Notes under the pieces: model-generated | What the model saw: the letters and a program-made list of their open reading frames with translations, nothing else | Databases searched by the model: none | What the model was told of the DNA's origin: nothing | Assembly: GCA_964394145.1 (NCBI GenBank) | Contig: CAYMVL010000033.1 | Location: 711-64,710, forward strand | Length of the DNA: 64,000 nt | DNA from: an uncultured Dehalococcoidales bacterium | GTDB lineage: Bacteria > Chloroflexota > Dehalococcoidia > GIF9 > AB-539-J10 | Reading direction: 5' to 3' | Made by a program: the position numbers and the translations under genes | In this document: in pieces, positions 1-64,000 of the stretch | Layout of the letters: the number at the start of each line of letters is the position of its first letter | How positions within the stretch are numbered: the stretch's first letter is position 1

Positions 1-1167
1 GTCCCTATGCCTTTCTCTTGGCGCTCTTGTTCAGTCATCTCAAAGACATTTCTCTCCAAAGGTGGTGGTGGTTCATATTCTCTTTCCATACCTTCCAGTC
101 CCGCAGTCAGCATAACGCTGAAAGCCAAATATGGGTTACAAGCAGGGTCAGGAGACCTGAACTCAATCCGGGTGGCATCTTCCTTTCCTGGTTGATATTC
201 AGGTATCCTGATTAAGTCCGCACGGTTTCTCCTTGCCCAGGTGATATATACTGGTGCTTCATAGCCGGGCAGGAGTCGCTTATAAGAATTCACCCATTGG
301 TTAGTAACCGAGGTGATTTCAGGCGCGTATTTCAGTAGACCGGCAGCAAAATGTCTAGCCATCTTGGATAGATGGTAAGGCTCCTTTTCGTCAAAGAAAG
401 CGTTCCTGCCATCTCTAAACAAGGACATATGGACGTGCATTCCGCTGCCAGTTACGCCAAACACAGGTTTAGGCATAAAAGTCGCGTAGACACCATGGTT
501 TTGCGCTATTTGTTTGACTATTAACTTATAGGTCATTACATTATCAGCCATGGTCAAGGCGTCCGCGTAACGCAAGTCTATTTCGTGCTGGCTGGGAGCG
601 ACTTCATGATGGCTATATTCAACACTGATCCCCATCTCTTCCAGAGCGAGAATCGTTTCTCTTCTCAAATCAGTAGCTATGTCGGGTGGAGTTAAATCGA
701 AGTAGCCGCCCTGGTCCAAAAACTGTGGTGACTGGGAATTCTGAAAGTAGAAATATTCCAGTTCAGGGCCGACGTAGAAAGTATAGCCCAAGTCAGCAGC
801 TCTTTTTAAGTTTCTCTTCAGCACATACCTGGGGTCGCCATCAAAAGGCCGTTTTCCCGGCCAGTGGATGTCGCAAAACATCCTAGCAGTTGGCTGTTCC
901 TTCGCTTGGCCCGGGAGTATTTGAAAGGTGCTAGGGTCGGGCAAAGCTATCATGTCGCTCTCATCGATTCTTGCAAAGCCTTGAATGGACGAACCATCGA
1001 AACCATTGCCTGATTCCAAAGCGATCTCCAATTGGTCTATGGTGATAGTAAAGCTTTTCAGAAATCCCAATATGTCCGTGAACCATAGCATTACAAACTT
1101 AACGCCATGCTCTTTGGCTACCGTCAGCACATACTCCTTAGTCCCAGCTTTATCTTCAGTATTCATT
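1..1167 (-). CDS. glnA: Glutamine synthetase type I, partial (N-terminal ~390 aa; 3' end runs off window start)
   Basis: The minus-strand frame is open from an ATG at 1167-1165 to the window edge. It translates as MNTEDKAGTKEYVLTVAKEHGVKFV...GSGMHVHMSLF...NPYLAFSVMLTAGLEGM, which matches the GS-I beta-grasp and catalytic domains. It is not in the ORF track because it has no in-window stop. Confidence 0.85.
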
Positions 1168-1380
1168 TAGTCACGCTTTCCTTTACAGTATTTGAGTGTC
1201 ATCAAACCACAGATTAGAACCAAAATCAAACAAAAGATGCCAGCAATCTGGGCAGATACTGACTACCCGGAATAAGTAGCACGAATCCACTATCTTGTCA
1301 TGATAATAAAACCTGTTTATTCAACATCGATACATTTGTAGATCATGCGCCTGCTTCATGTCGGAGAATTATCCTTCTCT

Positions 1381-1986
1381 CTAATGAATAGCTCTTTGGG
1401 ACACGATATCCAAAAAATATGCGTGGAATCTCAAGTCCGAATTCAGTTCGGGATGGAAAGCCGAAACCAATAGGTTTTCTTGTCTAGCTGCCACATGAGT
1501 GCCGTCGGCAAGACTAGCTAGGATTTCAACTCCAGGTTTAACCCGCACGATACTAGGCGCTCTGATAAATACGGCGGGGAAGGGAGCAGGGCCCAAGACC
1601 GGCACCGATAGTAATGTCTCAAAACTATTAAGCTGTCTGCCAAAAGCGTTGCGTGTTATTTCTATATCCATCACTGCAATGGCCTCTGTATCTAAACCGG
1701 GGGCACTTTTTGCCAACAGAATCAGGCCAGCGCAAGTCCCAAACATGGGAAAGGCGTTCTGACCGAGTTTCCTGAGCTCTTTGGTAAAACCATAGGACAG
1801 CATCAGGCGCCCAATGGTAGTGGATTCCCCGCCGGGGATGATAAGTCCGTCTAAGCCTCTCAAATCTCGGGGCAGACGTACTGGCAATGCATTTGCCCCC
1901 AATCTTTCTAAACTGGCTATATGCTCGGCGAAAGCTCCCTGCAGAGCAAGAACCCCAATATTTTTCTTGATACTCAACTTGGGCAT
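1381..1986 (-). CDS. pdxT: Pyridoxal 5'-phosphate synthase glutaminase subunit PdxT
   Basis: The 201-aa product contains IGVLALQGAFAEHI...LIIPGGESTT...FGTCAGLILLAK...VFIRAP. These are the PdxT class-I glutamine amidotransferase signatures. Confidence 0.85.
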   Translation of the reverse strand: MPKLSIKKNIGVLALQGAFAEHIASLERLGANALPVRLPRDLRGLDGLIIPGGESTTIGRLMLSYGFTKELRKLGQNAFPMFGTCAGLILLAKSAPGLDTEAIAVMDIEITRNAFGRQLNSFETLLSVPVLGPAPFPAVFIRAPSIVRVKPGVEILASLADGTHVAARQENLLVSAFHPELNSDLRFHAYFLDIVSQRAIH

Positions 1987-2144
1987 TGAAAGACAGCGCT
2001 ACAGCTCAGCGGATGTTTCCTGCAGGATAATGAATAGCTACCCAGACATAGTACTTGTACAACGCTCATTGTTGTTCCGTATGCTATCACTGGAGGACTG
2101 AAAAATCCCACTCACCTGACTCAGTCTCTTTAACTTCGTATAAC

Positions 2145-3878
2145 TCATTGCCTAAACTGGTTGGTTATGGGCAGTCTTCTGTCCCTGCCAAAGTCTCTAG
2201 GAGTCACTTTTATACCAGGGGCAGCTTGGCGGCGCTTGTATTCATTTCTATCTACCAAGCGAGCCACTTTGATGACTGCCTCGCGGTCAAAACCCATCGC
2301 TACAATTTGCTCAATTGTCATATCATCTTCTACGTATGCTTTTAGAATGGGATCTGCTAATTCGTATGGCGGCAAGGTATCCGTGTCTTTCTGGCCAGGT
2401 CTTAGCTCGGCTGACGGCGCTTTGGTTAAGACATCGGACGGTATAATATCTTTCCCTGCCGCGAGATTCTTATACTTGGCCAGTTTGAAAACCGTCGTTT
2501 TGAGCACATCCTTTAGCGGGATGAATCCTCCTGCCATATCTCCATAAATGGTAGTATAGCCCATGGCTGTCTCACTTTTGTTGCTGCAAGCCAGTACCAA
2601 CCAGCCAAACTTGTTAGATAAGGCGAAGAGCAAATTGCCTCTTATGCGTGCTTGAATATTCTCCTCTGTTACATCTGGGCTTGTATCTTTGAAAGACTCC
2701 GCTAGTGTCTCGAGATATGAATTGAACGTCTCCTCAATAGATATTATTTTTAGTTCTATACCCAGATTCTTCGCTAGTGCTTGAGCGTCTGATATGCTGC
2801 TCGGTGATGTGTAGCGAGAGGGCATGGAAACACCTATCACATTATCAGCCCCCAGGGCATCAACCCCTATGGCAGCTACCAGGGATGAATCAACTCCGCC
2901 AGATAAACCGATAACGACCTTACTGAAGCCGTTCTTTCTCACGTAGTCTCTGGTGCCGAGGACGAGGGCTCTGTATATTTCGGTGAGTTCGTCTAGCTGT
3001 TCAATTTGCCTTGGGGGCAAAGACGGTCTGCTGGTCTTGGGATCTCCATCTGATACCTCCACTCTGGTAGCCTGCTCCAGTTCCTTTCTAAGCCGTGTAG
3101 AATTCTTCCTCCGGCGAGGGTCGTGTAAATGTGAACGAAACACAGACTCTATATCCAAATCAGCCAATACGAGGTCTTCTTCAAACTGTCGCCCACGGGC
3201 AATGATCTCGCCTGTTTCATTGATAATCAGGCTATTGCCGTCAAAAATAAGCTCGTCTTGTCCACCAATCAGATTGTTATATGCTACAAGGGCTAAGTTG
3301 TCGGCTGCTCTGGTAGCCAGCATCCTTTCTCTCGAGCGCTCTTTCCCGACATGGTACGGTGAAGCGCTTATATTAACCAATAGTGTTGCTCCAGCATGGG
3401 CTTGAACCGTTGCCGGTCCGGTTTCATACCACATGTCCTCGCAGATAGTGACGCCTATGCCAATACCGTAAATGATGAACACAGGGCATTGAGTTCCCGC
3501 TTGAAAATACCTGTTTTCATCAAACACGCCATAATTTGGCAGATAAGTCTTATGATAGACGCCGGCTAACCTAGTATCGTAGATCACTGCTGCTGCATTA
3601 AATATATCGTTGTTGCTATCAACGAAGCCAAGTATCAACGCTATGTCCGATGAGTACCCTATTATTTCCTCAAGGCATTCCCTGTTTTGCTTGACAAAGT
3701 GTGGCTTGAGCAACAAGTCTTCCGGAGGATATCCAGTAATAGCTAATTCAGGGAAGGTCAGCAGGTCAACCCCTAGTGCCCTTGCTTCGTCAATGGATTG
3801 CTTTATTTTCTTGGTATTGCCATGCAAATCACCCACGGTGGAGTTGATCTGGGCCATTCCAATTCTGATTGTACGCAA
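2145..3878 (-). CDS. nadE: Glutamine-dependent NAD+ synthetase (nitrilase/CN-hydrolase domain plus NAD synthetase domain)
   Basis: The 577-aa product has an N-terminal CN-hydrolase domain (MRTIRIGMAQIN...FPELAITGYPPEDL...ICEDMWY). Its C-terminal part has the NAD synthetase PP-loop (VVIGLSGGVDSSLVAAI). Confidence 0.85.
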   Translation of the reverse strand: MRTIRIGMAQINSTVGDLHGNTKKIKQSIDEARALGVDLLTFPELAITGYPPEDLLLKPHFVKQNRECLEEIIGYSSDIALILGFVDSNNDIFNAAAVIYDTRLAGVYHKTYLPNYGVFDENRYFQAGTQCPVFIIYGIGIGVTICEDMWYETGPATVQAHAGATLLVNISASPYHVGKERSRERMLATRAADNLALVAYNNLIGGQDELIFDGNSLIINETGEIIARGRQFEEDLVLADLDIESVFRSHLHDPRRRKNSTRLRKELEQATRVEVSDGDPKTSRPSLPPRQIEQLDELTEIYRALVLGTRDYVRKNGFSKVVIGLSGGVDSSLVAAIGVDALGADNVIGVSMPSRYTSPSSISDAQALAKNLGIELKIISIEETFNSYLETLAESFKDTSPDVTEENIQARIRGNLLFALSNKFGWLVLACSNKSETAMGYTTIYGDMAGGFIPLKDVLKTTVFKLAKYKNLAAGKDIIPSDVLTKAPSAELRPGQKDTDTLPPYELADPILKAYVEDDMTIEQIVAMGFDREAVIKVARLVDRNEYKRRQAAPGIKVTPRDFGRDRRLPITNQFRQ

Positions 3879-4049
3879 TTCTTACTCCTCAGGTTGCCGC
3901 AACTTATACTATACCAGGCCGATAGTAGACATTTCCCCAATTTGAGTTGCTTCTAGTGCCTTGATACGGTAGAATGGCAGGTCTAAATTGTCGGATTGGA
4001 GTTACCATAATAACATATTAGGCTCAGGTTGGATTGGGGGAATTGTAAC

Positions 4050-4829
4050 ATGGAAACTGTAAGAATCATACCTTGCCTTGATGTGAAGGATGGGAGAGTG
4101 GTCAAGGGCGTAAACTTTGTGGACCTGAAAGATGCCCGAGACCCAATAGAGGCGGCAGAGGCTTATTGCCAAGAGGGAGCTGATGAACTTGTTTTTCTAG
4201 ATATCTCCGCTACTGTAGAGAATAGAGGAACAAGGCTGGAATGGGTCAAGAAGGTGGCGGAAAAGGTTACCATCCCCTTTGCCGTAGGAGGAGGAATTAG
4301 AAATGTTGAAGACATGAAGGCTCTACTTGATCTCGGGGTGGATAAGGTCTCAATAAATACCGCTGCAGTGAGAAATGCCGAGCTTATAAGCGGAGCTTCA
4401 AAGATGTTTGGAAAAGAGAAACTCGTTATCGCTATTGATGGGCGAAAGAACTCTGCTGGAAGCGGACTTCCCCGATTAGAGGTAGTGGTCAAGAGTGGCA
4501 GCGAGGCTACCGGCATAGATATTTGCAATTGGGCAAGGAGGGTGGAGAAACTAGGTGCTGGCGAGATTTTACTTACCAGCAAGGATGCTGATGGGACAAG
4601 GGAGGGGTACGATTTAGAGATGACCAGAGCTGTAGCTGAAGCTGTTGACATTCCGGTGATTGCTTCCGGAGGCGCGGGTAAGCTTGAGCATCTATACCAG
4701 GCGGTGACTATAGGTAAAGCATCAGCAGTCTTGGCTGCTTCAATATTCCACTTCGGGGAGCTCTCGATAGCAGAAGCCAAGACTTACCTTAAGGAGAAGG
4801 GAATACCTGTTAGTAACTCACTCCACTGA
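4050..4829 (+). CDS. hisF: Imidazole glycerol phosphate synthase cyclase subunit HisF
   Basis: The product reads [20 protein letters not shown]...[11 protein letters not shown]...VSINTAAV...IASGGAG, a HisF TIM-barrel. The ATG at 4050 is preferred over the track's TTG at 4029 because homologs start about 5 aa before IIPCLDV. Confidence 0.85.
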
Positions 4830-4935
4830 GCTCTTTCGCTATGGTCTAAGTTGACCTTCTCTCAAGTGCTGTCAAGTGATACAGGCTAGATGATTAAGAT
4901 TATGCTAACATACAATTTCAGGAGGAGAAAAGAAC

Positions 4936-6183
4936 TTGCAGAGGATTAATCCGTTTGATGTTGTAAAACAACAGGTAGATAAGTGTGCCGAGATTTTGGG
5001 CCTTTCACCAGGCGTGGCGGCAATGCTTAAGGTCCCAATGCGAGAACTTCATGTATCGCTACCAATACGGATGGACGATGGCCACACCAGGGTGTTCCAA
5101 GCGTTTAGGGTTCAATATAATGATGCTAGGGGCATTACAAAGGGTGGTATCAGGTTCCATCCAGATGAGACAATTGATACTGTTCGAGCACTGGCTGCTT
5201 GGATGACATGGAAGTGCGCGCTGCTCGACTTGCCTCTAGGGGGAGCTAAAGGGGGTGTTATCTGTAACCCAAAGGAGATGTCTCCAGCCGAGTTGGAACG
5301 TCTAAGCCGTGCATACGTGCGGGGAGTATTCCAGTTTATTGGGCCAGACAAAGACGTACCAGCACCTGATGTTTATACTACGCCGCAGATTATGGCTTGG
5401 ATGATGGATGAGTATTCAGCAATTGTGGGAAAGCCACAATTCGGTGTGATCACAGGAAAGCCTCTGGCTATTGGAGGTTCTCCCGGACGGGCTGACGCCA
5501 CGGCTCGTGGTGGCATGTATGCCATCCGTGAAGCTGCCAAGTCACTTGGCATTGATTTAGGCAAGGCTACAGTAGCTATACAAGGTTATGGAAATGCCGG
5601 CTATTATGCAGCTCGGTTATGCAGCGAGCTTTTTGGGTCTAAAATAGTAGGCGTATGTGACAGCAAAGGTGGAGTATACTGCAGAAATGGGCTTGATGCA
5701 GAGGCCTGTCATATGTGTAAGTCACAGTCTTCCTCGGTATCCAACTTGCCAGGCGTGGAACATATCTCCGACCAGGAACTCTTGGAACTAGATGTGGATA
5801 TACTTATCCCGGCAGCTATAGAGAATGTGATAACAGAGAAGAATGCTCCAAATATCAAGGCTAAGATCGTTGCCGAGTTAGCTAACGGCCCGACCACGCC
5901 AGAAGCGGATTATATTCTGTATGAAAAGGGGATTCATGTCATACCCGACTTCCTGTGCAACGCTGGTGGTGTTACTGTCTCCTACTTTGAGATGGTTCAA
6001 GATTTCTATCTCTACTTCTGGGATGAAACGGAGATTCGCAAACAGCTGGACAAGAAGATGACCGCAGCCTATCATTCCGTGTTGACTACTAGTCGAGAAT
6101 ATAATATAGACATGCGGCAGGCGGCGTATGTAAAGGCTGTGGAACGTGTGGTAGAAGCTATGAAGGTGCGGGGTTGGGTTTAG
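4936..6183 (+). CDS. gdhA: Glu/Leu/Phe/Val dehydrogenase family protein, probably NAD(P)-glutamate dehydrogenase
   Basis: The 415-aa product contains [20 protein letters not shown]...[13 protein letters not shown]...[10 protein letters not shown] (Rossmann). The TTG start at 4936 follows GGAGGAG 8 nt upstream. Confidence 0.8.
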
Positions 6184-6528
6184 CTACCTAATTAAACGAG
6201 CTACTACAGAGGAGATATTACCCTTGAAGAACCGGAGAGTTCTTTGTTGAGAGAATGGTCTTCTTAAGAGTGGCTGAAGCATTTCGCAGCCGTTGCAAGA
6301 AGATGATGGATGCCCACAATGGCTATGGGTACATCGAATTATTAACTGCCAGGGCCTAAACGGGTGGGATATAAAAGGCGTGTGGAATCTGTACTCGTGT
6401 TGTAAATGCGCAATAATCACATTTACAGTGACAGTACTGAAGAAGTATATCCCACACAGGATGAAGAATTACGTTTTTCAGATGTGAATTCTGGATGAGA
6501 GAAAACTGGGTTCAGGAGGTGAGTACAG

Positions 6529-6714
6529 ATGTGGAGTAGAAGGCCCTGGAGATTCTATTTTGGTTTTCCTCCCTTTGGTCCTTACTGGCATGGACTAAAG
6601 CCTTTTCCCAGCAAGGAAGAGTACCTGAGTATGCTAGAGGAGTACAAAGACGGACTAGAGGAGGAATTAAAGGAGCTTAAAGAAGAAATTGAAGAAATCA
6701 AGAAGAGCCTCTAA
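6529..6714 (+). CDS. Small hypothetical protein with a Gly/Pro/aromatic-rich N-terminus and a charged coiled-coil C-terminus (DUF5320-like pattern)
   Basis: The 61-aa ORF has a strong RBS, AGGAGGTG, 7 nt upstream. The sequence PWRFYFGFPPFGPYWHG followed by EEYKDGLEEELKELKEEIEEIKKSL resembles the DUF5320 small-protein architecture. This assignment is from memory only. Confidence 0.4.
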   Translation: MWSRRPWRFYFGFPPFGPYWHGLKPFPSKEEYLSMLEEYKDGLEEELKELKEEIEEIKKSL

Positions 6715-6757
6715 ACCTGCGCCCTTCTTGTATTCCCCCTGACTTGTAGGCGAGGTC

Positions 6758-7807
6758 ATGTCAAGTGATTCTGGACCAGCACGTGTTTTGCCTGGATTCT
6801 TCATATCTTACAGGGAAGCAGTTGAAGCTGAGCTGAGGGAGATAATCAAGGAAAATCCGTCAGCGCTCAACAACTTAATACGATACCATATGGGCTGGCA
6901 GGACGAGAATGGTCAGCCCCATAAGCGGAAAGGGGGAAAATTCATTCGCTCAACGCTTTCCCTCCTTGGTTGCCAGTCTGTCGGAGGAGAGGTATCCCAG
7001 GCGCTCCCGGCTGCCGCAGCCTTAGAGCTCATTCATAACTTCTCCTTAATCCACGATGATATTGAAGATGCCAGCTATGAACGCCATCAGCAGCCAACTG
7101 TATGGAAGCTGTGGGGTCAGTCCCAAGCTATGAATGCTGGAGATGCTACTTTTACTCTGGCCTACCTGGCGTTGCTCAGATTGAGGGAGCAGGGGATAGC
7201 CTATGAGAAAATTATGCATTGCATTCGTGTTATAACTGAAGCCTGTGTAGACCTTTGTGAGGGGCAATACCTGGATATCGAATTCGAAAGGCAGCTTGAT
7301 GTCCCTGTTGATGATTATCTCCATATGATAAGGAAGAAAACAGCGGCATTGATGGCAACTTCGGTCTATCTGGGAGCATACTTGGGTACGGAGGATAAGA
7401 AACTGCTGAACTCTCTATATCGCTTTGGTGAACAGTTGGGTATGGCTTACCAAATTCGTGATGACATATTAGGCATTTGGGGTAAGAAGGAAAACACGGG
7501 TAAGCGGATAGCAGAGGATATTTTGCAGAGAAAGAAGACCTTGCCGGTAATTTACGGATTAAAGCATTCCAGAGTGGAAGAGGTGAAGAAGCTCAAAAAT
7601 CTCTATTCGCAAGAACACATCCAGCACGATGATGTGGCCGAAATAGTGGAGATTCTGGACCGGCTTGGCGCTAGAGATTATGCCCAGCGTCTATCAGAGC
7701 AATATCATGAGCAGGCATCCGCTCAACTTGAGGCCACAGCACTCGATCATGGCAGGCTAGCTCTTTTGAGACAAGCAGCAAGCTTTTTTCTGGAGCGTGA
7801 CTACTAG
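6758..7807 (+). CDS. Polyprenyl (trans-isoprenyl) diphosphate synthase
   Basis: The 349-aa product has a first aspartate-rich motif LIHDDIED and a second motif IRDDILG. These are typical of IspA/IdsA/heptaprenyl synthase family enzymes. Chain length is not assignable from the sequence. Confidence 0.8.
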   Translation: MSSDSGPARVLPGFFISYREAVEAELREIIKENPSALNNLIRYHMGWQDENGQPHKRKGGKFIRSTLSLLGCQSVGGEVSQALPAAAALELIHNFSLIHDDIEDASYERHQQPTVWKLWGQSQAMNAGDATFTLAYLALLRLREQGIAYEKIMHCIRVITEACVDLCEGQYLDIEFERQLDVPVDDYLHMIRKKTAALMATSVYLGAYLGTEDKKLLNSLYRFGEQLGMAYQIRDDILGIWGKKENTGKRIAEDILQRKKTLPVIYGLKHSRVEEVKKLKNLYSQEHIQHDDVAEIVEILDRLGARDYAQRLSEQYHEQASAQLEATALDHGRLALLRQAASFFLERDY

Positions 7808-8018
7808 GGATACTCGAAGAAAAGCGAGCGGCCGACAAGATGTGCCACATGTCCGCAGGAGATAATGCCAGTGTAAGCTGCTTTCTTTAGAGGCGGCTGT
7901 CTCGCTGGCGCTAGGGCCTTGCAGGATAGAGCTAATTGGGGATTACATATCGGAGGCCTTTAGGACTTTGACTAGAGTAGTCTTTTAGTGTTTAGATATT
8001 AGTTGAGGTTTTTGACAA

Positions 8019-8786
8019 ATGAGAGTTCCGTTGGTTGTTGCTAACTGGAAAATGAACACTACGGTCGGCGAAGCTGAAGAGCTTGTGCGTTGCATGCTGA
8101 CCATGCTGGATAAGATAAGTGGAGTGGAAAAAGTGCTCTGCCCGCCATTTGTGTCACTTACTGCGATAAATAGGATGCTTCAAGGTTCGTCTATTAAGCT
8201 GGGCGCTCAGAACATGCATTTTGAGGCTAAAGGAGCTTACACAGGTGAAGTGTCACCATTGATGCTTAGAGAATTGTGTGAATTCGTCATCCTGGGACAT
8301 TCTGAGAGGCGGTGGTACTTCCATGAAACGGGCGAGATGATTAATAAGAAAGTTAAGGCAGCTTTAAGTAACGGACTTAAGCCCATCTTATGTGTTGGAG
8401 AAAGGCTCGAGGAACAGGAAACTGGGAGGACAGAGGAGGTGGTCAGGGAACAGCTGACAACAGCTTTAAATGGCATAAAGCTTAACCGAGACCTAGCGGT
8501 TGCCTATGAACCAGTGTGGGCTATAGGAACAGGCAAGGCCGCCAGCAGTGAGCAAGCAGCAGCCACTACAGAGCTTATCCGTAGTGTCCTGGCTAATCTA
8601 TGGAACGAAGATGTAGCTCAAGACTTACGAATCCTCTATGGAGGCAGCGTTACCAGAGATAATGTTGCTGAGTTCGTTTCCGTGCCAGAAATTGATGGTG
8701 CTCTAGTTGGTGGTGCCAGCCTCAAGGTTGAAGAATTCTTCAGTATTGTGAACCAGGCCTCTGAAATCAAGAATAGGTCTATTTGA
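8019..8786 (+). CDS. tpiA: Triose-phosphate isomerase
   Basis: The product contains VVANWKMN...ILGHSERR...AYEPVWAIGTGK...YGGSV, which are canonical TIM motifs. Confidence 0.9.
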   Translation: MRVPLVVANWKMNTTVGEAEELVRCMLTMLDKISGVEKVLCPPFVSLTAINRMLQGSSIKLGAQNMHFEAKGAYTGEVSPLMLRELCEFVILGHSERRWYFHETGEMINKKVKAALSNGLKPILCVGERLEEQETGRTEEVVREQLTTALNGIKLNRDLAVAYEPVWAIGTGKAASSEQAAATTELIRSVLANLWNEDVAQDLRILYGGSVTRDNVAEFVSVPEIDGALVGGASLKVEEFFSIVNQASEIKNRSI

Positions 8787-8797
8787 CAAGAGTGTAG

Positions 8798-9763
8798 TTG
8801 AGAACGCGCCTGTCATCATCAGAAATGGAGCGTAGCAATCTCAGACACTCCCTTGTCGCCATCGTTGGTCCCACAGCGGTGGGCAAAAGTGAACTGGCGC
8901 TGAGCATAGCAAGGGATCTCAAGGCTGAGATAGTAACTGCAGATAGTCGACAAGTCTATCGCCATATGGATATTGGCACCAATAAGCCTACTTTGGCTGA
9001 GAGAGCATCAGTTCCTCATCACCTCATTGATGTGGTGGATCCGGACAGTGACTTTAGTTTAGCTTTGTATTGTAGATTAGCTACTGAAGCTATCAAGTCT
9101 ATTCGCCTTAGGGGTAAATTGGCGTTATTGGTTGGGGGCAGTGGCCTTTCTATTTGGTCCCTGATAGAAGGATGGAAGATACCGCCAGTGCCAGCTAATG
9201 TTGAGCTAAGAGCTCATATGGAGGCTAGAGCAGAGCGGGAAGGCAGTCATATTCTGTATCAAGAACTGCAAGATGTTGATCCATTAGCAGCAGCGAAGAT
9301 TCATCCCAGTAATGCCCGCCGTATTATAAGAGGCTTGGAAATTTACCATGAGACAGGGCAGCTTCCATCCCGATTGAGGCGAAAAGAAGCTCCAGACTTC
9401 CATAGCCTCATAATCGGTTTGACTATGGCAAGAAGCGAACTCTATAACAGAATTGATAATCGTGTTGATAATATGATAGACAGAGGATTCATTGACGAGG
9501 TAAAGGGGCTTCTGGGAATGGGCTATAATCTCTCCCTGCCTTCTATGTCAGGTATAGGCTATAGGCAAATAGGCCAGTTCCTTAAAGGTGAAATGTTTTT
9601 GCCTGCGGCTATCGATAAGATGAAGTCTGAGACACATCGCTTGGCTCGTCATCAATATGCTTGGTTCCGCCTGAATGATAAGAGAATCCACTGGCTCAAT
9701 GTTGATAATTCAACCGCAGAAGCCAGCAACTTAATAGGAAACTTCTGCGACGAACTTGTGTAA
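8798..9763 (+). CDS. miaA: tRNA dimethylallyltransferase (IPP transferase)
   Basis: The product has a P-loop LVAIVGPTAVGKS and the motif DSRQVYRHMDIGTNKPT. An alternative ATG start at 8825 (MERSNLRH...) is equally plausible. Confidence 0.85.
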   Translation: MRTRLSSSEMERSNLRHSLVAIVGPTAVGKSELALSIARDLKAEIVTADSRQVYRHMDIGTNKPTLAERASVPHHLIDVVDPDSDFSLALYCRLATEAIKSIRLRGKLALLVGGSGLSIWSLIEGWKIPPVPANVELRAHMEARAEREGSHILYQELQDVDPLAAAKIHPSNARRIIRGLEIYHETGQLPSRLRRKEAPDFHSLIIGLTMARSELYNRIDNRVDNMIDRGFIDEVKGLLGMGYNLSLPSMSGIGYRQIGQFLKGEMFLPAAIDKMKSETHRLARHQYAWFRLNDKRIHWLNVDNSTAEASNLIGNFCDELV

Positions 9764-10091
9764 ACCGCAGGTAGAAGGTAATGATTTCATAATGGTGCAT
9801 GCCAGGGCAATGTAGAGGTGTTGGCACTCTATAAATTCTAATCAAACTTTCTCAGGTTCTATACTAGATTTTGTTATCCAGTAGACTTATCATTAATATA
9901 GTGCATCTTATTCTCCATAGAAGGGAAGGATGATGTTATGTGGATTTCTCTGTGAAGATCGCTGATGAGAGCCTGGAGCGAGGCTGAAATCGTCTGTTAG
10001 ACTGGGGGTGGAATCTCCAGGCGAGCTGAATTAGGAGGAGAAAATAAGGGAAAGATTCTTTCTCACTGAGACCGCGACGGAGCAAGTATTT

Positions 10092-11183
10092 TTGGTAGGG
10101 CTGGAGACTAAGGTGTCTGATAGTTACTGGTCAGCTGCTGATTCGCTGCAAGAGCTGTCTTATCTAGTCAAGACAGCTCATGCTGAAGTCGTGGGCATGC
10201 TTTCGCAAAAAATGGATGCTCCTTCGCCCACTTATTATATAGGTAAAGGCAAAATTGCTGAACTCATTAGCCTCAGAGAGCAGACTCACTATACCACGGT
10301 GATCTTTGATGACGAGCTATCTCCACGGCAGCAGAGAAACCTTGAAGAGGTACTAGAGGCCAAAGTGATTGATCGCACCGCCCTGATTCTAGATATATTT
10401 GCCAGGAAAGCCCGCACCCGTGAAGGGCAACTCCAGGTTGAGCTGGCGCAGCACCAATACCTTTTGCCAAGACTTGTGGGTCAGTGGAGCCATCTGGAGC
10501 GGCTCGGCGGTGGTATCGGCACCAGAGGTCCTGGTGAGTCGCAATTGGAAACGGACCGCCGTTTCATACGCAAACGTATCAATCGCCTTACACGTGAGAT
10601 AGAAAATGTATCCCGGCATCGAGCTCTTTACAGGGGGAGACGTAAGGAAAGAGGTATCCCAATCATAGCTATTGTTGGCTATACCAATGCCGGTAAGAGC
10701 ACTCTATTTAATGTCCTGAGCAAGGCGGGCGTTGTTGTAGAGGACAAGCTCTTTTCTACTCTAGATCCTGTGACGCGTCGCGTAGTCTTACCTGATAAGC
10801 GACAGTGCCTGATTACCGATACCGTGGGCTTCATTCACAAAATACCACCATCTATTATCGATGCTTTTCGAGCTACGCTAGAGGAACTCAATGAAGCCGA
10901 TTTGCTGCTGCACATAGTTGACATAACACATAAGAATGCAGCTAGTCAGTGCCTGGCGGTAGAGAAGATACTCAATGAATTGAACCTTGAGAACAAACCT
11001 AGAATCACTGTGTTCAACAAATTAGATTTGGTTCTCAGGAGCGAAGGGGAGTTGGAAACTCTACCATTTACTCCTGGTGTGAAAGAACAAATTATGTTCC
11101 TAAACAGTAACATGATTCTCATCTCCGCCGCTCAGGGTTGGGGGATGGATGAACTCTTGAACAAGGTGACATGCTATATTTGA
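10092..11183 (+). CDS. hflX: GTPase HflX
   Basis: The HflX N-domain contains ILDIFARKARTREGQLQVELAQHQYLLPRL...GPGESQLE. The G-domain contains IVGYTNAGKSTLFN...DTVGFI...NKLD. The TTG start is the first start codon after an in-frame stop at 10032. Confidence 0.85.
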   Translation: MVGLETKVSDSYWSAADSLQELSYLVKTAHAEVVGMLSQKMDAPSPTYYIGKGKIAELISLREQTHYTTVIFDDELSPRQQRNLEEVLEAKVIDRTALILDIFARKARTREGQLQVELAQHQYLLPRLVGQWSHLERLGGGIGTRGPGESQLETDRRFIRKRINRLTREIENVSRHRALYRGRRKERGIPIIAIVGYTNAGKSTLFNVLSKAGVVVEDKLFSTLDPVTRRVVLPDKRQCLITDTVGFIHKIPPSIIDAFRATLEELNEADLLLHIVDITHKNAASQCLAVEKILNELNLENKPRITVFNKLDLVLRSEGELETLPFTPGVKEQIMFLNSNMILISAAQGWGMDELLNKVTCYI

Positions 11184-11749
11184 GTAGAAAGGTGAAGAAG
11201 TATAGATATGGCGCACCACATAATTTGAAGGCAACCTATCTGTTCAACACGGTCCTAGTTATCACTCTGATGATACTGTGCGGTTGTACTCAGCCAATAA
11301 TCTTGCCGTCACCGATTGGCGCGGAAGCCAGACAAATCATATATATCCAGGCGGAAGCAGAGATCCTGCATTATAGCAGGCAGTCTTTTTGGACCGATGA
11401 GGAATTTTCTAAGATATTGGAGTCAAAAGGAAAGTTTGAGTCTGAATATGTAGCTTCTTTTCAGCACGACTTGGAAAACTATGATAAACAAGTCTTTAAT
11501 GGTGAGGTTATATTCGACAAGTCAAGGAAGTCAACCACACTGGTATGCGATATAGAGGGGGCGATGTACAGTGCTGATTCATATGACTTTGATTGGCTCT
11601 TAGGAGACTTACCCTTCGATTTATACCAGTTCGAGCAGTCTGAAAGAGAACTTGACTATGAAGGCGAGGTAAACGCAACTGATACCAGGATCCGACTTAT
11701 TTTTCCCTACCCCATAGCTCATTGCCATGAGCATGTCTGGCCAGCATAA
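11171..11749 (+). CDS. Putative secreted protein or lipoprotein, hypothetical
   Basis: The 192-aa product has an N-terminal positively charged segment followed by a hydrophobic stretch and a Cys (LVITLMILCGC), which looks like a signal peptide or lipobox. The rest is acidic and aromatic with no recognisable domain. It overlaps the hflX 3' end by 13 nt. Confidence 0.4.
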   Translation: MLYLSRKVKKYRYGAPHNLKATYLFNTVLVITLMILCGCTQPIILPSPIGAEARQIIYIQAEAEILHYSRQSFWTDEEFSKILESKGKFESEYVASFQHDLENYDKQVFNGEVIFDKSRKSTTLVCDIEGAMYSADSYDFDWLLGDLPFDLYQFEQSERELDYEGEVNATDTRIRLIFPYPIAHCHEHVWPA

Positions 11750-11922
11750 TAGGACCTAGTGCAACAGGCATGTAAGACGAGAGCCACAATTGATCAGGAG
11801 AAGGGAATTCTCCGTATGAATCCAATACATGCACTGACGATTCTAGGTGCGAGACATTTCTCGGGGCAAAGCCACCGGAGAGATGAAGCATAATGAGGCG
11901 CGGGTTCCGATGCGAGCCATTG

Positions 11923-12597
11923 CTAGACGATGGGCTCCTGCTTATCCCGTTGCCCGAACACTTTGGTGCCTATCCTGATTACGTTCGCATTCTCCTGTAG
12001 AGCAATCTTGTAGGAATTTGACATTCCCATGGAAAGATATCTCATATTCACATTAGGCAAACTAAGCCTTTTAACCCTTTCGAATATCCTTCTTGTTTCC
12101 ACGAAATAGGGCCTTGAGTCTTCCGGATTCCCGAAGCGCGGCCCCATAGTCATTAGTCCTTCTACCTTAAGATTCCTGAGGCTGGAAATATCCCTTATCA
12201 ACTGTTCAGCATCCTCTGGGAACACCCCGGATTTGTTTAGTTCTCTCCCGCTATTTATCTCGATTAATACTGGCATCGTCTTACCAATCTGAGCACATTT
12301 CTTATTAATCTCTTTTGCTATCTCTAGTGTATGAACAGTCTCTATCATATCAAACATCTGCAGAGTCCTTATCCTGATGTTGTGTTTCTGCAGAGTCCCA
12401 ATAAAATGCCATAGTGCTTTGCTGCCCACTACTTCGTAAGCTGGTTTCGCGTCTCTAATATAGTTCTCACCGATAATTCTTACCCCGGCTTGAACAGCTT
12501 CAAGGACTTCTCTAGGAGTTCTCATCTTTGCTGCTGCCACTAACTCAACACCATCGGGTAGTTCTGCTAATATTCGGGCAACATTTTCTCTGATCAT
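11923..12597 (-). CDS. YggS-family pyridoxal-phosphate-binding protein (PLP homeostasis)
   Basis: The product begins MIRENVARILAEL...VELVAAAKMRTPREV...GVRIIGENYIRDA..., which matches the YggS/alanine-racemase-N-terminal fold with the conserved Lys in AAAK. The start was moved from the track position to the internal ATG, giving a length of about 225 aa. Confidence 0.75.
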   Translation of the reverse strand: MIRENVARILAELPDGVELVAAAKMRTPREVLEAVQAGVRIIGENYIRDAKPAYEVVGSKALWHFIGTLQKHNIRIRTLQMFDMIETVHTLEIAKEINKKCAQIGKTMPVLIEINSGRELNKSGVFPEDAEQLIRDISSLRNLKVEGLMTMGPRFGNPEDSRPYFVETRRIFERVKRLSLPNVNMRYLSMGMSNSYKIALQENANVIRIGTKVFGQRDKQEPIV

Positions 12598-12873
12598 GCC
12601 GCTTGCCCCCCGGTTAAGCTCCGGTTTCGCTTTGATTGTAACCTTGTGATCTCGCCGATTGCAAGAAAGCACACGATAGAGAGGGCCTAATAATCTACTC
12701 GTCTACCAAGTATCCCTGTGCTGTCAAGATAAGCAGACAGAGGCAAAGCACGGATAGAACTGTTTGGATTAGGTGGCCAGCTTCCGTCTGAACGGGCGGA
12801 CTGGCTTTATATTGGGATTAAAATAAGGTAAGATTGTCTCCTCGATATGAACACCAAAATAAAGGCCGGGCTT

Positions 12874-13647
12874 ATGAAAGAATTTAAGATACTATGCTGG
12901 AATGTCAACGGTATTAGAGCGGTAGAGAAGAAAGGGTTTGTGGAATGGCTGAAAAACGAGTCCCCTGATATTCTTTGCCTGCAGGAAACAAAGGTGCAGC
13001 CTGACCAGATTAGTCCTGAGCTTGCACAGCCGGCCGGATATTATGCTTACTGGGACTTTCCAGAAAGAAAAGGTTACAGCGGGGTTGCTACCTTAGTAAA
13101 AGAGAAACCAATCGACATCGAGAGTGGCTTTGGTATTAAGAAGTTTGACGTGGAGGGGAGGGTTCTTAACGCTAAATATCCTCAGTTCACACTTCTTAAT
13201 GTCTATTTTCCAAATGGGAAGATGAGCGAAGAGCGCCTGAAGTATAAGATGGACTTCTATGACGCCTTCCTCGATTTCGCAGAGGGTCTAAGGGCAAAAG
13301 GAGAAAAACTTGTCATTTGTGGAGATTTCAACACCGCTCACAAAGAAATAGACCTGGCTCGGCCAAAAGAGAATGAAGATGTATCAGGATTCTTGCCGGT
13401 AGAAAGGGAATGGATGGATAGATTTGTCGCCCATGGCTTTGTGGACACTTTTCGCTACTTCAATCGAGAGCCCAATCATTACACCTGGTGGAGTTTGAGG
13501 ACGAGGGCTAGAGAGCGAAACGTAGGATGGAGACTGGATTACTTCTTTGTGAGTGAAGACTTGATAGGATCCTTGACAGAAGCCAGTATCTTGCCAGACG
13601 TAATGGGCTCAGACCACTGCCCTGTGGGACTCAGATTATCACTCTGA
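12874..13647 (+). CDS. xth: Exodeoxyribonuclease III (AP endonuclease)
   Basis: The product contains [16 protein letters not shown]...LCLQETK...GDFNTAH...SDHCPV, which are the EEP-family Xth motifs. The start at 12874 is chosen by homology to the typical MK.ISWNVNG N-terminus. Confidence 0.85.
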
Positions 13648-13780
13648 GGTCATTATGCCGTTTCGAGGGTTAAGACAAATGGATGGCCTCTGTGTGAAAT
13701 GAAAAGATGGGCCTAAGCCTACTGAGAATTACAAGAGAGTGAGTCTAGGCATGATTAAAGAGACCGTAGGTGTTCCGGGT

Positions 13781-14446
13781 ATGAAGACTCTGGTGCAATG
13801 CGATTTCGACGGCACGATTACTGAAGAAGATGCCAGCTTCTTCATTCTGGATGTCTTTGCTCAGGGAGACTGGCGCACATTGCTGCATAAGTATAGGCAG
13901 CATAGAATATCGGTAGGGGAATTCAACACCAGAGCCTTTGCCATGGTGAAGGCTGATAAAGCTGCATTGCTGGCGGCAATAAAGGGCAGCGGCTTGCTCT
14001 CAAATCTCAACTCTCATGCTATCAAGATACGGTATGGGTTCCGAGAGCTGGTGGGTTACTGCTCGAAAAGAGGCTTCAGACTGGTAATTGTGAGCAACGG
14101 GCTCGATTTTTACATAACCGAAATATTGAAACAGATTGGCCTGGAAAATATCGAGGTACATGCTGCACGAACGCGGTTCTTGCCTTCAGGAATAGAAGTC
14201 CGATATATAGGTCCGGACGAAAATGAATTAGAGGATGGCTTGAAAGAGGCATACGTTAAGCTATTTCTGGAGCAGGGTTACCGGGTAGTATATGTTGGCA
14301 ACGGTGACTCCGATGTCGCCGCGGCAAAATGTGCTCAACAAATCTTTGCCACGGGAGAGCTCTTAGGCTACTGCAGAAAGAATAATCTCGAGTGTAAGCC
14401 CTTCAATGACCTCACCGATGTCATTAGCGGATTGGAGCTTTTATAG
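13781..14446 (+). CDS. HAD-IB family phosphatase, MtnX-like (2-hydroxy-3-keto-5-methylthiopentenyl-1-phosphate phosphatase-like)
   Basis: The product contains CDFDGTIT (the HAD motif I with a D-x-D nucleophile), VIVSNGLDFYI and GNGDSDVAAAK (motif III). The overall order parallels B. subtilis MtnX. Alternative starts exist at 13751 and 13739. Confidence 0.6.
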   Translation: MKTLVQCDFDGTITEEDASFFILDVFAQGDWRTLLHKYRQHRISVGEFNTRAFAMVKADKAALLAAIKGSGLLSNLNSHAIKIRYGFRELVGYCSKRGFRLVIVSNGLDFYITEILKQIGLENIEVHAARTRFLPSGIEVRYIGPDENELEDGLKEAYVKLFLEQGYRVVYVGNGDSDVAAAKCAQQIFATGELLGYCRKNNLECKPFNDLTDVISGLELL

Positions 14447-14559
14447 CTAATGGCGTCATCTGCTACGGTCTCAAGGAGCCTTGTGAAAAAAAGACGGGGT
14501 TCTAGGACAAGCCAGCTTTTGGTGAGACAATGGCCGGTTAACCAGTCCAGTGAGGAGCA

Positions 14560-15519
14560 CTAGGAGCGCCTACCGGGGAGTTTTCTCATGTAAAATTTCT
14601 TCCCTTGGTAGTCCGTCTCAATCAGCTTATTCTGCTTAACTAAGTTTTCAACAGTAGCCCATTGTGCATTGGCGTTTTTGAGCAGTGCTTTAACGGCCTC
14701 CTCCCTCATCGGGTGGACTGATGTAATGCCGAGTAAGTCATCTTCAACTTTGCCAGTAGACGCAAAGGCATTCCCCTCATAGCCGATTAAATATTCAACA
14801 TATTTCAATTTCTCGCCGAGTAGCTGATATGCCATGTTGATAGCCGCCTCACTGGCTGCTTTAACGCCCTTTTGCGCCGGGGGCCTTGTTGGGACAGCCA
14901 GGTAGGCTTTTCTTGGCGCTAGCTCCACCAAGAAATCCGCAATTCTCTCAATTTCCTCGCGATTGTCATTGATACCGCGAATAAGCATGGTCTCCGTTGT
15001 CAGTTCCCCTGCAAATGTACTGGCAAATTGGAGCATACCGTCCATAATGCTTCTAAGTTTCAATGACCCGTGAGGTCTGTCGACCTTGCGCCAGATCTCG
15101 CTGCTCAATGCATCTAACTTCAGTGAAACCCAGTCTGCCTTTCTTAGATCCTCCCTGACATCTTCACGCCAAACAAGGGATGCATTCGTAATCACTGCGA
15201 TTTTGATATTCAACATTCTCAGCAGCTCAATTTCCGTGCCGAGATTGATATCCAGAGTGGGCTCTCCATCAGCGACAAAAGTCAGATAGTCTATTGCTTC
15301 TCCTTTTCCCTCAGCTTCTCTGACCTTTTCCTTTACTTCTTGTACCAGCTCTTGTACTTCATAAAACTCTTGCCTTTCAACTTGCATGTTCATGGTGTTT
15401 CCAAGTTGGCAATAAACACAAGAATAGCTACATATCTTGGGGGGGATATTGTTTATTCCCAAGCTGTGTCCCAATCTTCTGGATGGGACTGGTCCAAAAG
15501 CCTTCATTAGTTCAATCAT
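14560..15519 (-). CDS. Radical SAM domain protein (family undetermined)
   Basis: The 319-aa product has the motif CSYSCVYC (CX3CX2C) close to the N-terminus, after GPVPSRRLGHSLGIN. This placement is typical of small radical-SAM maturases. Confidence 0.7.
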   Translation of the reverse strand: MIELMKAFGPVPSRRLGHSLGINNIPPKICSYSCVYCQLGNTMNMQVERQEFYEVQELVQEVKEKVREAEGKGEAIDYLTFVADGEPTLDINLGTEIELLRMLNIKIAVITNASLVWREDVREDLRKADWVSLKLDALSSEIWRKVDRPHGSLKLRSIMDGMLQFASTFAGELTTETMLIRGINDNREEIERIADFLVELAPRKAYLAVPTRPPAQKGVKAASEAAINMAYQLLGEKLKYVEYLIGYEGNAFASTGKVEDDLLGITSVHPMREEAVKALLKNANAQWATVENLVKQNKLIETDYQGKKFYMRKLPGRRS

Positions 15520-15685
15520 ATTCGTTAGTCTAGCTGAGATTATGGATTATCAGGTAAATTTAAGGATAATCCGTCAAACGAACTAATATACCGACTTTGA
15601 CTCGGGCAAGCCAACCTGTTAAGTAACATTTGCCATAGCATCTTAATATGACCTTTGCCTTGCTATACTTCTTTGAAGCCGGAGA

Positions 15686-18613
15686 TCATGCAAAGGCCTC
15701 CTGTTTGATCAACTTACTGGACAAAAATTGCCCGGTAGAAGAGTAATTATTTCGTGCCACCTCTTCAGGAGTGCCTGTAGCTACAATATAGCCTCCTTCG
15801 TCGCCAGCTCCCGGGCCAAGGTCAATAACCCAATCAGCATTCTTAATTACATCGAGCTGATGCTCAATAACGATCACCGTGTTTCCGCGGTCTACCAAGC
15901 GCTGCAGCACCCGCAAGAGACAACCGATATCCGAGAATGACAGGCCTGTAGTTGGCTCGTCGAGGATATAGAGAGATTTACCTGTAGGGCGGCGTGATAG
16001 CTCCGCAGCCAACTTAACACGCTGTGCCTCGCCTCCCGAAAGGGTGGGTGCTGGCTGCCCTAGGCAGATGTACCCCAAACCGACATCTCGAATGGTCTCT
16101 AGCTTTCTTTTGATTTTGGTAAAATGGTCGAAGAAAAGTACCGCTTCATCCACAGTCATAGCAAGAATTTCGGCAATATTCTTGCCTTTAAAGTGTATTT
16201 CCAACGCTTCACGATTGTACCTTTTCCCCTTGCATACCTCGCAAGGGACTGTAACACTGGGCAAGAATTGCATCTCTATTTGTACGTAACCAGCCCCCTG
16301 GCAGGCTTCACACCTCCCGCCTTTTACATTGAAGGAAAAGCGCCCGGGAGAATAACCACGCATTCTGGCTTCGGGAACCTGTGAAAACAACTCCCGAATA
16401 GGAGTGAATGTTCCCGTATACGTAGCGGGATTACTTCGGGGCGTGCGGCCGATTGGCGACTGGTCAATGTTAATCACCTTGTCAATATGCTCGATGCCGA
16501 TAATCGCATCACATTGGCCTGGTTTGTCCTTGGCCCGGTAGAATGAGCGAGCCAACCTCTTATACAGGACTTCGTTAATGAGAGAACTCTTACCACTGCC
16601 AGAAACGCCAGTTATACAGACAAACTTGCCCAAAGGAATATGGACATCGATATTCTTTAGATTGTTCTCTCTGGCCCTTTTGATAACTAGTTCTTGCCCC
16701 GAACCGCTTCGCCGCTCTCGGGGTAATGGGATTTGCTTCGCACCGCTGAGATACTGTCCCGTTACCGACAGAGGGCAATGCATTATGTCCTGAAGTGTTC
16801 CTGTGGCTACAACTTCTCCTCCCTGTTTACCAGCGCCTGGACCCATGTCAATAATATAATCGGCAGCTCTCATCATAGCTTCATCATGCTCTACAATTAG
16901 AACAGTGTTATCTAAGTCTCTTAGCCGTTTCAATGTGGTTATAAGCTTGGAACCATCAGCAGGGTGTAGGCCTACCGTTGGCTCATCGCAAATATAGAGT
17001 ACTCCTGTGAGCCCACCTCCGATCTGGGTCGCCAGGTGGATTCTTTGCGCCTCACCACCACTCAACGTGGCCGAGGGGCGGTCTAACGTCAGATACCCCA
17101 GACCTACATCTCTAAGAAAACCCAGACGCGCATGAATCTCCTTAATAATCTGGTTGGCTATGGCAAACTCGCGAGGGCTAATTTGATTTCCCAGTTGCTC
17201 TACCCACTTTAGAGCCTCAGTGACGGACAAGCCAGCGATATCCATAATGTTTTTGCCCACAATAGTGACGGCTAGAGACTCTGGCTTCAGCCTTTTGCCT
17301 TGGCAAATCGGGCAAGGGCTGGAGGACATATATCTCTCGATGTCACTTCTAACATTGTCGGAATCCGTTTCCCTGTAACGGCGCTCCATGTAAGGAATAA
17401 CACCTTCAAAATTCGTGTAATACTGGCGCATCCTGCCATAACGGTCTTCATATACAGCGGGGATTTCCTCTGCCCCGTTACCATAAAGAATCAGGCGTAG
17501 CTGCTCTTCAGTCAGATCCTTGACCGGCGTGGACAGGGAGAAGCCATGGCGATGGGCCAGAGATTGAAGTATGCTGCTATACCAAGTGCTCATGGCACCA
17601 TTTCTGGCCCAAGGTTGAATTGCTCCTTCAGATAAGCTTAGTTCTTTATCAGGGATAAGCAGATTGGGGTCAATATCAAATTTGTAGCCCAGTCCAGTAC
17701 AGGCTGGGCAAGCTCCATGAGGACTGTTGAAGCTGAATGTCCTGGGAGCAATTTCCTCCAAACTGATGCCACAATAAACGCAGGCAAAGTGCTCTGAGAA
17801 AAGTAACTCCTGTCCGTTGATAATGGAAATGACAACAACGCCCGACCCTAGTTTCAATGCCGTCTCAATAGAATCAGCGAGTCGAGCGTCATTTTCGCTA
17901 ATCTCCTTGTGGAGACTGCCCTGAGAGGGCTGAGCCCCTTGGCTCTGCTCGGCATCATAAGCAACCTGTGACTCAGGACGACCTATCTGCAATCGGTCGA
18001 CCACCGCTTCTATGACATGCTTCTTATTCTGATCCAGTTGAAAGTCCTCCGAAAGGTCACGAATTTCCCCATCAACCCGGACTCTGACAAACCCGGCCTT
18101 CTGCAAATCTTGGAGTATTGCTCGATGTTCACCTTTGCGGTCTCTGATCAATGGCGCCAGTACCATGATGCGACTTCCCTCACGTATCTCTTTAACTGCA
18201 TCCACGATTTGCTGCACCGTCTGGCGGGAAATCTCACGTCCGCACTTGGGGCAATGCGGGTGACCAATGCGGGCAAAAAGTAGACGCAAATAGTCATATA
18301 TCTCAGTGATAGTGCCTACGATAGATCTCGGGTTATGAGGAGGCCCCTTTTGGTCAATCGATATCGCTGGGCTAAGGCCTTCGATGTAATCAACATCAGG
18401 TTTTTCCATTTGACCAAGGAACTGGCGGGCATAGGCAGAAAGAGACTCCACATATCTTCGTTGACCTTCAGCATATATAGTATCGAAGGCTAATGAGCTC
18501 TTACCTGAGCCGGAAACGCCAGTAATAACCACAAGTTTGTTTCTGGGAATAACGACATCTATGGCCTTGAGGTTATGTTCTCTAGCACCTTTAACCAGTA
18601 TGCTGTCCGGCAT
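15686..18613 (-). CDS. uvrA: Excinuclease ABC subunit A
   Basis: About 975 aa are present. The product has two ABC ATPase modules ([14 protein letters not shown] and [14 protein letters not shown]), zinc-finger Cys pairs and LSGGEAQR signatures. The start is probably the internal ATG ([16 protein letters not shown]), by homology. Confidence 0.9.
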
Positions 18614-19488
18614 GGATTTTATTGTAACATCGAGTGTCACTTCTTCTCAAAGGAAAGATTACTGCGACTAAATCGGGTTAGCAGAACCAGTATGTCACCC
18701 CATCCTCAGAACCTGTTTCCCATATTTGAAAACATCATATTGTCTGGTTGGTGGATACACACTCAAGAAGTGTGGAAGAGATTACTGGCAGCAAGTATCC
18801 TTTCCGTTAGTAAAGAAATAGCAATAATGAGGTAGTCACTCACATTGAAAAGACAAAAATGGCAAGGAATCACGGGCCAAGAGTTGTGCGTGATAACCTG
18901 GAGTAATAGGTACGGAGAAAAGTTCAGCAGTTCATACAGTATGTTCTGGAGGAAGAAAGTGCTGAGCTACTTGGGAGCCAGGAATGGGATCGGTGGGCAA
19001 TTGATAGCTCTCCGCCGCAATGCAATGGCTCACGGAAAAAGACCAACGATGTCTGGTTGTGGTGGTCTCATGCTATAACGGCTCAGGCTAAGGGGACTGG
19101 ACGAAGCTTTTTGGGGTTGCGTACTGCCACTGTTCTAAAGAAGAGGCAGAGGCCAATCAACACGACTTTCTGGTGGAATCACCATTTGCGGGCCTCCGGC
19201 TGAGTACGGATCGGGGCAAAGCGCATAAGAAGATCAAGGATGCCACAGCCGTAAGCTGGAAGATACTGCGGCTGACCAAGCAAAGGTCTTACCGGTTAGA
19301 TGCTCCGGATAAGCCGACCCCAGTCTAACTAGAACTTGGCTTACAGGATAGGAATGAACAAGATAAGGCTAGTCAGCAATAAACGGTCGTCATGGCTTGG
19401 CATTTACACAGTTCTGGATAAGGCCCGACGTTCCTCAAGTGCCGGTAAAACTACTTATGGGGTGCTTTATGGATATAGCAGGCAGGGC

Positions 19489-20082
19489 TCATAAGTCCTC
19501 AAATACCTTGGGGGCCATCTCTTTTGCTATCCTTCGTATCTCGCTAGCTACAGCCCTAAATTCGGGAAGAGCTCGTTTGGAACTTCTTAACTCGATAATG
19601 TGGCGAATTTCGCGGAAATTCCAGGTGCAGATTATTTGACTCTCGCAGGCGTTAGGTAAAACATAGCGGGCTGTCTCGGGCTTTATCCCTTTGGCCAGCA
19701 AGTCACGATAGGTGTCCCAGGAATACTTCATGGCCTGTTCAAACTGCTGGTGGGCGCGTTCGTCGCCTTCCTTGATTTCAGGAGGTTCAATGTATCTCGG
19801 CTCGTTCTCTTTCACATACCTCTGGCTTCTCTGGCTATAACTCGCTAGCCTGTGCCTGATGAGTTCATGTGTCAGAACACGGCTGGCCCGGATATAAAAA
19901 GTAGCGTAAGCATGCTCAATCATTGACTCGTGACCTACCTGTAGCCATTTTTGAATTCGGTCAGGTGTTGTCCCTGTCTTATCCTGTGTACTCCAGCACA
20001 ATCTTCCCGCTGTTTCTATTAGCCTCTCAGCGTCAGGAGTGACTGTAAGCAGCTTAACTTCTATATCATACCCGTTTACCAT
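19489..20082 (-). CDS. thyX: FAD-dependent thymidylate synthase ThyX
   Basis: The product contains the ThyX motif RHRLASYSQRSQRY (RHR...S.RY) and the sequence ATFYIRASRVLTHELIRHR. The start is trimmed to the internal ATG (MVNGYDIEV...). Confidence 0.8.
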   Translation of the reverse strand: MVNGYDIEVKLLTVTPDAERLIETAGRLCWSTQDKTGTTPDRIQKWLQVGHESMIEHAYATFYIRASRVLTHELIRHRLASYSQRSQRYVKENEPRYIEPPEIKEGDERAHQQFEQAMKYSWDTYRDLLAKGIKPETARYVLPNACESQIICTWNFREIRHIIELRSSKRALPEFRAVASEIRRIAKEMAPKVFEDL

Positions 20083-20761
20083 TGTACGTCTCGTTATAGC
20101 AGCCTGTCTGCATCGGATGCAATTCTGGAATGATGCGATTCCAAATCTATTACAGAAAGCATAGGAGCTTAAATAAAGGAAGCACCTATACAATATCACA
20201 CTAAATGAGTCTTCTGCCAGCAGCTCAACATAAGCCTGTCTGTGTTGAGATCTGTCGATGCATTATATAAATAAGGATAACATGCTTTCCTGCTACCCGC
20301 TTGCATAGCAGCACAGCGCAAAAAATCAGCTGCCCCAACTATCTATCCGGTTAGAGAAGCAGGGAGAATCAGACGTTTGAAGAAGTTGACTCGTAAAGAA
20401 GATACCACTGCCTACTTGAAACCTCATTATCATAACTTCTTACTACCGATATCTTGTTTTCGTCTTCTCTAATGGATTATTTTGGGATGCATATAGGCAT
20501 AGTAGTGATGGAGTGTGATAGTGCCAGCCAGTTGAGATAACATGGTAGCTATATTGTTGCATTAATGTGCTGATGCGTCCCTTCAAGCTAGCACAGAATA
20601 TCGCAAGATGTTTAGTTCGTCTTGCTGCTGGGGCTGCGGCTGGCGAAGTCAAGTACCTGGTTTCGCGCAGATAGAGGCCAAGGAACTAAGACAGCCCCTG
20701 GAACAATTTTGACTCATGGGGTCAAAGCTGATAAGCTAGTGAACTTGGAATAGGAGTGTGA

Positions 20762-22108
20762 ATGTCTGACAAAGTAGATATGGAGAAAATAGTCTCCCTG
20801 TGTAAGAGGAGAGGCATTATTTTCCCCAGTAGCGAAATCTATGGAGGTCTGGGTAGCTGCTGGGATTATGGCCCCATAGGAGTCGAACTCAAGCGCAATC
20901 TTAAAGATGCCTGGTGGAAGACAATGGTCCAGGAGCGAGATGATGTAGTGGGCTTAGATGCCAGCATTATGATGCATCCCGCCGTATGGAAAGCCAGCGG
21001 GCATGTTGACAGCTTTACAGACCCTTTGGTCGAGTGTAAGAATTGCCATCTGAGGTGGCGAGCTACCGAGGTAGAGGACAATAAATGTCCCAAGTGTGGC
21101 GGTGATCTCGCCGAGGCCCGTATGTTCAACTTAATGTTTAAGACGTTTATGGGTGCGGTAGAGGAGGAGGCAAGCATTGTTTATCTTCGCCCTGAAACAG
21201 CTCAGGGAATGTTCATAAATTTTGAAAACGTCGTTACGACTTCCAGGAAAAGGTTGCCTTTGGGTATCGCTCAAATAGGGAAGTCCTTCCGTAACGAAAT
21301 CACACCTGGCAACTTCATCTTCAGGACGAGGGAGTTCGAGCATATGGAGTTGGAGTATTTTGTGAAGCCCGGGACTGACGAGAGCTGGTTTAATTACTGG
21401 GTCAAGACGCGGTTTGACTGGTATGTAAAACTGGGGATAAAGGAGGAGAACCTGCGTCTCCGCCAGCACGGCAAAGATGAGCTAGCCCATTATGCTAAGG
21501 ATTGCTACGATGTTGAATATCTATTCCCTATGGGCTGGTCGGAGTTGGAGGGGATAGCTAATCGGGGCAACTATGACTTAACCCAGCATGCCAAGCATAG
21601 CGGGAAGGATCTCAGCTATTACGATGGGGAGACTAGAGAAAGGTATATCCCCTATGTTATTGAGCCTTCCGCTGGTGTTGACCGCTCGGTGCTGGCTTTG
21701 CTCGTTGATGCCTATCAGGAAGAAGTGGTGGAGGGAGAAGCGAGGACGGTCTTGCGTCTGCCGCCTTCTTTAGCTCCTGTCAAGGTGGCCGTCTTGCCCT
21801 TATCCAGGAATGAAAAATTGACGCCGCTTGCTAAGGAGGTTTATAAGCAGCTCTGCGGGAGCTTTATGACTTATTATGATGACTCTCAAAGCATTGGGCG
21901 GAGATATAGGCGGCAGGACGAGATTGGCACTCCTTTCTGCGTTACTATAGATTTTGAGTCTCTGGAGGATAAGCAGGTTACTGTCAGGGACAGAGATAGT
22001 CTGGCGCAAATCCGGGTGCCAATAGACAAATTAGAGCAGATTCTGCAGGCCAAACTTGCTGGCGAGCCTTTTGATGTTTCTCCGTTGTGGGCGACTAGGC
22101 AGAAGTGA
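20762..22108 (+). CDS. glyQS: Glycine--tRNA ligase (dimeric class II, GlyQS type)
   Basis: The 448-aa product contains [23 protein letters not shown]. It has class II aaRS motifs and a C-terminal anticodon-binding domain. Confidence 0.9.
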
Positions 22109-22320
22109 GGTCAGCTAGTATACCTAGAGCCATTTCTATTTCAATTCTTTCACTAATAGTGGCAGAATCATTTGCAAGTTTCCCGGAATACGTGCACCAG
22201 CTATCTCAAGGATAACTGCTTTCGCATTCGGGTCGACAGGAAGTATAACTTCAGGTGTCTCAAGTCACGTGGTGGATTGAGATACACTCTGATGTAAGAA
22301 GACAATATCCAGGATCTTAA

Positions 22321-23454
22321 CTATGCCATAAGACTCCTACCGATAGTAGCTTTCATAATCTCTTGAGTACCAGATGCTGAAAAGAGCTGCAGGGCATCTC
22401 TCAGGCGGCGAACAACATGATATTCTTCGCTCGCTCCATAGCCACCCATTATTTGTACTGCCTTAAGGGCCACTTTATTGGCCAGGTCACAGCTAAGTAG
22501 TTTGGCCCGGGCTATATCCACACCTATCTTCTTGATTTCCCGGCCCTGGTCAATTTGCCACGCGGAATAGTAAGAAAGCCATCTAGTGGCTTCGATTTTA
22601 ACATTCATATCAACCAGGGCAAACTGTATTGCTTGAAGCTCTCCTATAGGTTTTCCGTATAGCTTCCTTTGCCTAACGAATTCTAATGCAGTCTCGTAGC
22701 ACCCTGTGGCGATTCCTAGACCGGTTGCAGCAACCCCTGTTCGACCAATGGTGCTCACCCCCGAAAGGGCTACTGCTAATCCCTTTCCCTCCTGGCCTAG
22801 CAGATTAGATTTCGGGACTCGGCAATTGGTGAAAGCCATTTCGTTGACCGGAATAGTGCGAAATCCGGCAATTCGCTCTCTCCCAGTAATTTCAAATCCG
22901 GGGGTTCCTTTCTCCACCAGAATCTCATTGAAGCTGTCACCGGTCCGGGTAAGGATGCAGGCAAGATCAGCCACTTCGCCCAAAGTTATATAAACCTTTC
23001 TGCCGTTGATTATGAATTCGTTTTCTACAATTTCGGCTGTAGTCTGACTGCTTGTGGGGTCAGAGCCTCCCGAAGGCTCGGTGATGGCAGCGCACATTAG
23101 TATCTCACCTTTGCATGAAGGGGGAAGATATTTTCTCTTCTGTTCCTCGGTGCCATAGGTTTGCAGAGACCATTGCATCAGATGTGCTGCCTCGAAGAAA
23201 AACCCCAACGGTGGATAAACTCGAGATATCTCTTCTATCGCTATCATCCTAGCCAGATGTCCCATCTCTGTCCCGCCATATTCCTTTGGTGTCAAAAGAC
23301 CCAACAGTCCCAGCTTGGCGGCCTTCCTTACAATGTCGAAAGGTAGTTCCCCCTTATCATCGAGTTCTAAAGCTCTTGGAGCTAATTCAGCGTCAGCAAA
23401 CTCACGCACTGCGTATTTCAGCGTCTGTTGCCCTTTAGTAAGATTAAAGTCCAT
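22321..23454 (-). CDS. Acyl-CoA dehydrogenase
   Basis: The product begins MDFNLTKGQ... and contains the ACAD N, middle and C domains (GGSDP, GQEGKGL, QIMGGYG). The catalytic Glu lies near the C-terminus. Confidence 0.8.
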   Translation of the reverse strand: MDFNLTKGQQTLKYAVREFADAELAPRALELDDKGELPFDIVRKAAKLGLLGLLTPKEYGGTEMGHLARMIAIEEISRVYPPLGFFFEAAHLMQWSLQTYGTEEQKRKYLPPSCKGEILMCAAITEPSGGSDPTSSQTTAEIVENEFIINGRKVYITLGEVADLACILTRTGDSFNEILVEKGTPGFEITGRERIAGFRTIPVNEMAFTNCRVPKSNLLGQEGKGLAVALSGVSTIGRTGVAATGLGIATGCYETALEFVRQRKLYGKPIGELQAIQFALVDMNVKIEATRWLSYYSAWQIDQGREIKKIGVDIARAKLLSCDLANKVALKAVQIMGGYGASEEYHVVRRLRDALQLFSASGTQEIMKATIGRSLMA

Positions 23455-23586
23455 ACTACCTCCTCGCCGGTACACTAGTGTAGGGTCGTACTCCCTTGGG
23501 AACTTCCGTCATATGTAGCTCGTCGCCCACATTTCTTGCGTTAACTCTTCTTGTCCTCCCATTCTCACAGCAAAACCATGTGAGTC

Positions 23587-25302
23587 TTAACCGATTAGCC
23601 TAAATGCTGTTACATCGACCATTCCCAAATCAGTCAACCTTAGCTCTGGAATCACAGGCAGGGCCAGGAAAGAAAGAATGGAAAATGGCGCTGGAGGCAA
23701 GTTACCCAGGCCAGCTGCAATTCTTTCTAGTTCCTCAAACTGGGCGATAACGACCTCGGCAGGCTCCGGTGAGAGTAAGCCGGCGATGGGCAGTGGCAGA
23801 GAACTAAGAATATCGTGGTTGGCGCAGACGACGAGGCCGCCTTGCAATCTTTGTATTTCCTCGATTGCCCCAAGAATATCCCGGTCATTGGTGCCTACAG
23901 CTACTATGTTGTGCGAGTCATGCGCTATCGATGAAGCTAGTGCCCCTGCTCTTAGTCCAAACCCCTTAACCAGGCCCAAGCCAATATTACCTGTAGCTTT
24001 ATGCCTCTCTACCACTACGAGTTTTAGAATATCACTTTCCACATCGGGCATCACTATGCCATCCACAACTTTTACCTTTTCCATCTTCTTTTTGGTGACT
24101 ATCTGTCCCGGTATTATTTCAATGACCGGCCGAGTTTCATGGGAAACGCCAGCCCCCTGTTTGCTTCTTAGGAACAGCGATTCTACCGTTAGTGGCTTGA
24201 TATGCACCGTATCCGCTAGCTCTAGAGGAACATCAGGCAACGGGAATAGCGATTTGCCCTGTTTTGCCACCAGCTGCCCTCTATAGAATACTCTATCTAT
24301 TTCCAGCGTATTAAGATTCGACAGAGTTATAAGGTTAGCCAGGTAACCTGGAGCAATGGCCCCACGGTCGTAAAGCCTGAAATACTGGGCAGCATTAATC
24401 GTTGCCATCTGAATTGCCCTGACTGGTTCTAAACCCCTGCTCATGGCTTTTCTAACTACAGCATCGATATCGCCTTGGTGAAGCAAATCAGAGCAACTGG
24501 AGTCATCCACCACAAAGAGGCACCTGTTATAAGTATTGTCGGTAACCAGAGGTAGCAGGGTATCCAGGTTCTTCTCCGAAGAACCTTCGCGAATCATCAA
24601 GTACATGCCTCGCTCTAATTTATCTCTTCCCTCTTCCAGTGTGGTACACTCGTGGTCAGAAAGTATGCCGGCGGCCATATAGGCATTCAGGTCCTTGCCA
24701 CTGAGCCCCGGGCTATGCCCGTCGATAACCCTGTTTTTTGAGGCAGCAATCTTGTTCAAAACCTCCTCATTACCGTTAATCACGCCGGGAAAATTCATCA
24801 TTTCCCCCAAACCGATTACGTTTGGAACAGTCAGAAGCCTCTTTATCTCCTCACTATCGATTTTGGCTGCTGATGTTTCTAGATCGGTTGCTGGCACGCA
24901 AGACGGAAGCATAAATAATATGTCCAGCGGTAGGGTCTCCGCCCAACCCATGACGAACTCGATGCCTTCTACTCCACACACATTGGCGATTTCGTGCAAA
25001 TCAGTTACCAAGGTGGAAGTACCATGAGGGACTGCCAGCTGCGCATATCTGGCGGGATGAAGCATAGAGCTTTCTATATGTATATGGCCGTTAATCAGTC
25101 CCGGCGCCAGATGACTGCCCTTTAAATCAATAACTTCCTTGCCATTATCGTAATCTCCCACTCCGGCTATCCTGTCTCCATAAATGGCGACGTCACCGCT
25201 GTCCACAGTCCCGACAAACGTATTTATTATGCGAGCATTCTTTAGCACCAAGTCCGCCGGCGATTGTCCTCTGGCTACCGAGATAAGCTCTTTTAGACCC
25301 AT
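23587..25302 (-). CDS. ade: Adenine deaminase
   Basis: The 571-aa amidohydrolase has metal-binding HxH (INGHIHIESS). It also has the characteristic adenine deaminase C-terminal domain. Confidence 0.8.
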   Translation of the reverse strand: MGLKELISVARGQSPADLVLKNARIINTFVGTVDSGDVAIYGDRIAGVGDYDNGKEVIDLKGSHLAPGLINGHIHIESSMLHPARYAQLAVPHGTSTLVTDLHEIANVCGVEGIEFVMGWAETLPLDILFMLPSCVPATDLETSAAKIDSEEIKRLLTVPNVIGLGEMMNFPGVINGNEEVLNKIAASKNRVIDGHSPGLSGKDLNAYMAAGILSDHECTTLEEGRDKLERGMYLMIREGSSEKNLDTLLPLVTDNTYNRCLFVVDDSSCSDLLHQGDIDAVVRKAMSRGLEPVRAIQMATINAAQYFRLYDRGAIAPGYLANLITLSNLNTLEIDRVFYRGQLVAKQGKSLFPLPDVPLELADTVHIKPLTVESLFLRSKQGAGVSHETRPVIEIIPGQIVTKKKMEKVKVVDGIVMPDVESDILKLVVVERHKATGNIGLGLVKGFGLRAGALASSIAHDSHNIVAVGTNDRDILGAIEEIQRLQGGLVVCANHDILSSLPLPIAGLLSPEPAEVVIAQFEELERIAAGLGNLPPAPFSILSFLALPVIPELRLTDLGMVDVTAFRLIG

Positions 25303-25304
25303 GA

Positions 25305-25832
25305 CTAATCCTCCATAAGATAGATATCTGGCAAATAGCGGAATTTTTCATTCCAATCTATACCATAGCCAACGATGAACTTATCGGGCACGGTAAACCC
25401 GAGGTAATCAATAGATACAGGAATCCTGCGCCGGGATGGCTTGTCTGCCAAGGCGCAGAGTTTCAAGGAAGCTGGTTTCTTCTTATTAAGATAGTCAAGT
25501 AAGAAAGAGATTGTGATGCCAGTATCCACTATGTCTTCGATTACTACAACACTTCTACCTCTTACCGGTGTGTTGAGTCCTTGGACTACCCTGACCTTCC
25601 CTGAGCTTTCTTTGCCGGCCGCGTAACTGGAGAGCTTGACGAAGTCTACCTCCAGCGAGAAATCCAGCTGGCGGATGAGGTCAGCCATAAATATGCAAGA
25701 GCCCTTAAGAACTCCAATGAGCAAAGGTTGTCTCCCCAGATAGTCTCTTCTGATTTCAGAGGCTAGCCTTGTTACGGTTCTGGCTATCTCTTCATGGTCG
25801 ATAAAGAGCTTGGTTTGCGGCTGAGAGACCAT
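25305..25832 (-). CDS. hpt: Hypoxanthine(-guanine) phosphoribosyltransferase
   Basis: The product has the PRPP-binding motif VVVIEDIVDTGIT and the sequence LLIGVLKGSCIFMADL. Its stop codon lies 2 nt from the ade start, with GGAGG inside the hpt 3' end, which indicates a coupled hpt-ade operon. Confidence 0.85.
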   Translation of the reverse strand: MVSQPQTKLFIDHEEIARTVTRLASEIRRDYLGRQPLLIGVLKGSCIFMADLIRQLDFSLEVDFVKLSSYAAGKESSGKVRVVQGLNTPVRGRSVVVIEDIVDTGITISFLLDYLNKKKPASLKLCALADKPSRRRIPVSIDYLGFTVPDKFIVGYGIDWNEKFRYLPDIYLMED

Positions 25833-25931
25833 ATTAGTCAATACTATAGTAACACACATTCTCTCAATTATGAACACAGTGCTTGTTTGGGCGGCAGGCG
25901 ACCGCATGCAATAATGTAATATGCTCTAGAC

Positions 25932-26762
25932 TCACCTGGATAGACGGCGTCTGCGAAGCAGGGAGAGAAGCCACATTATCCCGATTACAACAAAGAACGG
26001 GTGTATGTTGATGCTACTATTGCCGCTTCGCTTGATGACGGTAATGGGGGCCTTATCAATCGGTTCTACTTCGACGAGAGCTTCGTCTAAGACCTCATAA
26101 ACTCCTATAGTCTCGCCTATGAACCGCTCTGGCATCCAACCTAAGGGGTTATTTTCTCCTGTAGCCTCAGCCCAAATCCAGCCAGGTTCGCCATTTACGG
26201 AAAAAATCTGGTTTGCACTGTCATATCCTGGTAGATACACTAGAGTAGCAGCATGGCTGGAGACCAGTACTATAGCTGAGCGAATGCCTGCTGCTTTATA
26301 TATAACAGCAAGTAAAACAGCATAATCCTCACAGTCGCCATAAGCTATGCTCTCAGCCTCGATAGTAGCTGCCAGCTCATCGGCGTTCTGAGCAAATTCC
26401 GGGAAGATGAACTGGTCTTCATCAGGGGTATATCTGACTTTCTCACGTACAAAGGTGAAAATGGCCTCTGCTCTTTGATGAATATCCGGGTAATCCTGAG
26501 CTAATTGCTCACCGATGCGGTAAGCCTTGTCGCTATTTTCACCTAAGCTCTCCCCCAGGATGATAGGATGGAAGTCCCCTGCAGGGGAGAGTTGAAAGAA
26601 ACCATCGTGGCCGGCAGCATTGGTGCGGCAGATATCCCAATCATCAAAGGCCTCTCCGCGCTCTTCATAGAAATTTGTTGAGGACGTCGCCAGGGCCAGA
26701 GCTGGTACTGCCGCCAGAAGTATGGCCATTGCAAGCAGAGTTGCTCTCAAATGTCTGGGCAT
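25932..26762 (-). CDS. Transglutaminase-like (cysteine protease fold) exported protein with C-terminal membrane anchor
   Basis: The product has a signal peptide (MPRHLRATLLAMAILLAAVPALALA). It carries a transglutaminase core (GDCEDYAVLL) with a catalytic Cys. The C-terminus (FFVVIGIMWLLSLLRRRR) is hydrophobic followed by basic residues. Confidence 0.6.
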   Translation of the reverse strand: MPRHLRATLLAMAILLAAVPALALATSSTNFYEERGEAFDDWDICRTNAAGHDGFFQLSPAGDFHPIILGESLGENSDKAYRIGEQLAQDYPDIHQRAEAIFTFVREKVRYTPDEDQFIFPEFAQNADELAATIEAESIAYGDCEDYAVLLAVIYKAAGIRSAIVLVSSHAATLVYLPGYDSANQIFSVNGEPGWIWAEATGENNPLGWMPERFIGETIGVYEVLDEALVEVEPIDKAPITVIKRSGNSSINIHPFFVVIGIMWLLSLLRRRRLSR

Positions 26763-26768
26763 AGAAAT

Positions 26769-27263
26769 TCACAACAGATACATTGTCAGCGCACTGTGCA
26801 GTATTAGACCAAAGAAAATCAGATAACCGAAAACGTATATTCCCACAGCGACTGGGCTCTGCTCCACGCTAACGAAAGGAATTCTGGGCGTCAACTTATC
26901 CATGATGTGCATTAAGGCTATTCCTAGCAAGAGGCTTACCAGAAAACTTATGGCAACTAATCCTAGCCTCCTGGGATCAATCAGAGTCGCCAATAGGCTA
27001 CCCCCGGCTACCACCGGGCCGGTTATAACCCCGTGGATAACTAGGCCAACCAAAATAAAGAAACCAGCTATGAATAGGCCTACAGAAGTCGGGCTTTCTC
27101 CTATCTTTTGCCGCTCTTCGATATGCGAAGTAAGGGCGTCCAGAACTCTGATCCCTAGCCATGCCAGTAAAGCACAGATGAATGTCCAGATTATGACCCT
27201 AGCTATCCAAAGTAGCACGACAACATAAAAAGCAGTGTGTGGCCCTATTTCGTTCACAGGCAT
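26769..27263 (-). CDS. Hypothetical polytopic membrane protein
   Basis: The 164-aa product has about four predicted TM helices and no recognisable catalytic motif. It lies 6 nt downstream of the transglutaminase-like gene start. Confidence 0.45.
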   Translation of the reverse strand: MPVNEIGPHTAFYVVVLLWIARVIIWTFICALLAWLGIRVLDALTSHIEERQKIGESPTSVGLFIAGFFILVGLVIHGVITGPVVAGGSLLATLIDPRRLGLVAISFLVSLLLGIALMHIMDKLTPRIPFVSVEQSPVAVGIYVFGYLIFFGLILHSALTMYLL

Positions 27264-27350
27264 ATCTCCTCCGCAGAATAAATTGCATATTAATCATGAT
27301 GTGGAATAAGCCTACCGTAAGCTCATACCTATTTGCAAGCCCCTTAGAGC

Positions 27351-27980
27351 ATGGTGTGGGGGGAACAAGCATTACTGCTGTCACAATCCTGTTGTCACTT
27401 TGACATCCCCCCTCGGACTGTCTATCGCTGGAAGGAGTGCAATAACCCCCGGCACCCAGAGAGTCTGGAGGGCCGCTCTCACAGCTCCAGGCACTTAAGA
27501 CAGCCTGCTTTTCTAGCAAAGTTGATTAACAGGGCAAGTACAACGGCCTTATGCAGTAAGGAAGCCCGGAGAATATGAGGCTAAAGAACTGGGGGGTATT
27601 GTGGCAGTGGACACAGGGGACGGAAGGCTTTACCAGATATAATATTCAAGCACTTTGCTGCCAGGGATATCATTTCCATACGGGATGTTCTGGAAGTCCG
27701 CATCAGGGTAAGCTCTCGCAGTGCCTCCGGGTTCACCGATACCCTGTTATAGCGAGTGCCATTTCCCGTTGAAAGAGCGTAAAGAACATACACCGAGGAG
27801 TTCTGTGAGGTAACGGATGCCAGCTTCGATCTGCCAGAGCTAAATCGAGCTCTGTTGGACTGGGAAGTGGTGTATGAAGCTGTTCGTCCTAGCCGGGCAC
27901 CGAACTATATTAGCCCATTGGAACATCTGGAACAATATTGGCGAAATAAAAGAAAGGACAAAGTCTCACCAATCATTTGA
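27351..27980 (+). pseudogene. Degraded DDE (rve-type) transposase relic, IS481/IS3-like; frameshifted and internally truncated
   Basis: A frame at 27351-27578 encodes an HTH-like segment PPRTVYRWKE followed by SLEGRSHSSRHLRQPA (compare IS481 LxDRSRRPHxSPxxT). A separate frame at 27783-27980 encodes ELNRALLDWEVVYEAVRPSRAPNYISPLEHLEQYW, which matches the integrase-core C-terminal consensus YN..RPHS.LGY.SP.EF. No single intact ORF spans the region. Confidence 0.4.
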
Positions 27981-28143
27981 ACCAGTACACACTGTTGACG
28001 CGTGTTGTTCGTGAATGTATAATGACAGGTAGGTCGCAGAGCGATGTACTGGCCAGACAACTGACTATTACGCGGAACGAGACTACTGTACCCGACGGGT
28101 GAATCGAGGAGATCTTCCGAATATGATTTGTGCATAGCAGTCA

Positions 28144-29541
28144 ATGGACAAGCTGAACACGCTGCGCCGTTTAGGAGATCTAGCCCGCGCTATCCTTAAT
28201 TATGGGATCTTAACCAGTCACGAGCATTGGTCACGGGATAGACTTGAGGACTTGCAGGGCCGCCTGCTAACCAATCTTATTGATTGGGTGACCACGCGGT
28301 CCCCGTTTTACCGAGAGCTGTGCAGCACTCTCCATCTCAGTGCACCCTATACTCTTCAAGACTTGCCAATCATGGACAAGAGAACCCACATGGCGCACTT
28401 TGACGAGATGGTCACGGACCCTCGGTTGAAACTCTCCGAACTGCAGGAGTACATGGCCGACGTTTCGGGGGATGATTACTATCTGGGTAAGTATCGCGTG
28501 CTTACCACGGCGGGTAGCTCCGGGGAAAGGGCAGTGTTCGTGTACAGCCGGAAAGAATGGAGTATGCAACAGGCGGCAAGTATGCGCATCGCAGCTATGA
28601 TGGGAGTACTTCCCTTCTCAGTACCACGCCTAAAGATTGTCACCATTGGGTCTTCCAGCCCCCTGCACGATAGTCACCGCCTTCCGCTGAGTATGCTTAT
28701 TGGGCCATACCGTTATGATATGCTACCTGCCACTGCTCCCGTTGAAGAGCTAGTGCAGCAATTAAATGCCATTCAGCCTGATCTGCTTCGGGGTTTTCCG
28801 TCCATCCTGGGTTTGCTTGTCATTGAACAACTTCAAGGCCATTTGCATATCAGTCCCCGCATTATCGCCGGTGGTGGGGAACCATTGACTGAAGAATTGA
28901 GGCAGAAACTCCAGACAGTATGGCAAAGTAAGGTCTTTGATATCTACGGGACACAGGAGGGACTCCGCTCTGTCGAGTGTAGCTTTAGTCAGGGTATGCA
29001 TCTCTTTGAAGACCTCGGCATTGTCGAGGTGGTGAATGAGAATAATCGCTCTGTGCCAGAAGGGATCATGGGACATAAGATTCTCTTTACGAATCTGTTC
29101 AGCTTCACCCTACCTATCATCCGCTACGGAATATCTGATATGGTTATGCTGGACCCAGAGCCATGTCCCTGTAAGCGCCCACTACGACGAGTTCGTGCCA
29201 TCGACGGAAGGAATGACGATGTTATTTACCTAAAGGGTCGAGCAGGAGAGCAGATTGCGGTTCATCCCGTGCATTTCTGGGACGCTTTGGAAAGCTTCGA
29301 GGGAATACGGCAGTATCAGGTCGTACATGAAGCAGATGGCATCCGCCTGCGCTTGGTGCTCGAGCAAGCTAATGAAGACCTACCTTTCGGCGTCAGGGAA
29401 CAAATAGCTAAGAAGTTGGATGCCCTGGGCGTTTATTCCCCGTCTATCAGCGTCGAGATGGTGAGCTCTTTGGAATTCCGTTCTCAGTATATGGGGAAAT
29501 GGAAGAATATCGTATCTAATTTAGACAGGCTAAATAGGTAG
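28144..29541 (+). CDS. Adenylate-forming enzyme of the PaaK / coenzyme F390 synthetase-like family (COG1541-like)
   Basis: The 465-aa N-terminal region ...RLEDLQGRLLTNLIDWVTTRSPFYRELC... and a degenerate P-loop VLTTAGSSGERAVFVYSRKEW parallel PaaK (..SPFYRE.. and SSGTTGKPTV..YT..D..W). The substrate is unknown. Confidence 0.5.
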   Translation: MDKLNTLRRLGDLARAILNYGILTSHEHWSRDRLEDLQGRLLTNLIDWVTTRSPFYRELCSTLHLSAPYTLQDLPIMDKRTHMAHFDEMVTDPRLKLSELQEYMADVSGDDYYLGKYRVLTTAGSSGERAVFVYSRKEWSMQQAASMRIAAMMGVLPFSVPRLKIVTIGSSSPLHDSHRLPLSMLIGPYRYDMLPATAPVEELVQQLNAIQPDLLRGFPSILGLLVIEQLQGHLHISPRIIAGGGEPLTEELRQKLQTVWQSKVFDIYGTQEGLRSVECSFSQGMHLFEDLGIVEVVNENNRSVPEGIMGHKILFTNLFSFTLPIIRYGISDMVMLDPEPCPCKRPLRRVRAIDGRNDDVIYLKGRAGEQIAVHPVHFWDALESFEGIRQYQVVHEADGIRLRLVLEQANEDLPFGVREQIAKKLDALGVYSPSISVEMVSSLEFRSQYMGKWKNIVSNLDRLNR

Positions 29542-29639
29542 CCAGTTATCAGTGGCGACCAGTTTGCTGAGCGTAGTAACAATTTGTACCTACCGATGCT
29601 GCGTGATCCGTTTGCAGAAAAGAGTCTCGAAGGAGATAC

Positions 29640-30218
29640 ATGGAATCTCTCTTTCTAAGTGCCATTGCACGAGTTGCGCTGGCCACCACCGACAAGGTTC
29701 ACTTAATATTCCTGAGAGTTAAGCCACTGGGCAGAGGCAGCATTATCAGCATTGAGCTGAGGCGTCACAAGGGCTGTTCCGTTAAGCTATTGGATGGCTG
29801 TGAGGTGAGGCCAGGTGACAATGTGATCAAACTGCATTTCAACAATGCCTGGATTGCACAGAAGTTGCAGTTAAACTCGGGAACACGGACAATAGGCTTC
29901 CCACGGGGAATCGTCCACTACGTCAAGGACGGTTTGCAGGTGCTTGCTTCGGAGGTAGCCGATGGTAAGTACGGTAACATAAGCGCGGTGTACGGCTGGA
30001 CTGTGTTTCATGCCCCTGCCAGTGAGTTGGGATTCCAGGTCATCGAATTGCCGAGGAATTTAAGGACAAGGATGGCCCAATTTTATATCACCGGGTTGAT
30101 GCACGTAAATCATGTCGTCTGGCTGAAGCGGCACAGAGCTGCTCGTAAATCTCTGATTGTTAAGGCAGTCTGGCTCTCCCGGGCGGGACTGTTGAGAATG
30201 TACCACTTTCACTCATGA
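29640..30218 (+). CDS. Hypothetical protein (no recognisable domain)
   Basis: The 192-aa ORF is co-directional with the PaaK-like gene and 98 nt downstream of it. Its composition is basic. No motif could be assigned by eye. Confidence 0.35.
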   Translation: MESLFLSAIARVALATTDKVHLIFLRVKPLGRGSIISIELRRHKGCSVKLLDGCEVRPGDNVIKLHFNNAWIAQKLQLNSGTRTIGFPRGIVHYVKDGLQVLASEVADGKYGNISAVYGWTVFHAPASELGFQVIELPRNLRTRMAQFYITGLMHVNHVVWLKRHRAARKSLIVKAVWLSRAGLLRMYHFHS

Positions 30219-30415
30219 TTCTGTCTACAGGTGCTCCCAACTCATCACAATACAGTGCGAGTGTTCCGTCACACTAAATTGTGTTCATCCAGTTGTTTTT
30301 GAGAGTTGGACATATTTCTTCAGTTGCTCCAACTTCGCCTCTCTATAGTGTGAGTGTCATGCCTTGCGTACAGTTTAGCAAAGAAGAATGAGCATACGAA
30401 TCCAGCTCGGGTTGC

Positions 30416-30979
30416 TTATCTTTCCTCGATAGTTATTCGTATTATGGTATCGCCCTGTTCAATTTTCTGCAGGACATCCATGCCCTGTATCAATTGGCCA
30501 AAAACTGAGTGTTTCCCGTCAAGCTGAGGTTGGGCATCATAGGTAATGAAGAATTGACAGCCATTGGTATCGGCACCAGAGTTAGCCATTGATAGGGCGC
30601 CGGTAACATGGATGTGCTCGGTGAATTCGTCAGCAAAGCGATAGCCGGGAGTACCTTTTCCTGTCCCTGTAGGGTCTCCCCCCTGAGCCATGAAGCCAGC
30701 TATTACACGATGGAACGTGGTGCCGTCGTAGAAGCCCTCTCGGGCAAGGAATACGAAGTTATTGACAGTCATGGGAACATCACTGGCGAATAACTGCAGC
30801 ATGAGATTTCCCTTTTCTGTCTCAATAGTGGCTATGTATTGTTTGCTGGTATCAATTGTCATTGGCGGTGGTGCTGAATAAATCCTGGGGTTCGCTTCGT
30901 CATCGGCACACGACTGCGAAAGAGCTCCCGCAAGAACCACGATGCTTAAACATATTCCCAACAAACGATGGGTGATCAT
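30416..30979 (-). CDS. Peptidyl-prolyl cis-trans isomerase, cyclophilin type, with signal peptide
   Basis: The product contains FHRVIAGFMAQGGDP and GTGKGTPGYRFADEF, which are cyclophilin signatures. It has an N-terminal hydrophobic signal (MITHRLLGICLSIVVLAGALSQSCA). Confidence 0.85.
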   Translation of the reverse strand: MITHRLLGICLSIVVLAGALSQSCADDEANPRIYSAPPPMTIDTSKQYIATIETEKGNLMLQLFASDVPMTVNNFVFLAREGFYDGTTFHRVIAGFMAQGGDPTGTGKGTPGYRFADEFTEHIHVTGALSMANSGADTNGCQFFITYDAQPQLDGKHSVFGQLIQGMDVLQKIEQGDTIIRITIEER

Positions 30980-31822
30980 AAGTCCCCTCCTCCTTTTCTA
31001 TTAAACATCTCTCGCCTGGCGACACTAGACTAGACTTCGTTTCTCATTGTCCCTTGATCCAACTAGCCAGGGGAGAAAAAGTACATGGAACCTCATGTTT
31101 GGATATGTATTATAACACCTAACCAGACCAAAGGAGTGAGTAGCCTTGCTCCGGCAGTCTATGCATGTCAGTAAGGTACAGGAACTAATTTAGCTCTACC
31201 ATGGCATGAGGAGTTGGGCGATCTTTACTCGGTCTTGTCCATGAGGTTGGGGTGAAAGGTGGCCGAGTTCCTGCTCATTCACGGGCTAAGCATTGTAGTG
31301 GCTAATGAAAGTCTTTTGCTAAATCGCGCAGATGAGCCACATTCGCTGAGCTATTAGATCTGGATTAAATTCAGCGTTAATATCTACATTAAGGAAGCGA
31401 GCTTGATGAGTAATTGGGTTGCAGTGGCTAGGAGAAAAGAAACTGCCGGGGGAATTATGAAAGAGGTATTGGTTCAGCGACGTAGAGGCCTTCTAAACGG
31501 AGTCGAAGATAAGTACCATGTCGCAAGCAATCACTGCATTTATATTGTGGGTGAGTTGCCGGAGGGCTAGTCGGTAGTACTGTAGTCATCTGTCATCTGC
31601 ACTGCCAGCCCTATGGTCTCATTGATGGACGGGCAGTTCGCTGGTTAGAGGGTACTGTCTCTATCTCTGCTGTGAGCAAGACAATCATGCGAGCTGAATC
31701 GTTTGCCGTAGATGATTTGAAGGTCGAAGCTGGCGGAACCATATTCTTCGCAGACTAGTTCACGCTCCTTCTGGCTTGTTACATATGGTCGTTATGTGCT
31801 AAGCTCTGGTGCAACACGGAAG

Positions 31823-32824
31823 ATGAAGCGCGTTTTCTCAGGGTTTCGTCCCACAGGCAAACAGCATCTCGGTAATTATTTGGGAACTATTCAGAATTGT
31901 GTCGCCCTTCAGGATGAGTATGACTGTATATATTGTGTAGTGGATATACATGCTCTTACCACGCTTCAAAGTACAGAAACGCTTCAGAATGACGTCTGTG
32001 ATATGGTTCTGGATTGGCTGGCGGCTGGCATTGATCCTCAGAAGAGCATCATCTTCGTCCAGTCTCATGTTCCCGAGGTAGCGGAGCTTCATACTCTGTT
32101 CAGCATGCTGACTCCATTAAGTTGGTTATTGCGTGTTCCCACGTTTAAGGAAAAAGTTAAGATGCAGCCAGACAATGTCAATTATGGATTGGTAGGTTAC
32201 CCCGTGCTTATGACCGCCGACATCGCTCTTTATAAAGGAGAAATTGTTCCTGTAGGTGAAGATCAACTTCCCCACCTTGAGCTGGCTCGTGAAATAGTGC
32301 GGCGCTTTAACACCCTTTACGGATTTGTATTTCCTGAGCCGCAGGCGAAACTCACTTCTTTTCCTTTGGTTGTAGGCCTGGATGGGGTGCAGAAGATGAG
32401 CAAGAGCTACAACAATCATATCGAAATAGCGGCCAGTCCCGAGGAAATCATGCAGCGGGTGATGGCTGGGTTTACGGACCCAGCCCGGCGGTACCGATCC
32501 GACCCGGGACATCCTGAGGCCTGTAATATTTTTGCTCTGCACAAGTTTTTCACCCCTGCTCGGGCGGAGGAGATTGCTTCAGAATGTCGGCGTGCTGCCA
32601 TTGGCTGTGTGGATTGTAAGAGACTTTTGGCTCTAAGCATCAGCTCGGCGCTTGAACCTTTTCGGGAGAAACGCGCCTTTTTCCAAGCTAAACCTAATTA
32701 TGTCACTGAGGTTCTTGCTGAAGGTGCCGACCGAGCCCGAGAGGTAGCTGAGGAGACGATCAGAGAAGTCAAGGAGAAAATGAAGCTTCCTCGACGTGCT
32801 AGTTTAGGGGATATGTGTCCGTGA
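31823..32824 (+). CDS. trpS: Tryptophan--tRNA ligase
   Basis: The product begins MKRVFSGFRPTGKQHLGNYLG (a HIGH-like motif) and contains KMSKS. It is a class I aaRS of about 333 aa. Confidence 0.9.
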   Translation: MKRVFSGFRPTGKQHLGNYLGTIQNCVALQDEYDCIYCVVDIHALTTLQSTETLQNDVCDMVLDWLAAGIDPQKSIIFVQSHVPEVAELHTLFSMLTPLSWLLRVPTFKEKVKMQPDNVNYGLVGYPVLMTADIALYKGEIVPVGEDQLPHLELAREIVRRFNTLYGFVFPEPQAKLTSFPLVVGLDGVQKMSKSYNNHIEIAASPEEIMQRVMAGFTDPARRYRSDPGHPEACNIFALHKFFTPARAEEIASECRRAAIGCVDCKRLLALSISSALEPFREKRAFFQAKPNYVTEVLAEGADRAREVAEETIREVKEKMKLPRRASLGDMCP

Positions 32825-32833
32825 CTTACTGCG

Positions 32834-34027
32834 TCAATGGTTCTTCTTGATGAATCTGCTCATTCTACTGAGAGCTTCTTCGATATTGGTTAGAGAAGTT
32901 GCATAACAGCAACGAATAAAACCCTCGCCGTGTTTTCCGAAGGCAGTGCCAGGCACTACTGCAACCTTCTCCTCTATTAGTAACTTCTCACTAAACTCTT
33001 CTGACGACATTCCCGTACTTCTTATCGAAGGGAACGCATAGAAGGCACCTTTGGGTTCAAAGCAGTGCAGGCCGATTTCATTTAATCTCTTGACTATGAT
33101 TCGACGGCGTCCATCATACTCTTGAACCATCCTCTTAGTGTCTTTTTCACCATTCTTGAGTGCTTCTATAGCTGCCATTTGGGCTATCGTGGGGGCACTG
33201 AGCATGGTATACTGGTGAATCTTGGTTGCAGCTCCGATAAGTTCTTGATTGCCTGCTATATAGCCTATACGCCAGCCTGTCATAGCATAGGATTTAGAAA
33301 ATCCCCCAAGTAATATGGTTTGCTCTTTCATTCCAGGCAAGCTGGAGAAACAGGTGTGGCCTACACCGTAAACTAGGCGAGCATAGATCTCATCGGATAT
33401 TACCAATAAGTTATATTTTCGAGCTAGTTCGGCAATTTCAATCAACTCTTCCCTGGTGCTGACCGCCCCGGTGGGATTTGCGGGATATCCGATCAAAATG
33501 ACTTTCGTCTGCTTTGTAATCTGAGCTTCTATGTCTTCAGCCCTGATAACGAAGTTATTCTCTTCATAAGTAGGAACTGAGATCGCTGTGCCGCCGGCCA
33601 AGATAATATCTGAACGGTAGGCAACATAGCATGGGTCTGGGATAATCACTTCATCTCCTGTATTGAGTACGGCTCTCAAAATAAGGTCAAGCCCTTCACT
33701 AACACCTACGGTTATGAGAATTTCAGATTCAGGATTATAAATGACCCCGTAGTTGAGCTCTAGATATTCGGCTAATCGCTGGCGCAATTCAGGCAACCCG
33801 TAGTTCGAAGTGTACATTGTGTAGCCTCTTTCCAGCGAATTCATGGCTGCATCTCGTATATGCCATGGCGTAACAAAATCAGGTTCGCCTATGCTCAGGG
33901 AAATCACGCCTTCCATGGAGGAAAGCAGATCAAAAAATTTTCTGATGCCGGATGGCGCAATAGCATTTACTCTCTGGGATAGAAAGCTAGCCGGAGACTT
34001 AACTGAACCGGAATTTATCCTTGGCAT
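32834..34027 (-). CDS. Pyridoxal-phosphate-dependent aminotransferase, class I/II (aspartate/alanine aminotransferase family)
   Basis: The product contains IRKFFDLLS...LSIGEPDF...NPTGAV...SFSKSYAMTGWRIGY (the PLP-Lys region). The start is set at MPRINSG, 1 nt after the lrp stop, which indicates a coupled operon. Confidence 0.8.
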   Translation of the reverse strand: MPRINSGSVKSPASFLSQRVNAIAPSGIRKFFDLLSSMEGVISLSIGEPDFVTPWHIRDAAMNSLERGYTMYTSNYGLPELRQRLAEYLELNYGVIYNPESEILITVGVSEGLDLILRAVLNTGDEVIIPDPCYVAYRSDIILAGGTAISVPTYEENNFVIRAEDIEAQITKQTKVILIGYPANPTGAVSTREELIEIAELARKYNLLVISDEIYARLVYGVGHTCFSSLPGMKEQTILLGGFSKSYAMTGWRIGYIAGNQELIGAATKIHQYTMLSAPTIAQMAAIEALKNGEKDTKRMVQEYDGRRRIIVKRLNEIGLHCFEPKGAFYAFPSIRSTGMSSEEFSEKLLIEEKVAVVPGTAFGKHGEGFIRCCYATSLTNIEEALSRMSRFIKKNH

Positions 34028-34028
34028 A

Positions 34029-34508
34029 TTATAGAGTAATGGGCAATCGTTTGACTTCCTCGATAGGCGCCAGTACTTTCCCGCTGTCCTTATATCGTTT
34101 GAGAAGGAAGTGAGTGACCGTACTTTGCACCTCATTTAAGGGGGCCAGCTTTTCCGTCACAAAGCTGGAAATTTCCTGCATGTCTTTACCTTTCACCAAT
34201 ACAGCGAGGTCATAGGTGCCTGAAACCAGGAAAGCGGAATAAACGTGAGGAAATTGATAGATGTGCTCCGCAATAGCATCGAAACCGGCGTCTCGCTGGG
34301 GTGTTACTCTAACTTCGATTAAAGCCCATACCTCCTTTTCCCCCAACTTAGGCCAGTCTACAATCGCTCTATATTTCAGGATGGTCTTGTCTTCTTCGGC
34401 TTTCCTGATTATCCTTTCTACCTCCTCGACAGGCAAATTTACCATAGTCGAAATCTGCTCTGCGGTCGCTTTAGCGTTATCTTCCAAGATTTCAAAAATG
34501 CGTTTCAT
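34029..34508 (-). CDS. Lrp/AsnC family transcriptional regulator
   Basis: The 159-aa product has an N-terminal HTH (MKRIFEILEDNAKATAEQISTMVNLP). Its C-terminal part is a RAM/AsnC_trans ligand domain. It lies immediately upstream of the aminotransferase gene. Confidence 0.85.
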   Translation of the reverse strand: MKRIFEILEDNAKATAEQISTMVNLPVEEVERIIRKAEEDKTILKYRAIVDWPKLGEKEVWALIEVRVTPQRDAGFDAIAEHIYQFPHVYSAFLVSGTYDLAVLVKGKDMQEISSFVTEKLAPLNEVQSTVTHFLLKRYKDSGKVLAPIEEVKRLPITL

Positions 34509-34730
34509 AATTCCTCCTCAATTACAACTCCCTGGCTGACCACCTGCCAATTAGCTAATTGTAGCATAACTAGAATAGTCTACCTTGTTCAGTGATAATC
34601 TTGCATAGTATCCTGCTTTGTTCTAGCTAGGCTTGTTCTCTTGCCCCTATCTTGATTTCTTCCCGCTGCCAGGCGAAACAACTCTGTTCCCGTGCATAAG
34701 TGCGGCTTCAATAGCATTTCATCTTCAATA

Positions 34731-36203
34731 TCATAATGTGGGCCTCTTCTTGTGCCAGTCGGTAGCTTGCTCATAGGCGAAAGCAATGCGCAACAAAGTC
34801 TCCTCGCTGAAAGGTTTACCCATAATTTGCATCCCAATGGGTAAGCCATGTGCGAAACCAGCAGGAATCGATATCGCCGGAATGCCCGCTATGTTTATGG
34901 GCAGGGTACAGACGTCTGTGAGGTACATTTGCAGCGGGTCGTCCAGCTTCTCGCCGATCCTAAAAGCTGTAGCCGGAGATGTAGGGGTAACTAGAGCGTC
35001 ATATTTCTGGAACGCCTGGTCAAATTCTTTTTTGATTAAGGATCTCACCTTCTGTGCTTTAAGATAGTAAGCATCGTAATAGCCGGCTGATAAAGCATAA
35101 GTTCCCAGCATTATGCGTCTTTTTACCTCTGGGCCAAAGCCGAATTGTCGTGTCTTTTCTGTCGCCTCTATTACATTGCTGGCGTTCTGTTCACGGAAGC
35201 CATATTTCACTCCATCATAGCGGGCCAGATTGGCTGATGCTTCCGACGGGGCAAGTATGTAGTAGGCAGCCAAAGCATACTTGGTATGTGGCAGTGAGAC
35301 CTCCCAGTCTATTTCTGCACCCAAATCGCCTAGTTTTTCAACTGCTTTCTCCAAAGCTAATCTTACTTCATTCTGCATGCCCTCTACGAAGTATTCCCTG
35401 GGGATACCGATACGCAGCCCTCTGAGGTCGGCAATCAGTGCAAGGGTATAATCTGGCACAGGGTGTGAGACCGAAGTTGAATCTCTGGCATCGTATCCTG
35501 CAATAGCATTCATCACAAGGGCGCAGTCAGAGACGTCTTTAGTTAGCGGTCCGATTTGGTCTAGGGAGCTGGCAAAGGCAACCAGGCCGAAGCGGCTCAC
35601 CCGTCCATAGGTGGGCTTAAGGCCTATCACATTGCAGAACCCTGCTGGTTGACGTATGCTTCCCCCTGTGTCTGAGCCAAGTGCATACAAAACCTCGTCA
35701 GCAGCCACAGCAGCCGCTGAGCCGCCACTGCTACCACCAGGCACACGGCTTAAATCCCAGGGATTATACGTGGGGGAAAAGGCAGAATATTCTGTGGAAG
35801 AGCCCATGGCAAACTCATCCATATTAGCCTTTCCTATGATTACGGCATCTTGTGCCTTCAGCTTCTGTATCACAGTGGCATCGTAGGGAGGAATAAAACT
35901 CTCAAGCATCTTTGAACCGCATGTGGTTCGGATCCCTTTGGTACAAATGATATCCTTGATCAGCGCGGGTATGCCTGTTAGAGGTGCAATATCACCATTG
36001 GCTATACGATTATCCGCCTCCTTTGCTTGCCTCAAAGCTATATCCTCTGTGATGGTCACACAAGCGTGAACCTTTCTTTCCATATCATAAATTCGATTCA
36101 ATGCTAATGCTGTCAATTCGACAGAGGTGACCTTCCCTTGCTTGAGGAGTTGATGCGCCTCATGAATAGTCAACTGATGTAATGTACTTGGCTGCATTGT
36201 CAA
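34731..36203 (-). CDS. gatA: Glu-tRNA(Gln)/Asp-tRNA(Asn) amidotransferase subunit A
   Basis: The product carries the amidase signature [13 protein letters not shown] and is 490 aa long. Confidence 0.9.
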
Positions 36204-36838
36204 AATCTTTCTTTAAAGCTGTGACGCTTAATGATTCTACGCCAGTCACCGGTAGTCTTCGTATGCATCTCTCTAAGCCTCGGGACATAGTTTATGAGCA
36301 CAAATACTGGTAACCCTATGGAAAAATAAACCAAAGGCATAGAATGATAGATGAATCTGGCTGCAAAGGGAAAGGCGATGAAAGCTATGGAATAGCAGAA
36401 GGTGAAGTTATGAGTGATAGCTAGAGCGATTGCGGCAACAGCGACAAAAAACGGAATCGCTTTGGGCATCAAAAATGCGAGAATACCCACAGCGGTAGCC
36501 CCACCTTTCCCACCACGAAATTTAAGGAAAACGGGAAAGATATGGCCTAGCACCGCCGCTACAGCAGTGATTCCAGTAGTCAGATCAAATGTCGAAATTA
36601 AAGGTATACCTAGCAGATACCGTACTAGCAGTATTGCCCCCACACCCTTACAGACGTCAATCAGGAGCACTAGGATTCCTTCTATCGGCCCCACCTCATA
36701 GTAGACGTTCAGCGTTCCCATGTTCTTGCTTCCCACGGTACGAATATCGATCCCCTTTCTCAGGCGGCCAGCGATATAGGCTGCAGGGATGGAGCCAAGC
36801 AGGTAACCACAGACTACGGCGATGAGGATGTTAACCAT
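36200..36838 (-). CDS. plsY: Glycerol-3-phosphate acyltransferase PlsY
   Basis: The 212-aa membrane protein contains [15 protein letters not shown]...[10 protein letters not shown]...FKGGKGGAT, which are the PlsY motifs. It sits between gatC and gatA and overlaps the gatA start by 4 nt. Confidence 0.85.
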
Positions 36839-36851
36839 TTGACAAGTACAT

Positions 36852-37151
36852 CTATTCTAGTATGGCCTGTACCTTGAAGCAATTATCCTCTTCAGCAGGT
36901 GCGTTAGCAAGAATCTCACTGCGAGGATATGAGTTAGCCACTTCATCTTCACGGAAGACATTCTTGAGAGGAATAGTCTGAGTAGCTGGTGGGACATTTG
37001 TTGTGTCTACTTCCTTAAGAATCTCAAAGTTGTCTAAGATATCGGATAGTTGCAGGCTGAACTTTTCGATTTCAGCTTCGCTTAAACCCAAACGGGCTAG
37101 CCAGGCAATATGTCTTACTTGATCATGGGTCAATTTCATCTCACTCGCCAT
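36852..37151 (-). CDS. gatC: Glu-tRNA(Gln) amidotransferase subunit C
   Basis: The 99-aa product begins MASEMKLTHDQVRHIAWLARLGLSEAEIEKFSLQLSDIL, which is a typical GatC sequence. Confidence 0.8.
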   Translation of the reverse strand: MASEMKLTHDQVRHIAWLARLGLSEAEIEKFSLQLSDILDNFEILKEVDTTNVPPATQTIPLKNVFREDEVANSYPRSEILANAPAEEDNCFKVQAILE

Positions 37152-37682
37152 TATAGCATGCTGACTAGCGCCATAACAGTATATGTACTGGATGACGACA
37201 TAGCTAACACTGGGCCAATCTTGGTAAGTCTATTCTGAATATCCTCTATAGAAGAAGGATAAGCAGGCGAGTGGTGGGGATGTTGAATATAGGTCGTCCC
37301 CGTCACTAGGCTGGCCCCGGTCCTGATTTTTCATGGTGCTGAGCAAAAGCGGGAAGGCCAGAGTAAGACAAGGGGGGAAGCAATTCTGGGAGACCTGCTT
37401 GAGATGCAAAGCCTGCCTCACGCGCTATTGGCGACTGGGTGATAATAAGGAGAGAAAAACCCTATGCTGCAGCCATAACAGGTCATAGATTACTAAGAGA
37501 GGTATTACTGAGAGATAAGCGAAAGATTGCACCCTCTACGCTGATCACTCAGCAATAGAATTGGAGAAGGAAGAAACGAAAGTCAGCTACAAAGCGAATA
37601 AGTGTTACCAGCTTCAGATGGGTTTCTCTTTGAAGTCGGGTTAGTAGTTGAGTATGACTTGATAGAAAGGAATATCCTTGTG

Positions 37683-37784
37683 ATGAAAGTTATTCTACTG
37701 CTTCTTTTCACAATTGGACTCATTAGCGTCGGCCTGTTGACACTCATCATTAATGTGCAATATAATGTCGTCTTTGTACTATGA
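37683..37784 (+). CDS. Possible small hydrophobic peptide (33 aa; single TM) translationally coupled to cooC
   Basis: The ORF MKVILLLLFTIGLISVGLLTLIINVQYNVVFVL ends in an ATGA overlap with the cooC ATG at 37781. The RBS is weak. The track shows a longer GTG-initiated version from 37602. Confidence 0.2.
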   Translation: MKVILLLLFTIGLISVGLLTLIINVQYNVVFVL

Positions 37785-38545
37785 AAATCGCCGTTAGCGG
37801 TAAAGGAGGGACAGGCAAGACTATGCTAGTGTCCTTCCTTTCTGTTGTATTCGCCAAATCTGGCTATTCCGTTATTGCAATAGATGCCGATCCGAATGTA
37901 AATCTAGCGGATAGTTTTGGTTTTCCCGATTCCGAGAAGATAATACCAATATCCAAAATGGATGACCTTATAGAAGAAAGGACAGGGGCGAGGCCCGGTC
38001 AGATGGCGCCCTATTTCAAACTAAATCCGAAAGTTGATGACCTGCCTGATAAGTGCTCTCTCAGATATGACGGAATCAGGATAATGGTGATGGGACCAAT
38101 TAAGGCGGCTGGAAGCGGCTGTTACTGTCCTGAAGGCGCTTTGCTTGAAGCCTTAGTTGCCCATTTGCTACTCAGAATTGACGAAATGGTTATTCTGGAT
38201 ATGGAGGCCGGGATAGAGCATCTGACGCGTGGCACTGCTAAGGGAGTGGATAAGTTAATTATAGTGGTCGAACCGACCAAGAAGAGCATTCTCACAGGCT
38301 ATAGAGTTAGAGATTTAGCTCTGGAGATAGGATTAAATAGCATCGGAGTAGTGGGCAATAAGATTCGGAACGAGAAAGAGAAGGATTTCCTTATTTCGAA
38401 TATGGCTGGTTTCGAATTCCTCGGATTCATTCCTTATGACGAAGGCATCGCAGAAGCGGACATTTCAGGTTTGCCTCTTATCGATTCCAGCGAAAAAGTT
38501 ATGACTGAAGTCAAAAACATTGCTGCCCGGCTTATTAATGGGTGA
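37781..38545 (+). CDS. cooC: CooC/AcsF-family Ni-insertion ATPase (MinD/ParA fold), copy 1
   Basis: The product contains MKIAVSGKGGTGKT (a deviant Walker A) and a CxC motif (GSGCYCPE) typical of CooC. It is the first gene of the CODH/ACS cluster. Confidence 0.8.
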   Translation: MKIAVSGKGGTGKTMLVSFLSVVFAKSGYSVIAIDADPNVNLADSFGFPDSEKIIPISKMDDLIEERTGARPGQMAPYFKLNPKVDDLPDKCSLRYDGIRIMVMGPIKAAGSGCYCPEGALLEALVAHLLLRIDEMVILDMEAGIEHLTRGTAKGVDKLIIVVEPTKKSILTGYRVRDLALEIGLNSIGVVGNKIRNEKEKDFLISNMAGFEFLGFIPYDEGIAEADISGLPLIDSSEKVMTEVKNIAARLING

Positions 38546-38577
38546 GCTAGTAAGTAAATAAAAGGAAGGTGAACATT

Positions 38578-40341
38578 ATGGCGTACGATGCGACTAAGAT
38601 GAAGGACTGGCAGATTTCAGAAGCGGCCGAAGAGACAATGCCAACTCCTGACGAGTGGCGAGAGAAGCTAGACTTACAGAAGGATGAGATTATTCCTTTT
38701 GGAAGGCTAAGTCGGCTTGATTTCATGAAGATAATTGAGCGCCTCAAAGACAGGCCAGATGGCAAATATATTGAGGTAACTGCCATAACCCCGACACCAT
38801 TGGGGGAAGGCAAAACGACGACTTTGATGGGAATCCTGGAAGGTTTAGGCAAGCGAGGTGTCAATGTGGGCGGTGCCATTCGCCAACCATCGGGTGGCCC
38901 CACCATGAATATTAAAGGAACTGCTGCGGGTGGGGGCAATGCTCTTCTGATTCCTATGACCGAATTCTCGATGGGTCTAACTGGCGACATCAACGATATC
39001 GCCAATGCCCATAACCTGGCTATGGTAGCGCTTACTGCTAGAATGCAGCATGAGCGGAACTACGATGACGATGAGTTAGCCAAGCGTACGAAGATGCGAC
39101 GGCTGGGCATCGACCCCACTCGAGTGGAGATGGGCTGGGTCATGGATTTCTGCGCCCAGAGCCTGAGGAATATTATTATAGGGCTTGGTAGTCGCATGGA
39201 CGGCTATGCGATGCAGTCCAGATTCGGTATCACTGTGAGCTCGGAGATCATGGCGATGCTGTCCATCGTGAGCGACCTGGCAGACTTGCGCAAGAGGATG
39301 GATGAAATTACTGTAGCTTTTGACAAGAAAGGTAACCCTGTTACTACACGTGACTTGGAGGTCGGGGGCGCCATGACTGCCTGGGTGCGTAATACTATTA
39401 ATCCTACATTGATGTGTACAGTTGAACATCAGCCATGCATGGTACATGCGGGTCCGTTTGCCAATATTGCTGTGGGCCAGTCCTCTATTATAGCCGACCG
39501 CATCGGGCTAAAGATGTTCGATTATCATGTCACGGAGAGCGGCTTCGCCGCAGACATTGGTTTCGAGAAGTTCTGGAATGTGAAATGCCGCTACAGCGGC
39601 CTCAAGCCGCACGTATCGGTACTTACTGCCACTATCAGGGCGTTGAAGATGCATGGTGGTGGGCCTAAGGTGGTAGCCGGCCTGCCGCTGCCCGAGTCTT
39701 ATACGAAGGAGGACCTGGGTCTCCTGGAGAAAGGTATTCCTAATATGCTGCATCACATCAACACCATCAGGACATCAGGCATCAATCCTGTAGTATGCAT
39801 TAATAGCTTCCCTACAGATACTAAGGAAGAGATTGCCATGGTTCGAAAGGCAGCTGAGGCAGCTGGAGCGAGATGCGCTGTTTCCTCCCATTGGGCTGAT
39901 GGCGGCGATGGTGCCCTGGAGTTGGCTGATGCGATTAAGGATGCTGCAGAAAGCAAGACTGATTTCAAATTCCTCTATCCTATGGAAATGAAACTGCGGG
40001 AACGTGTGGATAGGATTGCCAAGGTAGTCTATGGGGCTGACGGAGTGACATGGAGCCCTGAGGCTGAAGCCAAGGCCAAGTCATTCGAGGCTGATTCCAA
40101 ATATGATGAGTACGCCACCATGATGGTGAAAACACACCTGAGTCTGACACATGATCCGACCATAAAGGGCACCCCAAAGGGATGGTTACTGCCGATTCGT
40201 GACGTGCTGATTTATTCCGGAGCGAAGTTCCTCTGTCCATGTGCTGGTAGCATAAGCCTGATGCCGGGAACCAGCTCTGATCCAGCCTTTCGAAGGGTGG
40301 ATGTCGATACGAAAACGGGCAAGGTTAGCGGGCTTTTCTAA
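38578..40341 (+). CDS. fhs: Formate--tetrahydrofolate ligase
   Basis: The product contains [16 protein letters not shown] (the FTHFS signature), followed by ...[10 protein letters not shown]...DIANAHNLA.... The ATG at 38578 is preferred because AAGGAAGGTG lies 7 nt upstream. Confidence 0.9.
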
Positions 40342-40417
40342 AAGGCAATAGACATGGCTGGGCCTCACCTAGGAATGTATTACCTGGGCGTTACAGCGAA
40401 CCCTCCCTTTAAGGAAG

Positions 40418-41092
40418 ATGCTGACGGTGAGGATATTGGAAGAAACAGAGATTGTCTCTCTAACTATTGATGGAAAGCAAGTAAGGGCTGCTAAGGATGA
40501 GAAGATATTATGGGCAGCTTTAGATAATGGTATCTATATTCCCAACCTCTGTGGCATTCGCGACAGGAATCAGCCTTCTGCTTCCTGTCGCCTGTGCTTT
40601 GTGGAGCTAGAAGGGAAGCGTGCTCCGGTTACAGCCTGCACCACTACCGTAGCCGATGGCATGGTAGTCAATACCAAGGGGGAGAGAGCTTCAAGGCTAG
40701 CTCGGGGCTCTTTCGAGTTATTGTTGTCCAACTTGCCTTTGGACTGTGCTCATTGCCCCAAAAGTGGTTCCTGCGAGATTCAGAAGATTGCCAAGCACTT
40801 ACGCGTGAGGCTGAACTCAAAGCGGTTCAGAAAGACGCCGCGCGACTTACCGATAGACTCCAGCAGCCCTGTATTCATCTATGACCCTAATAAATGCGTG
40901 CTGTGTGGCAGGTGCGTTTGGGTATGTGAGGAAAAACTGGGGATAGGAGCAATTGGTTTCGCTCATCGCGGCTTCGAGCGCATGGTTACGACATTTGGAG
41001 GTGAGCCAATCGGCCAGTCCAGTTGTAAAGGTTGTGGCGATTGCGTAAATGTGTGTCCCTCTGGTGCCTTGCTATTCAAGGAGAAGAATTGA
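40418..41092 (+). CDS. Standalone NuoG/HndD/FdhA N-terminal-like iron-sulfur protein (2Fe-2S plus atypical 4Fe-4S plus two ferredoxin-type 4Fe-4S clusters; no catalytic domain)
   Basis: The 224-aa product has C-x12-C-x2-C-x13-C (CGIRDRNQPSASCRLCFVELEGKRAPVTAC), a plant-type 2Fe-2S pattern. It has PLDCAHCPKSGSCEIQ (the NuoG-type HxxxCxxCxxxxxC cluster, with N in place of H). It also has CVLCGRCVWVCEE and CKGCGDCVNVCP, and ends after the ferredoxin domain. Confidence 0.7.
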   Translation: MLTVRILEETEIVSLTIDGKQVRAAKDEKILWAALDNGIYIPNLCGIRDRNQPSASCRLCFVELEGKRAPVTACTTTVADGMVVNTKGERASRLARGSFELLLSNLPLDCAHCPKSGSCEIQKIAKHLRVRLNSKRFRKTPRDLPIDSSSPVFIYDPNKCVLCGRCVWVCEEKLGIGAIGFAHRGFERMVTTFGGEPIGQSSCKGCGDCVNVCPSGALLFKEKN

Positions 41093-41146
41093 CAGGCAGT
41101 CTGTTTTTCCTGTAGACTATTGGACTTTGATTTAAGGGAGTGAAAG

Positions 41147-42028
41147 ATGGTTGTAATAGGAGAGAACATACACATCATTGCCAAGGCGGTAAATGATGCA
41201 GTAAAAGCCCGAAACCCGAGGCCGATTCAGGATTTAGCTGTGGCTCAGGCTGAACATGGAGCTGATTACATAGACTTGAATCTGGGCTACTGCAGGAAGG
41301 ATCCGTCCATCATGGCATGGGCAGTTAATATAGTTCAAGAAGTTGTTGATCTGCCCTTGTCCATAGATACTATGAACCCAGTAGCTATGGAGGAGGGTCT
41401 TAAGGCTTGCCAGAGGAGGCCTTTACTTAATTCTGCCTCAGGGAAGAGCGATTCAAAGGAAGAAATGCTTCCACTGGCTAAGAAATACGATTGCGATGTG
41501 GTCATTTCCTGCATTAACGATAAAGGCATGCCGGCTGAGGGTTATTCAAAGCTAGATAGTATTATGGATACCGTAGCCTATGCCAATGAACTGGGAATCC
41601 CAAACGAGAGGATATGGGCTGATCCCATAGTCCTTCCTGCAAGCACGGCTGGAGAGGGACAAAAGAATGCCATAGCAACTTATGAGTTTATAGAGATGCT
41701 GCCCCAGGCTTTACCAGAGACCCATTCACTGGTGGGCCTTTCCAATATATCTAATGGAGCACCTGAGGTAAATAGGCCGTATCTCAACCGTGTTTACCTT
41801 GTTATGATGGGCAGGAAGGGATTGGGCGCTTCGATCCACGATGCTCTCGACGAAAACATAATGAAGCTTGCAAAAGGTGAGGATCAGGCTCTAATTGACC
41901 TTATCTACAGGACGATGGATGGAGATGAGGGAGATTTGATGGCGCTCACCGAGGAAGAAATAAACTACATCAAGACGGTAAAGGTCCTTACGGGTGAGGT
42001 CCTTTATTCGGATGCTTGGCTTGAGTAG
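41147..42028 (+). CDS. acsE: Methyltetrahydrofolate:corrinoid/iron-sulfur protein methyltransferase (MeTr), pterin-binding DHPS-like barrel
   Basis: The product begins MVVIGENIHIIAK (compare the AcsE xxIGERIN motif) and contains ...ADYIDLNLG... as a pterin-binding TIM barrel. It is 293 aa and lies directly upstream of the CFeSP small subunit gene. Confidence 0.75.
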   Translation: MVVIGENIHIIAKAVNDAVKARNPRPIQDLAVAQAEHGADYIDLNLGYCRKDPSIMAWAVNIVQEVVDLPLSIDTMNPVAMEEGLKACQRRPLLNSASGKSDSKEEMLPLAKKYDCDVVISCINDKGMPAEGYSKLDSIMDTVAYANELGIPNERIWADPIVLPASTAGEGQKNAIATYEFIEMLPQALPETHSLVGLSNISNGAPEVNRPYLNRVYLVMMGRKGLGASIHDALDENIMKLAKGEDQALIDLIYRTMDGDEGDLMALTEEEINYIKTVKVLTGEVLYSDAWLE

Positions 42029-42042
42029 GAGGTAAAGTAAAG

Positions 42043-42975
42043 ATGGAATATAGACCGCCTGTCGAATCTAATACCGGGGTAGTCAATGAGGTAACCCTGG
42101 GCAAGCCAGGGGGGAAAACAATAAGAGTTGGAGGGGAAAATATCATGCCCTTCCATTTTTTTGATGAAGGTTCGTGGCCAAACCCTCCGGTGTTTGCACT
42201 ACAGATATTAGATAGGGAGCCGCCTCAGGATTTGCCTGGCTTTCTTTATGAGCCCTTCAAGGATGTGGTTCAGGACCCAGCCCAGTGGGCTAAGAAGGTG
42301 GAGGGATTAGACTATGTAGATGCGATCGAACTTTATCTTATGTCTACTGACCCCGCCGACCTTGATACAGGTCCTGAAAGAGCAGCTGAAGTGTCAAGAA
42401 AGGTGGCAGAGGCAACAAGCCTGCCTTTGATTATTTACGGCTGCGGCGATCCTGATAAGGACGCCAAGACTCTTCCCGCAGTCTGTGAAGCAGTTCATGG
42501 CATGCATTACTTGATAGGTCCGGTGCAGAAGGAGAACTATGAACCTTTGGGGAAGGCAATTCTAGACCATGATTTGTATCTCAGTGCTCAAACCCCAATG
42601 GATATTAATTTGCTAAAGGAATTGAATGTTAAGCTGGGACATTTTACTCCCCTGGAAAGGATAATCATTGACCCGATATCACCGGCTTTAGGGTATGGAA
42701 TAGAATACACTTATAGTCTGATGGAGCGTGTCAAGCAGCTTGGCGAGATTACTAAGGATAAGACGACCATGATGCCTATGATTGCTGATTTTGCTACCGA
42801 GGTTTGGAGGACTAAGCAGGCCAGGGAAAGTGAACAGCAGGGTTTGGTCTGGGAGGCTATGACCTCGTTTATGCTTCTTCAAGCCGGGGCGAATATTGTC
42901 ACACATCGATATTACAAGTCGATAAAGTTGGTAAAAGAAATGTATGAAAGCGAGGTGCAACAATGGCAGAAGTAG
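42043..42975 (+). CDS. cdhD: Corrinoid iron-sulfur protein small subunit (ACDS delta subunit)
   Basis: The 310-aa TIM-barrel protein lies in the conserved position before cdhA. Its size and composition match AcsD/CdhD. It has no Fe-S motif, as expected for this subunit. Confidence 0.7.
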   Translation: MEYRPPVESNTGVVNEVTLGKPGGKTIRVGGENIMPFHFFDEGSWPNPPVFALQILDREPPQDLPGFLYEPFKDVVQDPAQWAKKVEGLDYVDAIELYLMSTDPADLDTGPERAAEVSRKVAEATSLPLIIYGCGDPDKDAKTLPAVCEAVHGMHYLIGPVQKENYEPLGKAILDHDLYLSAQTPMDINLLKELNVKLGHFTPLERIIIDPISPALGYGIEYTYSLMERVKQLGEITKDKTTMMPMIADFATEVWRTKQARESEQQGLVWEAMTSFMLLQAGANIVTHRYYKSIKLVKEMYESEVQQWQK

Positions 42976-45272
42976 TTAAGGAACTCACCAGAAAGGAAGA
43001 AGAAGTCCGCCATCTGATCAGGGCGGAAATTCCCTGGGAGCCTGTCGGTCCCACTCCGATGCCCGAGATTCCTACTCTGAGATCTTGGGATATGAGGTTG
43101 CTTAAGACGTATAGCCCGTGGTACGCCCCATTCTGTGACCTCTGTTGCTTTTGCACCTATGGTAAATGTGACCTCTCTCAGGGAAGGAGAGGAGCCTGCG
43201 GGCTGGATATAGCCACTCAACAGGCAAGATTTATTCTTATCGCCTGTCTCATGGGATGCTCAGCTCATGCTGGCCATGCTGGCCATATTGTCGAGTATTT
43301 GATTGATAAGTATGGGCCTGATAAGAAAATTGATCTGGGTACATATATCGAGCTTACAGCACCAAATATTATGACGGTGACTGGCTTGAAACCCGAGACC
43401 CTGGGTGATCTTAAGACTGTCATAGAGTATGTATACAAGGAAGTCACCCACCTTCTGGATTCTACACATTTTGGGCAGGAAGGAAGTTACCTGGATTATG
43501 AGTCTAAAGCGTTGCACGCTAGTATGCTGGACCACGTTGGTATGGAGGTTGCCGACATCGCTCAGATTGTGGGGTTCAATTTCCCCACTTCTGTAGCTGA
43601 TACGCCTCTGGTAGATATGGGATGGGCCTCAGTTGATGAGTCTAAACCGGTGATATTGCTTGTCGGGCATAATCCAGCGACTTCAACTACTATTGTGGAT
43701 TACTTGAGGGAGAATGACTTTTATGACAAGGTCGAGATAGCCGGCATCTGCTGCACGGCACTTGAAACCACAAGATATTCTGACAGGGCAAAGGTCATAG
43801 GTCCTTTGTCCAGGCAGCTTTTCTACGTCAGGACAGGAATTGCCGATGTTATCGTAACTGACGAACAGTGTATCAGAACTGATATGCCTATACAGGCAGA
43901 TGCTGTCGGATCAAGGGTTATTGCCACTCTGGATAAAGCCATGTATGGCCTTGAGGATGCTACCGAATGGGATACAGAAGAAATCGTGAAACAGATGGTG
44001 GAGGATAAGAAACATTTCGCTATCTTAGATACTAGGAAGGCGGCGGAGGTGGCGACGAAGGTAGCTATGGCAATTGCTCCCCAGAGGACAAAGAAGTGGC
44101 TAACTAAAGATGAAGCAATAGAGCTTTCAAAGAAATGTACCAATTGTGGAGTGTGCGAGTGGGTATGCCCCAACCTTATTAAGATAGGCGATGGTATAAC
44201 TGAACTTGCGAAAGGCAATGTTGAATTGCTGGCAAAGCAGTTCAATGAATGTATTGGTTGTGGTAAATGTGACCAAGAATGCCCCTTGAAAGTTCCCATC
44301 TTTAAGATAATGCAGGCAGCAGCCAGCATGGAGACGTGGAAGATAAGAGCTGGGCGTGGCGCAGTAATGGACACCGAAATAAGAAAGGTGGGAGCACCTA
44401 TAACTCTTGGCACAATCCCTGGCGTTCTGGCCTTCGTTGGCTGTAGCAACTATCCTGATATCGATGATGTTGCCGATATGGTGTATGAATTTGCCAAGAG
44501 GAAATATATTGTGACTCTAACTGGATGCGCGGCTATGGTCGCCGGAATGAAGAAATTTGAGGACGGCAAGACTGTATACGAGCTATTTCCTCCCGATTTT
44601 GATGCTGGAGGGGTAGTCAACATTGGCTCCTGTGTATCTAATGCTCATATTAGTGGGGCTGCAATAAAGATAGCCAATATCTTTGCTGCGTTACCGTTGC
44701 GCGCTAATTACGAGGTGATGGCGGATTATGTCCTTAACCGAGTAGGTGCCTGTGGCGTAGCCTGGGGAGCTATGTCTCAGAAGGCGGCTTCCATCGGCAC
44801 AGGTTTTAACAGGTTGGGTATCCCGGTGCTACTGGGACCGCACTCCTCCAAGTATAGAAGACTGTTCCTTTCCAGAAAGGAAGAAGACGACTGGAGCGTC
44901 ATGGACGCCAGGAAAAGGGAAATTGTTGACAGCGGGGAGCCCTCTCCCGAACACCTGGCTTATGTGGCAGAGACGAAAGAGAAGGCAATGGTGATGATAC
45001 CCAAGCTATGTATAAGAAAGAACGATACCCCGCAAGGCAGGTCGATAAAGCTCAATCACTATATCTCTTTATACAAGAAATATATGGGCCCTGGGCTTCC
45101 TGAAGATATCCACCTGTTTATCAGGAGGGATGCTGATATTCCTCTGGTTTATAAGAAAGAAGTAAGAGAATACCTGAAGCAAATTGACTGGCAGCCTAAG
45201 GATCCTGTGGGACTTCCAACGTTAATCGGGACTTATCCCACTAAGGTTCCTTTAGATGCTGTTATACATTAA
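42963..45272 (+). CDS. cdhA: Ni-CO dehydrogenase catalytic subunit, archaeal ACDS alpha type (with inserted 2x[4Fe-4S] ferredoxin domain)
   Basis: The 769-aa product has the N-terminal motif PFCDLCCFCTYGKCDL (the B/D-cluster Cys motif shared with CdhA). The VLLVGHNP region follows. An internal ferredoxin insert (CTNCGVCEWVCP...CIGCGKCDQECP) is characteristic of archaeal CdhA and absent from bacterial CooS/AcsA, which are about 630 aa. Confidence 0.8.
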   Translation: MAEVVKELTRKEEEVRHLIRAEIPWEPVGPTPMPEIPTLRSWDMRLLKTYSPWYAPFCDLCCFCTYGKCDLSQGRRGACGLDIATQQARFILIACLMGCSAHAGHAGHIVEYLIDKYGPDKKIDLGTYIELTAPNIMTVTGLKPETLGDLKTVIEYVYKEVTHLLDSTHFGQEGSYLDYESKALHASMLDHVGMEVADIAQIVGFNFPTSVADTPLVDMGWASVDESKPVILLVGHNPATSTTIVDYLRENDFYDKVEIAGICCTALETTRYSDRAKVIGPLSRQLFYVRTGIADVIVTDEQCIRTDMPIQADAVGSRVIATLDKAMYGLEDATEWDTEEIVKQMVEDKKHFAILDTRKAAEVATKVAMAIAPQRTKKWLTKDEAIELSKKCTNCGVCEWVCPNLIKIGDGITELAKGNVELLAKQFNECIGCGKCDQECPLKVPIFKIMQAAASMETWKIRAGRGAVMDTEIRKVGAPITLGTIPGVLAFVGCSNYPDIDDVADMVYEFAKRKYIVTLTGCAAMVAGMKKFEDGKTVYELFPPDFDAGGVVNIGSCVSNAHISGAAIKIANIFAALPLRANYEVMADYVLNRVGACGVAWGAMSQKAASIGTGFNRLGIPVLLGPHSSKYRRLFLSRKEEDDWSVMDARKREIVDSGEPSPEHLAYVAETKEKAMVMIPKLCIRKNDTPQGRSIKLNHYISLYKKYMGPGLPEDIHLFIRRDADIPLVYKKEVREYLKQIDWQPKDPVGLPTLIGTYPTKVPLDAVIH

Positions 45273-45372
45273 TCTTGCTGCTTTGGAGCAAAAGGGAGAG
45301 GGAAAGAGGTAGCAAAAATTGAATACGATTTTATTTGGTTTTCAGGCTTAAGTCTGAAAAAGGAGGATAAAG

Positions 45373-45930
45373 ATGGCGATGATACCGACTCATAGGGTAA
45401 ACGTCCTGACAGGGATAAAGTCAGCGAGGATCGTAGAGGATGCCTCTCAGTACGCTGGCTACATCCGAACGGCAAGAAGGCCTCTTCTTGTGATTGGGCC
45501 CATGCTCGAAAAATGGTCGCTTGATGGAAAGTTCGCAATCGAATATGCGCTTGAGATAGCTAAGTCGGGCAATATTCCTGTATGTGCTACGGCGACTACC
45601 AGAAAGAAGGTCATGGAACTGGGTGTGGAGCCTGATAGCGCGCTTGACGCCGTGGAAGTAGTGAACCACCTCAAAGACCCTGGATGGCAAGGGGTCAAGA
45701 AACAGGGAAATCACGATTTGGTTATCTTCTTTGGCATCAGGAGCGACATGGAAGAGCAGATGCTTTCTGTGCTGAAACATTTCGCTTATAAACATTTAAA
45801 GACCATGACTCTGGACAAGTATTATTTCCCCCATGCCAATTATTCCCTTCCCAATATGCCCAAAACTGAAAAGTGGCAGGCATTCTTAGAGGATTTGATA
45901 GCTAATTTGCAGGCAAAGTCTAAAAAATAA
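45373..45930 (+). CDS. cdhB: ACDS epsilon subunit (CdhB-like)
   Basis: The 185-aa ORF sits between cdhA and cdhC, exactly where archaeal cdhB sits. Its size matches. It has no Fe-S motifs, as expected. The assignment is by synteny and size only. Confidence 0.55.
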   Translation: MAMIPTHRVNVLTGIKSARIVEDASQYAGYIRTARRPLLVIGPMLEKWSLDGKFAIEYALEIAKSGNIPVCATATTRKKVMELGVEPDSALDAVEVVNHLKDPGWQGVKKQGNHDLVIFFGIRSDMEEQMLSVLKHFAYKHLKTMTLDKYYFPHANYSLPNMPKTEKWQAFLEDLIANLQAKSKK

Positions 45931-45944
45931 GGAGGCATAAATAT

Positions 45945-47180
45945 ATGGAATGGCATTCAGATGTTGGACCACAATATGAGGGTGAGGTTATCAGGAAGGC
46001 GGATATGTGGATTGAGTTTGGCGGTCCTAAGGTGCCCGCAGGGAGCAAACTGGAGTTTTGTCGCTTACGGAAGCCGGAGCAAATTGAGCACGAAAAGGTT
46101 GAGCTTATAGGTCCCGATATAGATACAATGGAGGAAGGGGGAAGCTACCCTCTCGGTATCTTAGTTGAAATCTATGGAGAGCAACTTGATGAGGATGCAG
46201 TACCAATCCTTGAGCGAAGAATTCACATGTTCTCAAGCTATATCGAGGGCTGGTACCATATGAATCAGAGAGGGGATATATGGATAAGGTTGAACAAGGA
46301 CTGTGGGAAGAGGGGATGGAAGTCATTAAAGGAGTATGGCGAAATACTCAATTTCCTCTACACCTCTGAGATGGATATAATACAGAAGATTCAAGTTACG
46401 CTTATTACTGATCCGGAAGCAATACAGAAGCTGTATCCTGAGGCTAAAGCAGCCTACGAAGCTAGAGATGCCAGGGCGTTAACCCTGAATGATGAAGATG
46501 TGGATACGTTTTATGGCTGTGTGCTTTGCCAGAGCTTCGCACCCACGCATATTTCCATCATAACCCCTAATAGAATCGCCAATTGTGGGGCCATAAATTG
46601 GTTCGACGGCAGGGCAGCAGCTAAGATCGATCCCGAGGGACCGATATTTGCCGTGCCCAAGGGTAAACTGATTGACCCCATAAGGGGTGAATATGAGGGG
46701 GCAAATAAGACAGAGTATGAGAGGTCTTTAGGGACTTATGATAGGGTTTATCTCTATAGCGCCTTCGAGCATCCTCATACTTCCTGTGGCTGCTTTGAAG
46801 CTATTGTCTTCTATATTCCTGAAGTTGACGGCTTTGGGATAGTGGATAGAGAATTCAAAGGTCCAACTGTAACCGGAGAGACTTTTTCGCACATGGCCGG
46901 TGACACATCGGGCGGAAGGCAGGTGGAGGGTAGATTGGGCACTGGCCTGGAGCAAATGCGATCTCCAAAATTTATCCAGGCAGACGGAGGAAGAAGGAGG
47001 GTGGTCTGGATGCCTAAGGTAATAAAGGAAAGATACAGGGAACCATTTGAAAAAGACGGGGTATACGATAAGATACCCACAGAAGAAGATGTTAAGAACA
47101 CAGATGAACTACTGGCTTATCTGGAGGAGCATCAGCATCCGTGGATAAAGGGCGAAGTTGAGCTTCCGGAGTTGCCTTAG
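45945..47180 (+). CDS. cdhC: Acetyl-CoA synthase catalytic subunit, short archaeal-type (ACDS beta, A-cluster)
   Basis: The product contains YGCVLCQSF...ANCG (Cys ligands of the [4Fe-4S] part) and HTSCGCFE (the Cys-Gly-Cys motif that binds the proximal and distal Ni). It is 411 aa and lacks the long N-terminal domains of the bacterial AcsB, which is about 730 aa. Confidence 0.8.
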   Translation: MEWHSDVGPQYEGEVIRKADMWIEFGGPKVPAGSKLEFCRLRKPEQIEHEKVELIGPDIDTMEEGGSYPLGILVEIYGEQLDEDAVPILERRIHMFSSYIEGWYHMNQRGDIWIRLNKDCGKRGWKSLKEYGEILNFLYTSEMDIIQKIQVTLITDPEAIQKLYPEAKAAYEARDARALTLNDEDVDTFYGCVLCQSFAPTHISIITPNRIANCGAINWFDGRAAAKIDPEGPIFAVPKGKLIDPIRGEYEGANKTEYERSLGTYDRVYLYSAFEHPHTSCGCFEAIVFYIPEVDGFGIVDREFKGPTVTGETFSHMAGDTSGGRQVEGRLGTGLEQMRSPKFIQADGGRRRVVWMPKVIKERYREPFEKDGVYDKIPTEEDVKNTDELLAYLEEHQHPWIKGEVELPELP

Positions 47181-47225
47181 TCTTGTTTTTTGGAAATAAA
47201 GTTTAAGTAGTAAGGAAGGTTTGTT

Positions 47226-48635
47226 ATGCCAGTTTCAGGAACCGCGTTGATAAAGATGCTTCCTAACAGGAAGGGGTGTAAGGATTGTGGTTTTCCTACC
47301 TGCTTTGCATTTGCTATGAAGTTAGCTTCTGGAGGGACTACTGTAGATAAATGTCCTTATCTTGACGAAGATACCAAAGCTAAAATAAATGACCTTCTAG
47401 CACCTCCGCAAAAGCTTGTAACCGTAGGCTCAGGAGATAATAAGTACGAAATTGGGAACGAAGAGGTAGTCTATCGCCATGACAAGACTTTCGTGCATGA
47501 GCCTGCCATTGCTTTGCTTGTGTCGGATAAGGAGAATGACGAGGAAATAGAGAGAAAGATAAAGAAGATACAGGAAGTGCACTATCCTTGGGTGGGCTTG
47601 ACTCTGCATGCAGACCTTCTAGCTCCTCACTTTGAATCGGGGGACAAAACGAAATTTTTGGCTTTGGTAAAGAGACTCTGCGATTCTACAAATGCAGGTA
47701 TGGTTCTTATCTCGGAAGACACGGACGTTCTATTTGCGGCCAGGGATATCTGCGGCGATAGAAATCCTTTGATTTATCCCATAACAAAGGAGAATATAGA
47801 TATTGCGATACCGAAACTCAAGGAGAAACCCACCGCAATAGGGATTCGTGCAGAGGGCGTAGAACAACTCATACCTTTGACTACTAAGCTGAAGGATGCT
47901 GGGCTTGACCATCTTGTTATGGACCCTGGCTCCAAGGGTATAATTGAGGCACTTAGGGATCAAACGTTTATTAGGAGGGCAGCTTTAAAAACCGGCTTCA
48001 AAGCTCTCGGTTATCCAACCATAGCTTTCCCGTGTTTCATAAACAAAGATGGGCTAAAGGAAATGCTGGCTGCCTCTATGTTTGTAGATAAGTATGCCGG
48101 TATCATCGTCCTTTCCGATCTCAATCCTAATTACATGTTGCCCTTGCTGGTGCAACGGCTCAATATTTATACCGACCCACGCTTCCCCATGTCTGTGGAG
48201 CAGAAATATTATGAGATAGGACAGCCTACTGAGGAGTCCCCTGTTCTCATGACTTCGAATTGGTCTTTGACGTATTTCGTCGTGGCATCAGCCATTGAGG
48301 CTACTAAAGTGCCTTGTTTCCTTCTGGTGCAAGATGCGGAGGGGCTTGGTGTTCTCACTGGTTGGGCTGCGGGTAAGATAAGCGGAGATACTGTGGGCAA
48401 GCTTGTTAGGACCTGTGGTATTGAAGAGAGAGTGAAGCACAGGCAGCTGGTGATTCCAGGAAGAATAGCTCGAATTTCGGGTGAGACTATGGACGCTCTG
48501 GATTGGAAATGGGAAGTGACAGTTGGGCCCAGGGAATCAACCGCAATAGGAGCTTTCCTCCCTAAATATGCCAAAGAACTTAAGGAAAAGATAGCTGCCG
48601 GCAAGGGAATTCCAGCAGAAGTGGAAAATGAGTGA
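47226..48635 (+). CDS. cdhE: Corrinoid iron-sulfur protein large subunit (ACDS gamma)
   Basis: The N-terminal motif CKDCGFPTCFAFAMKLASGGTTVDKCPY (C-x2-C-x4-C-x16-C, a [4Fe-4S] site) is typical of AcsC/CdhE. The product is 469 aa. A TIM barrel plus a B12-binding-like region follow. Confidence 0.8.
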   Translation: MPVSGTALIKMLPNRKGCKDCGFPTCFAFAMKLASGGTTVDKCPYLDEDTKAKINDLLAPPQKLVTVGSGDNKYEIGNEEVVYRHDKTFVHEPAIALLVSDKENDEEIERKIKKIQEVHYPWVGLTLHADLLAPHFESGDKTKFLALVKRLCDSTNAGMVLISEDTDVLFAARDICGDRNPLIYPITKENIDIAIPKLKEKPTAIGIRAEGVEQLIPLTTKLKDAGLDHLVMDPGSKGIIEALRDQTFIRRAALKTGFKALGYPTIAFPCFINKDGLKEMLAASMFVDKYAGIIVLSDLNPNYMLPLLVQRLNIYTDPRFPMSVEQKYYEIGQPTEESPVLMTSNWSLTYFVVASAIEATKVPCFLLVQDAEGLGVLTGWAAGKISGDTVGKLVRTCGIEERVKHRQLVIPGRIARISGETMDALDWKWEVTVGPRESTAIGAFLPKYAKELKEKIAAGKGIPAEVENE

Positions 48636-49182
48636 CCAGCAATCTATTGGAGAGCAAATAGATGATATCTTAACACCAAATAAAAGGGAGAGGAAGAATC
48701 TCATTTCCCTGCTGCAGCAAGTCCAGGACAGACTGGGTTATCTTCCCCGCGAAGCAATGCTAGAGGTAAGCAAGTTCCTCGGCGTAGCAGAAGTTCAAGT
48801 ATTTTCAGTAGCCACTTTTTATAACCAATTCAGAATGAAACCTGTAGGCAGGTATCCTGTCGAGGTCTGCATGGGTACTGCCTGCCATTTGAAAGGCGGG
48901 CAATTCATTCTAGAGGAATTTGAGAGGCAGCTGGGAATCAAGGTGGAGGAGACCACAACGGATGGCAATTTCAGCCTGCATAGGGTTGCCTGTATGGGTT
49001 GTTGTATGCTGGCTCCTGTGGTGAAGATGGGTGATAGGGCCCCGGTGATAAGAATTGGCAATAAACTCTATCCCAAGATGACACCTTTTAAGGTGGAAGA
49101 GGTTTTAATACCTTATAGAGCGGAAATTCGGCAAAAGCCAGGAGAAGAGCAAGTCGGAGCCGGGAAGCAAGAGAAACGTTGA
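48628..49182 (+). CDS. NuoE/HoxE/HndA-like thioredoxin-fold [2Fe-2S] protein
   Basis: The product contains CMGTACHLKGG and ACMGCCMLAPVV (the C-x4-C...C-x3-C pattern of the 24-kDa subunit). It is 184 aa and overlaps the downstream NuoF-like gene by 4 nt. Confidence 0.8.
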   Translation: MSDQQSIGEQIDDILTPNKRERKNLISLLQQVQDRLGYLPREAMLEVSKFLGVAEVQVFSVATFYNQFRMKPVGRYPVEVCMGTACHLKGGQFILEEFERQLGIKVEETTTDGNFSLHRVACMGCCMLAPVVKMGDRAPVIRIGNKLYPKMTPFKVEEVLIPYRAEIRQKPGEEQVGAGKQEKR

Positions 49183-51101
49183 CTTTAGCTGAGATCAAGG
49201 AAAAAGCCAGGGTGGAATGGGACGATTTACGGAGGGGTACTTATGTTACTATTGGCACAGCCACTTGTGGTCAGGCAGCAGGTGCCCTGGATACTGTCGC
49301 AGCTTTTGAGCAAGAGCTAAAGAAGCGTAATGCGGAGGCTAAGGTGGTTGAAGTTGGTTGCCTGGGATTATGTTATGCTGAGCCTCTAGTTACCATATTT
49401 AAGCCTGAATCTTTCGCTGTCGTGTATTGTAACGTCACGCCGCAGCTTGTCCCTCGGCTTATTGATGGTTACGTCCTAGGTGATGACCCCTGCCTTGAGC
49501 TTGCTTTAGGAACGCTTGATGGCGGAGAAGAAGGGGAAGCCCCTTATATCCCGGAATTGGCTAGATTTGAGAAGGAGTTGCGCATTGTAATGCGTCACTG
49601 TGGCTACATTGACCCGAAAAATATAAACCATTATATAGCTAATGGTGGTTATAGTGTCCTGGACAAGGCTCTTCATATGGAGCCTGAGGAGATAATTGGA
49701 GAAATTAAGCAGTCGGGTCTTCGGGGGCGGGGGGGGGCCGGGTTTCCTACGGGGCTGAAATGGGAGATAACTCGCGGTCAGTTGGCCGCACCTAAATATG
49801 TGGTATGCAATGGAGACGAAGGTGATCCCGGTGCTTTTATGGATCGCATTGTTTTGGAATCTGACCCGCATCAAGTTCTCGAGGGAATGATAATCGCGGG
49901 CTATGCCATAGGTGCTAAGGAGGGTTATATATATATTCGTGCTGAATATCCTCTGGCTATTGAGCGGGTGCAAATTGCCTTGAATCAAGCTAGGGAATTA
50001 GGTTTGCTTGGTAAACATATTCTGGGCACTGATTTTAGCTTCGATATTAATATAGCAGCAGGCGCCGGAGCTTTCGTTTCTGGTGAGGAAACAGGTCTGA
50101 TGGCAGCTATCGAAGGAAGGGAAAGCACCCCAAGGCCAAGGCCGCCTTACCCGGCCGAATCTGGATTGTGGGGCAAACCTACTGTTCTCAACAATGTAAA
50201 GAGTTTTTCGAATGCCACAGTGATAATGGATAAGGGAGCGAGCTGGTTTTCGTCTATTGGCACTGAACGAAGCACAGGGACGGCGTTATTTAGCCTAGCA
50301 GGTAAGATCAAGCGGCCAGGGCTTTGCGAAGTGCCTATGGGAACAACAATACATGATATTGTTTTCGATATTGGAGGCGGGATCCTCGATGATAGAGAAT
50401 TCAAGGCGGTGCAAATTGGGGGGCCGTCTGGAGGAATGATACCGGCAAGCCTGCAAGATACGCCAGTAGATTTCGATTCGTTGAAGTCAGTTGGCTCGAT
50501 GATGGGCTCAGGCGGATTCATTGTCATGAGCGAGGATGACTGCGTTGTTGATGCCGCTCGTTTCTTCCTTGATTTCACGACAAAGGAATCCTGTGGGCAA
50601 TGTACGCCATGTCGCCTCGGGACTTTGCAAATGCTTAGAACGCTTGAGGACATCACTGCCGGTAAGGGCAAAATTGAGGATATTGATTTTCTTCTTGAGC
50701 TAGCCGAGGATGTCAGAGACAGCGCCCTTTGCGCCCTGGGACAGACGGCTCCTAATCCCGTCCTTACCACAATTCGCTATTTCAGGGACGAATATGAAGA
50801 GCATATTCTACAAAAGAAATGCCGGGCAAAAGTCTGTACTAACCTTACTGCATACTATATTCTGCCTGACAAATGCGAGAGGTCTTGTGAGCATTGTGTG
50901 CTTACATGCCCAACTGAGGCGATTAAAGGAGGTACAGGAGAAGTTAAGCACATTGAGCAGGATAAGTGTGTTAACTGTGGCACTTGCCTGGACGTGTGCC
51001 CTCCTGAATATGACGCTGTAGTAAAATTGTCGCCTATTACCGAACTTCCGCCAGAAGATAAAGAAGCTAAGGAACGAGGCATAGCAGAACAGGTGGTATA
51101 A
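49179..51101 (+). CDS. NuoF/HndC/HydB-like NAD(P)H-binding flavoprotein with N-terminal thioredoxin-like [2Fe-2S] domain and C-terminal 2x[4Fe-4S] ferredoxin domain
   Basis: The product has GLRGRGGAGFPTGLKW (the FMN site). It has CGQCTPCRLGT (a NuoF-type N3-like cluster motif), CERSCEHCVLTCP and CVNCGTCLDVCP. The N-terminal part contains CGQAAGALD...CLGLCYAEP. The product is 640 aa. Confidence 0.85.
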   Translation: MTLAEIKEKARVEWDDLRRGTYVTIGTATCGQAAGALDTVAAFEQELKKRNAEAKVVEVGCLGLCYAEPLVTIFKPESFAVVYCNVTPQLVPRLIDGYVLGDDPCLELALGTLDGGEEGEAPYIPELARFEKELRIVMRHCGYIDPKNINHYIANGGYSVLDKALHMEPEEIIGEIKQSGLRGRGGAGFPTGLKWEITRGQLAAPKYVVCNGDEGDPGAFMDRIVLESDPHQVLEGMIIAGYAIGAKEGYIYIRAEYPLAIERVQIALNQARELGLLGKHILGTDFSFDINIAAGAGAFVSGEETGLMAAIEGRESTPRPRPPYPAESGLWGKPTVLNNVKSFSNATVIMDKGASWFSSIGTERSTGTALFSLAGKIKRPGLCEVPMGTTIHDIVFDIGGGILDDREFKAVQIGGPSGGMIPASLQDTPVDFDSLKSVGSMMGSGGFIVMSEDDCVVDAARFFLDFTTKESCGQCTPCRLGTLQMLRTLEDITAGKGKIEDIDFLLELAEDVRDSALCALGQTAPNPVLTTIRYFRDEYEEHILQKKCRAKVCTNLTAYYILPDKCERSCEHCVLTCPTEAIKGGTGEVKHIEQDKCVNCGTCLDVCPPEYDAVVKLSPITELPPEDKEAKERGIAEQVV

Positions 51102-51862
51102 TGGCTAGGAAAATCGTTTCTACTGGAAGAGGAGGATCAGGGAAATCAACTTTTGTCGCCTTGATTAGCAAGTACTTGAAACCACCAACGTTGCTTATTG
51201 ACCTCGACCCTGACCTTAGCCTTGCTGATATGCTCGGCATGGATTTTCGTAAGGAAGGGAAAAGGACGGTTTGCGAGGCACTTTATGATGTTGTTGAAAA
51301 AAGAAAAAGCAATGTAAGCCCAACAATCACAACGCACGAGATGATGGAAGGCATGCTATGGAGCGATTGCTTGTACGAAGGGGAAAAAACGGACATCATT
51401 AGCCTTGGAACAAAGTTAACTGAAGGCTGTCTTTGCGCTCCGGACGAGATACTCAGGAGAGCAATTCCCAAGCTCGCTAAGAATTACGCCAACCTTGTAA
51501 TAGACTCTCCAGCTGGAGTGGAACATCTGAATCGGAATGTAGTGTCGGACGTAAATGACCTTTTCGTTATATGCGACCCCTCTGATAAATCTCTGAAGCA
51601 CATACCGAGGATAAAAGAGATTATAAAGCAGGTGGGGATTAAGTATGGCCATCTGTATCTTGTGGCGAACTATGAGTGTAATGGAGAGGCAGAAAATTAT
51701 CTGCAGCAGGTAGGTGAAGTCTATTTGGGCAAGGTAGAGTATGATGCCGAACTGGCACAGTATAATCTGGAAGGCAAGTCGCTTCTGGATTTGCCGGAGG
51801 ATTCAGTCGCTTCTTTGTCAGTAAAAAGAATTTTAATTAAAGCCGGTTATGAGATTAGGTAG
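51101..51862 (+). CDS. cooC: CooC/AcsF-family ATPase, copy 2
   Basis: The product begins MARKIVSTGRGGSGKSTF and contains ...GCLCAPDE (CxC). It is 253 aa and is a paralog of copy 3. Its start is shared with the NuoF-like stop region. Confidence 0.75.
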   Translation: MARKIVSTGRGGSGKSTFVALISKYLKPPTLLIDLDPDLSLADMLGMDFRKEGKRTVCEALYDVVEKRKSNVSPTITTHEMMEGMLWSDCLYEGEKTDIISLGTKLTEGCLCAPDEILRRAIPKLAKNYANLVIDSPAGVEHLNRNVVSDVNDLFVICDPSDKSLKHIPRIKEIIKQVGIKYGHLYLVANYECNGEAENYLQQVGEVYLGKVEYDAELAQYNLEGKSLLDLPEDSVASLSVKRILIKAGYEIR

Positions 51863-52122
51863 AGCGTACAGGAGTCAGGATCAATACAGGTAAGGTAGCC
51901 AAGAGTAACGTTAATGTCAAATAACAGTATGATTCACCAGCAGGAGGTATGATAAGGTCTTATGCCTATGCTACTGAATGCTGTGATGCTTCCCGGGACA
52001 AAGAGAAGCTATGAGCTTGGTCATAACGGCGAATCGCAGGTCTCTATGAGCAAGGTAATTCATATGCTCAGGCGTAAGCCTATGGAGATAGCCATGGGAC
52101 TAAGCTGGATCAGGTCAGGGGA

Positions 52123-52293
52123 ATGAGAGAGAAGCGACTATATTGGTGCCCTTTTTGCGAGCGTAACGTTTCCTTATGGAGGACAAAAGATAATAAACTA
52201 ATTTGTCCACGGTGTGGTAGAGAGGTGGTTTACATAACAAACGACGGTCGTATCGGGGCTATCAGAGGGAAGGAGGGGATTGCAAATAAATAG
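52123..52293 (+). CDS. Tiny zinc-ribbon protein (56 aa, two CxxC pairs)
   Basis: The product is MREKRLYWCPFCERNVSLWRTKDNKLICPRCGREVVYITNDGRIGAIRGKEGIANK. It is below the 60-aa ORF-track cut-off. It lies between two cooC paralogs, and its 3' end overlaps the start region of cooC copy 3. Confidence 0.4.
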   Translation: MREKRLYWCPFCERNVSLWRTKDNKLICPRCGREVVYITNDGRIGAIRGKEGIANK

Positions 52294-52297
52294 TAAG

Positions 52298-53077
52298 ATG
52301 ACTAGAGTAATTGTCTCTACCGGAAGGGGTGGAGTAGGCAAATCGACTTTCGCGGCTTTGGCTGGCAAGTACCTGGATCCTCCAAAGCTTTTGATAGATC
52401 TCGACCCCGACGAGAGCCTAGCTGATATGCTCGGGATAGAGCCGAAAGTGAGAGAGAAGACTATTTCGGGTGTACTATACGACGTTATAGAAGGAAATAG
52501 GGGCGCAGGGCGCACAGGCTACGGTCTCTTATCTGAAGTGATGCAATCTGTGGTATACAAAGGGGAAGGCTTTGATTTCATTGGTCTGGGCACAAAGTTC
52601 ACCGTGGGCTGTTATTGTGCCCCGGATGCAGTGCTGAAGGACTTGATCCCTAGTATAGCCAAGAATTACAGGGAGGTGGTAATAGACTCACCTGCCGGGC
52701 TTGAGCACTTTAATAGGAAAGTGGTGGTGGATATAGATGATCTATTCATAATTCTGGATCCATCGGACAAATCGATAAAGCATATAGAAAGAGTCAAGGA
52801 TATTGTTAGAGAAGTGAAAGTCAGCTATAATCATCTCTACCTCATAGGGAACTACAGGTTCACCGAGGAGACTGAAGAATATTTGAAGGACACTCGTGAA
52901 GTGTATTTAGGCAAAATAGACTACGATGCGGATGTAAAGCGATATAATTTAGAAGGGAGGTCTCTTATAGAATTGCCTGATGATTCTCCTGCCGCCCTTT
53001 GCGTAAGGAGGATTCTGGAGAAGGCAGGCTATACAATTACGTACGAAGATTTGAGATCAACCCGGATAATAGAGTAG
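52298..53077 (+). CDS. cooC: CooC/AcsF-family ATPase, copy 3
   Basis: The product begins MTRVIVSTGRGGVGKSTFAALAGKYL and contains ...GCYCAPDA. It is co-linear with copy 2 (compare LIDLDPDLSLADMLG with LIDLDPDESLADMLG). The ATG at 52298 is preferred over the track's TTG at 52280. Confidence 0.75.
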   Translation: MTRVIVSTGRGGVGKSTFAALAGKYLDPPKLLIDLDPDESLADMLGIEPKVREKTISGVLYDVIEGNRGAGRTGYGLLSEVMQSVVYKGEGFDFIGLGTKFTVGCYCAPDAVLKDLIPSIAKNYREVVIDSPAGLEHFNRKVVVDIDDLFIILDPSDKSIKHIERVKDIVREVKVSYNHLYLIGNYRFTEETEEYLKDTREVYLGKIDYDADVKRYNLEGRSLIELPDDSPAALCVRRILEKAGYTITYEDLRSTRIIE

Positions 53078-53117
53078 CCAGTGATTTATTCTTATAAAAA
53101 GCCAGGAGGTATGGTCA

Positions 53118-53849
53118 ATGAATGCACAAGTGCGAAAACCTTTTGAAGATGTCTTGGGATATCTTGAGGGGAAGAAGAAGATAGTGGTTATGGGATGTGG
53201 AGGATGCGCTACAATCTTCCATACTGGTGGTATACGAGATGTTGATGAGATGGCAGAGAAGCTTACGGAGGCGGGGAAGGAGGTAATAGGTAAAATCGGG
53301 CTACCTTTTGGGGTATTTACGTGCTATCTTCCCATGTCTTCTATGTTCCTGAATGAACACAGAAAGGAAATAGAGGAGTGCGATGCGATACTAATGCAGG
53401 CTTGTGGCGACGGGGCGCAGGCGGTGCGGGGCTATTTGGAGGATGAGTGGGGTATCGTCAAGCCGATATACCCATCTAACGATGCCCTTGGGTTTTCCAG
53501 TGGAGGTCCCAGTGATTTCAAGGAGGAATGTGGGGCATGTGGGGAGTGTGAGCTTGGGAAGACTTTTGGTATTTGTCCTTTCATACAGTGCCCTAAGGGG
53601 TTGCTTAATGGTCCCTGCGGTGGAACGACTGAAGAGGGTAAGTGCGAGGTGGATCCTACGCGAGACTGCGCTTGGGCTATGATTTATAAGAGGGCAGTAG
53701 AGCTTGGTGAGCTTGATCAGCTTCTGGACATAATTGAGCCGCATCATTGGAGTAAAAAAGTCCACCCAAGATCATTAACGGTTGAACCTATTGACCTTAT
53801 GGAGGAACTGAAGGGAACGAAGAGAGTCATAGAGGCACTAGGGCTATGA
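53118..53849 (+). CDS. metV: MetV-like Cys-rich protein (methylene-THF reductase C-terminal-domain family partner subunit)
   Basis: The 243-aa product contains GCGGCAT, CGACGECELGKTFGICPFIQCPKGLLNGPCGG and GKCEVDPTRDCAWAMIY. These resemble the Zn/Fe-S-binding MTHFR_C small subunit found next to metF in acetogens. AGGAGG lies 9 nt upstream. Confidence 0.6.
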   Translation: MNAQVRKPFEDVLGYLEGKKKIVVMGCGGCATIFHTGGIRDVDEMAEKLTEAGKEVIGKIGLPFGVFTCYLPMSSMFLNEHRKEIEECDAILMQACGDGAQAVRGYLEDEWGIVKPIYPSNDALGFSSGGPSDFKEECGACGECELGKTFGICPFIQCPKGLLNGPCGGTTEEGKCEVDPTRDCAWAMIYKRAVELGELDQLLDIIEPHHWSKKVHPRSLTVEPIDLMEELKGTKRVIEALGL

Positions 53850-53912
53850 TTTGAGGCCCTGTTGTGACTCCGGCCATAAGGCGGTGAGGGGAGTAGCAAG
53901 CAGAAGGAAAGC

Positions 53913-54782
53913 ATGAGCAGATTCAGCGAAGCGTTACAATCGCACAAGTTTGTGGTAACAGGTGAAATCGGCCCACCCAAGGGAGTTGATATTGGCGAGA
54001 TGCTAGAAGCAGCCAAGCTATACAAAGGAAGAGTTGTGGCAGTAAACGTTACTGACCAGCAAAGTGCTGTTATGAGGTTAGGTTCACTGGCAGTTTCACA
54101 TCTTCTTAAACAAATGGAGCTGGAGCCTATTTTCCAGATAACTTGCCGTGACCGTAATCGTATTGCAATACAATCAGATTTGCTCAGTGCCCATGTCTTG
54201 GGAATTGAGAATGTGCTTTGTCTGACCGGCGACTATGTCACTTTAGGTGATCATCCTCAGGCTAAGCCTGTTTTTGATCTTGATTCAGTGTCATTGCTTC
54301 AAACTGCCGTCCAATTGCAGCAGGGTAAGGATTTAGCCGGTAAGGAACTTCAGGGTTCCCCTAAATTCTTCCTGGGTGCTATAGTAACTCCGGGGGCTAA
54401 TCCTCTAGAGCCACAGATTATCAAAATGGAGAAGAAGGTCAAGGCCGGCGCTCAGTTTTTGCAGACTCAGGCTGTCTATGAGCCGAAGAAGTTCGAGGAA
54501 TTCATACAACAGGTGAAACATATCGGTGTACCGGTGCTGGCGGGGATCATCCTTTTGAAGTCGGCCGGTATGGCTCGCTTCATGAATAGAAATGTTGCTG
54601 GGGTGCATGTCCCCGATAATCTTATCGAGGAGATGGAAAAGGCAGAGAATAAGGCAGATAAGAGCATTGAGATTGCCGCTCGGTTGATTAGTGAGCTCAG
54701 AGGGCTTTGCCAGGGGGTGCACATTATGCCCATCGGCTGGGAGAAAAGGGTTCCTGCAGTCTTAGATGCTGCTAAATTGTAG
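53913..54782 (+). CDS. metF: Methylenetetrahydrofolate reductase (acetogen-type MetF, no C-terminal regulatory domain), copy 1
   Basis: The 289-aa TIM barrel begins ...KFVVTGEIGPPKG and contains ...VNVTDQQSAVMRL...CRDRNRIAIQS...LCLTGDY. It is a paralog of copy 2. Confidence 0.75.
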   Translation: MSRFSEALQSHKFVVTGEIGPPKGVDIGEMLEAAKLYKGRVVAVNVTDQQSAVMRLGSLAVSHLLKQMELEPIFQITCRDRNRIAIQSDLLSAHVLGIENVLCLTGDYVTLGDHPQAKPVFDLDSVSLLQTAVQLQQGKDLAGKELQGSPKFFLGAIVTPGANPLEPQIIKMEKKVKAGAQFLQTQAVYEPKKFEEFIQQVKHIGVPVLAGIILLKSAGMARFMNRNVAGVHVPDNLIEEMEKAENKADKSIEIAARLISELRGLCQGVHIMPIGWEKRVPAVLDAAKL

Positions 54783-54812
54783 ATGCTATGATGGTATAAT
54801 AATAGGAATAAT

Positions 54813-55973
54813 GTGATGAGCGATAAACAAGTTATTAATCCTGATTCGTTAGATAGAGAAGCGCTATTGCAGGTCCTGAGAAAGTCCAGCCTATTTCAAG
54901 GGGCGGAGGAAGAGGAATTATCGAGGATAGCCGGTTTTTCTCATGAAGAAAGGTTCGAGCCAGGAGAAGTCATAGTTGCTGAAGGTGAAGTTGCCGAGAA
55001 AGTGTATATTGTGGAGGAGGGAGAGGTAGGGCTTGAGGCTAGTCTATCTGCGCGGCCTGGCTCAGAGAGACGGGGTACCATAGGACTTGTTGTTCAAGGA
55101 GAAGCTTTTGGTTGGTCAGCCATCTTAGAAGGCCGACTGACAATGACTGCTCGAGCTATCTCAGCTGTTAGGGCCATTGTCATTGATAGCCATGCCTTGA
55201 ACGCTCTCCTTGTTACGGACACGAGGCTCTGCTCCACTGTGATGAGGGGAATAGTAGAGATTGTTTCTCTTCGGCTTACGAACACCATAACCATGCTGGC
55301 ACATATTCTGTCGGTTGCATCTCACGATCTTAAGTCACCTCTGGCTGCTGTGCAGAGCTATCTTCAGGTAATTCTTGGTGGTTTTGTTGGTGAGCTAAAT
55401 GAGAAGCAAAGGGAGATGCTCTCTCGGAGCTGCACGAGAATTGCGGAATTCCTTGAGATGATTGATAACATCTTGGATGTTTCTCGCTTTGAATCTGGGC
55501 AGATGGAAATGGCCGAGCTGTCTCTGAATGATATAGTGCGTGATAGCACCGAGATACTTCGTCCTCTGGCTGATGAGAAGCAGTTGAGTCTTAATCTGGA
55601 CCTACCTGATGAAACGCAGAAAGCTAAAGGCTCAGCGACACGACTCAAGCAAGTAGTCTCTAACTTGGTAGGAAATGCCATCAAGTTCACTCCCAGCGGA
55701 GGCAAAATTTCTGTTAAGTTAACGGAAGATGATGCCTACCACAGGGTAGAAGTGGCTGATACGGGCGTGGGCGTTTCTCCTGAGGACCTACCCAGGATAT
55801 TTGATGATTTTTATCGTGGGGTAGCTGGAGACACCGAAGCTAAAGGGAGTGGTTTGGGTCTTTCGATTAGCAAGAAGATTATCGAGGCTCACGGTGGCAG
55901 AATTTGGGTTGAGAGCCCTTGTTCTGAGACGGGTAAGGGTAGCAAATTCATTTTTGTCCTGCGCAAGGGCTAA
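54813..55973 (+). CDS. Soluble sensor histidine kinase with N-terminal cyclic-nucleotide-binding (Crp-like effector) domain
   Basis: The cNMP-binding domain contains LFQGAEEEELSRIAGFSHEERFEPGEVIVAEGE...ERRGTIGLVVQGEAFGWSAI. The HisKA H-box is SHDLKSPLAAVQSYLQ. The HATPase_c domain contains GLGLSISKKIIEAHGGRIWVES. No TM helices are present. Confidence 0.8.
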   Translation: MMSDKQVINPDSLDREALLQVLRKSSLFQGAEEEELSRIAGFSHEERFEPGEVIVAEGEVAEKVYIVEEGEVGLEASLSARPGSERRGTIGLVVQGEAFGWSAILEGRLTMTARAISAVRAIVIDSHALNALLVTDTRLCSTVMRGIVEIVSLRLTNTITMLAHILSVASHDLKSPLAAVQSYLQVILGGFVGELNEKQREMLSRSCTRIAEFLEMIDNILDVSRFESGQMEMAELSLNDIVRDSTEILRPLADEKQLSLNLDLPDETQKAKGSATRLKQVVSNLVGNAIKFTPSGGKISVKLTEDDAYHRVEVADTGVGVSPEDLPRIFDDFYRGVAGDTEAKGSGLGLSISKKIIEAHGGRIWVESPCSETGKGSKFIFVLRKG

Positions 55974-55995
55974 GATTAATAAGCGAAAGGAATTT

Positions 55996-56919
55996 ATGGT
56001 GATGAAAGCAGGAACTAATCTGGAAAGAGTCTTAGAAAGCGGCGCTTTCGCGGTCACTGCTGAAGCGGCTCCAGCTAAGGGAGCTATCAGCAGCGTTATT
56101 GAGAGGAAGGGGGAGATGCTTAAGCTCTATTGTGACGCCGTGAATGTCACCGACAACCAATCAGCGGTGGTTAGAATGTCGAGCTGGAGCAGTTGTGTTC
56201 TGCTAAAAAGCTTTGGCATCGACCCGGTAATGCAAATTGTTGTGCGGGATAGGAACCGGCTAGCCATCCAAAGCGACGTTTTGGGTGCTGTATCTTTGGG
56301 CATCCAGAATATCTTATGCTTATCGGGAGACCATCAATCTCTTGGCAACCATCCCGACGCCAAAGGAGTCTATGATATCGATTCTATCCAGTTGATTCAA
56401 ATGTTGAAGGCTATGCGGGATGAAAAGAAGTTTCAGAATGGTGAAGAAATATCAGGGGATGTGCCTGTCTTCATCGGTGCTGCATGTAATCCCTTCGCTG
56501 CGCCGTTTGAGTATAGAGTCCTGCGGTTAGTTAAGAAGGTGAAGGCTGGAGCTGATTTTATTCAGAGTCAGGCTATTTTTGATGTGTCAAAGTTTGCTAA
56601 ATGGATGGAGATGGTTAGAGATCGGGGCTTGGATAAGCAGGTACATATCCTCGCCGGGCTTGTTCCTGTAAAATCACTGGGTATGGCCCGATACATGAGG
56701 GACTATGTCTCCGGCATTTATGTGCCGGACGAAGTTATCAGTCGTTTGGAAGACGCCAAAAACGCTAAAGAGGAAGGAATCAAGATATGTCTCGAGACAA
56801 TTGAGCAGCTGAAAGAGATCGAAGGGGTCCACGGGATACATATTATGGCTGTTGCCTGGGAAGAGGTTGTTCCTCGCATTGTAGAGGAAGCTAAGCTCCT
56901 TCCCAGACCGGTGGTATAA
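55996..56919 (+). CDS. metF: Methylenetetrahydrofolate reductase (MetF), copy 2
   Basis: The product begins MVMKAGTNLERVLESGAFAVTAEAAPAKG and contains ...VNVTDNQSAVVRM...VRDRNRLAIQS...LCLSGDH. It is co-linear with copy 1. The start is the ATG at 55996, because the track ORF from 55849 overlaps the kinase gene. Confidence 0.75.
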   Translation: MVMKAGTNLERVLESGAFAVTAEAAPAKGAISSVIERKGEMLKLYCDAVNVTDNQSAVVRMSSWSSCVLLKSFGIDPVMQIVVRDRNRLAIQSDVLGAVSLGIQNILCLSGDHQSLGNHPDAKGVYDIDSIQLIQMLKAMRDEKKFQNGEEISGDVPVFIGAACNPFAAPFEYRVLRLVKKVKAGADFIQSQAIFDVSKFAKWMEMVRDRGLDKQVHILAGLVPVKSLGMARYMRDYVSGIYVPDEVISRLEDAKNAKEEGIKICLETIEQLKEIEGVHGIHIMAVAWEEVVPRIVEEAKLLPRPVV

Positions 56920-56941
56920 GTCTTGGAAAAAAGGAGGCATA

Positions 56942-57346
56942 ATGGCGGACCAGCAGAAGATATTGATTGTCGATGATGACCCGGATATTCTAGTAGCAAT
57001 TGGGGCTGTCTTGGAGGCACGAAACTACCAGGTAGTCACTGCGAATGACGGAGAAGAAGGTCTGAGTAAACTCAAGGAGGAAAGGCCTGACTTGATGATT
57101 TTGGATCTCCTGATGCCTCGAAAGGATGGCTTTGCGGTTTGCAAGGAATTGCGAGACCCTAGGTGGTCAAAGTATAGCAGTATTCCAATCCTGATTCTCA
57201 CTTCGGTGAGGGAAGAGGTGAGCCGAAGGCGATATGAACTCGAGACCGGTTTGAGCCTCGATGTTGACGACTATGTTGAAAAGCCCATTGACCCATTTGT
57301 GCTGGCTGAACGAGTGGAAAAGCTTCTGAAAAGGGCGAAGTCGTAG
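56942..57346 (+). CDS. Receiver-only response regulator (CheY-like, no output domain), copy 1
   Basis: The 134-aa product contains KILIVDDDPDIL...LMILDLLMPRKDGF...VEKP. It is a REC domain with the phospho-acceptor Asp in ILDLLMP. AGGAGG lies upstream. Confidence 0.8.
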   Translation: MADQQKILIVDDDPDILVAIGAVLEARNYQVVTANDGEEGLSKLKEERPDLMILDLLMPRKDGFAVCKELRDPRWSKYSSIPILILTSVREEVSRRRYELETGLSLDVDDYVEKPIDPFVLAERVEKLLKRAKS

Positions 57347-57429
57347 TGGTCAGACGTTTGCTTAGCCAAGAAGATGAAAGGCAAAGATCCTCGGTGCGGC
57401 CTGAGGATAGGAATAGCTGAGGTAAGAGA

Positions 57430-57819
57430 ATGGGGCAACCTTCTAAGATTCTTCTAATCGACGATGACCCTGATTTTGTCGAGGCAACTAGGGTTGTACT
57501 GGAGAGCCAGCCCTTTACGGTGATCACTGCTCTAGGCGGCGAGGAGGGTTTAAGGAAGGCGCGTGACGAAAAGCCTGATTTAGTACTGCTGGATATAATT
57601 ATGCCCGGAGTGGACGGCTTTCAGGTCTGCCAGCAACTGAAAAAGGATCCTGAATTGGCCCAGATTCCAGTGATCATGATTACATCGTTCTCGCAGCATT
57701 ATATGGATACTTCGTTAGGGATTGGCCAAGGGCTCAGTTTGGAAGCTGAAGATTTTGTTGATAAGCCCGTTGCCCCGGCTGAGCTTCTCATACGAGTTAA
57801 TAAGTGGTTGCCGAAGTAG
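57430..57819 (+). CDS. Receiver-only response regulator (CheY-like, no output domain), copy 2
   Basis: The 129-aa product contains KILLIDDDPDFV...LVLLDIIMPGVDGF...VDKP. It is a paralog of copy 1. Confidence 0.8.
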   Translation: MGQPSKILLIDDDPDFVEATRVVLESQPFTVITALGGEEGLRKARDEKPDLVLLDIIMPGVDGFQVCQQLKKDPELAQIPVIMITSFSQHYMDTSLGIGQGLSLEAEDFVDKPVAPAELLIRVNKWLPK

Positions 57820-57885
57820 ACAACATTTGTGAGACTGACCCGGAGAAGGCTTTTCTTCAAGGTCTATTGAGGAGTTGGAATTCAA

Positions 57886-58449
57886 ATGGTTGGTCAGCTA
57901 ATTCGAGTGTCGGAGCTTGATGCCAGCTTCAAACAGGAAGTTGTCTTTCGTGAACCTTCCTGTGCTTTGAGTGCTTGTTACTACTGTGGAACTTGCACGG
58001 GCGGATGCCCTACCCATGCACTACATCCTGAGCATGACCCGAGAAAGATAGTGAGGATGATAAATCTTGGGATGAAGGGAGATGTGTTAAGCAGTGTCTA
58101 TATCTGGTATTGCTCTGAAAAATGTTTTCTCTGTGAGAAATTCTGCCCCCAGAGTGTGATGTTCTCTAGTATATGGAACGTTCTAAGGCATATGGTGGTG
58201 GAAGGGGGATACCCGCTTCCCATTTCAATTAATGAGGATGGCTGCTCTGGATGCGGCATCTGTGTTGCTTCATGTCCCAATACAGCTATGGAACTCTACA
58301 CACAGAACGGCAATAGAATTGCCCATGTGGTCGCTAACTTATGCAAGGGCTGCGGAGCATGCAGTGCAGCCTGTCCGTCTGGAGCAATCTCAATAAAGCT
58401 CTTTGAAGACGAGAATATTTCTGCTCAAATAGAAGCGCTTGCGGCATAA
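57886..58449 (+). CDS. hdrC: HdrC-like iron-sulfur protein with additional C-terminal 2x[4Fe-4S] ferredoxin domain
   Basis: The product contains CYYCGTCTGGCP and CSEKCFLCEKFCPQ (an HdrC-type double C-x2-C-x2-C-x3-CP). It also contains CSGCGICVASCP and CKGCGACSAACP. The product is 187 aa. Confidence 0.7.
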   Translation: MVGQLIRVSELDASFKQEVVFREPSCALSACYYCGTCTGGCPTHALHPEHDPRKIVRMINLGMKGDVLSSVYIWYCSEKCFLCEKFCPQSVMFSSIWNVLRHMVVEGGYPLPISINEDGCSGCGICVASCPNTAMELYTQNGNRIAHVVANLCKGCGACSAACPSGAISIKLFEDENISAQIEALAA

Positions 58450-58458
58450 GGTATAGAA

Positions 58459-58971
58459 TTGCGGAGTGAATCAGTTAGAGCAACAGAACTCGATCCGGAT
58501 TTTAAGCGCGAGGTGATGGCTCATGAGGGTGCTCGCAACATAACCGCCTGTTTTTACTGCGGAACCTGCACGGCAGCATGTCCTGTCCATGAAGTGCTCC
58601 CTGAGTTTGATCCGAGAAAGATGGCCAGGATGGTAAATCTGGGCCTGAAGAACAATCTCTTGAGCAGCCCTTATATTTGGGACTGCACCACTTGCCTTGA
58701 GTGTGTGGAAAGTTGCCCTCAGAATGTAAATTTTTTCGAAGTGCTGAACGTGCTAAAGAACATGGCGGCACAGGAAGGATATGCACCTCCTGCTTGGGTT
58801 AACCAGACAAAGCAGGTTATGCAATCGGGCCTGGTGTTCCCCACTGAGGAAGCGTGGGTAAATAGAAGAGAAGAACTTGGCCTTCGTCCACTAAAATCTG
58901 AAGGGAAAGGGGCAGCGAAGTTAATCCAATCGACTGGTGCTGATAAGATCAGAGAGAAGAAGCAGTCATGA
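58459..58971 (+). CDS. hdrC: HdrC-like iron-sulfur protein, copy 2
   Basis: The product contains CFYCGTCTAACP and CTTCLECVESCPQ. Its N-terminus is co-linear with copy 1 (compare VRATELDPDFKREV with IRVSELDASFKQEV). It has a TTG start and is 170 aa. Confidence 0.65.
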   Translation: MRSESVRATELDPDFKREVMAHEGARNITACFYCGTCTAACPVHEVLPEFDPRKMARMVNLGLKNNLLSSPYIWDCTTCLECVESCPQNVNFFEVLNVLKNMAAQEGYAPPAWVNQTKQVMQSGLVFPTEEAWVNRREELGLRPLKSEGKGAAKLIQSTGADKIREKKQS

Positions 58972-59852
58972 GCAAGTATGCCCTGTTCTTAGGTTGCACC
59001 ACTCCCATAAGAGTCCCTCAGTACGAACTATCTACCAGATGGCTTTGTGAGCATTTTGGGGTCGAGCTAATCGACGTTCAAGATTTCGTGTGTTGCGGTG
59101 CTAATCAGATTAACATAAGTATGGAAAGCGGCCTTCTATTGTCCGCAATGAACCTGGCTCTTGCTGAAGCTGAGAATCTGGATATCGTTACTCTTTGCCC
59201 CTGGTGTTTCACTGCTTTAGCAGCGGGAGTGGAGGAGCTCAAGAAGGAAGAGGTGAAAGCCGAGGTAAATAGGGAGCTATCAACAATAGGCCTGCGCTAT
59301 AGCGGGAGAACGAGAGTAAAGCACATATCAAGAGTTCTTTATGAGGACATAGGTCTGGAAAGGATTAAGCAAGAGGTGAGGAGAGACTTGTCCAAGATTA
59401 GAGTGGCGCCGCATTATGGCTGTCGCTATCTAAGGCCAAGATGGGCCTCCAAAGGATTTGATGAACCCAATGATCCTAAGACTCTTCACCAGCTTGTCTC
59501 TGCTACCGGTGCCGTTCCTGTCGATTATGAGACTATTCATTTGTGCTGTGGAGGCAAAGTCTTCCCTGTTTCAGAGAACCTGGCTCATTCCTTGATAAGG
59601 AAGAAGCTTGATAATCTGGATAGTAAAGAGGTGGATTGTATGGTTGTTCTGTGTCAGACATGCTACCTCATGTATGCCACCCAACAGGGAAAGGTGTCGG
59701 AGAAGTCTAATGGTCAGTATAAGCTACCCATTATTCTTTACCCTCAACTTCTTGGTCTTGCCATAGGGGCAGATCCAGTATCTGACCTTGGCCTTAACTT
59801 GAATGTGCCTGCTGTCGACGCAGTAATAGCAAAGGTCGGGAACGGTTTATAA
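58968..59852 (+). CDS. hdrB: HdrB-like protein with two CCG (Cys-rich) domains
   Basis: The first CCG domain contains FLGCTTP...FVCCGANQ...LCPWCF. The second contains HYGCRYL...HLCCGGK...LCQTCY. The product is 294 aa and overlaps the hdrC stop by 4 nt. Confidence 0.75.
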   Translation: MSKYALFLGCTTPIRVPQYELSTRWLCEHFGVELIDVQDFVCCGANQINISMESGLLLSAMNLALAEAENLDIVTLCPWCFTALAAGVEELKKEEVKAEVNRELSTIGLRYSGRTRVKHISRVLYEDIGLERIKQEVRRDLSKIRVAPHYGCRYLRPRWASKGFDEPNDPKTLHQLVSATGAVPVDYETIHLCCGGKVFPVSENLAHSLIRKKLDNLDSKEVDCMVVLCQTCYLMYATQQGKVSEKSNGQYKLPIILYPQLLGLAIGADPVSDLGLNLNVPAVDAVIAKVGNGL

Positions 59853-59870
59853 GAAACAGGATCATGAAAA

Positions 59871-62800
59871 ATGGACACCAAGTCAGGAACTAAGAAAACA
59901 GGGGCTGTCTTGGTCCTAGGGGGCGGGATAGGTGGAATACAAGCCTCGCTCGATCTTGCTGAATCCGGGTATAAAGTCTATTTAGTTGAGGAAGCCCCAG
60001 CTATAGGTGGCGTAATGGCCCAACTGGATAAGACTCTTCCTACCAACGATTGTTCCATGTGTATCCTATCGCCTAAGCTGGTGGAGTGCGGACGGCATTT
60101 CAATATTGAGCTTCTGACTTATAGCGAACTTCTTGATGTCGAAGGAGAGGCAGGCAGCTTCACTGCCACCGTGAAGAAGAAGGCGAGGTTTGTAGATGTT
60201 ACACGCTGCACTGCTTGTAACCTGTGTGCCGAAGGGTGCCCGGTGGTAATGAATAACGATTTCGAAGAGGGGTTGGGCCAGCGAAAGGCAATTTATAACC
60301 TCTATCAACAAGCAGTTCCTAATGCTTATGTTATTGATAAGAGGGAAGAAAGGCCCTGCAATGCTGCATGCAAGGATGCTTGCCCCATTCATATGAACGT
60401 TCCCGGTTACATAGCTTTGATCAAGCAGGGCATGTTTATAGAGGCCTATGACCTCATTAGAAAGACTAACCCCCTGCCCGGAGTCTGTGGGCGAGTTTGC
60501 TACGCTCCTTGTGAAGATGCCTGCAATCGGGGAGAGATGGACGCTCCCCTGGCAATCCGTGAACTGAAGAGATTTGTTGCTGACCAAATCGATATTGAGA
60601 GTGTTGCGACTCCTCAAGTTTCCAAGAACGGTAAGAGAGTGGCGATTATTGGCAGTGGTCCAGCAGGTCTGTCGGCAGCCCACGACCTTGCTCTCGAAGG
60701 CTACGATGTCCTTATATTTGAGGCTTTGCCAGAGCCGGGAGGGATGCTTCGATACGGAATTCCAGAATACCGTCTTCCAAAACATATTCTTGGCCAGGAG
60801 ATTGCCTATATCGAGAGACTGGGGGTGGAAATAAGGAGTGGTGTTAAGGTAGGTGATGACATAGGGCTTGAGGAACTGAGGAGTTCTTATGATGCTGTTT
60901 TTATCAGCGTCGGCGCCCAAGAAAGCTTGAAGCTGGGAATTCCCGGGGAAAATACTCCCGGGGTGATCCATGGCATTGATTTCTTGCGCAACATAAACAT
61001 GGGTCAGGGGATTAGCTTAGGGAAGAGAGTAGTGGTGGTCGGCGGCGGTAATGTCGCTATTGACGTTTCCAGAGTGGCAAGGAGATTAGGGGTCGAGGTT
61101 AGCATAATGTATAGGCGTTCTCGGTCCGAGATGCCAGCTACTTCTGAGGAGGTCGAATCTGCAGAGCAAGAGGGGGTTAAGATTGATTTCTTGGTCAGCC
61201 CTGTCAGGATAATTGCTGAAAATGGCAGAGTCTCTAAAATTGAATGTATTAGAATGGAGTTAGGAGCTCCAGATGAAAGCGGTCGCCGTCGCCCTGTAGC
61301 CATAGAAGGTTCCGAGTTCACTATCAGTGTTGATAGCATAATTCCGGCTTTGGGGCAAGCGTCAAATGTTGAGTTTGGTAAGAAGGCAGGCCTAGATATT
61401 GATCGCAATGGAGTTATTTCAGTGGATAAATCCACTTTCGCTACTAATATTGAGGGTATATTCGCAGGTGGGGATGTGGTTACCGGTCCGGCTATGGTTA
61501 TTGATGCCATAGCTGCGGGTAAGAAAGCAGCGTGTTCCATAGATGAGTACATTCGAGGTGAGCCTTTGACTTCTAAGGAAGATGAAAAGGCTCCTGAGAA
61601 GCTCAGCGAAGAGCAGCTTTCTGCGGCGAAACAGCGTTTTGCCTCTCAAAGTAGAGTAAAGGCGAAGGAACTAGAAGCCAGCCTGCGCATCGGAGGGTTT
61701 CTCGAGGTGGAAACAGGTTATTCCATTGCTGAAGCTCAGGCAGAAGCGGGTCGATGTTTAGCTTCGCAAATAGAAGGCTGTATTGGCTGTGGTGAATGTG
61801 AGCAAAGGTGTGGGGCTAAGGCTATTAATTACGACATGCGAGATGAAATTGTAAACTTGGAGGTGGGGTCGGTCATCTTGGCTCCCGGTCTTGATGAATT
61901 TGATCCTAGTCCCTTACTCAAATATGGATATGGTAAATACCCAAATGTTGTGACCAGCATCCAGTTTGAAAGAATTATGAATGCCTCAGGCCCATATCAA
62001 GGAGAAATCATAAGGCCTTCAGATAAGAAGGCGCCCCGCAAGATAGCGTGGATTCAATGTGTGGGCTCGAGAGACGAGAGCATCGGAGCAGGGTATTGCT
62101 CGTCGGTTTGTTGTGCTTATGCCATAAAACAAGCAATTATCGCTAAAGAACATGCGGGGCAGCAATTAGACACCGCGATATTCTTTATGGACATGAGACT
62201 GCATGGCAAGGGATATGAAAATTACTATAATCGGGCGAAAGAGGAGCACGAGGTAAAATTCATCCGTTCTAGGGTATACGGGATTCAGGAAATTGATGGT
62301 ACTGGGAATTTATCCCTCAGGTTCGCAGAGGAGGATGGAAAGTTAAACGAAGAGGAGTTTGATCTCGTAGTTTTATCGGTGGGATTTCGGCCCTCCAGAA
62401 AAGGCGCGGACCTAGCCCAAAGACTTGGTATACAGCTGAACAAATATGGATTTTGCCAGACAGGTGAATTTACGCCGGTGGAGACTTCGCGGCCCGGGAT
62501 ATTTGTCTGTGGAGCTTTTCAAGGACCTAAGGATATTCCGGAAACGGTGATGCAGGCGAGCGCGGCCGCGGCGAATTCCTCAGCTCTCCTTGCCTCGGGA
62601 CGGAATACACTAACTGTATCCAAAGAATACCCTCCTGAGAAGGATGTCACAGGCCAGCCTGCCAGAGTCGGTGCCTTCATTTGCCACTGTGGAATAAATA
62701 TCGGGGCACATGTAGATGTCCCCAGTGTAGTTGAATATGTCAGAACGCTTCCAAATGTTGCGTATGCCGAGCACAATGTCTACACCTGTTCTCAGGATAC

Positions 62801-64000
62801 TCAAGAACGGATAAAAGCAGCAATAAAGGAACACAATCTTAACCGGGTAGTGGTGGCTGCCTGTACTCCCATAACCCATGAGCCTTTGTTCCGAGAGACG
62901 ATAAGAGAGGCAGGTCTTAATCCGTTTCTGTTTGAGATGGCCAGTATCCGTGAACACTGTTCATGGGTTCATATGGACGAGCCTATTAAAGCAACACAGA
63001 AGGCCAAAGACCTTGTTCGGGCCGCAATTGCGCGAGCAGCCTTGCTTCAGCCTTTACACAAAGTAAGCCTCGGACTGAGTCATGACGCGCTCGTGGTCGG
63101 TGGAGGGATAGCGGGGATGACTGCAGCCCTTAACCTGGCTGAGCAAGGGTTCAAGGTATGCCTTGTGGAACAGGAGAAAGAGCTTGGAGGGTGGGTGAGG
63201 AAAGTACATATTCCTCTGGGTGAAACAAGCCCGCAAGATTATTTGCGCTCCCTGATAAAGAGAGTTGAGGGCAATGAACTTGTTGAAGTTCTCACCGAGA
63301 CCAAGGTGGTCAAATTCGAAGGATTTGTGGGCAACTTTAAAACCACAGTTGCTAGCGGGGAGAGGCAGAGGTTAATTGAGCACGGCGTGGTCATTATAGC
63401 TACGGGAGCTAAGGAATACAGGGGTGAGGAGTATTTGTTAGGACAAGACGACCGGGTGCTCACCCTCTCCGATCTTGAGGAGAAAATCATTAAGTCTGCT
63501 GCAGAGATAGCCAAAGTTAGAAATATCGCCATGGTTCTATGTATCCGACCTGAGGAAGGCAATTTCAATTACTGTAGCCGTGTCTGTTGCACGGGAGCGA
63601 TCAAGAATGCCCTGAAAATTAAGGAGATTAACCCGGAAGCAAACATATACATACTGTATAAGGATATCAGGACCTACGGATTTAAGGAGGAGCTCTATAC
63701 CAGGGCTAGGAAGGAAGGCATCATATTTATCCGGTATGATGACGAAAAGCCACCGCGCGTCAGTCCCAACGATGGCCATCTCGAGGTGAACGCGCTCGAC
63801 CCCATCCTGGGTGAGCAGCTTATCCTGACCGCAGATTTACTTGTCCTGGCTGAGCCTATGGTTCCTTCTGAGACTAACGAAGAACTGAGAAATATCATGA
63901 AGCTTACTCTTACCAAGGAAGGGTTCTTCCATGAGGCGCATGTGAAGCTTGCGCCGCTCGATTTCTCCTCAGAGGGAATATTTATGTGTGGCACGGCGCA
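59871..64000 (+). CDS. Giant HdrL-like flavo-iron-sulfur protein: tandem HdrA-like modules with an inserted GltD/NfnB-like NAD(P)H-binding domain (3' end beyond window)
   Basis: The frame is open from the ATG at 59871 to the window end (over 1376 aa). Module 1 is HdrA-like (VLVLGGGIGGIQASLDLAESGYKVYLVEE...LDKTLPTNDCSMC, with an inserted CTACNLCAEGCP). A GltD-like domain follows (KRVAIIGSGPAGLSAAHDLALEGYDV...VVVVGGGNVAIDVSR). The HdrA thiol/FeS tail follows (CIGCGECEQRC...CVGSRDES...YCSSVCCAYAIKQA). Module 2 repeats the pattern (ALVVGGGIAGMTAALNLAEQGFKV...CSRVCCTGAIKNA). Confidence 0.75.
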   Translation, partial: MDTKSGTKKTGAVLVLGGGIGGIQASLDLAESGYKVYLVEEAPAIGGVMAQLDKTLPTNDCSMCILSPKLVECGRHFNIELLTYSELLDVEGEAGSFTATVKKKARFVDVTRCTACNLCAEGCPVVMNNDFEEGLGQRKAIYNLYQQAVPNAYVIDKREERPCNAACKDACPIHMNVPGYIALIKQGMFIEAYDLIRKTNPLPGVCGRVCYAPCEDACNRGEMDAPLAIRELKRFVADQIDIESVATPQVSKNGKRVAIIGSGPAGLSAAHDLALEGYDVLIFEALPEPGGMLRYGIPEYRLPKHILGQEIAYIERLGVEIRSGVKVGDDIGLEELRSSYDAVFISVGAQESLKLGIPGENTPGVIHGIDFLRNINMGQGISLGKRVVVVGGGNVAIDVSRVARRLGVEVSIMYRRSRSEMPATSEEVESAEQEGVKIDFLVSPVRIIAENGRVSKIECIRMELGAPDESGRRRPVAIEGSEFTISVDSIIPALGQASNVEFGKKAGLDIDRNGVISVDKSTFATNIEGIFAGGDVVTGPAMVIDAIAAGKKAACSIDEYIRGEPLTSKEDEKAPEKLSEEQLSAAKQRFASQSRVKAKELEASLRIGGFLEVETGYSIAEAQAEAGRCLASQIEGCIGCGECEQRCGAKAINYDMRDEIVNLEVGSVILAPGLDEFDPSPLLKYGYGKYPNVVTSIQFERIMNASGPYQGEIIRPSDKKAPRKIAWIQCVGSRDESIGAGYCSSVCCAYAIKQAIIAKEHAGQQLDTAIFFMDMRLHGKGYENYYNRAKEEHEVKFIRSRVYGIQEIDGTGNLSLRFAEEDGKLNEEEFDLVVLSVGFRPSRKGADLAQRLGIQLNKYGFCQTGEFTPVETSRPGIFVCGAFQGPKDIPETVMQASAAAANSSALLASGRNTLTVSKEYPPEKDVTGQPARVGAFICHCGINIGAHVDVPSVVEYVRTLPNVAYAEHNVYTCSQDTQERIKAAIKEHNLNRVVVAACTPITHEPLFRETIREAGLNPFLFEMASIREHCSWVHMDEPIKATQKAKDLVRAAIARAALLQPLHKVSLGLSHDALVVGGGIAGMTAALNLAEQGFKVCLVEQEKELGGWVRKVHIPLGETSPQDYLRSLIKRVEGNELVEVLTETKVVKFEGFVGNFKTTVASGERQRLIEHGVVIIATGAKEYRGEEYLLGQDDRVLTLSDLEEKIIKSAAEIAKVRNIAMVLCIRPEEGNFNYCSRVCCTGAIKNALKIKEINPEANIYILYKDIRTYGFKEELYTRARKEGIIFIRYDDEKPPRVSPNDGHLEVNALDPILGEQLILTADLLVLAEPMVPSETNEELRNIMKLTLTKEGFFHEAHVKLAPLDFSSEGIFMCGTA

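Follow-up and report, generated by a model that had tools for sequence, protein, structure and literature searches.

The 64,000-nucleotide stretch of DNA analysed here (the window) very probably encodes a bacterial/archaeal hybrid six-subunit CODH/ACS of a known kind, acsE-acsD-cdhA-cdhB-cdhC-acsC, inside a tetrahydrofolate (THF)-type Wood-Ljungdahl cluster of Dehalococcoidia (Chloroflexota). Our comparisons show that the oxidoreductase/synthase half, a CdhA2B2 CODH with an A1-less CdhC, is archaeal-type, and that the methyl half, the corrinoid/FeS protein (CoFeSP) AcsC/AcsD together with AcsE, is bacterial-type. With an insert-bearing archaeal-type CdhA, CdhB and a short CdhC encoded next to bacterial AcsC and AcsD and to AcsE, in this gene order and in a bacterial genome, the enzyme is therefore best read as a six-subunit hybrid, around which lie THF-branch genes (for Fhs, MetVF and, together with Hdr-like genes, a second MetF) and genes for three Ni-insertion ATPases of CooC type. 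The original prediction of a bacterial host running an archaeal ACDS on folate chemistry stands in that archaeal-type CdhA, CdhB and CdhC occur with Fhs, AcsE and MetVF, and falls where it made the enzyme a five-subunit ACDS.

The hybrid type itself is not new but already known (Adam 2018, Suzuki 2018, Merino 2020, Colman 2022), Chloroflexi included. Six-subunit hybrids have been described from NPL-UPA2 Unc8, Ca. Desulforudis audaxviator, Chloroflexi RBG_13_51_36, Ca. Hakubanella and type II Acetothermia (PMC6305446; PMC7325909; PMC9586279; all three cite Adam et al. 2018), and the published order acsED-cdhABC-acsC (PMC7325909) is the order found here. Like our locus, these hybrids combine archaeal CdhABC and bacterial AcsCDE with THF-branch genes in a bacterial host, and in Unc8 nuoEF adjoin the cluster as they do here. 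The locus does not differ from them in kind; we take a serine at CdhC position 204, a missing CdhC tail and additional cooC and hoxU-like genes to be details of the lineage.

Gene order and genomic setting

On the + strand, positions 37781-51101 carry, in order, cooC, fhs, a hoxU-like gene, acsE, the delta-subunit gene, cdhA, cdhB, cdhC, the gamma-subunit gene, and nuoE-like and nuoF-like genes, as assigned by Pfam, NCBIfam and PDB searches of the locus proteins. An ORF check returned the coordinates and lengths originally given, although the first gene of the cluster is cooC and not, as described then, fhs. A promoter-like TTGACA-18 nt-TATAAT sequence (37737-37766, + strand), identified by its 12/12 consensus match only, ends 15 nt before the cooC ATG; such sites are, in total, no more numerous across the region than expected from shuffling. 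The host belongs to the Dehalococcoidia by the NCBI labels on near-identical and related proteins, and the cluster has bacterial neighbours that include plsY, miaA and uvrA. Among the neighbours listed in the original prediction, uvrA, miaA and hflX are present, while gatCAB proved to be an upstream gatC-plsY-gatA with no adjacent gatB.

Proteins identical to the locus products are already in NCBI and JGI, and the arrangement is common to hundreds of Dehalococcoidia MAG relatives, with gene order kept in those sharing 78-81% CdhA identity. We consider it extremely improbable that archaeal cdhABC DNA was misjoined to bacterial DNA during assembly or binning. MAG contig labels can mislead, as illustrated by three bacterial-labelled loci from the genome scan (L010, L039 and L065) that carry fully archaeal-type clusters. 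Against such an artefact here, however, at least four contigs of up to 230 kb, from different samples, encode identical proteins in an unchanged order, more than 120 related protein clusters derive from Dehalococcoidia MAGs, acsD and cdhA overlap by 13 nt, cdhC is followed after a gap of 45 nt by the bacterial-type acsC, and GC content and GC skew are uniform over the region.

The archaeal-type CODH and acetyl-CoA synthase

CdhA (42963-45272, + strand; 769 aa) is an archaeal-type Ni-CODH alpha subunit with the E/F-cluster ferredoxin insert. It scored 1058 bits against TIGR00314 (cut-off 781) and 697-850 bits against archaeal PDB chains, the top match (8riu_A, 850 bits) being the closest solved CdhA, that of the CODH alpha2-epsilon2-zeta2 of Ca. 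Ethanoperedens thermophilum (PDB 8riu; PMC11493965). Moorella AcsA was matched with only 73 bits over a partial stretch, and the protein is therefore not a CooS-type AcsA. The predicted two-[4Fe-4S] ferredoxin insert is real: two CxxCxxCxxxC motifs lie at residues 392-402 and 430-440, Fer4 domains cover residues 389-444, and in a ligand-column alignment the locus CdhA keeps all 30 of the 30 Cys/His columns conserved at 85% or more among 78 CdhA sequences from retrieved, mostly archaeal, loci. The epsilon-sized gene noted between the CODH and ACS genes is likewise cdhB (45373-45930, + strand), whose product, an archaea-specific component, scored 94 bits against PF02552 and 127 bits against TIGR00315, above the cut-off of 101.

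CdhC (45945-47180, + strand), placed by ACS alignment, bit scores and tree, bears out the expected short archaeal form of 411 aa with a CGC motif, here within SCGCFE. Its alignment to C. hydrogenoformans ACS covers residues 322-724 of the latter, and since it starts only at residue 322, the N-terminal A1 domain of AcsB-type ACS (about 320 residues) is absent. Bit scores were 500-535 against Bathyarchaeia CdhC and 396 against C. hydrogenoformans. The CdhC phylogeny that had been suggested as a check united the locus CdhC with all 48 cdh-locus CdhC and Methanosarcina CdhC in a neighbour-joining clade of 91% bootstrap, leaving C. hydrogenoformans ACS and most long-form representatives outside; within this archaeal-type clade resolution is poor (bootstrap 12-23%). 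Judged at the sequence level by HMM scores, the insert, the missing AcsB N-terminal domain and this clade, CdhA, CdhB and CdhC are archaeal-type. The locus CdhC nevertheless differs from archaeal homologs in having no C-terminal tail: it ends about 9 residues past the folded core, whereas homologs from the retrieved loci are longer by 37-86 C-terminal residues (median 58.5).

Among the less ordinary features of this protein is that, throughout the clade, one ligand of the A-cluster cubane has changed from Cys to Ser. By family alignment, the TCC codon at 46554-46556 (+ strand) encodes Ser204, which takes the place of the third cysteine that ligates the [4Fe-4S] cubane; the cubane motif here reads C-x2-C-x8-S-x9-C. 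Serine occupies this position in 120 of 120 close relatives, whereas diverse family members have cysteine (113 of 115, and 117 of 118 when counted a second time). Because serine replaces an A-cluster Cys ligand, normal ACS activity of CdhC is an assumption and not a certainty. The Cys-Gly-Cys that binds Ni is intact, as are the remaining three cysteines of the cubane, and serine is able to act as an Fe-S ligand.

The bacterial-type methyl half

The separate AcsE-type methyltransferase gene of the original prediction is present (41147-42028, + strand) and encodes an AcsE-like methyl-THF:corrinoid/FeS-protein methyltransferase, a bacterial-only subunit. The product carries PF00809 and its best PDB matches are the C. 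hydrogenoformans and Moorella MeTr (2yci, 163 bits, E 1e-46; 2e7f, 154 bits, E 1e-44); against the NCBIfam model NF005719 it scored 215 bits, below the cut-off of 259. No acsE homolog occurred in any of the 80 cdh loci retrieved, of which 77 carry archaeal labels.

The genes first named cdhD and cdhE encode the small (delta; 42043-42975, + strand; 310 aa) and large (gamma; 47226-48635, + strand) subunits of CoFeSP, which we assign to bacterial AcsD (alignment, tree) and AcsC (bit scores, tree). Pfam and NCBIfam treat archaeal and bacterial delta/gamma as one generic family (PF03599, PRK04452/PRK04165), so gene names alone would allow a complete archaeal five-subunit ACDS (CdhABCDE) to have been transferred to a bacterium, with AcsE servicing an archaeal CdhDE. 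We regard this as very unlikely. Delta residues 13-300 align to residues 13-304 of C. hydrogenoformans AcsD, which is also 310 aa long, whereas cdh-locus CdhD proteins have 386-463 aa, their N-termini being longer by a median of 75 residues, an extension that the locus delta lacks. The delta subunit scored about 220 and 196 bits against bacterial AcsD and at most 168 bits against 45 cdh-locus CdhD, and its 155 bits against the archaeal cdhD equivalog TIGR00381 fall below the cut-off of 253; gamma scored about 350, 349 and 336 bits against three bacterial AcsC and at most 299 bits against cdh-locus CdhE. In neighbour-joining trees, for which each CoFeSP subunit had only three bacterial references, all from Firmicutes, delta grouped with bacterial AcsD at 96% bootstrap and gamma with bacterial AcsC at 100%, and published trees place the delta and gamma subunits of the hybrid likewise (PMC6305446). 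An assignment of the two subunits to archaeal CdhD/CdhE was consequently rejected on scores, bootstrap values and the absent N-terminal extension.

The six-subunit hybrid thus has no meeting of AcsE with an archaeal CdhDE, the interface originally singled out as uncharacterised; as the CoFeSP subunits are of bacterial type, the AcsE-CoFeSP interface is the usual bacterial one, for which structures have been solved. The chimeric junction proper is predicted to be the docking of bacterial CoFeSP (AcsCD) on the A1-less archaeal-type CdhC.

Proposed mechanism and accessory genes

With archaeal ACDS (Methanosarcina; PDB 3cf4, 9c0q-t; PMC13370988) the locus shares the CdhA E/F-cluster insert, CdhB, an A1-less CdhC and CooC-like genes alongside, but it has a bacterial AcsCD corrinoid protein, AcsE and a folate-type methyl donor pathway (Fhs, MetVF), and is without both the C-terminal tail of CdhC and the tether region at the N-terminus of CdhD; in archaeal ACDS, CoFeSP takes its methyl group from the pterin with no AcsE. 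With the bacterial AcsABCDE of Moorella thermoacetica, C. hydrogenoformans and C. autoethanogenum (PDB 1mjg, 7zkj, 9fzy, 4djd, 2h9a) it shares AcsC, AcsD, AcsE, a THF-dependent methyl branch and methyl-THF to Co(I) transfer, whereas its CODH is CdhA plus CdhB in place of a CooS-type AcsA and its ACS is without the A1 domain.

We propose that Fhs, FolD (presumably encoded elsewhere) and MetF would yield methyl-THF, from which AcsE would move the methyl group onto the AcsCD cobalt, just as in Moorella. The A3 domain of CdhC may be the docking site of AcsCD; CO would move from CdhA through a tunnel to CdhC in the archaeal manner, with the CODH Rossmann domain in place of the missing A1, and CdhC would join CO and the methyl group with CoA to give acetyl-CoA. 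The hybrid machinery could also run in reverse, and the sequence is compatible with either physiological direction, acetogenesis and autotrophy or acetyl-CoA oxidation. With neither the archaeal C-terminal tail on CdhC nor the archaeal N-terminal region on AcsD, the complex probably forms no tethered archaeal ACDS supercomplex, and CoFeSP may instead exchange freely. The loss of the archaeal disordered tethers is less ordinary; their roles and that of the A3 interface are described in PMC13370988, and the hybrid enzyme is biochemically uncharacterised according to PMC6305446 and PMC7325909. A check of the contig for folD and fdh, as originally suggested, found neither in the 64-kb window nor in the 5.8 kb past its right end.

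The first gene, cooC1 (37781-38545, + strand; PF01656 CbiA, E 1e-18), encodes a CooC/AcsF-type Ni-insertion P-loop ATPase with 36-45% identity to CooC-like genes found beside archaeal cdh operons. It is followed by fhs for formate-tetrahydrofolate ligase (38569-40341, + strand; PF01268, 699 bits; NF010032, 1073 bits, cut-off 938) and by a gene for a HoxU/NuoG-N-terminal-like [2Fe-2S] and [4Fe-4S] electron-transfer protein (40418-41092, + strand; Fer2_4, NADH-G_4Fe-4S_3, Fer4; 177 bits against the HoxU model NF005745, below the cut-off of 333). Absent from the original description were two genes at 48628-51101, encoding a NuoE/HoxE-like [2Fe-2S] protein (48628-49182, + strand; PF01257, 159 bits) and a NuoF/HoxF-like FMN/NAD(H)-binding protein with C-terminal 2x[4Fe-4S] (49179-51101, + strand; PF01512, PF10589, Fer4). 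The latter scored 477 bits against TIGR01959, below cut-off, and is 50-51% identical to NuoF-like genes of archaeal cdh operons. A HoxEFU/NuoEF-like module inside the operon is less ordinary.

In Ca. Ethanoperedens thermophilum, an operon-encoded extra F420-reductase module is bound at the alpha/epsilon interface (PMC11493965), and by analogy the NuoE/NuoF/HoxU-like module, of FMN/NAD(H) type and not FrhB-like as there, may bind to CdhAB. That precedent, the position of nuoE straight after acsC with nuoF also 3' of acsC, both kept in relatives, and the fusion of NuoF to CdhB in some Bathyarchaeia would suit a real cluster with a functionally shifted ACS, serving mainly NAD(H)-linked CO/acetyl-CoA oxidation, for example, or altered in redox tuning; the Cys-to-Ser change, which is invariant in relatives at a position kept as Cys elsewhere in the family, and the tether loss point the same way. 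We think this shift unlikely, if worth serious consideration, as the remaining A-cluster ligands are intact, serine may itself serve as one, and the locus also encodes AcsE, AcsCD and the full methyl branch, a combination that would have no purpose unless methyl groups are transferred to or from the A-cluster.

Downstream of the hybrid cluster, also on the + strand, lie a second CooC-like ATPase (51101-51862; AAA_31, CbiA; 41-46% identical to Bathyarchaeia cdh-operon CooC-like genes) and a third (52280-53077), identified by domain search and comparison with cdh-locus genes. Methylene-THF reductase genes follow at 53118-54782 (metV, 53118-53849, PF12225, 100 bits; metF, 53913-54782, PF02219, 133 bits), and then, at 54813-57819, a cNMP-binding sensor histidine kinase, a second metF (about 55996-56919) and two single-domain response regulators. 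The last segment (57886-64000) encodes a ferredoxin, HdrC-like and HdrB-like proteins and an HdrA/GltD-like flavoprotein that crosses the right end of the window; on the full contig this flavoprotein has 1486 aa and is followed by mvhD and a second metV.

The CODH/ACS cluster and its host

The eleven tightly packed or overlapping ORFs at 37781-51101 (+ strand) were identified by Pfam, NCBIfam, and PDB searches as, in order, a CooC-type Ni-insertion ATPase, a formate-THF ligase (NF010032, 1073 bits), a HoxU/NuoG-N-like iron-sulfur protein (40418-41092), an AcsE-like pterin-binding methyltransferase, a delta subunit (310 aa, 42043-42975), CdhA (769 aa), CdhB (185 aa), CdhC (411 aa), a gamma subunit (469 aa, 47226-48635), and a NuoE-like followed by a NuoF-like protein (48628-51101). 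ORF calls, together with the ferredoxin motifs of CdhA and the SCGCFE motif of CdhC, showed that the gene lengths, order, and motifs in the original prediction were all correct. Judged from its sequence, the cluster is a known hybrid six-subunit CODH/ACS, in which archaeal-type CdhABC is combined with bacterial-type AcsCDE: all six testable defining features of the hybrid type were found, and on the features tested the cluster falls outside both the pure archaeal and the pure bacterial parent type. The cluster is therefore real but of an already known type.

Archaeal CdhABC with bacterial AcsCDE was described in NPL-UPA2 Unc8, Ca. Desulforudis audaxviator, and Chloroflexi RBG_13_51_36 by Suzuki et al. 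2018 (PMC6305446), who also noted a nuoEF set adjoining the hybrid cluster; a passage of the same paper citing Adam et al. 2018 attributes the hybrid to transfer from Euryarchaeota. Merino et al. 2020 (PMC7325909) reported the operon acsED-cdhABC-acsC, and Colman et al. 2022 (PMC9586279) found type II Acetothermia to be likewise hybrid and the bacterial CdhABC, Chloroflexi included, to form one clade. The subunit split and gene order of these published hybrids are identical to those in the window. The original prediction is borne out as regards CdhABC combined with folate enzymes in a bacterial host, but not as regards an archaeal CdhDE or novelty, and the locus is another example of a published enzyme type for which Chloroflexi/Dehalococcoidia are already on record. 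Its value lies in being a well-assembled reference, on a contig of >200 kb, that links a hybrid CODH/ACS to two different MetF systems, three CooC-type maturases, and a HoxEFU-like module.

Sequences 100% identical to the window CdhA are already present in NCBI and JGI, and relatives sharing 72-91% identity with it bear the label Dehalococcoidia bacterium; the nearby plsY, miaA, uvrA, and thyX are consistent with a bacterial host. A chimeric assembly, which would place genes of two origins side by side, was considered and rejected as very unlikely, because gene order is constant on contigs of up to ~230 kb from several samples that carry the 100%-identical CdhA, GC content and skew are uniform, and the bacterial-type acsD and archaeal-type cdhA overlap by 13 nt.

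Mixed ancestry of the subunits

Archaeal references were drawn from 80 cdh loci in species-representative genomes, retrieved via an alignment led by Ca. Ethanoperedens CdhA, from which homologs of every window protein were pulled; 77 of these loci are labelled archaeal (GoM-Arc1, ANME-1, Methanosarcinales, Methanocellales, Methanobacterium, Bathyarchaeia, Asgard, and others). The window CdhA shares 45-57% identity with the locus CdhA, matches Moorella AcsA only partially (73 bits), carries two CxxCxxCxxxC motifs (residues 392-402 and 430-440), and retains each of the 30 Cys/His columns conserved to 85% or more among 78 CdhA, mostly from archaeal loci. The NCBIfam and PDB scores and these Cys/His columns led us to reject two alternatives for the 769-aa protein, a hybrid-cluster protein and a CooS bearing an unrelated insertion. 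CdhB exceeds its equivalog cut-off. CdhC carries the SCGCFE nickel motif and begins at the equivalent of residue 322 of bacterial ACS; it scores 500-535 bits against Bathyarchaeia, 433 against Methanosarcina, and 396 against C. hydrogenoformans. A search of 1.8 billion cluster representatives supplied 64 further full-length sequences for a neighbour-joining tree on Kimura distances, in which CdhC falls within a 66-tip clade (91% bootstrap) that holds all 48 locus CdhC and the Methanosarcina PDB chain; the ACS of C. hydrogenoformans lies outside it, as do most of the long-form AcsB representatives. The scores, the equivalog cut-off, and this clade bear out the archaeal type predicted for CdhA, CdhB, and CdhC. 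The top identities are to Bathyarchaeia; bootstraps inside the CdhC clade are 12-23%, giving no exact attachment point of bacterial CdhABC within Archaea.

Among Dehalococcoidia relatives, P0309 (609 aa) and P0318 (608 aa) are predicted single CdhB-CdhC fusions (PF02552 + PF03598 + PF19436) whose CdhC is 76-77% identical to that of the window, where cdhB and cdhC (45373-47180) lie only 14 nt apart; the predicted fusions may be genuine or artefacts of gene calling. In three retrieved loci labelled Desulfobacteria, Eubacteriales, and Ca. Sulfotelmatobacter (L010, L039, and L065), the cdh genes are wholly of archaeal type, CdhD is long, and acsE is absent; L065 shows a gene order typical of Bathyarchaeia. 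These loci may represent misbinned archaeal contigs or whole-complex transfers.

The corrinoid subunits were compared by neighbour-joining trees on Kimura distances (bootstraps computed with a numpy implementation), using three Firmicutes chains per subunit as bacterial references and CdhD/CdhE from the genome scan as archaeal references, PDB having no such chains; the bacterial AcsC, AcsD, and ACS references were transcribed from PDB alignments and hence miss a few terminal residues. The alignment of delta with C. hydrogenoformans AcsD, itself 310 aa, runs from end to end. Bacterial AcsD give delta 220 and 196 bits, whereas none of 45 locus CdhD gives more than 168; delta lacks the N-terminal region of the locus CdhD homologs (median 75 residues), and 96 of 100 bootstraps group it with the three bacterial references. 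For gamma, the scores are 349, 347, and 335 bits with bacterial AcsC and no higher than 299 with locus CdhE, and it joins the bacterial references in 100/100 bootstraps. The archaeal CdhDE corrinoid protein of the original prediction is contradicted by these scores and groupings. Given the bacterial affinity of both subunits, and with no acsE homolog within 10 kb of any of the 80 cdh loci, the corrinoid module is AcsCDE rather than CdhDE with an added AcsE. Beside a normal cdhC-cdhD-cdhE, a Bathyarchaeota B24 locus (L081:2372-4700) encodes another gamma/delta pair, whose delta is short (300 aa); in the delta tree this short delta lies outside the group formed by the window and bacterial proteins.

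Methyl transfer and the Ser204 variant of CdhC

With this subunit set and mixed ancestry, metal-ligand columns intact except at one position (Ser204), and THF-branch enzymes co-encoded, we propose that Fhs, FolD (encoded elsewhere), and MetF would produce methyl-THF, and that the methyl group would pass via AcsE to the cobalt of AcsCD, a transfer for which solved structures exist from bacterial CODH/ACS (PDB 4djd, 2ycl). Neither folD nor fdh occurs within the window or the adjoining 5.8 kb past its right end. Methylated AcsCD would then dock on CdhC, with CO supplied by CdhA2B2 along the archaeal route. The step from AcsE to the CoFeSP had been put forward as the chimeric interface; since the CoFeSP is a bacterial AcsCD alongside AcsE, the genuinely chimeric interface is predicted to be that of AcsCD with a CdhC lacking A1. 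[quoted passage not shown] The CdhC tail and CdhD N-terminal region are missing in the window (locus homologs are longer by medians of 58.5 and 75 residues), from which we infer a nontethered arrangement in which the CoFeSP would exchange freely.

CdhC Ser204 (codon TCC, 46554-46556) stands at the third Cys of the family motif C-x2-C-x8-C-x9-C, which here reads C-x2-C-x8-S-x9-C and whose Cys we take to be the ligands of the A-cluster [4Fe-4S] cubane, as in the Moorella structure. By alignment count, Ser204 corresponds to C. hydrogenoformans Cys517 (Cys518 in Moorella numbering). Of 115 diverse archaeal and bacterial members, 113 have Cys here (a second count gave 117 of 118), whereas Ser is found in all 120 of the closest Dehalococcoidia relatives. 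No universally conserved compensating Cys was found, and the searched literature held no mention of the substitution. An AlphaFold2 model of CdhC from a shallow alignment had a mean pLDDT of 52.5.

Activity, cofactor use, and direction of the hybrid enzyme we infer from its genes. To our knowledge, no hybrid CODH/ACS has been purified so far, and the locus therefore raises concrete questions for biochemistry: how a bacterial CoFeSP docks on an A1-less CdhC, whether Ser is a ligand of the A-cluster cubane, and whether a NuoEF-like module links CODH to NAD(H). Most of the remaining interest lies in the Ser204 variant and the NuoF/CdhB link.

The NuoEF/HoxU-like module and neighbouring genes

The NuoE-, NuoF-, and HoxU-like genes look functionally tied to CODH and are best taken as leads. 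In two of three relatives acsC is followed by nuoE and nuoF, and in the third by nuoE only, after which synteny breaks. The first two, with 79-81% CdhA identity (L087:15562-21805 and L088:15696-22012), carry acsC-nuoE-nuoF-cooC followed by small and large HoxY/HoxH-like [NiFe]-hydrogenase subunits and a HycI protease, whereas two CooC-like genes stand at the equivalent position in the window; its cluster contains no hydrogenase subunits despite the HoxE/F/U-like genes at 40418-41092 and 48628-51101. At two Bathyarchaeia loci (L060:14178-16649, L064:7517-9988), cdhA and cdhC flank a gene for an 823-aa NuoF-like/CdhB fusion, with the CdhB domain (PF02552) C-terminal at residues 636-802, and upstream of this gene lie a HoxU-like/FrhB fusion and NuoE; in an ANME-1 locus, genes for NuoE, NuoF, and HoxU-FrhB are found 5' of cdhA (further coordinates for the module in these groups, L060:12261-13712 and L020:2652-6510). 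The window NuoF-like protein is 50-51% identical to those of archaeal loci, with the same domain architecture as in the fusions. The gene fusion, of which we found no mention in the searched literature, hints that a flavoprotein module may dock on CODH, and the Ethanoperedens CODH structure (PMC11493965), in which an operon-encoded F420-reductase subunit is bound at the alpha/epsilon interface, provides a structural precedent for add-on modules.

A broader reading is that the Dehalococcoidia hybrid differs mechanistically from both parents, which as a joint claim we regard as rather unlikely. Its parts are that the A-cluster [4Fe-4S] cubane may be held by three Cys and Ser204 and the cluster thereby retuned, that the disordered tethers of the archaeal supercomplex may be lost, and that electrons may pass between CdhAB and NAD(H), as well as H2 in some relatives, through an operon-encoded HoxEFU/NuoEF-like module whose docking at CdhB is suggested by analogy with the Bathyarchaeia fusions.

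Wood-Ljungdahl genes in the same direction extend beyond the predicted cluster end, with two further CooC-like ATPases and then metV-metF, the first of two methylene-THF reductase systems side by side at 53118-64000 and continuing on a retrieved contig (L085:10904-17177). These are followed by a cNMP-binding histidine kinase, a second metF, two single-domain response regulators, a ferredoxin, hdrC-like and hdrB-like genes, and an HdrA/GltD-like fusion (1486 aa on the full contig), past which the full contig carries mvhD, a second metV, and a DUF3786 gene. It is unusual for a two-component system to lie between two metF genes. Two minus-strand ORFs, 60066-60971 and 61004-61552, lack a Pfam match at E 1e-5 and, as they sit within the long HdrA-like plus-strand ORF, are probably not genes; 465-aa and 192-aa ORFs at 28144-29541 (+) and 11171-11749 (+) are likewise without a match at this threshold. 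Rfam and tRNA scans of the window gave no matches. A perfect sigma-70 consensus (TTGACA, 18 nt, TATAAT) lies at 37737-37766, 15 nt upstream of the cooC start codon, so that a leader starting there would be very short and would not accommodate a normal ribosome-binding site before the ATG.

What the first reader, a model, noticed from the sequence alone, without database searches (positions are those of the whole stretch)
40418..51101. Split NADH-dehydrogenase-like electron module (NuoE plus NuoF plus a catalytic-domain-less NuoG N-terminal fragment) embedded in the CODH/ACS operon
A 224-aa protein carries only the NuoG/HndD/FdhA N-terminal Fe-S domains: a 2Fe-2S cluster, an atypical HxxxC-type 4Fe-4S cluster with N replacing the His, and two ferredoxin clusters. 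It lies between fhs and acsE. NuoE-like and Trx-NuoF-like genes lie immediately after cdhE. No hydrogenase large domain, molybdopterin domain or formate dehydrogenase domain is present in the cluster. The three genes together would form an NAD(P)H-FMN to Fe-S wire with no catalytic partner of its own. This suggests a dedicated NAD(H)-linked electron input or output for the CODH/ACS, or a confurcating partner. The physiological electron carriers of archaeal-type ACDS in bacteria are unknown.
Basis: inference. Interest (0 to 1): 0.65.

Follow-up and report, generated by a model that had tools for sequence, protein, structure and literature searches.

The report
NADH-ferredoxin module inside CODH/ACS operon
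Three genes spread through a Dehalococcoidia carbon-fixation (Wood-Ljungdahl) operon encode a known type of NADH- and ferredoxin-linked iron-sulfur module with no catalytic domain. It most likely wires the CO dehydrogenase/acetyl-CoA synthase to NADH, but a hydrogenase partner encoded elsewhere is not excluded.

Summary

- **The three genes.** 40418-41092 encodes a 224-aa protein carrying only the NuoG/HydA/FdhA N-terminal Fe-S domains. 48628-49182 is NuoE-like. 49179-51101 is NuoF-like, with an extra N-terminal thioredoxin-like domain and a C-terminal 2x[4Fe-4S] domain.
- **No catalytic partner nearby.** No hydrogenase or formate dehydrogenase lies in the 64-kb window or in the 10 kb downstream.
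- **Family.** The trio is a BfuABC (HydABC-type, electron-bifurcating) module with a minimal, HoxU-like A subunit. Orthologues at 55-69% identity form contiguous nuoE-nuoF-G operons in other Dehalococcoidia.
- **Link to CODH/ACS.** nuoE-nuoF sit between cdhE and cooC with overlapping codons. The cdhE-nuoE junction recurs in nine lineages. Nitrospirota independently place a Bfu set after a bacterial-type CODH/ACS.
- **Why the partner is unresolved.** The G gene always follows fhs (or fhs-folD), even where cdh is absent. A sister lineage carries a Tat-less [NiFe]-hydrogenase right after nuoF-cooC. Another locus places the trio beside Hdr genes.

This is a new variant of a known kind (the predicted "Codh-Bfu") and is moderately interesting.

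The parts
37737..37766 (+). Promoter-like site (TTGACA-18-TATAAT, 12 of 12) 15 nt upstream of cooC. Probable start of the operon.
   Evidence: sequence. A consensus match only; not tested.
37781..38545 (+). cooC-like Ni-insertion ATPase (254 aa)
   Evidence: Pfam CbiA/ParA/ArsA_ATPase. The cooC-fhs-G string is conserved in loci of types A and B.
38569..40341 (+). fhs, formate-tetrahydrofolate ligase (590 aa)
   Evidence: Pfam FTHFS, E 5e-210
40418..41092 (+). G224: minimal BfuA/HoxU-like Fe-S connector subunit. It carries a [2Fe-2S] site (C45, C57, C60, C74), a [4Fe-4S] site (L106 at the His position, C110, C113, C119) and two ferredoxin-type [4Fe-4S] sites (C160/163/166/170 and C203/206/209/213).
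   Evidence: Pfam. Best solved relatives are the N-terminal ~207 residues of HydA1 8a6t_A (4.1e-46), FdsA 6tg9_A (9.4e-45), NiFe-HydA 7t2r_A (2.5e-39) and HoxU 5xf9_B (9.6e-24). Cysteine conservation in 120 homologues.
41147..42028 (+). AcsE-like methyltransferase (Pterin_bind)
42043..42975 (+). CdhD/AcsD-like small corrinoid-protein subunit (310 aa)
   Evidence: Pfam CdhD, 1e-33
42963..45272 (+). CdhA, archaeal-type CODH alpha subunit with ferredoxin-like 2x[4Fe-4S] insert (residues ~389-444)
   Evidence: Pfam Prismane plus Fer4. End-to-end match to ACDS alpha 8riu_A, E 2e-254.
45373..45930 (+). CdhB, ACDS epsilon subunit
   Evidence: Pfam CO_dh, 1.1e-26
45945..47180 (+). CdhC, short archaeal-type acetyl-CoA synthase subunit (411 aa, without the bacterial AcsB N-terminal domain)
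   Evidence: Pfam CdhC plus ACS_CODH_B_C. Contrast the 732-aa AcsB with CODH_A_N in Nitrospirota locus L026.
47226..48635 (+). CdhE/AcsC-like large corrinoid Fe-S protein subunit
   Evidence: Pfam FeS plus CdhD, 2.8e-84
48628..49182 (+). BfuC/HydC/NuoE-like [2Fe-2S] subunit (184 aa). Its start overlaps the cdhE stop by 8 nt.
   Evidence: Pfam 2Fe-2S_thioredx, 7.9e-47. Best solved relative is HydC 8a6t_C, 2.6e-41. Junctions.
49179..51101 (+). BfuB/HydB/NuoF-like FMN/NAD(H) subunit (640 aa). It has an N-terminal Trx-like [2Fe-2S] domain, the N3-type [4Fe-4S] site and a C-terminal 2x[4Fe-4S] domain. It overlaps nuoE by 4 nt and cooC2 by 1 nt.
   Evidence: Pfam. Best solved relatives are 9bov_B (2.3e-214), NfnB 9n5u_B, NiFe-HydB 7t2r_B, StnB 8oh5_B and HydB 7q4v_B, aligned over residues 23-608. 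Complex I NuoF aligns only over 130-541. Conserved Cys sets.
51101..51862 (+). Second cooC-like ATPase (253 aa), translationally coupled to nuoF
   Evidence: Pfam AAA_31/CbiA. The same position is occupied in L006-L008, L096 and L101.
52280..59852 (+). Rest of the Wood-Ljungdahl supercluster (context and possible alternative partners): a third cooC-like gene, metV, metF, a cNMP-binding histidine kinase, a second metF, two response regulators, two hdrC-like genes and hdrB.
   Evidence: Pfam; gene calls on identical contigs
59871..64000 (+). 5' part of a 1486-aa GltD-like/HdrA-like fusion protein that runs off the window. On identical contigs it is followed by mvhD (FlpD), a second metV-like gene and DUF3786.
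   Evidence: Open frame seen; full gene and downstream genes in L006/L007

Best explanation
**What the genes encode.** G224, the NuoE-like protein and the NuoF-like protein are the A, C and B subunits of one BfuABC (HydABC-type) flavin/iron-sulfur complex. By analogy with solved Bfu enzymes:
- The B subunit binds NAD(H) at FMN.
- FMN, the adjacent [4Fe-4S] cluster and the [2Fe-2S] cluster of the C subunit form the bifurcating 'flavobicluster'.
- Ferredoxin docks at the C-terminal domains of B and C.
- The A subunit is only a four-cluster wire. It carries mid-potential electrons between the core and a third redox partner.

**Proposed partner.** Here the A subunit has no catalytic domain, so the third partner must be another protein. 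The most likely partner is the archaeal-type CODH/ACS encoded around it, probably through the ferredoxin-like clusters of CdhA. The carbonyl-branch redox step would then be coupled to NAD(H) plus ferredoxin together instead of ferredoxin alone. That step is CO2 to bound CO for acetyl-CoA synthesis, or the reverse during acetyl-CoA cleavage.

**Shown versus inferred.**
- Shown: domain and cluster content, Bfu-type architecture, orthology to contiguous three-gene operons, and conserved gene order.
- Inferred: complex formation in this organism, bifurcation, and the CODH/ACS partnership.

**Confidence.** Identity as a Bfu-type module: about 0.85. CODH/ACS as the partner: about 0.4, which is the score given.
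For: **Bfu identity**
- The NuoF-like protein aligns from residue 23 to 608 with B subunits of solved bifurcating enzymes at E 1e-185 to 2e-214. Plain NuoF covers only residues 130-541.
- It keeps the N-terminal Cys set C30/C61/C65/C105 in nine Dehalococcoidia-type sequences, and both C-terminal CxxCxxCxxxC motifs in all 14 sequences compared.
- PMC9304861 states that non-bifurcating homologues lack these extra clusters.

**One module**
- Orthologues of all three proteins form contiguous nuoE-nuoF-G operons. G is 56-69% and NuoF 55-60% identical to the window proteins (L015-L018, L093, L099).
- G and NuoF identities to the window track each other across loci.

**CODH/ACS link**
- In the window, cdhE/nuoE, nuoE/nuoF and nuoF/cooC overlap by 8, 4 and 1 nt.
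- Across nine lineages the cdhE-nuoE junction ranges from a 4-8-nt overlap to a 5-nt gap: window, L009, L013, L014, L094, L096, L098, L101.
- nuoF is followed by cooC in the three lineages where the sequence continues.
- The full fhs-G-acsE-cdhDABCE-nuoEF string recurs in seven lineages at 62-78% G identity.
- In Nitrospirota, a bacterial-type acsD-acsC-acsB-acsA set is followed by nuoE, nuoF, an Fe-S protein and a NuoG-like gene, and the operon then ends. No other catalytic gene is present (L026; L023, L025, L030 and L032).

**Literature**
- Codh-Bfu was predicted from CODH genes lying between bfuB and bfuA in Firmicutes (PMC9304861).
- nuoEF was noted beside CODH/ACS in candidate phylum NPL-UPA2 (PMC6305446).
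Against: - The link is gene order only. No fusion of NuoE with a Cdh protein appears among the 120 best NuoE homologues.
- G always follows fhs or fhs-folD. It stays with folD-cooC-fhs where cdh is not adjacent (L091, L011, L100).
- The G/acsE spacer carries a promoter-like match. The 'sandwich' may therefore be two operons placed side by side.
- The trio exists as a free operon with no CODH nearby in at least six lineages.
- L014 has nuoE after cdhE but no nuoF.
- In L101/L102 a [NiFe]-hydrogenase follows nuoF-cooC.
- In L017 the trio sits next to gltD/hdrA-hdrC-hdrB.
- The standard CO2/CO potential (-520 mV, Table 1 of PMC9304861) lies below ferredoxin. The energetic benefit is not obvious unless the effective potential of the channelled carbonyl is much higher.
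Confidence: 0.4

Rival explanations
1. The trio is the NAD(H)/ferredoxin (diaphorase/bifurcating) part of a [NiFe]-hydrogenase whose catalytic subunits are encoded elsewhere in this genome. This would be a NiFe-Bfu (HydABCSL-like) or Hox-like enzyme that supplies NADH and reduced ferredoxin to the pathway from H2.
For: - In L101/L102 the string is cdhE-nuoE-nuoF-cooC, then a [NiFe] small subunit (308 aa, no twin-arginine motif), a large subunit (519 aa), hycI and metV-metF.
- This large subunit is very widespread in Dehalococcoidia; the 120 best hits are 73-92% identical.
- Three further pairs of NuoE and hydrogenase representatives share a contig length (16857, 41249, 71151), so each pair probably sits on one contig.
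- JGI names G224 'bidirectional [NiFe] hydrogenase diaphorase subunit'.
- NiFe-HydABCSL subunits 7t2r_A, B and C are among the best solved matches of all three proteins.
- A bifurcating hydrogenase is the standard reductant supplier of acetogens (established knowledge).
Against: - There are no hydrogenase genes in the 64-kb window, in the 10 kb downstream or in any other G-containing locus, and no remnant in the 417-nt gap after cooC2.
- None of the listed hydrogenase representatives lies on a contig with the length of the window's contigs. This is a weak test, because only the 120 best representatives are shown.
- In L101 a cooC gene separates nuoF from the hydrogenase genes, and no G gene lies in that locus.
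- The hydrogenase resembles group 1 enzymes rather than Hox or the A. mobile HydSL.
Confidence: 0.22
2. The trio is a free-standing redox hub. It would be a HoxEFU-like NADH/ferredoxin complex whose connector subunit docks transiently on several enzymes or reduces a soluble carrier, placed in the Wood-Ljungdahl cluster only for co-regulation.
For: - Contiguous nuoE-nuoF-G operons have no catalytic gene in the operon, and their neighbours are unrelated from locus to locus (L016, L018, L093, L099).
- The G gene occurs in three different genomic contexts.
- The His ligand of one cluster is variable (H, L or Q) in the family.
Against: - A Bfu core needs a third, mid-potential couple to make NADH-to-ferredoxin electron flow feasible (PMC9304861). 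No soluble carrier gene is conserved nearby.
- Tight translational coupling to cdhE and cooC is not expected from co-regulation alone.
Confidence: 0.13
3. The trio feeds the methylene-tetrahydrofolate reductase/heterodisulfide-reductase-like complex encoded downstream (MetFV, HdrCB, GltD-HdrA fusion, MvhD). It would form a two-stage bifurcating machine like BamB-I of class II benzoyl-CoA reductase, where BamGHI are the Bfu subunits.
For: - nuoF is followed within 2-9 kb by metV, metF, a second metF, hdrC, hdrB, gltD/hdrA and mvhD on the same strand.
- In L017 the contiguous trio is followed after about 900 nt by gltD-like, hdrA-like, hdrC and hdrB genes.
- Bam-Bfu is a precedent for a short BfuA working with HdrA-like modules (PMC9304861).
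Against: - The GltD-like domain of the 1486-aa protein already offers a likely NAD(P)H entry site.
- Nitrospirota loci and most contiguous operons have no metF or hdr nearby.
- Two cooC genes and a 417-nt gap separate nuoF from metV.
Confidence: 0.1
4. G224 plus NuoEF are the electron-transfer subunits of an NAD-linked or bifurcating formate dehydrogenase whose molybdopterin subunit (FdhF-type, without the N-terminal Fe-S domains) is encoded elsewhere.
For: - G directly follows fhs or fhs-folD in all 11 type A and B lineages. FDH is the one Wood-Ljungdahl enzyme missing from the cluster.
- G224 matches the FdsA N-terminus at 9.4e-45.
- In L093 the trio lies next to selA and 6 kb from an FDH operon.
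- Fdh-Bfu enzymes with a separate pterin subunit exist (PMC9304861).
Against: - No headless FDH gene lies next to G in any of the roughly 18 stand-alone loci. After a gene fission the catalytic part would normally lie adjacent.
- The FDH in L093 is a Tat/cytochrome b (FDH-N) type on the opposite strand.
- Dehalococcoidia NAD-type FDHs carry a fused, only ~35% identical G domain (L046-L083).
- nuoEF sit with cdhE, not with fhs.
Confidence: 0.07

Closest known systems
BfuABC family (HydABC-type electron-bifurcating enzymes; Schut et al. 2022, PMC9304861; structures 7p5h, 7q4v, 8a6t, 7t2r, 8oh5, 9n5u, 9bov)
   Same: - Three subunits with the same domains: a NuoE-like C subunit, and a NuoF-like B subunit with an N-terminal [2Fe-2S] domain and a C-terminal 2x[4Fe-4S] domain.
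- An A subunit built from the NuoG/HydA N-terminal clusters.
- Very strong matches to solved members.
   Different: - The A subunit stops after the fourth cluster, so there is no H-cluster, pterin or GltD domain.
- The three genes are not contiguous.
- The His ligand of one A cluster is Leu here.
Predicted Codh-Bfu (Type 2 Bfu) of Acetohalobium arabaticum and Clostridium cellulovorans (PMC9304861)
   Same: - A short BfuA, BfuB and BfuC with CODH genes lying between the bfu genes.
- The proposed third substrate is CO/CO2.
- The enzyme is likewise uncharacterised.
   Different: - There the CODH is a stand-alone CooS-type enzyme with two accessory Fe-S subunits. It was reported only in Firmicutes, from 4 sequences.
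- Here the enclosed genes are a complete archaeal-type CODH/ACS (CdhABC, the corrinoid protein and AcsE) in Dehalococcoidia.
- The BfuB clade was not determined here.
HoxEFU diaphorase of NAD-reducing [NiFe]-hydrogenases, and the NiFe-HydABCSL of Acetomicrobium mobile (5xf9, 7t2r)
   Same: - HoxU is a stand-alone ~240-aa NuoG N-terminal homologue like G224.
- HoxE/HoxF correspond to NuoE/NuoF.
- A sister lineage (L101) has [NiFe] subunit genes after nuoF-cooC.
   Different: - There are no hoxYH genes in the window.
- G224 is closer to the HydA1 and FdsA N-termini (about 1e-45) than to HoxU (about 1e-23).
- The L101 hydrogenase is group-1-like, not group 3d.
BamGHI of class II benzoyl-CoA reductase (Bam-Bfu)
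   Same: A short BfuA-type subunit plus a BfuBC core working within a larger multi-module complex that also contains HdrA/MvhD-like subunits. Hdr-like genes lie in the same cluster here.
   Different: There is no tungsten AOR-type BamB and no aromatic pathway. Association with Hdr is seen only by proximity (the window and L017).
N-module of respiratory complex I (NuoEFG)
   Same: Homologous FMN/NADH site and Fe-S chain.
   Different: - NuoF lacks the N- and C-terminal cluster domains present here.
- NuoG has a large C-terminal domain that is absent here.
- There are no nuoA-N genes nearby.
Archaeal acetyl-CoA decarbonylase/synthase (ACDS, CdhABCDE; 8riu, 9c0q, 3cf4)
   Same: - CdhA matches end to end (2e-254) and includes the ferredoxin-like insert.
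- CdhB and a short CdhC are present.
   Different: - The host is bacterial and an AcsE-type folate methyltransferase is present.
- Bfu genes are interleaved. Archaeal ACDS is known to use ferredoxin, with no NuoEF-type partner (own knowledge).

Membership tests
BfuABC (HydABC-type bifurcating) family | B subunit with a NuoF-type FMN/NAD(H) domain and the N3-type [4Fe-4S] (B1) cluster | tested here: met
   Complex1_51K 2.6e-45 and NADH_4Fe-4S 6.7e-33. C472/C475/C478/C518 are invariant in 14 sequences.
BfuABC (HydABC-type bifurcating) family | B subunit carries the additional N-terminal and C-terminal Fe-S (or Zn) sites that non-bifurcating NuoF/FdsB/HoxF-type homologues lack (PMC9304861) | tested here: met
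   - The alignment to 9bov_B, NfnB, HydB and StnB spans residues 23-608, whereas complex I NuoF spans only 130-541.
- Conserved sets: C30/C61/C65/C105, H542/C548/C553, C566/570/573/577 and C597/600/603/607.
BfuABC (HydABC-type bifurcating) family | C subunit: NuoE-like thioredoxin-fold [2Fe-2S] protein (C1 cluster) | tested here: met
   2Fe-2S_thioredx 7.9e-47. Best solved hit is HydC 8a6t_C at 2.6e-41. The Cx4C...Cx3C motif is visible in the sequence.
BfuABC (HydABC-type bifurcating) family | A subunit with the NuoG/HydA N-terminal cluster chain ([2Fe-2S], His-ligated [4Fe-4S], ferredoxin-type clusters) | tested here: met
   - Pfam; alignment to HydA1 residues 3-207.
- All cluster cysteines are conserved.
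- Caveat: the His ligand is Leu106 here and is variable in the family.
BfuABC (HydABC-type bifurcating) family | The three subunits form one complex | tested here: inconclusive
   Orthologues are encoded as contiguous nuoE-nuoF-G operons in other Dehalococcoidia. In the window the genes are 7.5 kb apart. There are no physical data.
BfuABC (HydABC-type bifurcating) family | Tightly coupled reduction or oxidation of NAD and ferredoxin with a third substrate | not testable with these tools
   Needs enzyme assays.
Codh-Bfu as predicted in PMC9304861 | CODH genes lying between bfu genes in one gene string | tested here: met
   The order is G224-acsE-cdhDABCE-nuoE-nuoF-cooC, conserved.
Codh-Bfu as predicted in PMC9304861 | CooS-type monofunctional CODH plus two accessory Fe-S subunits (six subunits A-F); BfuB in clade 49; Firmicutes | tested here: not met
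   - The CODH here is CdhA-type within a full CODH/ACS.
- The host is Dehalococcoidia.
- BfuB clade membership was not tested.
HoxEFUYH (group 3d NAD-reducing [NiFe]-hydrogenase) | hoxY/hoxH catalytic genes together with hoxEFU | tested here: not met
   There are none in the window or in the 10 kb downstream. The hydrogenase in sister locus L101 is most similar to group 1 enzymes.
Complex I N-module (NuoEFG) | NuoG with a C-terminal molybdopterin-like domain; adjacency to nuoA-N | tested here: not met
   G224 ends after the fourth cluster. No nuo membrane-arm genes occur in the window.
NAD-dependent formate dehydrogenase (FdsGBA / Fdh-Bfu) | Molybdopterin catalytic domain, fused to the A subunit or encoded adjacent to it | tested here: not met
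   No Molybdopterin or Molydop_binding domain occurs in the window or its flank. The rest of the genome was not available.
Archaeal-type CODH/ACS (ACDS) | CdhA with ferredoxin-like insert, CdhB epsilon subunit, and a short CdhC without the AcsB N-terminal domain | tested here: met

The most novel reading that the evidence does not exclude
The Bfu trio is physically attached to the archaeal-type CODH/ACS of Dehalococcoidia. This would make a bifurcating/confurcating acetyl-CoA synthase in which the carbonyl-branch electrons are shared between NAD(H) and ferredoxin. In the sister lineages that insert a Tat-less [NiFe]-hydrogenase into the same gene string, the same assembly would be driven directly by H2, analogous to the hydrogen-dependent CO2 reductase. 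This would halve the reduced-ferredoxin demand of acetyl-CoA synthesis, or ease acetyl-CoA cleavage, in energy-starved subsurface bacteria.
Probability: 0.3. Interest if true: 0.75.

Novelty: new variant of a known kind. Interest (0 to 1): 0.5.

Why it matters
**The open question.** How bacteria that carry an archaeal-type CODH/ACS move electrons in and out of it is not known. Dehalococcoidia with this pathway are abundant in sediments and the deep subsurface, where the energy margin is very thin.

**If the link is real.**
- Part of the most reducing step of the Wood-Ljungdahl pathway would be paid for with NADH rather than reduced ferredoxin.
- That would change energy budgets for acetogenesis and acetate oxidation in these organisms.
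- It would add a complete CODH/ACS to the list of enzymes served by the Bfu bifurcation core.

**Testable handles.** The finding provides a conserved, compact gene set: G224, NuoE, NuoF and CdhABC. It also provides natural comparison loci: free trio operons, a hydrogenase-containing variant and an independent Nitrospirota version.

**If the link is not real.** The trio is one more ordinary Bfu module, and the interest is modest.

Tried and rejected
- **Split or truncated gene.** I tested whether G224 is a fragment of a fused FdhA, HydA or NuoG. This is rejected. All homologues of 56% identity or more are stand-alone proteins of 213-242 aa. Fused forms begin only at 44% identity or less.
- **Hydrogenase or FDH in the window.** All long ORFs were scanned with Pfam and none qualifies. 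The apparent ORFs at 60066-60971 and 61004-61552 (minus strand) are antisense to the 1486-aa GltD/HdrA gene that runs off the window. They are not on record as genes.
- **Hydrogenase remnants.** No remnant of the L101-type hydrogenase genes lies in the 417-nt cooC2-cooC3 gap.
- **Rosetta-stone fusions.** No fusion of NuoE with Cdh proteins appears among the 120 best NuoE homologues.
- **Unbiased survey of cdhE neighbourhoods.** How many archaeal-type cdh clusters lack the Bfu genes could therefore not be measured.
- **Contig-length fingerprinting.** I used this to ask whether a hydrogenase lies on the window's ~230-kb contig. No match was found, but only 120 representatives are listed, so the result is not conclusive.
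- **Literature.** No held paper describes this arrangement in Chloroflexi. Adam et al. 2018 on CODH/ACS evolution is not held.
- **RNA genes.** tRNA and Rfam scans of the window found nothing.
- **Structure prediction of sub-complexes.** This was not attempted, because the tool folds single chains only.

Full report
**1. What is in the sequence**

The region is one long plus-strand gene string. A perfect sigma-70-type promoter match (37737-37766) lies just upstream of its first gene. The gene order, from Pfam, is:

| Coordinates | Gene |
|---|---|
| 37781-38545 | cooC |
| 38569-40341 | fhs |
| 40418-41092 | G224 |
| 41147-42028 | acsE-like |
| 42043-42975 | cdhD-like |
| 42963-45272 | cdhA |
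| 45373-45930 | cdhB |
| 45945-47180 | cdhC |
| 47226-48635 | cdhE/acsC-like |
| 48628-49182 | nuoE-like |
| 49179-51101 | nuoF-like |
| 51101-51862 | cooC |
| 52280 onwards | a third cooC-like gene, metV, metF, a cNMP-binding histidine kinase, a second metF, two response regulators, two hdrC-like genes, hdrB |
| 59871 to window end | 1486-aa GltD/HdrA fusion, running off the window |

- CdhA matches archaeal ACDS alpha subunits end to end (8riu_A, E 2e-254) and keeps the ferredoxin-like insert.
- CdhC is the short archaeal form.
- The source is a Dehalococcoidia metagenome-assembled genome. Identical proteins lie on contigs of 210-230 kb from soda-lake-type samples, and named relatives are Dehalococcoidia.

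**2. The observation checked**

- **G224** has Fer2_4, NADH-G_4Fe-4S_3 and a two-cluster ferredoxin domain, and nothing else. Residues 12-221 align with residues 3-207 of the bifurcating hydrogenase subunit HydA1 (8a6t_A, 4.1e-46). They also align with the FdsA N-terminus (9.4e-45), NiFe-HydA (2.5e-39) and, more weakly, HoxU (9.6e-24).
- **The NuoE-like protein** is closest to HydC.
- **The NuoF-like protein** aligns over residues 23-608 with B subunits of solved Bfu enzymes: 9bov_B (2.3e-214), NfnB, NiFe-HydB, StnB and HydB. Complex I NuoF covers only residues 130-541.
- **No catalytic subunit.** No hydrogenase, FDH or molybdopterin domain exists in the window or in the next 10 kb.
- **One detail is wrong.** The His ligand of the HxxxC cluster is replaced by Leu106, not by Asn. 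Among 120 homologues that position is H in 67, L in 35 and Q in 10. A His inside the CAHC motif is present in 113 of 120.

**3. What the three genes are**

By the criteria of Schut et al. 2022 (PMC9304861), bifurcating Bfu enzymes share an invariant BfuBC core. Its B subunit carries cluster sites that plain NuoF, FdsB and HoxF-type proteins lack. The A subunit only delivers electrons from a third substrate. The window's NuoF-like protein has these extra sites:

- the N-terminal set C30/C61/C65/C105;
- H542/C548/C553;
- two C-terminal CxxCxxCxxxC motifs.

The N-terminal set is conserved in the nine Dehalococcoidia-type sequences; the other sites are conserved in all 14 sequences compared.

Cryo-EM work defines the bifurcation site as FMN plus the B1 [4Fe-4S] and C1 [2Fe-2S] clusters. 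[quoted passage not shown]

G224 is therefore a minimal BfuA. Short BfuA-type subunits are already known: HoxU, HytD, BamI, and the BfuA of Wor-, Por- and Mbh-Bfu. The last two occur in Dehalococcoides.

The three separated genes belong together. Other Dehalococcoidia encode orthologues as contiguous nuoE-nuoF-G operons (L015-L018, L093, L099). In these, G is 56-69% and NuoF 55-60% identical to the window proteins, and the two identities track each other.

**4. Gene neighbourhoods**

Stand-alone G proteins (56% identity or more) occur in three settings.

| Type | Arrangement | Loci |
|---|---|---|
| A | cooC-fhs-(folD)-G-acsE-cdhDABCE-nuoE-nuoF | window, L009, L013, L094, L096, L098, L010 (partial), L014 (nuoE but no nuoF) |
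| B | folD-folD-cooC-fhs-G, then unrelated genes | L091, L011, L100 |
| C | contiguous trio with no catalytic gene in the operon | L015-L018, L093, L099 |

More distant homologues (44% identity or less) are fused to FDH/NuoG-type molybdopterin, [FeFe] H-cluster or GltD domains.

- In the window, cdhE/nuoE, nuoE/nuoF and nuoF/cooC overlap by 8, 4 and 1 nt.
- Across the nine cdh-linked lineages, including L101, the cdhE-nuoE junction ranges from an 8-nt overlap to a 5-nt gap.
- nuoEF is thus embedded between CODH/ACS structural genes and a CODH maturation gene.

**5. Independent associations**

- In Nitrospirota (L026, and L023, L025, L030, L032 by similarity), a bacterial-type acsD-acsC-acsB-acsA set is followed directly by four genes. 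These are nuoE, a 779-aa nuoF with CBS domains, a 196-aa Fe-S protein and a 673-aa NuoG-like protein. The NuoG-like protein has a molybdopterin-like domain but no Molydop_binding domain. The operon then ends.
- The literature predicts a CooS-type Codh-Bfu in Firmicutes.
- It also notes nuoEF next to CODH/ACS in candidate phylum NPL-UPA2 (PMC6305446).
- It notes more loosely that nuo genes are often found with Wood-Ljungdahl genes (PMC8671834).

**6. Evidence pointing elsewhere**

- **A hydrogenase in a sister lineage.** L101/L102 carry NuoE 61% identical to the window's. Their string reads dxs | acsE-cdhDABCE-nuoE-nuoF-cooC-[NiFe] small subunit-large subunit-hycI-metV-metF-DUF3786, followed by a 1365-aa StnA-like protein. 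No fhs-G lies upstream.
  - The small subunit has no twin-arginine motif.
  - Both subunits are most similar to group 1 enzymes.
  - The large subunit is widespread in Dehalococcoidia; the 120 best hits are 73-92% identical.
  - Matching contig lengths suggest at least three more contigs that hold both this hydrogenase and a cdh-type NuoE.
  - The window has no such genes and no remnant of them.
- **Hdr genes.** In L017 the contiguous trio is followed by gltD/hdrA-hdrC-hdrB. These are the same kinds of genes that lie 7-9 kb downstream in the window.
- **The fhs link.** G stays with fhs in type B loci, and the G/acsE spacer holds a 10-of-12 promoter match. The type A 'sandwich' may partly reflect two operons placed side by side. 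However, in L013 G overlaps acsE by 4 nt.

**7. Mechanism and weighing**

I take the trio to be a Bfu-type NAD(H)/ferredoxin module (about 0.85). Its most likely third partner is the CODH/ACS (about 0.4). Three arguments support this partner:

- nuoEF is translationally coupled on both sides to CODH/ACS genes.
- The junction is conserved in every cdh-linked locus seen.
- An independent lineage, with a different type of CODH/ACS and no other catalytic gene in the operon, shows the same association.

Energetically, the standard CO2/CO couple (-520 mV) lies below ferredoxin (Table 1 of PMC9304861), so simple CO oxidation does not need bifurcation. The overall acetyl-CoA-forming or -cleaving couple is far more positive, around -200 mV. 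That figure comes from my own knowledge of the methanogen literature and was not checked here. Sharing the electrons between NAD(H) and ferredoxin could therefore be advantageous in either direction. This step is inference.

The rivals are a hydrogenase partner encoded elsewhere (0.22), a free hub (0.13), the MetFV/Hdr complex (0.10) and an FDH (0.07).

**8. Novelty**

- The subunit types, the family and even a CODH-linked member are already described or predicted.
- What is new is a conserved version wrapped around a complete archaeal-type CODH/ACS in Dehalococcoidia. The comparison set is also new: free trio operons, a hydrogenase-containing variant and a Nitrospirota analogue.
- No held paper describes it.
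- I rate it a new variant of a known kind, with interest 0.5.

Noticed in passing
window 40418-41092, residues 106 and 112: The His ligand of the HxxxC [4Fe-4S] site is Leu here. It varies across 120 close homologues (H 67, L 35, Q 10). A His inside the CAHC motif, absent from HydA, FdsA and NuoG, is present in 113 of 120. It might serve as an alternative ligand, or the cluster might be three-Cys ligated.
   Followed up: partly
window 37737-37766 and 41089-41118: A perfect TTGACA-18-TATAAT promoter match lies 15 nt upstream of cooC. A 10-of-12 match lies exactly in the 54-nt spacer between G224 and acsE, which is where the gene string is broken in type B and L101-type loci.
   Followed up: partly
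L101 13267-16244 (also L102): A [NiFe]-hydrogenase is embedded in a Dehalococcoidia Wood-Ljungdahl cluster between cooC and metV. Its subunits resemble periplasmic group 1 enzymes, yet the small subunit has no twin-arginine signal. The large subunit is 73-92% identical across the 120 best database hits.
   Followed up: partly
L101 18727-20489: A 1365-aa protein combines a NuoG-like N-terminus, a GltD-like NAD(P)H domain and an FDH-like molybdopterin part (StnA-like architecture). It lies in the same cluster as nuoEF and is another possible A subunit for that core.
   Followed up: no
L026 2420-12272 (also L023, L025, L030, L032): Nitrospirota operon: acsD-acsC-acsB-acsA-nuoE-nuoF, then a 196-aa Fe-S protein and a 673-aa NuoG-like protein that lacks the Molydop_binding domain. 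The nuoF product carries two C-terminal CBS domains. This is an independent CODH/ACS-Bfu arrangement.
   Followed up: partly
window 54813-57819: A two-component system sits between two metF paralogues inside the Wood-Ljungdahl cluster. It comprises a cyclic-nucleotide-binding histidine kinase and two single-domain response regulators. A histidine kinase and response regulator also lie upstream of cooC in L096.
   Followed up: no
window 59871-64000 (continues in L006 10904-15364): A 1486-aa fusion of a GltD-like domain with HdrA-like domains is followed by mvhD, a second metV-like gene and DUF3786. The listed minus-strand ORFs 60066-60971 and 61004-61552 are antisense artefacts inside it.
   Followed up: partly
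L094 9662-9928: In one type A lineage, fhs is reduced to an 88-aa called fragment, while the G gene just downstream is intact.
   Followed up: no
L014 14088-16659: In a MAG labelled Syntrophales, nuoE follows cdhE but no nuoF follows it; unrelated genes come next. L013 and L014 carry Deltaproteobacteria and Syntrophales labels, yet their cluster proteins are 51-80% identical to the Dehalococcoidia ones. This indicates either horizontal transfer or mis-binning.
   Followed up: no
window 28144-29541: A 465-aa plus-strand ORF has no Pfam match at E <= 0.001.
   Followed up: no
window 51863-52279: An unusually long (417 nt) gap separates the second and third cooC-like genes. It holds a 54-aa ORF that is also called on the identical contigs L006-L008. 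In L101 this position is taken by the hydrogenase genes.
   Followed up: partly

Follow-up and report, generated by a model that had tools for sequence, protein, structure and literature searches.

Of the steps in the Wood-Ljungdahl pathway, that of the Hdr-type methylene-THF reductase (MTHFR) is understood least. The Moorella thermoacetica complex MetFV-HdrABC-MvhD, which is reportedly encoded by Moth_1191-1196 and is said to have been described by Mock et al. in 2014, is counted as an Hdr-type or class IV MTHFR. [quoted passage not shown] 2022, PMC9430772). The purified complex reduced methylene-THF with reduced benzyl viologen and reduced benzyl viologen with NADH; bifurcation with a physiological acceptor has never been demonstrated, and a second acceptor was not found (PMC5861303, PMC9430772). 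The Hdr-type MTHFR of Sporomusa ovata is membrane-associated and H2-dependent, without demonstrable bifurcation (PMC9430772), and HdrA homologs that do not bifurcate are known (PMC9430772, citing Appel et al. 2021). Among marine Chloroflexi, DscP3 and its relatives possess an hdrABC-mvhD-metVF cluster, and DscP3 has duplicated, non-identical metV and metF genes (42.8% and 40.9%) and a two-component system beside one metF (Sewell et al. 2017, PMC5736913). Desulfobacterium autotrophicum HRM2 encodes HdrL, a fusion of HdrA and glutamate synthase with an NADH-binding site; the protein is predicted to be soluble, and its gene precedes mvhD (Strittmatter et al. 2009, PMC2702500). The Desulfobacterium HdrL genes adjoin dsrABC or fdh, two of the three contain selenocysteine, and HdrL was proposed to supply electrons for sulfite reduction (PMC2702500).

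The window analysed here is a stretch of 64,000 nucleotides of DNA, the closest named relatives of which are Dehalococcoidales and Dehalococcoidia MAGs. We estimate a probability of about 75% that the region under study encodes an Hdr-type (Moorella-type, 'class IV') MTHFR, MetFV-HdrCBA-MvhD, situated at the distal end of a co-directional Wood-Ljungdahl cluster of ~28 kb, the uncultured host being probably a member of the Dehalococcoidia (Chloroflexota). Gene content, domain architecture, cofactor motifs, synteny and intactness are matters of direct observation. Pfam matches and gene calls place the upstream Wood-Ljungdahl genes at 37781..53077 on the forward strand, where they comprise cooC, fhs, a gene for a 2Fe-2S/4Fe-4S protein, acsE, acsD, archaeal-type cdhA, cdhB, cdhC and acsC, along with nuoE-like and nuoF-like genes and two genes for cooC-like ATPases. 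Only 40 nt separate the last of these genes (ending at 53077) from metV1. From 37781 to past the window end every gene lies on the same strand with gaps of -4 to 83 nt, and no terminator-like site was found in any intergenic gap of this run. An earlier note on this DNA had listed MetV, two MetF, two HdrC, HdrB and a giant HdrA, and all of these ORFs are present on the forward strand where it placed them, with strong family matches. The hdr genes have met genes to either side, all on one strand and with short gaps, and near-identical contigs that continue past the window end place mvhD, then metV2 and then a DUF3786 gene there. The canonical order hdrCBA-mvhD-metV-metF is broken in that DUF3786 follows metV2 and metF2 lies upstream, between a kinase gene and two receiver genes. 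Gene order is typical of the Hdr-type MTHFR family and not strictly defining.

The cluster holds two PF12225 genes, the second of which lies past the window end, and two PF02219 genes. MetV1 (53118..53849, forward strand; PF12225, E 4e-29) is a zinc/Fe-S small subunit of MetVF-type MTHFR with 243 aa, MetF1 (53913..54782, forward strand; PF02219, E 2e-38) is a catalytic subunit of 289 aa, and MetF2 (55996..56919, forward strand; PF02219, E 5e-40) is a second MTHFR subunit of 307 aa. MetV1 is the divergent paralog of its pair, with 41.3% identity to MetV2, and MetF1 and MetF2 have 42.4% identity. In 11 of 11 loci the Hdr-linked MetV is orthologous to MetV2, the gene for which starts 44 nt after mvhD. 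MetF2 is of the type usually found after mvhD-metV in Hdr-linked clusters, with 50-58% identity to the MetF encoded after MvhD-MetV in eight loci (L008, L012, L014, L021, L028, L042, L047 and L058) and 70% identity to the MetF of the Dehalococcoidales relative L087. MetV2 and MetF2 are most likely the partners of the Hdr core. MetV1 has 898 homologs, and those with 59-66% identity in L089, L090 and L091 occur in metV-metF pairs with no hdr gene within 7 kb (3 of 3 contexts sampled). In the window, ~4 kb separate the MetV1-MetF1 pair from the first hdr gene. Of the proteins in the loci compared, those nearest to MetF1 are the Hdr-linked MetF of L023 (57%) and L088 (51%). MetV1-MetF1 may constitute a second MTHFR, of the stand-alone MetVF type (class II). 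Since the MetV1 lineage is seen in stand-alone metVF pairs, a pair of separate MTHFR systems and the sub-functionalisation that the earlier note had proposed for the duplicates are equally likely. A search of a copy of the PDB returned no counterpart of MetV or of the whole MetFV-Hdr complex.

The hdrC, hdrB and hdrA genes are contiguous (57886-64000, forward strand), run in the direction of the met genes, and are separated by gaps of 9, -4 and 18 nt. The first gene (57886..58449, forward strand) encodes an HdrC-like protein of 187 aa with 17 Cys that matches TIGR03290 at aa 29-108 and, as had been claimed, has an extra C-terminal 2x[4Fe-4S] ferredoxin domain; this Fer4 dicluster (aa 113-170) is similar to the Fd domain at the C-terminal end of HdrA (NF040770, E 2e-16). 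Its ortholog in L087 lies directly upstream of hdrL and is 58% identical. The second HdrC (58459..58971, forward strand; 170 aa, TTG start) has two [4Fe-4S] motifs, matches TIGR03290 (E 2.4e-30) with a score under the equivalog cut-off, and shares 64% identity with that of L088. Its gene overlaps hdrB (58968..59852, forward strand) by 4 nt. HdrB (294 aa; PF02754, E 4e-22) has two CCG domains for non-cubane [4Fe-4S] clusters, with CCG at 42-44 and 193-195 and CxxC at 77-80 and 229-232, and is colinear with methanogen HdrB (5odc_B, E 3.5e-52). The CoB-CoM heterodisulfide reductase HdrABC of the methanogen equivalog was considered and rejected, all three subunits scoring under the NCBIfam cut-offs (HdrA, 629.5 vs 1400; HdrB, 231 vs 345; HdrC, 105 vs 160); CoM/CoB genes are absent here.

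The large, 'HdrL'-type HdrA (59871..64000, forward strand) has a frame that is open to the window end, with 1376 of its 1486 codons in the window. The full 1486-aa ORF was read from L001:10904-15364, a contig with one difference from the window in 15033 bases, and its stop lies 331 nt beyond the window end. The protein aligns to methanogen HdrA (5odc_A) in four stretches (E 4e-204) and contains two HdrA TrxR-like modules and a complete GltD/NfnB domain. The N-terminal part of module 1 (aa 1-159; 59871..60347, forward strand) aligns to residues 145-291 of 5odc_A and carries the FAD motif GGGIGG (17-22) and the first half of an inserted ferredoxin domain (C113-C123). Nested within that ferredoxin domain is the GltD/NfnB-like domain (aa 160-634; 60348..61772, forward strand; Fer4_20, E 6e-22; Pyr_redox_2, E 2e-67; TIGR01316, E 1e-125, with a score under the TIGR01316 cut-off), which has two [4Fe-4S] sites, the FAD motif GSGPAG (261-266), the NAD(P)H motif GGGNVA (391-396) and YRR (414-416). 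It aligns end to end with Thermotoga maritima NfnB (4ylf_B, E 1.7e-106) and has the YRR..EMPA motif, which bears out the claim of a GltD/NfnB-like NAD(P)H domain in the giant protein. The C-terminal part of module 1 (aa 635-920; 61773..62630, forward strand; 5odc_A residues 291-510) supplies the second ferredoxin half (C637-C647), E700, CVGSRD (730-735), C743/C747/C748 and K753, with E700 and K753 equivalent to E356 and K409 of 5odc_A. Between the modules lies an HdrA N-terminal-type ('MvhD-like') domain (aa 931-1060; 62661..63050, forward strand) that aligns to 5odc_A residues 4-173 with 217 bits, a position that agrees with the description of Moorella HdrA from aa 922 on (PMC9430772). Module 2 (aa 1065 onward; 63063..64000, forward strand), delimited by its alignment with module 1 and by its motifs, has the FAD motif GGGIAG (1077-1082), E1203, C1224/C1235/C1239/C1240 and K1245, and is without an inserted ferredoxin domain. 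The Glu/Lys signature of bifurcating HdrA is kept in both modules. Annotation pipelines wrongly call the large HdrA a 'homotetrameric NADPH-dependent glutamate synthase' or a 'selenate reductase YgfK'.

Several features of this protein had been read differently. Two HdrA modules are indeed present, but the CxGxRD...CC...A.K motif attributed to both reads CVGSRD in module 1 and C-I-R-P-E-E in module 2, where all four cluster cysteines are retained. The C-terminus, which had been thought possibly MvhD-like, is a 2x[4Fe-4S] ferredoxin domain (C1419-C1459, past the window and read from L001). MvhD is not replaced by the giant protein; a separate 145-aa MvhD/FlpD gene (L001:15364-15801; PF02662) lies outside the window and shares its first base with the hdrA stop codon. 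Nor does the locus depart from the acetogen complex by substituting an HdrL-type protein for HdrA, as Moorella HdrA itself has 1487 aa and the same layout (PMC9430772). The Moorella-like layout of HdrA and the presence of MvhD point to a known Hdr-type MTHFR within a full Wood-Ljungdahl cluster.

If the complex works as its homologs suggest, NAD(P)H would give its electrons to the FAD of the GltD/NfnB-like domain that lies within the large HdrA. They would travel on via that domain's two [4Fe-4S] clusters and then the split ferredoxin domain, reaching the TrxR-like flavin(s) of HdrA. A high-potential electron would then move via HdrC/HdrB and MetV to the flavin of MetF, where methylene-THF would be reduced (E0' about -200 mV), and a low-potential electron would exit by way of the C-terminal ferredoxin domain and then MvhD, reducing a low-potential acceptor that may be ferredoxin. 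In an acetate- or methyl-group-oxidising organism, the same complex may run in reverse, as confurcation. We infer the formation of the complex, its specificity for NADH or NADPH, bifurcation, direction and the MetVF pair that docks. The evidence is consistent with the earlier suggestion of a MetFV-Hdr-type MTHFR that uses NADH, with NADH use and bifurcation predicted by homology. Since YRR after the NAD(P)H Rossmann motif also occurs in NADPH-binding NfnB, specificity for NADH is uncertain.

Three signalling genes that the earlier gene list omitted are embedded in the cluster. A histidine kinase of 385-386 aa with an N-terminal cyclic-nucleotide-binding domain (54813..55973, forward strand; cNMP_binding, E 4e-14; HisKA, E 1e-12; HATPase_c, E 4.5e-32) precedes metF2, and two stand-alone response-regulator receivers follow it, RR1 (56942..57346, forward strand; 134 aa; PF00072, E 5e-24) and RR2 (57430..57819, forward strand; 129 aa; PF00072, E 6.5e-25), which are 44% identical to each other. 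The kinase-metF-receiver-receiver block is kept in L087, where the receiver after metF is 74% identical to RR1, and a receiver gene also lies downstream of metF in four Desulfobacterota loci (L012, L042, L047 and L058). The cNMP-binding kinase and the two receivers probably regulate the MTHFR system. As a long shot, the cassette may be a dedicated post-translational/transcriptional switch for MTHFR, in which the cyclic-nucleotide-sensing kinase would phosphorylate two output-less receivers that would bind the Hdr/MetVF complex or pick the MetVF pair (MetV1F1 or MetV2F2) and the HdrC (plain or ferredoxin-extended) that dock on a single HdrL-HdrB-MvhD core. If so, the receivers' choice would determine which way the Wood-Ljungdahl methyl branch runs, or its electron partner. 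The cassette in L087 and the receivers after metF in Desulfobacterota suggest a phylogenetically broad, unstudied link between phosphorelay and MTHFR.

An alternative to a single Hdr-type MTHFR is that two independent systems are adjacent only through the clustering of Wood-Ljungdahl and redox genes. MetV1-MetF1 (perhaps with MetF2) would then be a stand-alone ferredoxin-dependent MetVF-type MTHFR, and HdrL-HdrCB-MvhD a general NAD(P)H-dependent bifurcating module for another acceptor; candidates would include a disulfide, a DsrC-like thiol, and a partner hydrogenase or formate dehydrogenase whose genes lie elsewhere. The hdr-free contexts of MetV1-type genes fit this arrangement, as do ~11 of the 18 full-length HdrL loci, which have only mvhD or other hdr genes as neighbours and no metVF. 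L087 fits as well, having mvhD-mvhG-mvhA [NiFe] hydrogenase genes inside the cluster and no hdrB; no hydrogenase genes were found within the window. That most HdrL loci are without metVF and that Desulfobacterium HdrL lies beside dsr or fdh indicate that the HdrL module is not specific to MTHFR. Nevertheless, we consider two systems unlikely, given the Hdr-linked metV2 directly past mvhD, the closely spaced met genes on both sides of the hdr genes, and an hdrL-mvhD-metV-metF order that spans ~6 phylum-level lineages. This order recurs in Bacillota (L008), Desulfobaccia (L012), Bacteroidota (L014), Thermodesulfobacteriota (L023), Actinomycetes (L028) and Dehalococcoidia (L088), the last with the exact canonical order hdrC-hdrB-hdrL-mvhD-metV-metF.

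The enzyme might instead, although this appears very unlikely, act as a linear NAD(P)H:methylene-THF oxidoreductase without bifurcation, or depend on a co-reductant or membrane partner in the way suggested for S. ovata, the Hdr subunits being a mere electron wire. The missing second acceptor of the Moorella enzyme, the behaviour of the S. ovata enzyme and the non-bifurcating HdrA homologs are all compatible with such a scheme. Both TrxR modules retain the Glu/Lys pair that marks bifurcating HdrA flavins, however, and the C-terminal di-cluster ferredoxin domain and MvhD, which would have no role in a simple linear wire, are kept. That the giant ORF might be a pseudogene or the product of a chimeric assembly, a notion prompted only by its unusual length and its cut at the window end, is refuted. 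The identical intact 1486-aa ORF, which had been flagged for a check for frameshifts and stops, occurs in at least 5 independent assemblies with 0-8 mismatches across their 13-15 kb overlap with the window. More than 120 homologs of 1440-1515 aa have at least 53% identity, and hundreds of the same length occur in many phyla, including cultured bacteria of the Desulfotomaculum group.

The Hdr-type MTHFR of this locus shares with methanogen HdrABC-MvhAGD (PDB 5ODC) the TrxR fold of HdrA, its cluster cysteines, the equivalents of E356/K409, the N-terminal domain and the C-terminal Fd domain, as well as the two CCG motifs of HdrB and the two clusters of HdrC, but its HdrA is duplicated and has a GltD insertion. 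Both [4Fe-4S] sites of T. maritima NfnAB (PDB 4YLF) are present in the inserted domain, as are the two Rossmann motifs, for FAD and NAD(P)H, and the YRR..EMPA motif. NfnB is a free subunit in that enzyme, whereas here the domain is internal to HdrA and the cluster has no NfnA-like (PyrK-like) gene, which sets the locus apart from NfnAB. Desulfobacterium HdrL is likewise an HdrA fused with a glutamate-synthase-type NAD(P)H domain and followed by mvhD, with dsrABC or fdh as neighbours there and metVF here. The large GltD-containing HdrA is widespread and no peculiarity of sulfate reducers, and the claim that HdrL is unique to D. autotrophicum (PMC2702500) is outdated. DscP3 also has two metV/metF sets, a two-component system flanking one metF, and a Moorella-like cluster linked to the Wood-Ljungdahl pathway. 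Its hdrC and hdrB are fused, whereas here they are separate and hdrC is duplicated, and it belongs to an Anaerolineae-like subphylum I in contrast to the Dehalococcoidales/Dehalococcoidia affinity of the present DNA.

With the Moorella complex, the locus has six subunit types in common, mvhD directly after hdrA, and adjoining acs genes. It differs in the upstream position of metF2, the DUF3786 gene after metV2, the second metV-metF pair, the second HdrC with its extra ferredoxin domain, the embedded histidine kinase and receivers, the archaeal-type CODH/ACS, and a host that is probably of the Chloroflexota rather than the Bacillota. The locus is an intact, largely ordinary copy of an already described cluster, with no new enzyme architecture. 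It adds a complete example from an uncultured Chloroflexota lineage and opens no new test of the second-acceptor question; experimental follow-up is worthwhile here only for the signalling genes embedded in the cluster and for its two MetVF lineages. Compared with its published description rather than by direct alignment, Moorella HdrA matches the protein in length (1487 vs 1486 aa), in domain order (Fd and TrxR interrupted by GltD, then MvhD-like, TrxR and C-terminal Fd), in a second half without an inserted Fd domain, and, within 4 residues, in its Glu/Lys pairs (E696/K750 and E1204/K1246 vs E700/K753 and E1203/K1245). The practical value of the comparison is mainly one of correction, in that 'HdrL' and the 'HdrA' of Moorella are one architecture under two names.

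Ten consecutive genes on the + strand extend from position 53118 to the end of the window. The block opens with metV1 (53118-53849) and metF1 (53913-54782), followed by a gene for a histidine kinase with a cyclic-nucleotide-binding domain (54813-55973), metF2 (55996-56919), two genes for single-domain response regulators (56942-57346 and 57430-57819), a gene for an HdrC-like protein with an extra di-cluster ferredoxin domain (57886-58449), hdrC (58459-58971), hdrB (58968-59852) and a large hdrA (59871-64000) that stays open for 1376 codons to the window end. Each of the ten has strong Pfam and NCBIfam matches, which bear out the genes and sizes listed in an earlier note on this DNA, although the kinase and the two receivers had been left out there. 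Within the met/hdr block, neighbouring genes are separated by -4 to 83 nt, and a terminator scan found no terminator-like hairpin in these gaps, every terminator-like site lying inside a coding region. The short gaps and the lack of a terminator-like hairpin within them are compatible with co-transcription, though short of proof. A promoter scan was uninformative on operon boundaries, promoter-like sites being rarer in the window than in shuffled sequence, and no riboswitch or other RNA element was found upstream of the met genes, there being no Rfam match anywhere in the window.

Contigs from several metagenomes, found by an exact look-up of HdrB, extend past the window end and differ from the window by 0 to 8 mismatches across 13-15 kb of overlap. 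The large hdrA is intact at 1486 aa in all overlapping contigs (at least five assemblies), and a frameshift or chimera is therefore excluded; the ORF is free of the frameshifts or stops that the earlier note had regarded as fatal to its reading. A selenoprotein version of the large HdrA was also considered and ruled out, as the ORF reads through with Cys codons. The C-terminus of the protein is a classical 2x[4Fe-4S] ferredoxin domain and not the MvhD-like domain that had been thought possible. FlpD/MvhD is instead encoded by a separate gene (145 aa) whose start overlaps the hdrA stop codon. A second metV (metV2, 229 aa) lies 44 nt after mvhD, a DUF3786 gene abuts metV2 with no gap, and asd is next. 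This DUF3786 gene (with metV2 at L001:15846-17177 on one overlapping contig) occupies the place that canonical clusters give to metF. Some 2 kb beyond it, at L001:19125-20315, the opposite strand carries a second DUF3786 gene, which adjoins a gene with a PF04060 'FeS' domain; AcsC has this domain at its N-terminus as well.

Alignment of the large HdrA with the crystal structure of a methanogen HdrA (5ODC) gave four colinear stretches. Residues 12-158 (5ODC 145-291) comprise the FAD-binding region together with the inserted ferredoxin domain's first cluster motif, and residues 635-854 (5ODC 291-510) hold the second cluster motif and the remaining thioredoxin-reductase-like (TrxR) domain. The HdrA N-terminal domain and the beginning of a second TrxR domain are found at residues 931-1100 (5ODC 4-173), and the TrxR end and C-terminal ferredoxin domain at residues 1299-1481 (5ODC 464-649). 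Since the matches stop and resume at residue 291 of 5ODC, residues 160-634 are nested exactly at that position. These residues form a complete GltD/NfnB domain that aligns end to end with T. maritima NfnB (E 1.7e-106) and keeps both Fe-S sites, the FAD motif GSGPAG, the YRR..EMPA stretch and the NAD(P)H motif GGGNVA. Loss of the last motif was a weakness that the earlier note had anticipated, and the NfnB alignment dispels it. Bifurcating HdrA flavins are recognised by a Glu/Lys pair; this pair, E356/K409 in 5ODC, corresponds to E700/K753 in the large HdrA, and an internal alignment of the two modules places a second pair, E1203/K1245, in module 2. Module 2 keeps the four cluster cysteines and is without the inserted ferredoxin domain; the CxGxRD motif attributed to it previously is a misreading, the sequence there being CIRPEE.

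By homology with the Moorella enzyme, NAD(P)H would reduce the FAD of the GltD domain, and electrons would pass onward to the HdrA flavin(s). One branch may then run through HdrC/HdrB to MetV, MetF and methylene-THF, and the other by way of the C-terminal ferredoxin domain and then MvhD to an acceptor of low potential. In the literature on the purified Moorella complex, methylene-THF was reduced by reduced benzyl viologen, and benzyl viologen was reduced by NADH. The copy of the PDB that was searched held no counterpart of MetV and none of the MetFV-Hdr complex. The direction of the reaction at this locus (reductive or oxidative), its pyridine-nucleotide specificity and bifurcation itself are inferred.

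Directly upstream on the same strand are cooC, fhs, a gene for a 2Fe-2S/4Fe-4S protein, acsE, acsD, archaeal-type cdhA/cdhB/cdhC, acsC, nuoE-like and nuoF-like genes and a further two that are cooC-like. Together with these, the met/hdr genes make up a Wood-Ljungdahl cluster of about 28 kb, of which they are the distal part. The cluster is a hybrid (41147-48635) in which bacterial-type fhs and acsE accompany archaeal-type CODH/ACS subunits, namely CdhA (769 aa, with a ferredoxin insertion), the epsilon subunit CdhB and a short CdhC (411 aa). Also inside it are genes for a 224-aa NuoG/HydA-N-like 2Fe-2S/4Fe-4S protein (40418-41092) and for NuoE-like and NuoF-like proteins, the latter of 640 aa with Fer4 domains (48628-51101). 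No hydrogenase or formate dehydrogenase partner or catalytic subunit is encoded in the window, the remainder of which consists of housekeeping genes. A 465-aa ORF on the + strand among ordinary genes of this kind (28144-29541) has no Pfam match at E <= 1e-8.

The large GltD-containing HdrA architecture is common. The best 120 database matches are 1440-1515 aa long with at least 53% identity and come from Dehalococcoidia, Aerophobetes, Kryptonia, Bryobacteraceae and archaea, the closest named relatives among them being Dehalococcoidales and Dehalococcoidia MAGs (60-70% identity), on which the taxonomic placement is based. A search with a Bacillota homolog found the architecture in cultured Desulfoscipio, Desulforamulus, Desulfotomaculum and Pelotomaculum, and none of its best 120 matches was named Moorella. 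The database names for the architecture vary ('homotetrameric NADPH-dependent glutamate synthase', 'putative selenate reductase YgfK subunit', '4Fe-4S ferredoxin', 'NAD(P)-binding protein') and hide the identity of these proteins as large HdrA subunits.

The window proteins were compared with at least 80 GTDB loci encoding relatives of this protein, which is also called HdrL, plus two look-ups; no Moorella locus was present among the 600 matches listed in the genome scan. Among the loci listed, the order hdrL-mvhD-metV-metF occurs in Bacillota, Desulfobaccia, Bacteroidota, Thermodesulfobacteriota, Actinomycetes and Dehalococcoidia, and the exact Moorella order hdrC-hdrB-hdrL-mvhD-metV-metF is found in a Dehalococcoidia locus (L088). 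Nearby metVF genes are absent from about 11 of the 18 full-length-HdrL loci among those listed. The HdrL module is a predicted bifurcation unit of general use with NAD(P)H input, and its coupling to methylene-THF reductase is frequent without being universal. A 70%-identical Dehalococcoidales relative (L087) has, in this order, hdrC-Fd, hdrL, mvhD, metV, mvhD-mvhG-mvhA [NiFe] hydrogenase genes and kinase-metF-receiver-receiver, and the window arrangement looks like a combination of L088 and L087. In L087 (GCA_050014095.1, L087:15612-18440), a second mvhD with mvhG and mvhA follows hdrL-mvhD-metV and hdrB is lacking; this hydrogenase insertion suggests an H2-linked version of the HdrL module. 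Some Desulfobacteraceae, Phycisphaerae and Spirochaetes (L021:374-6721, L024:2191-12538, L032:2073-8463) encode a short N-terminal piece of HdrA, nuoE and nuoF-like genes and then the remaining HdrA. This split unit, which in L021 is linked to mvhD-metV-metF, appears to be an alternative NADH-input module that replaces the GltD insertion. A Chloroflexota MAG (L013:2407-11582) has two tandem full-length HdrL-type genes, each 47% identical to the query.

MetF1 and MetF2 are 42.4% identical, and MetV1 and MetV2 41.3%. Eleven loci have an Hdr-linked MetV; in every one it matches MetV2 better than MetV1, and in nine of the 11 MetF2 outscores MetF1. MetV1 has 898 homologs; in the three contexts examined, metV and metF stand alone as a pair and hdr genes are absent within 7 kb, and one of these contexts is in an archaeon that also carries mtr and mcr genes. 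Most simply, MetV2/MetF2 would be the partners of the Hdr core, and MetV1/MetF1 may constitute an independent MetVF-type enzyme. Another possibility is sub-functionalisation of the duplicates within one complex. As for the paired HdrC proteins, the extra domain of the longer one resembles the C-terminal ferredoxin domain of HdrA, and its ortholog directly precedes hdrL in L087, where hdrB is absent.

The kinase-metF-receiver-receiver block is common to the window (54813-57819) and the L087 MAG (L087:18577-21795), and in several Desulfobacterota loci (L012, L042, L047, L058) a single receiver gene lies 45-430 nt after the Hdr-linked metF, such that the association of metF with receiver domains spans phyla. 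Only two features might merit experiments: this cyclic-nucleotide-binding kinase/receiver cassette and the presence of two MetV lineages side by side. Two metV/metF sets, with a two-component system flanking one metF, were described in the marine Chloroflexi DscP3 (Sewell et al. 2017, PMC5736913), in which the paralog identities are almost equal to those in the window, so the arrangement has already been published.

Moorella thermoacetica HdrA is a 162.8-kDa protein of 1487 aa (Kremp et al. 2022, PMC9430772). Its N-terminal half has ferredoxin and TrxR-like domains split by a GltD domain with sites for [4Fe-4S], FAD and NAD(P)H, its residues 922-1487 resemble methanogen HdrA (MvhD-like, TrxR and C-terminal ferredoxin domains) without the inserted ferredoxin domain, and its conserved pairs are E696/K750 and E1204/K1246 (PMC9430772). 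The large HdrA of the window fits this account, residue numbers included, when set against the published description. Therefore, the acetogen HdrA has not been replaced by a new protein: the claim that a giant protein stands in for HdrA and MvhD does not hold, since the large HdrA is the same type of protein as Moorella HdrA and MvhD is encoded as usual. HdrL, as defined in Desulfobacterium autotrophicum, is a fusion of HdrA with glutamate synthase that has mvhD downstream (PMC2702500), and HdrL and Moorella HdrA are one architecture under two names. The earlier interpretation is partly supported because the novelty it claimed rests on a wrong premise about acetogen HdrA, while the genes and domains it observed are confirmed. 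The locus is a further example of the known Hdr-type methylene-THF reductase cluster and not a new architecture.
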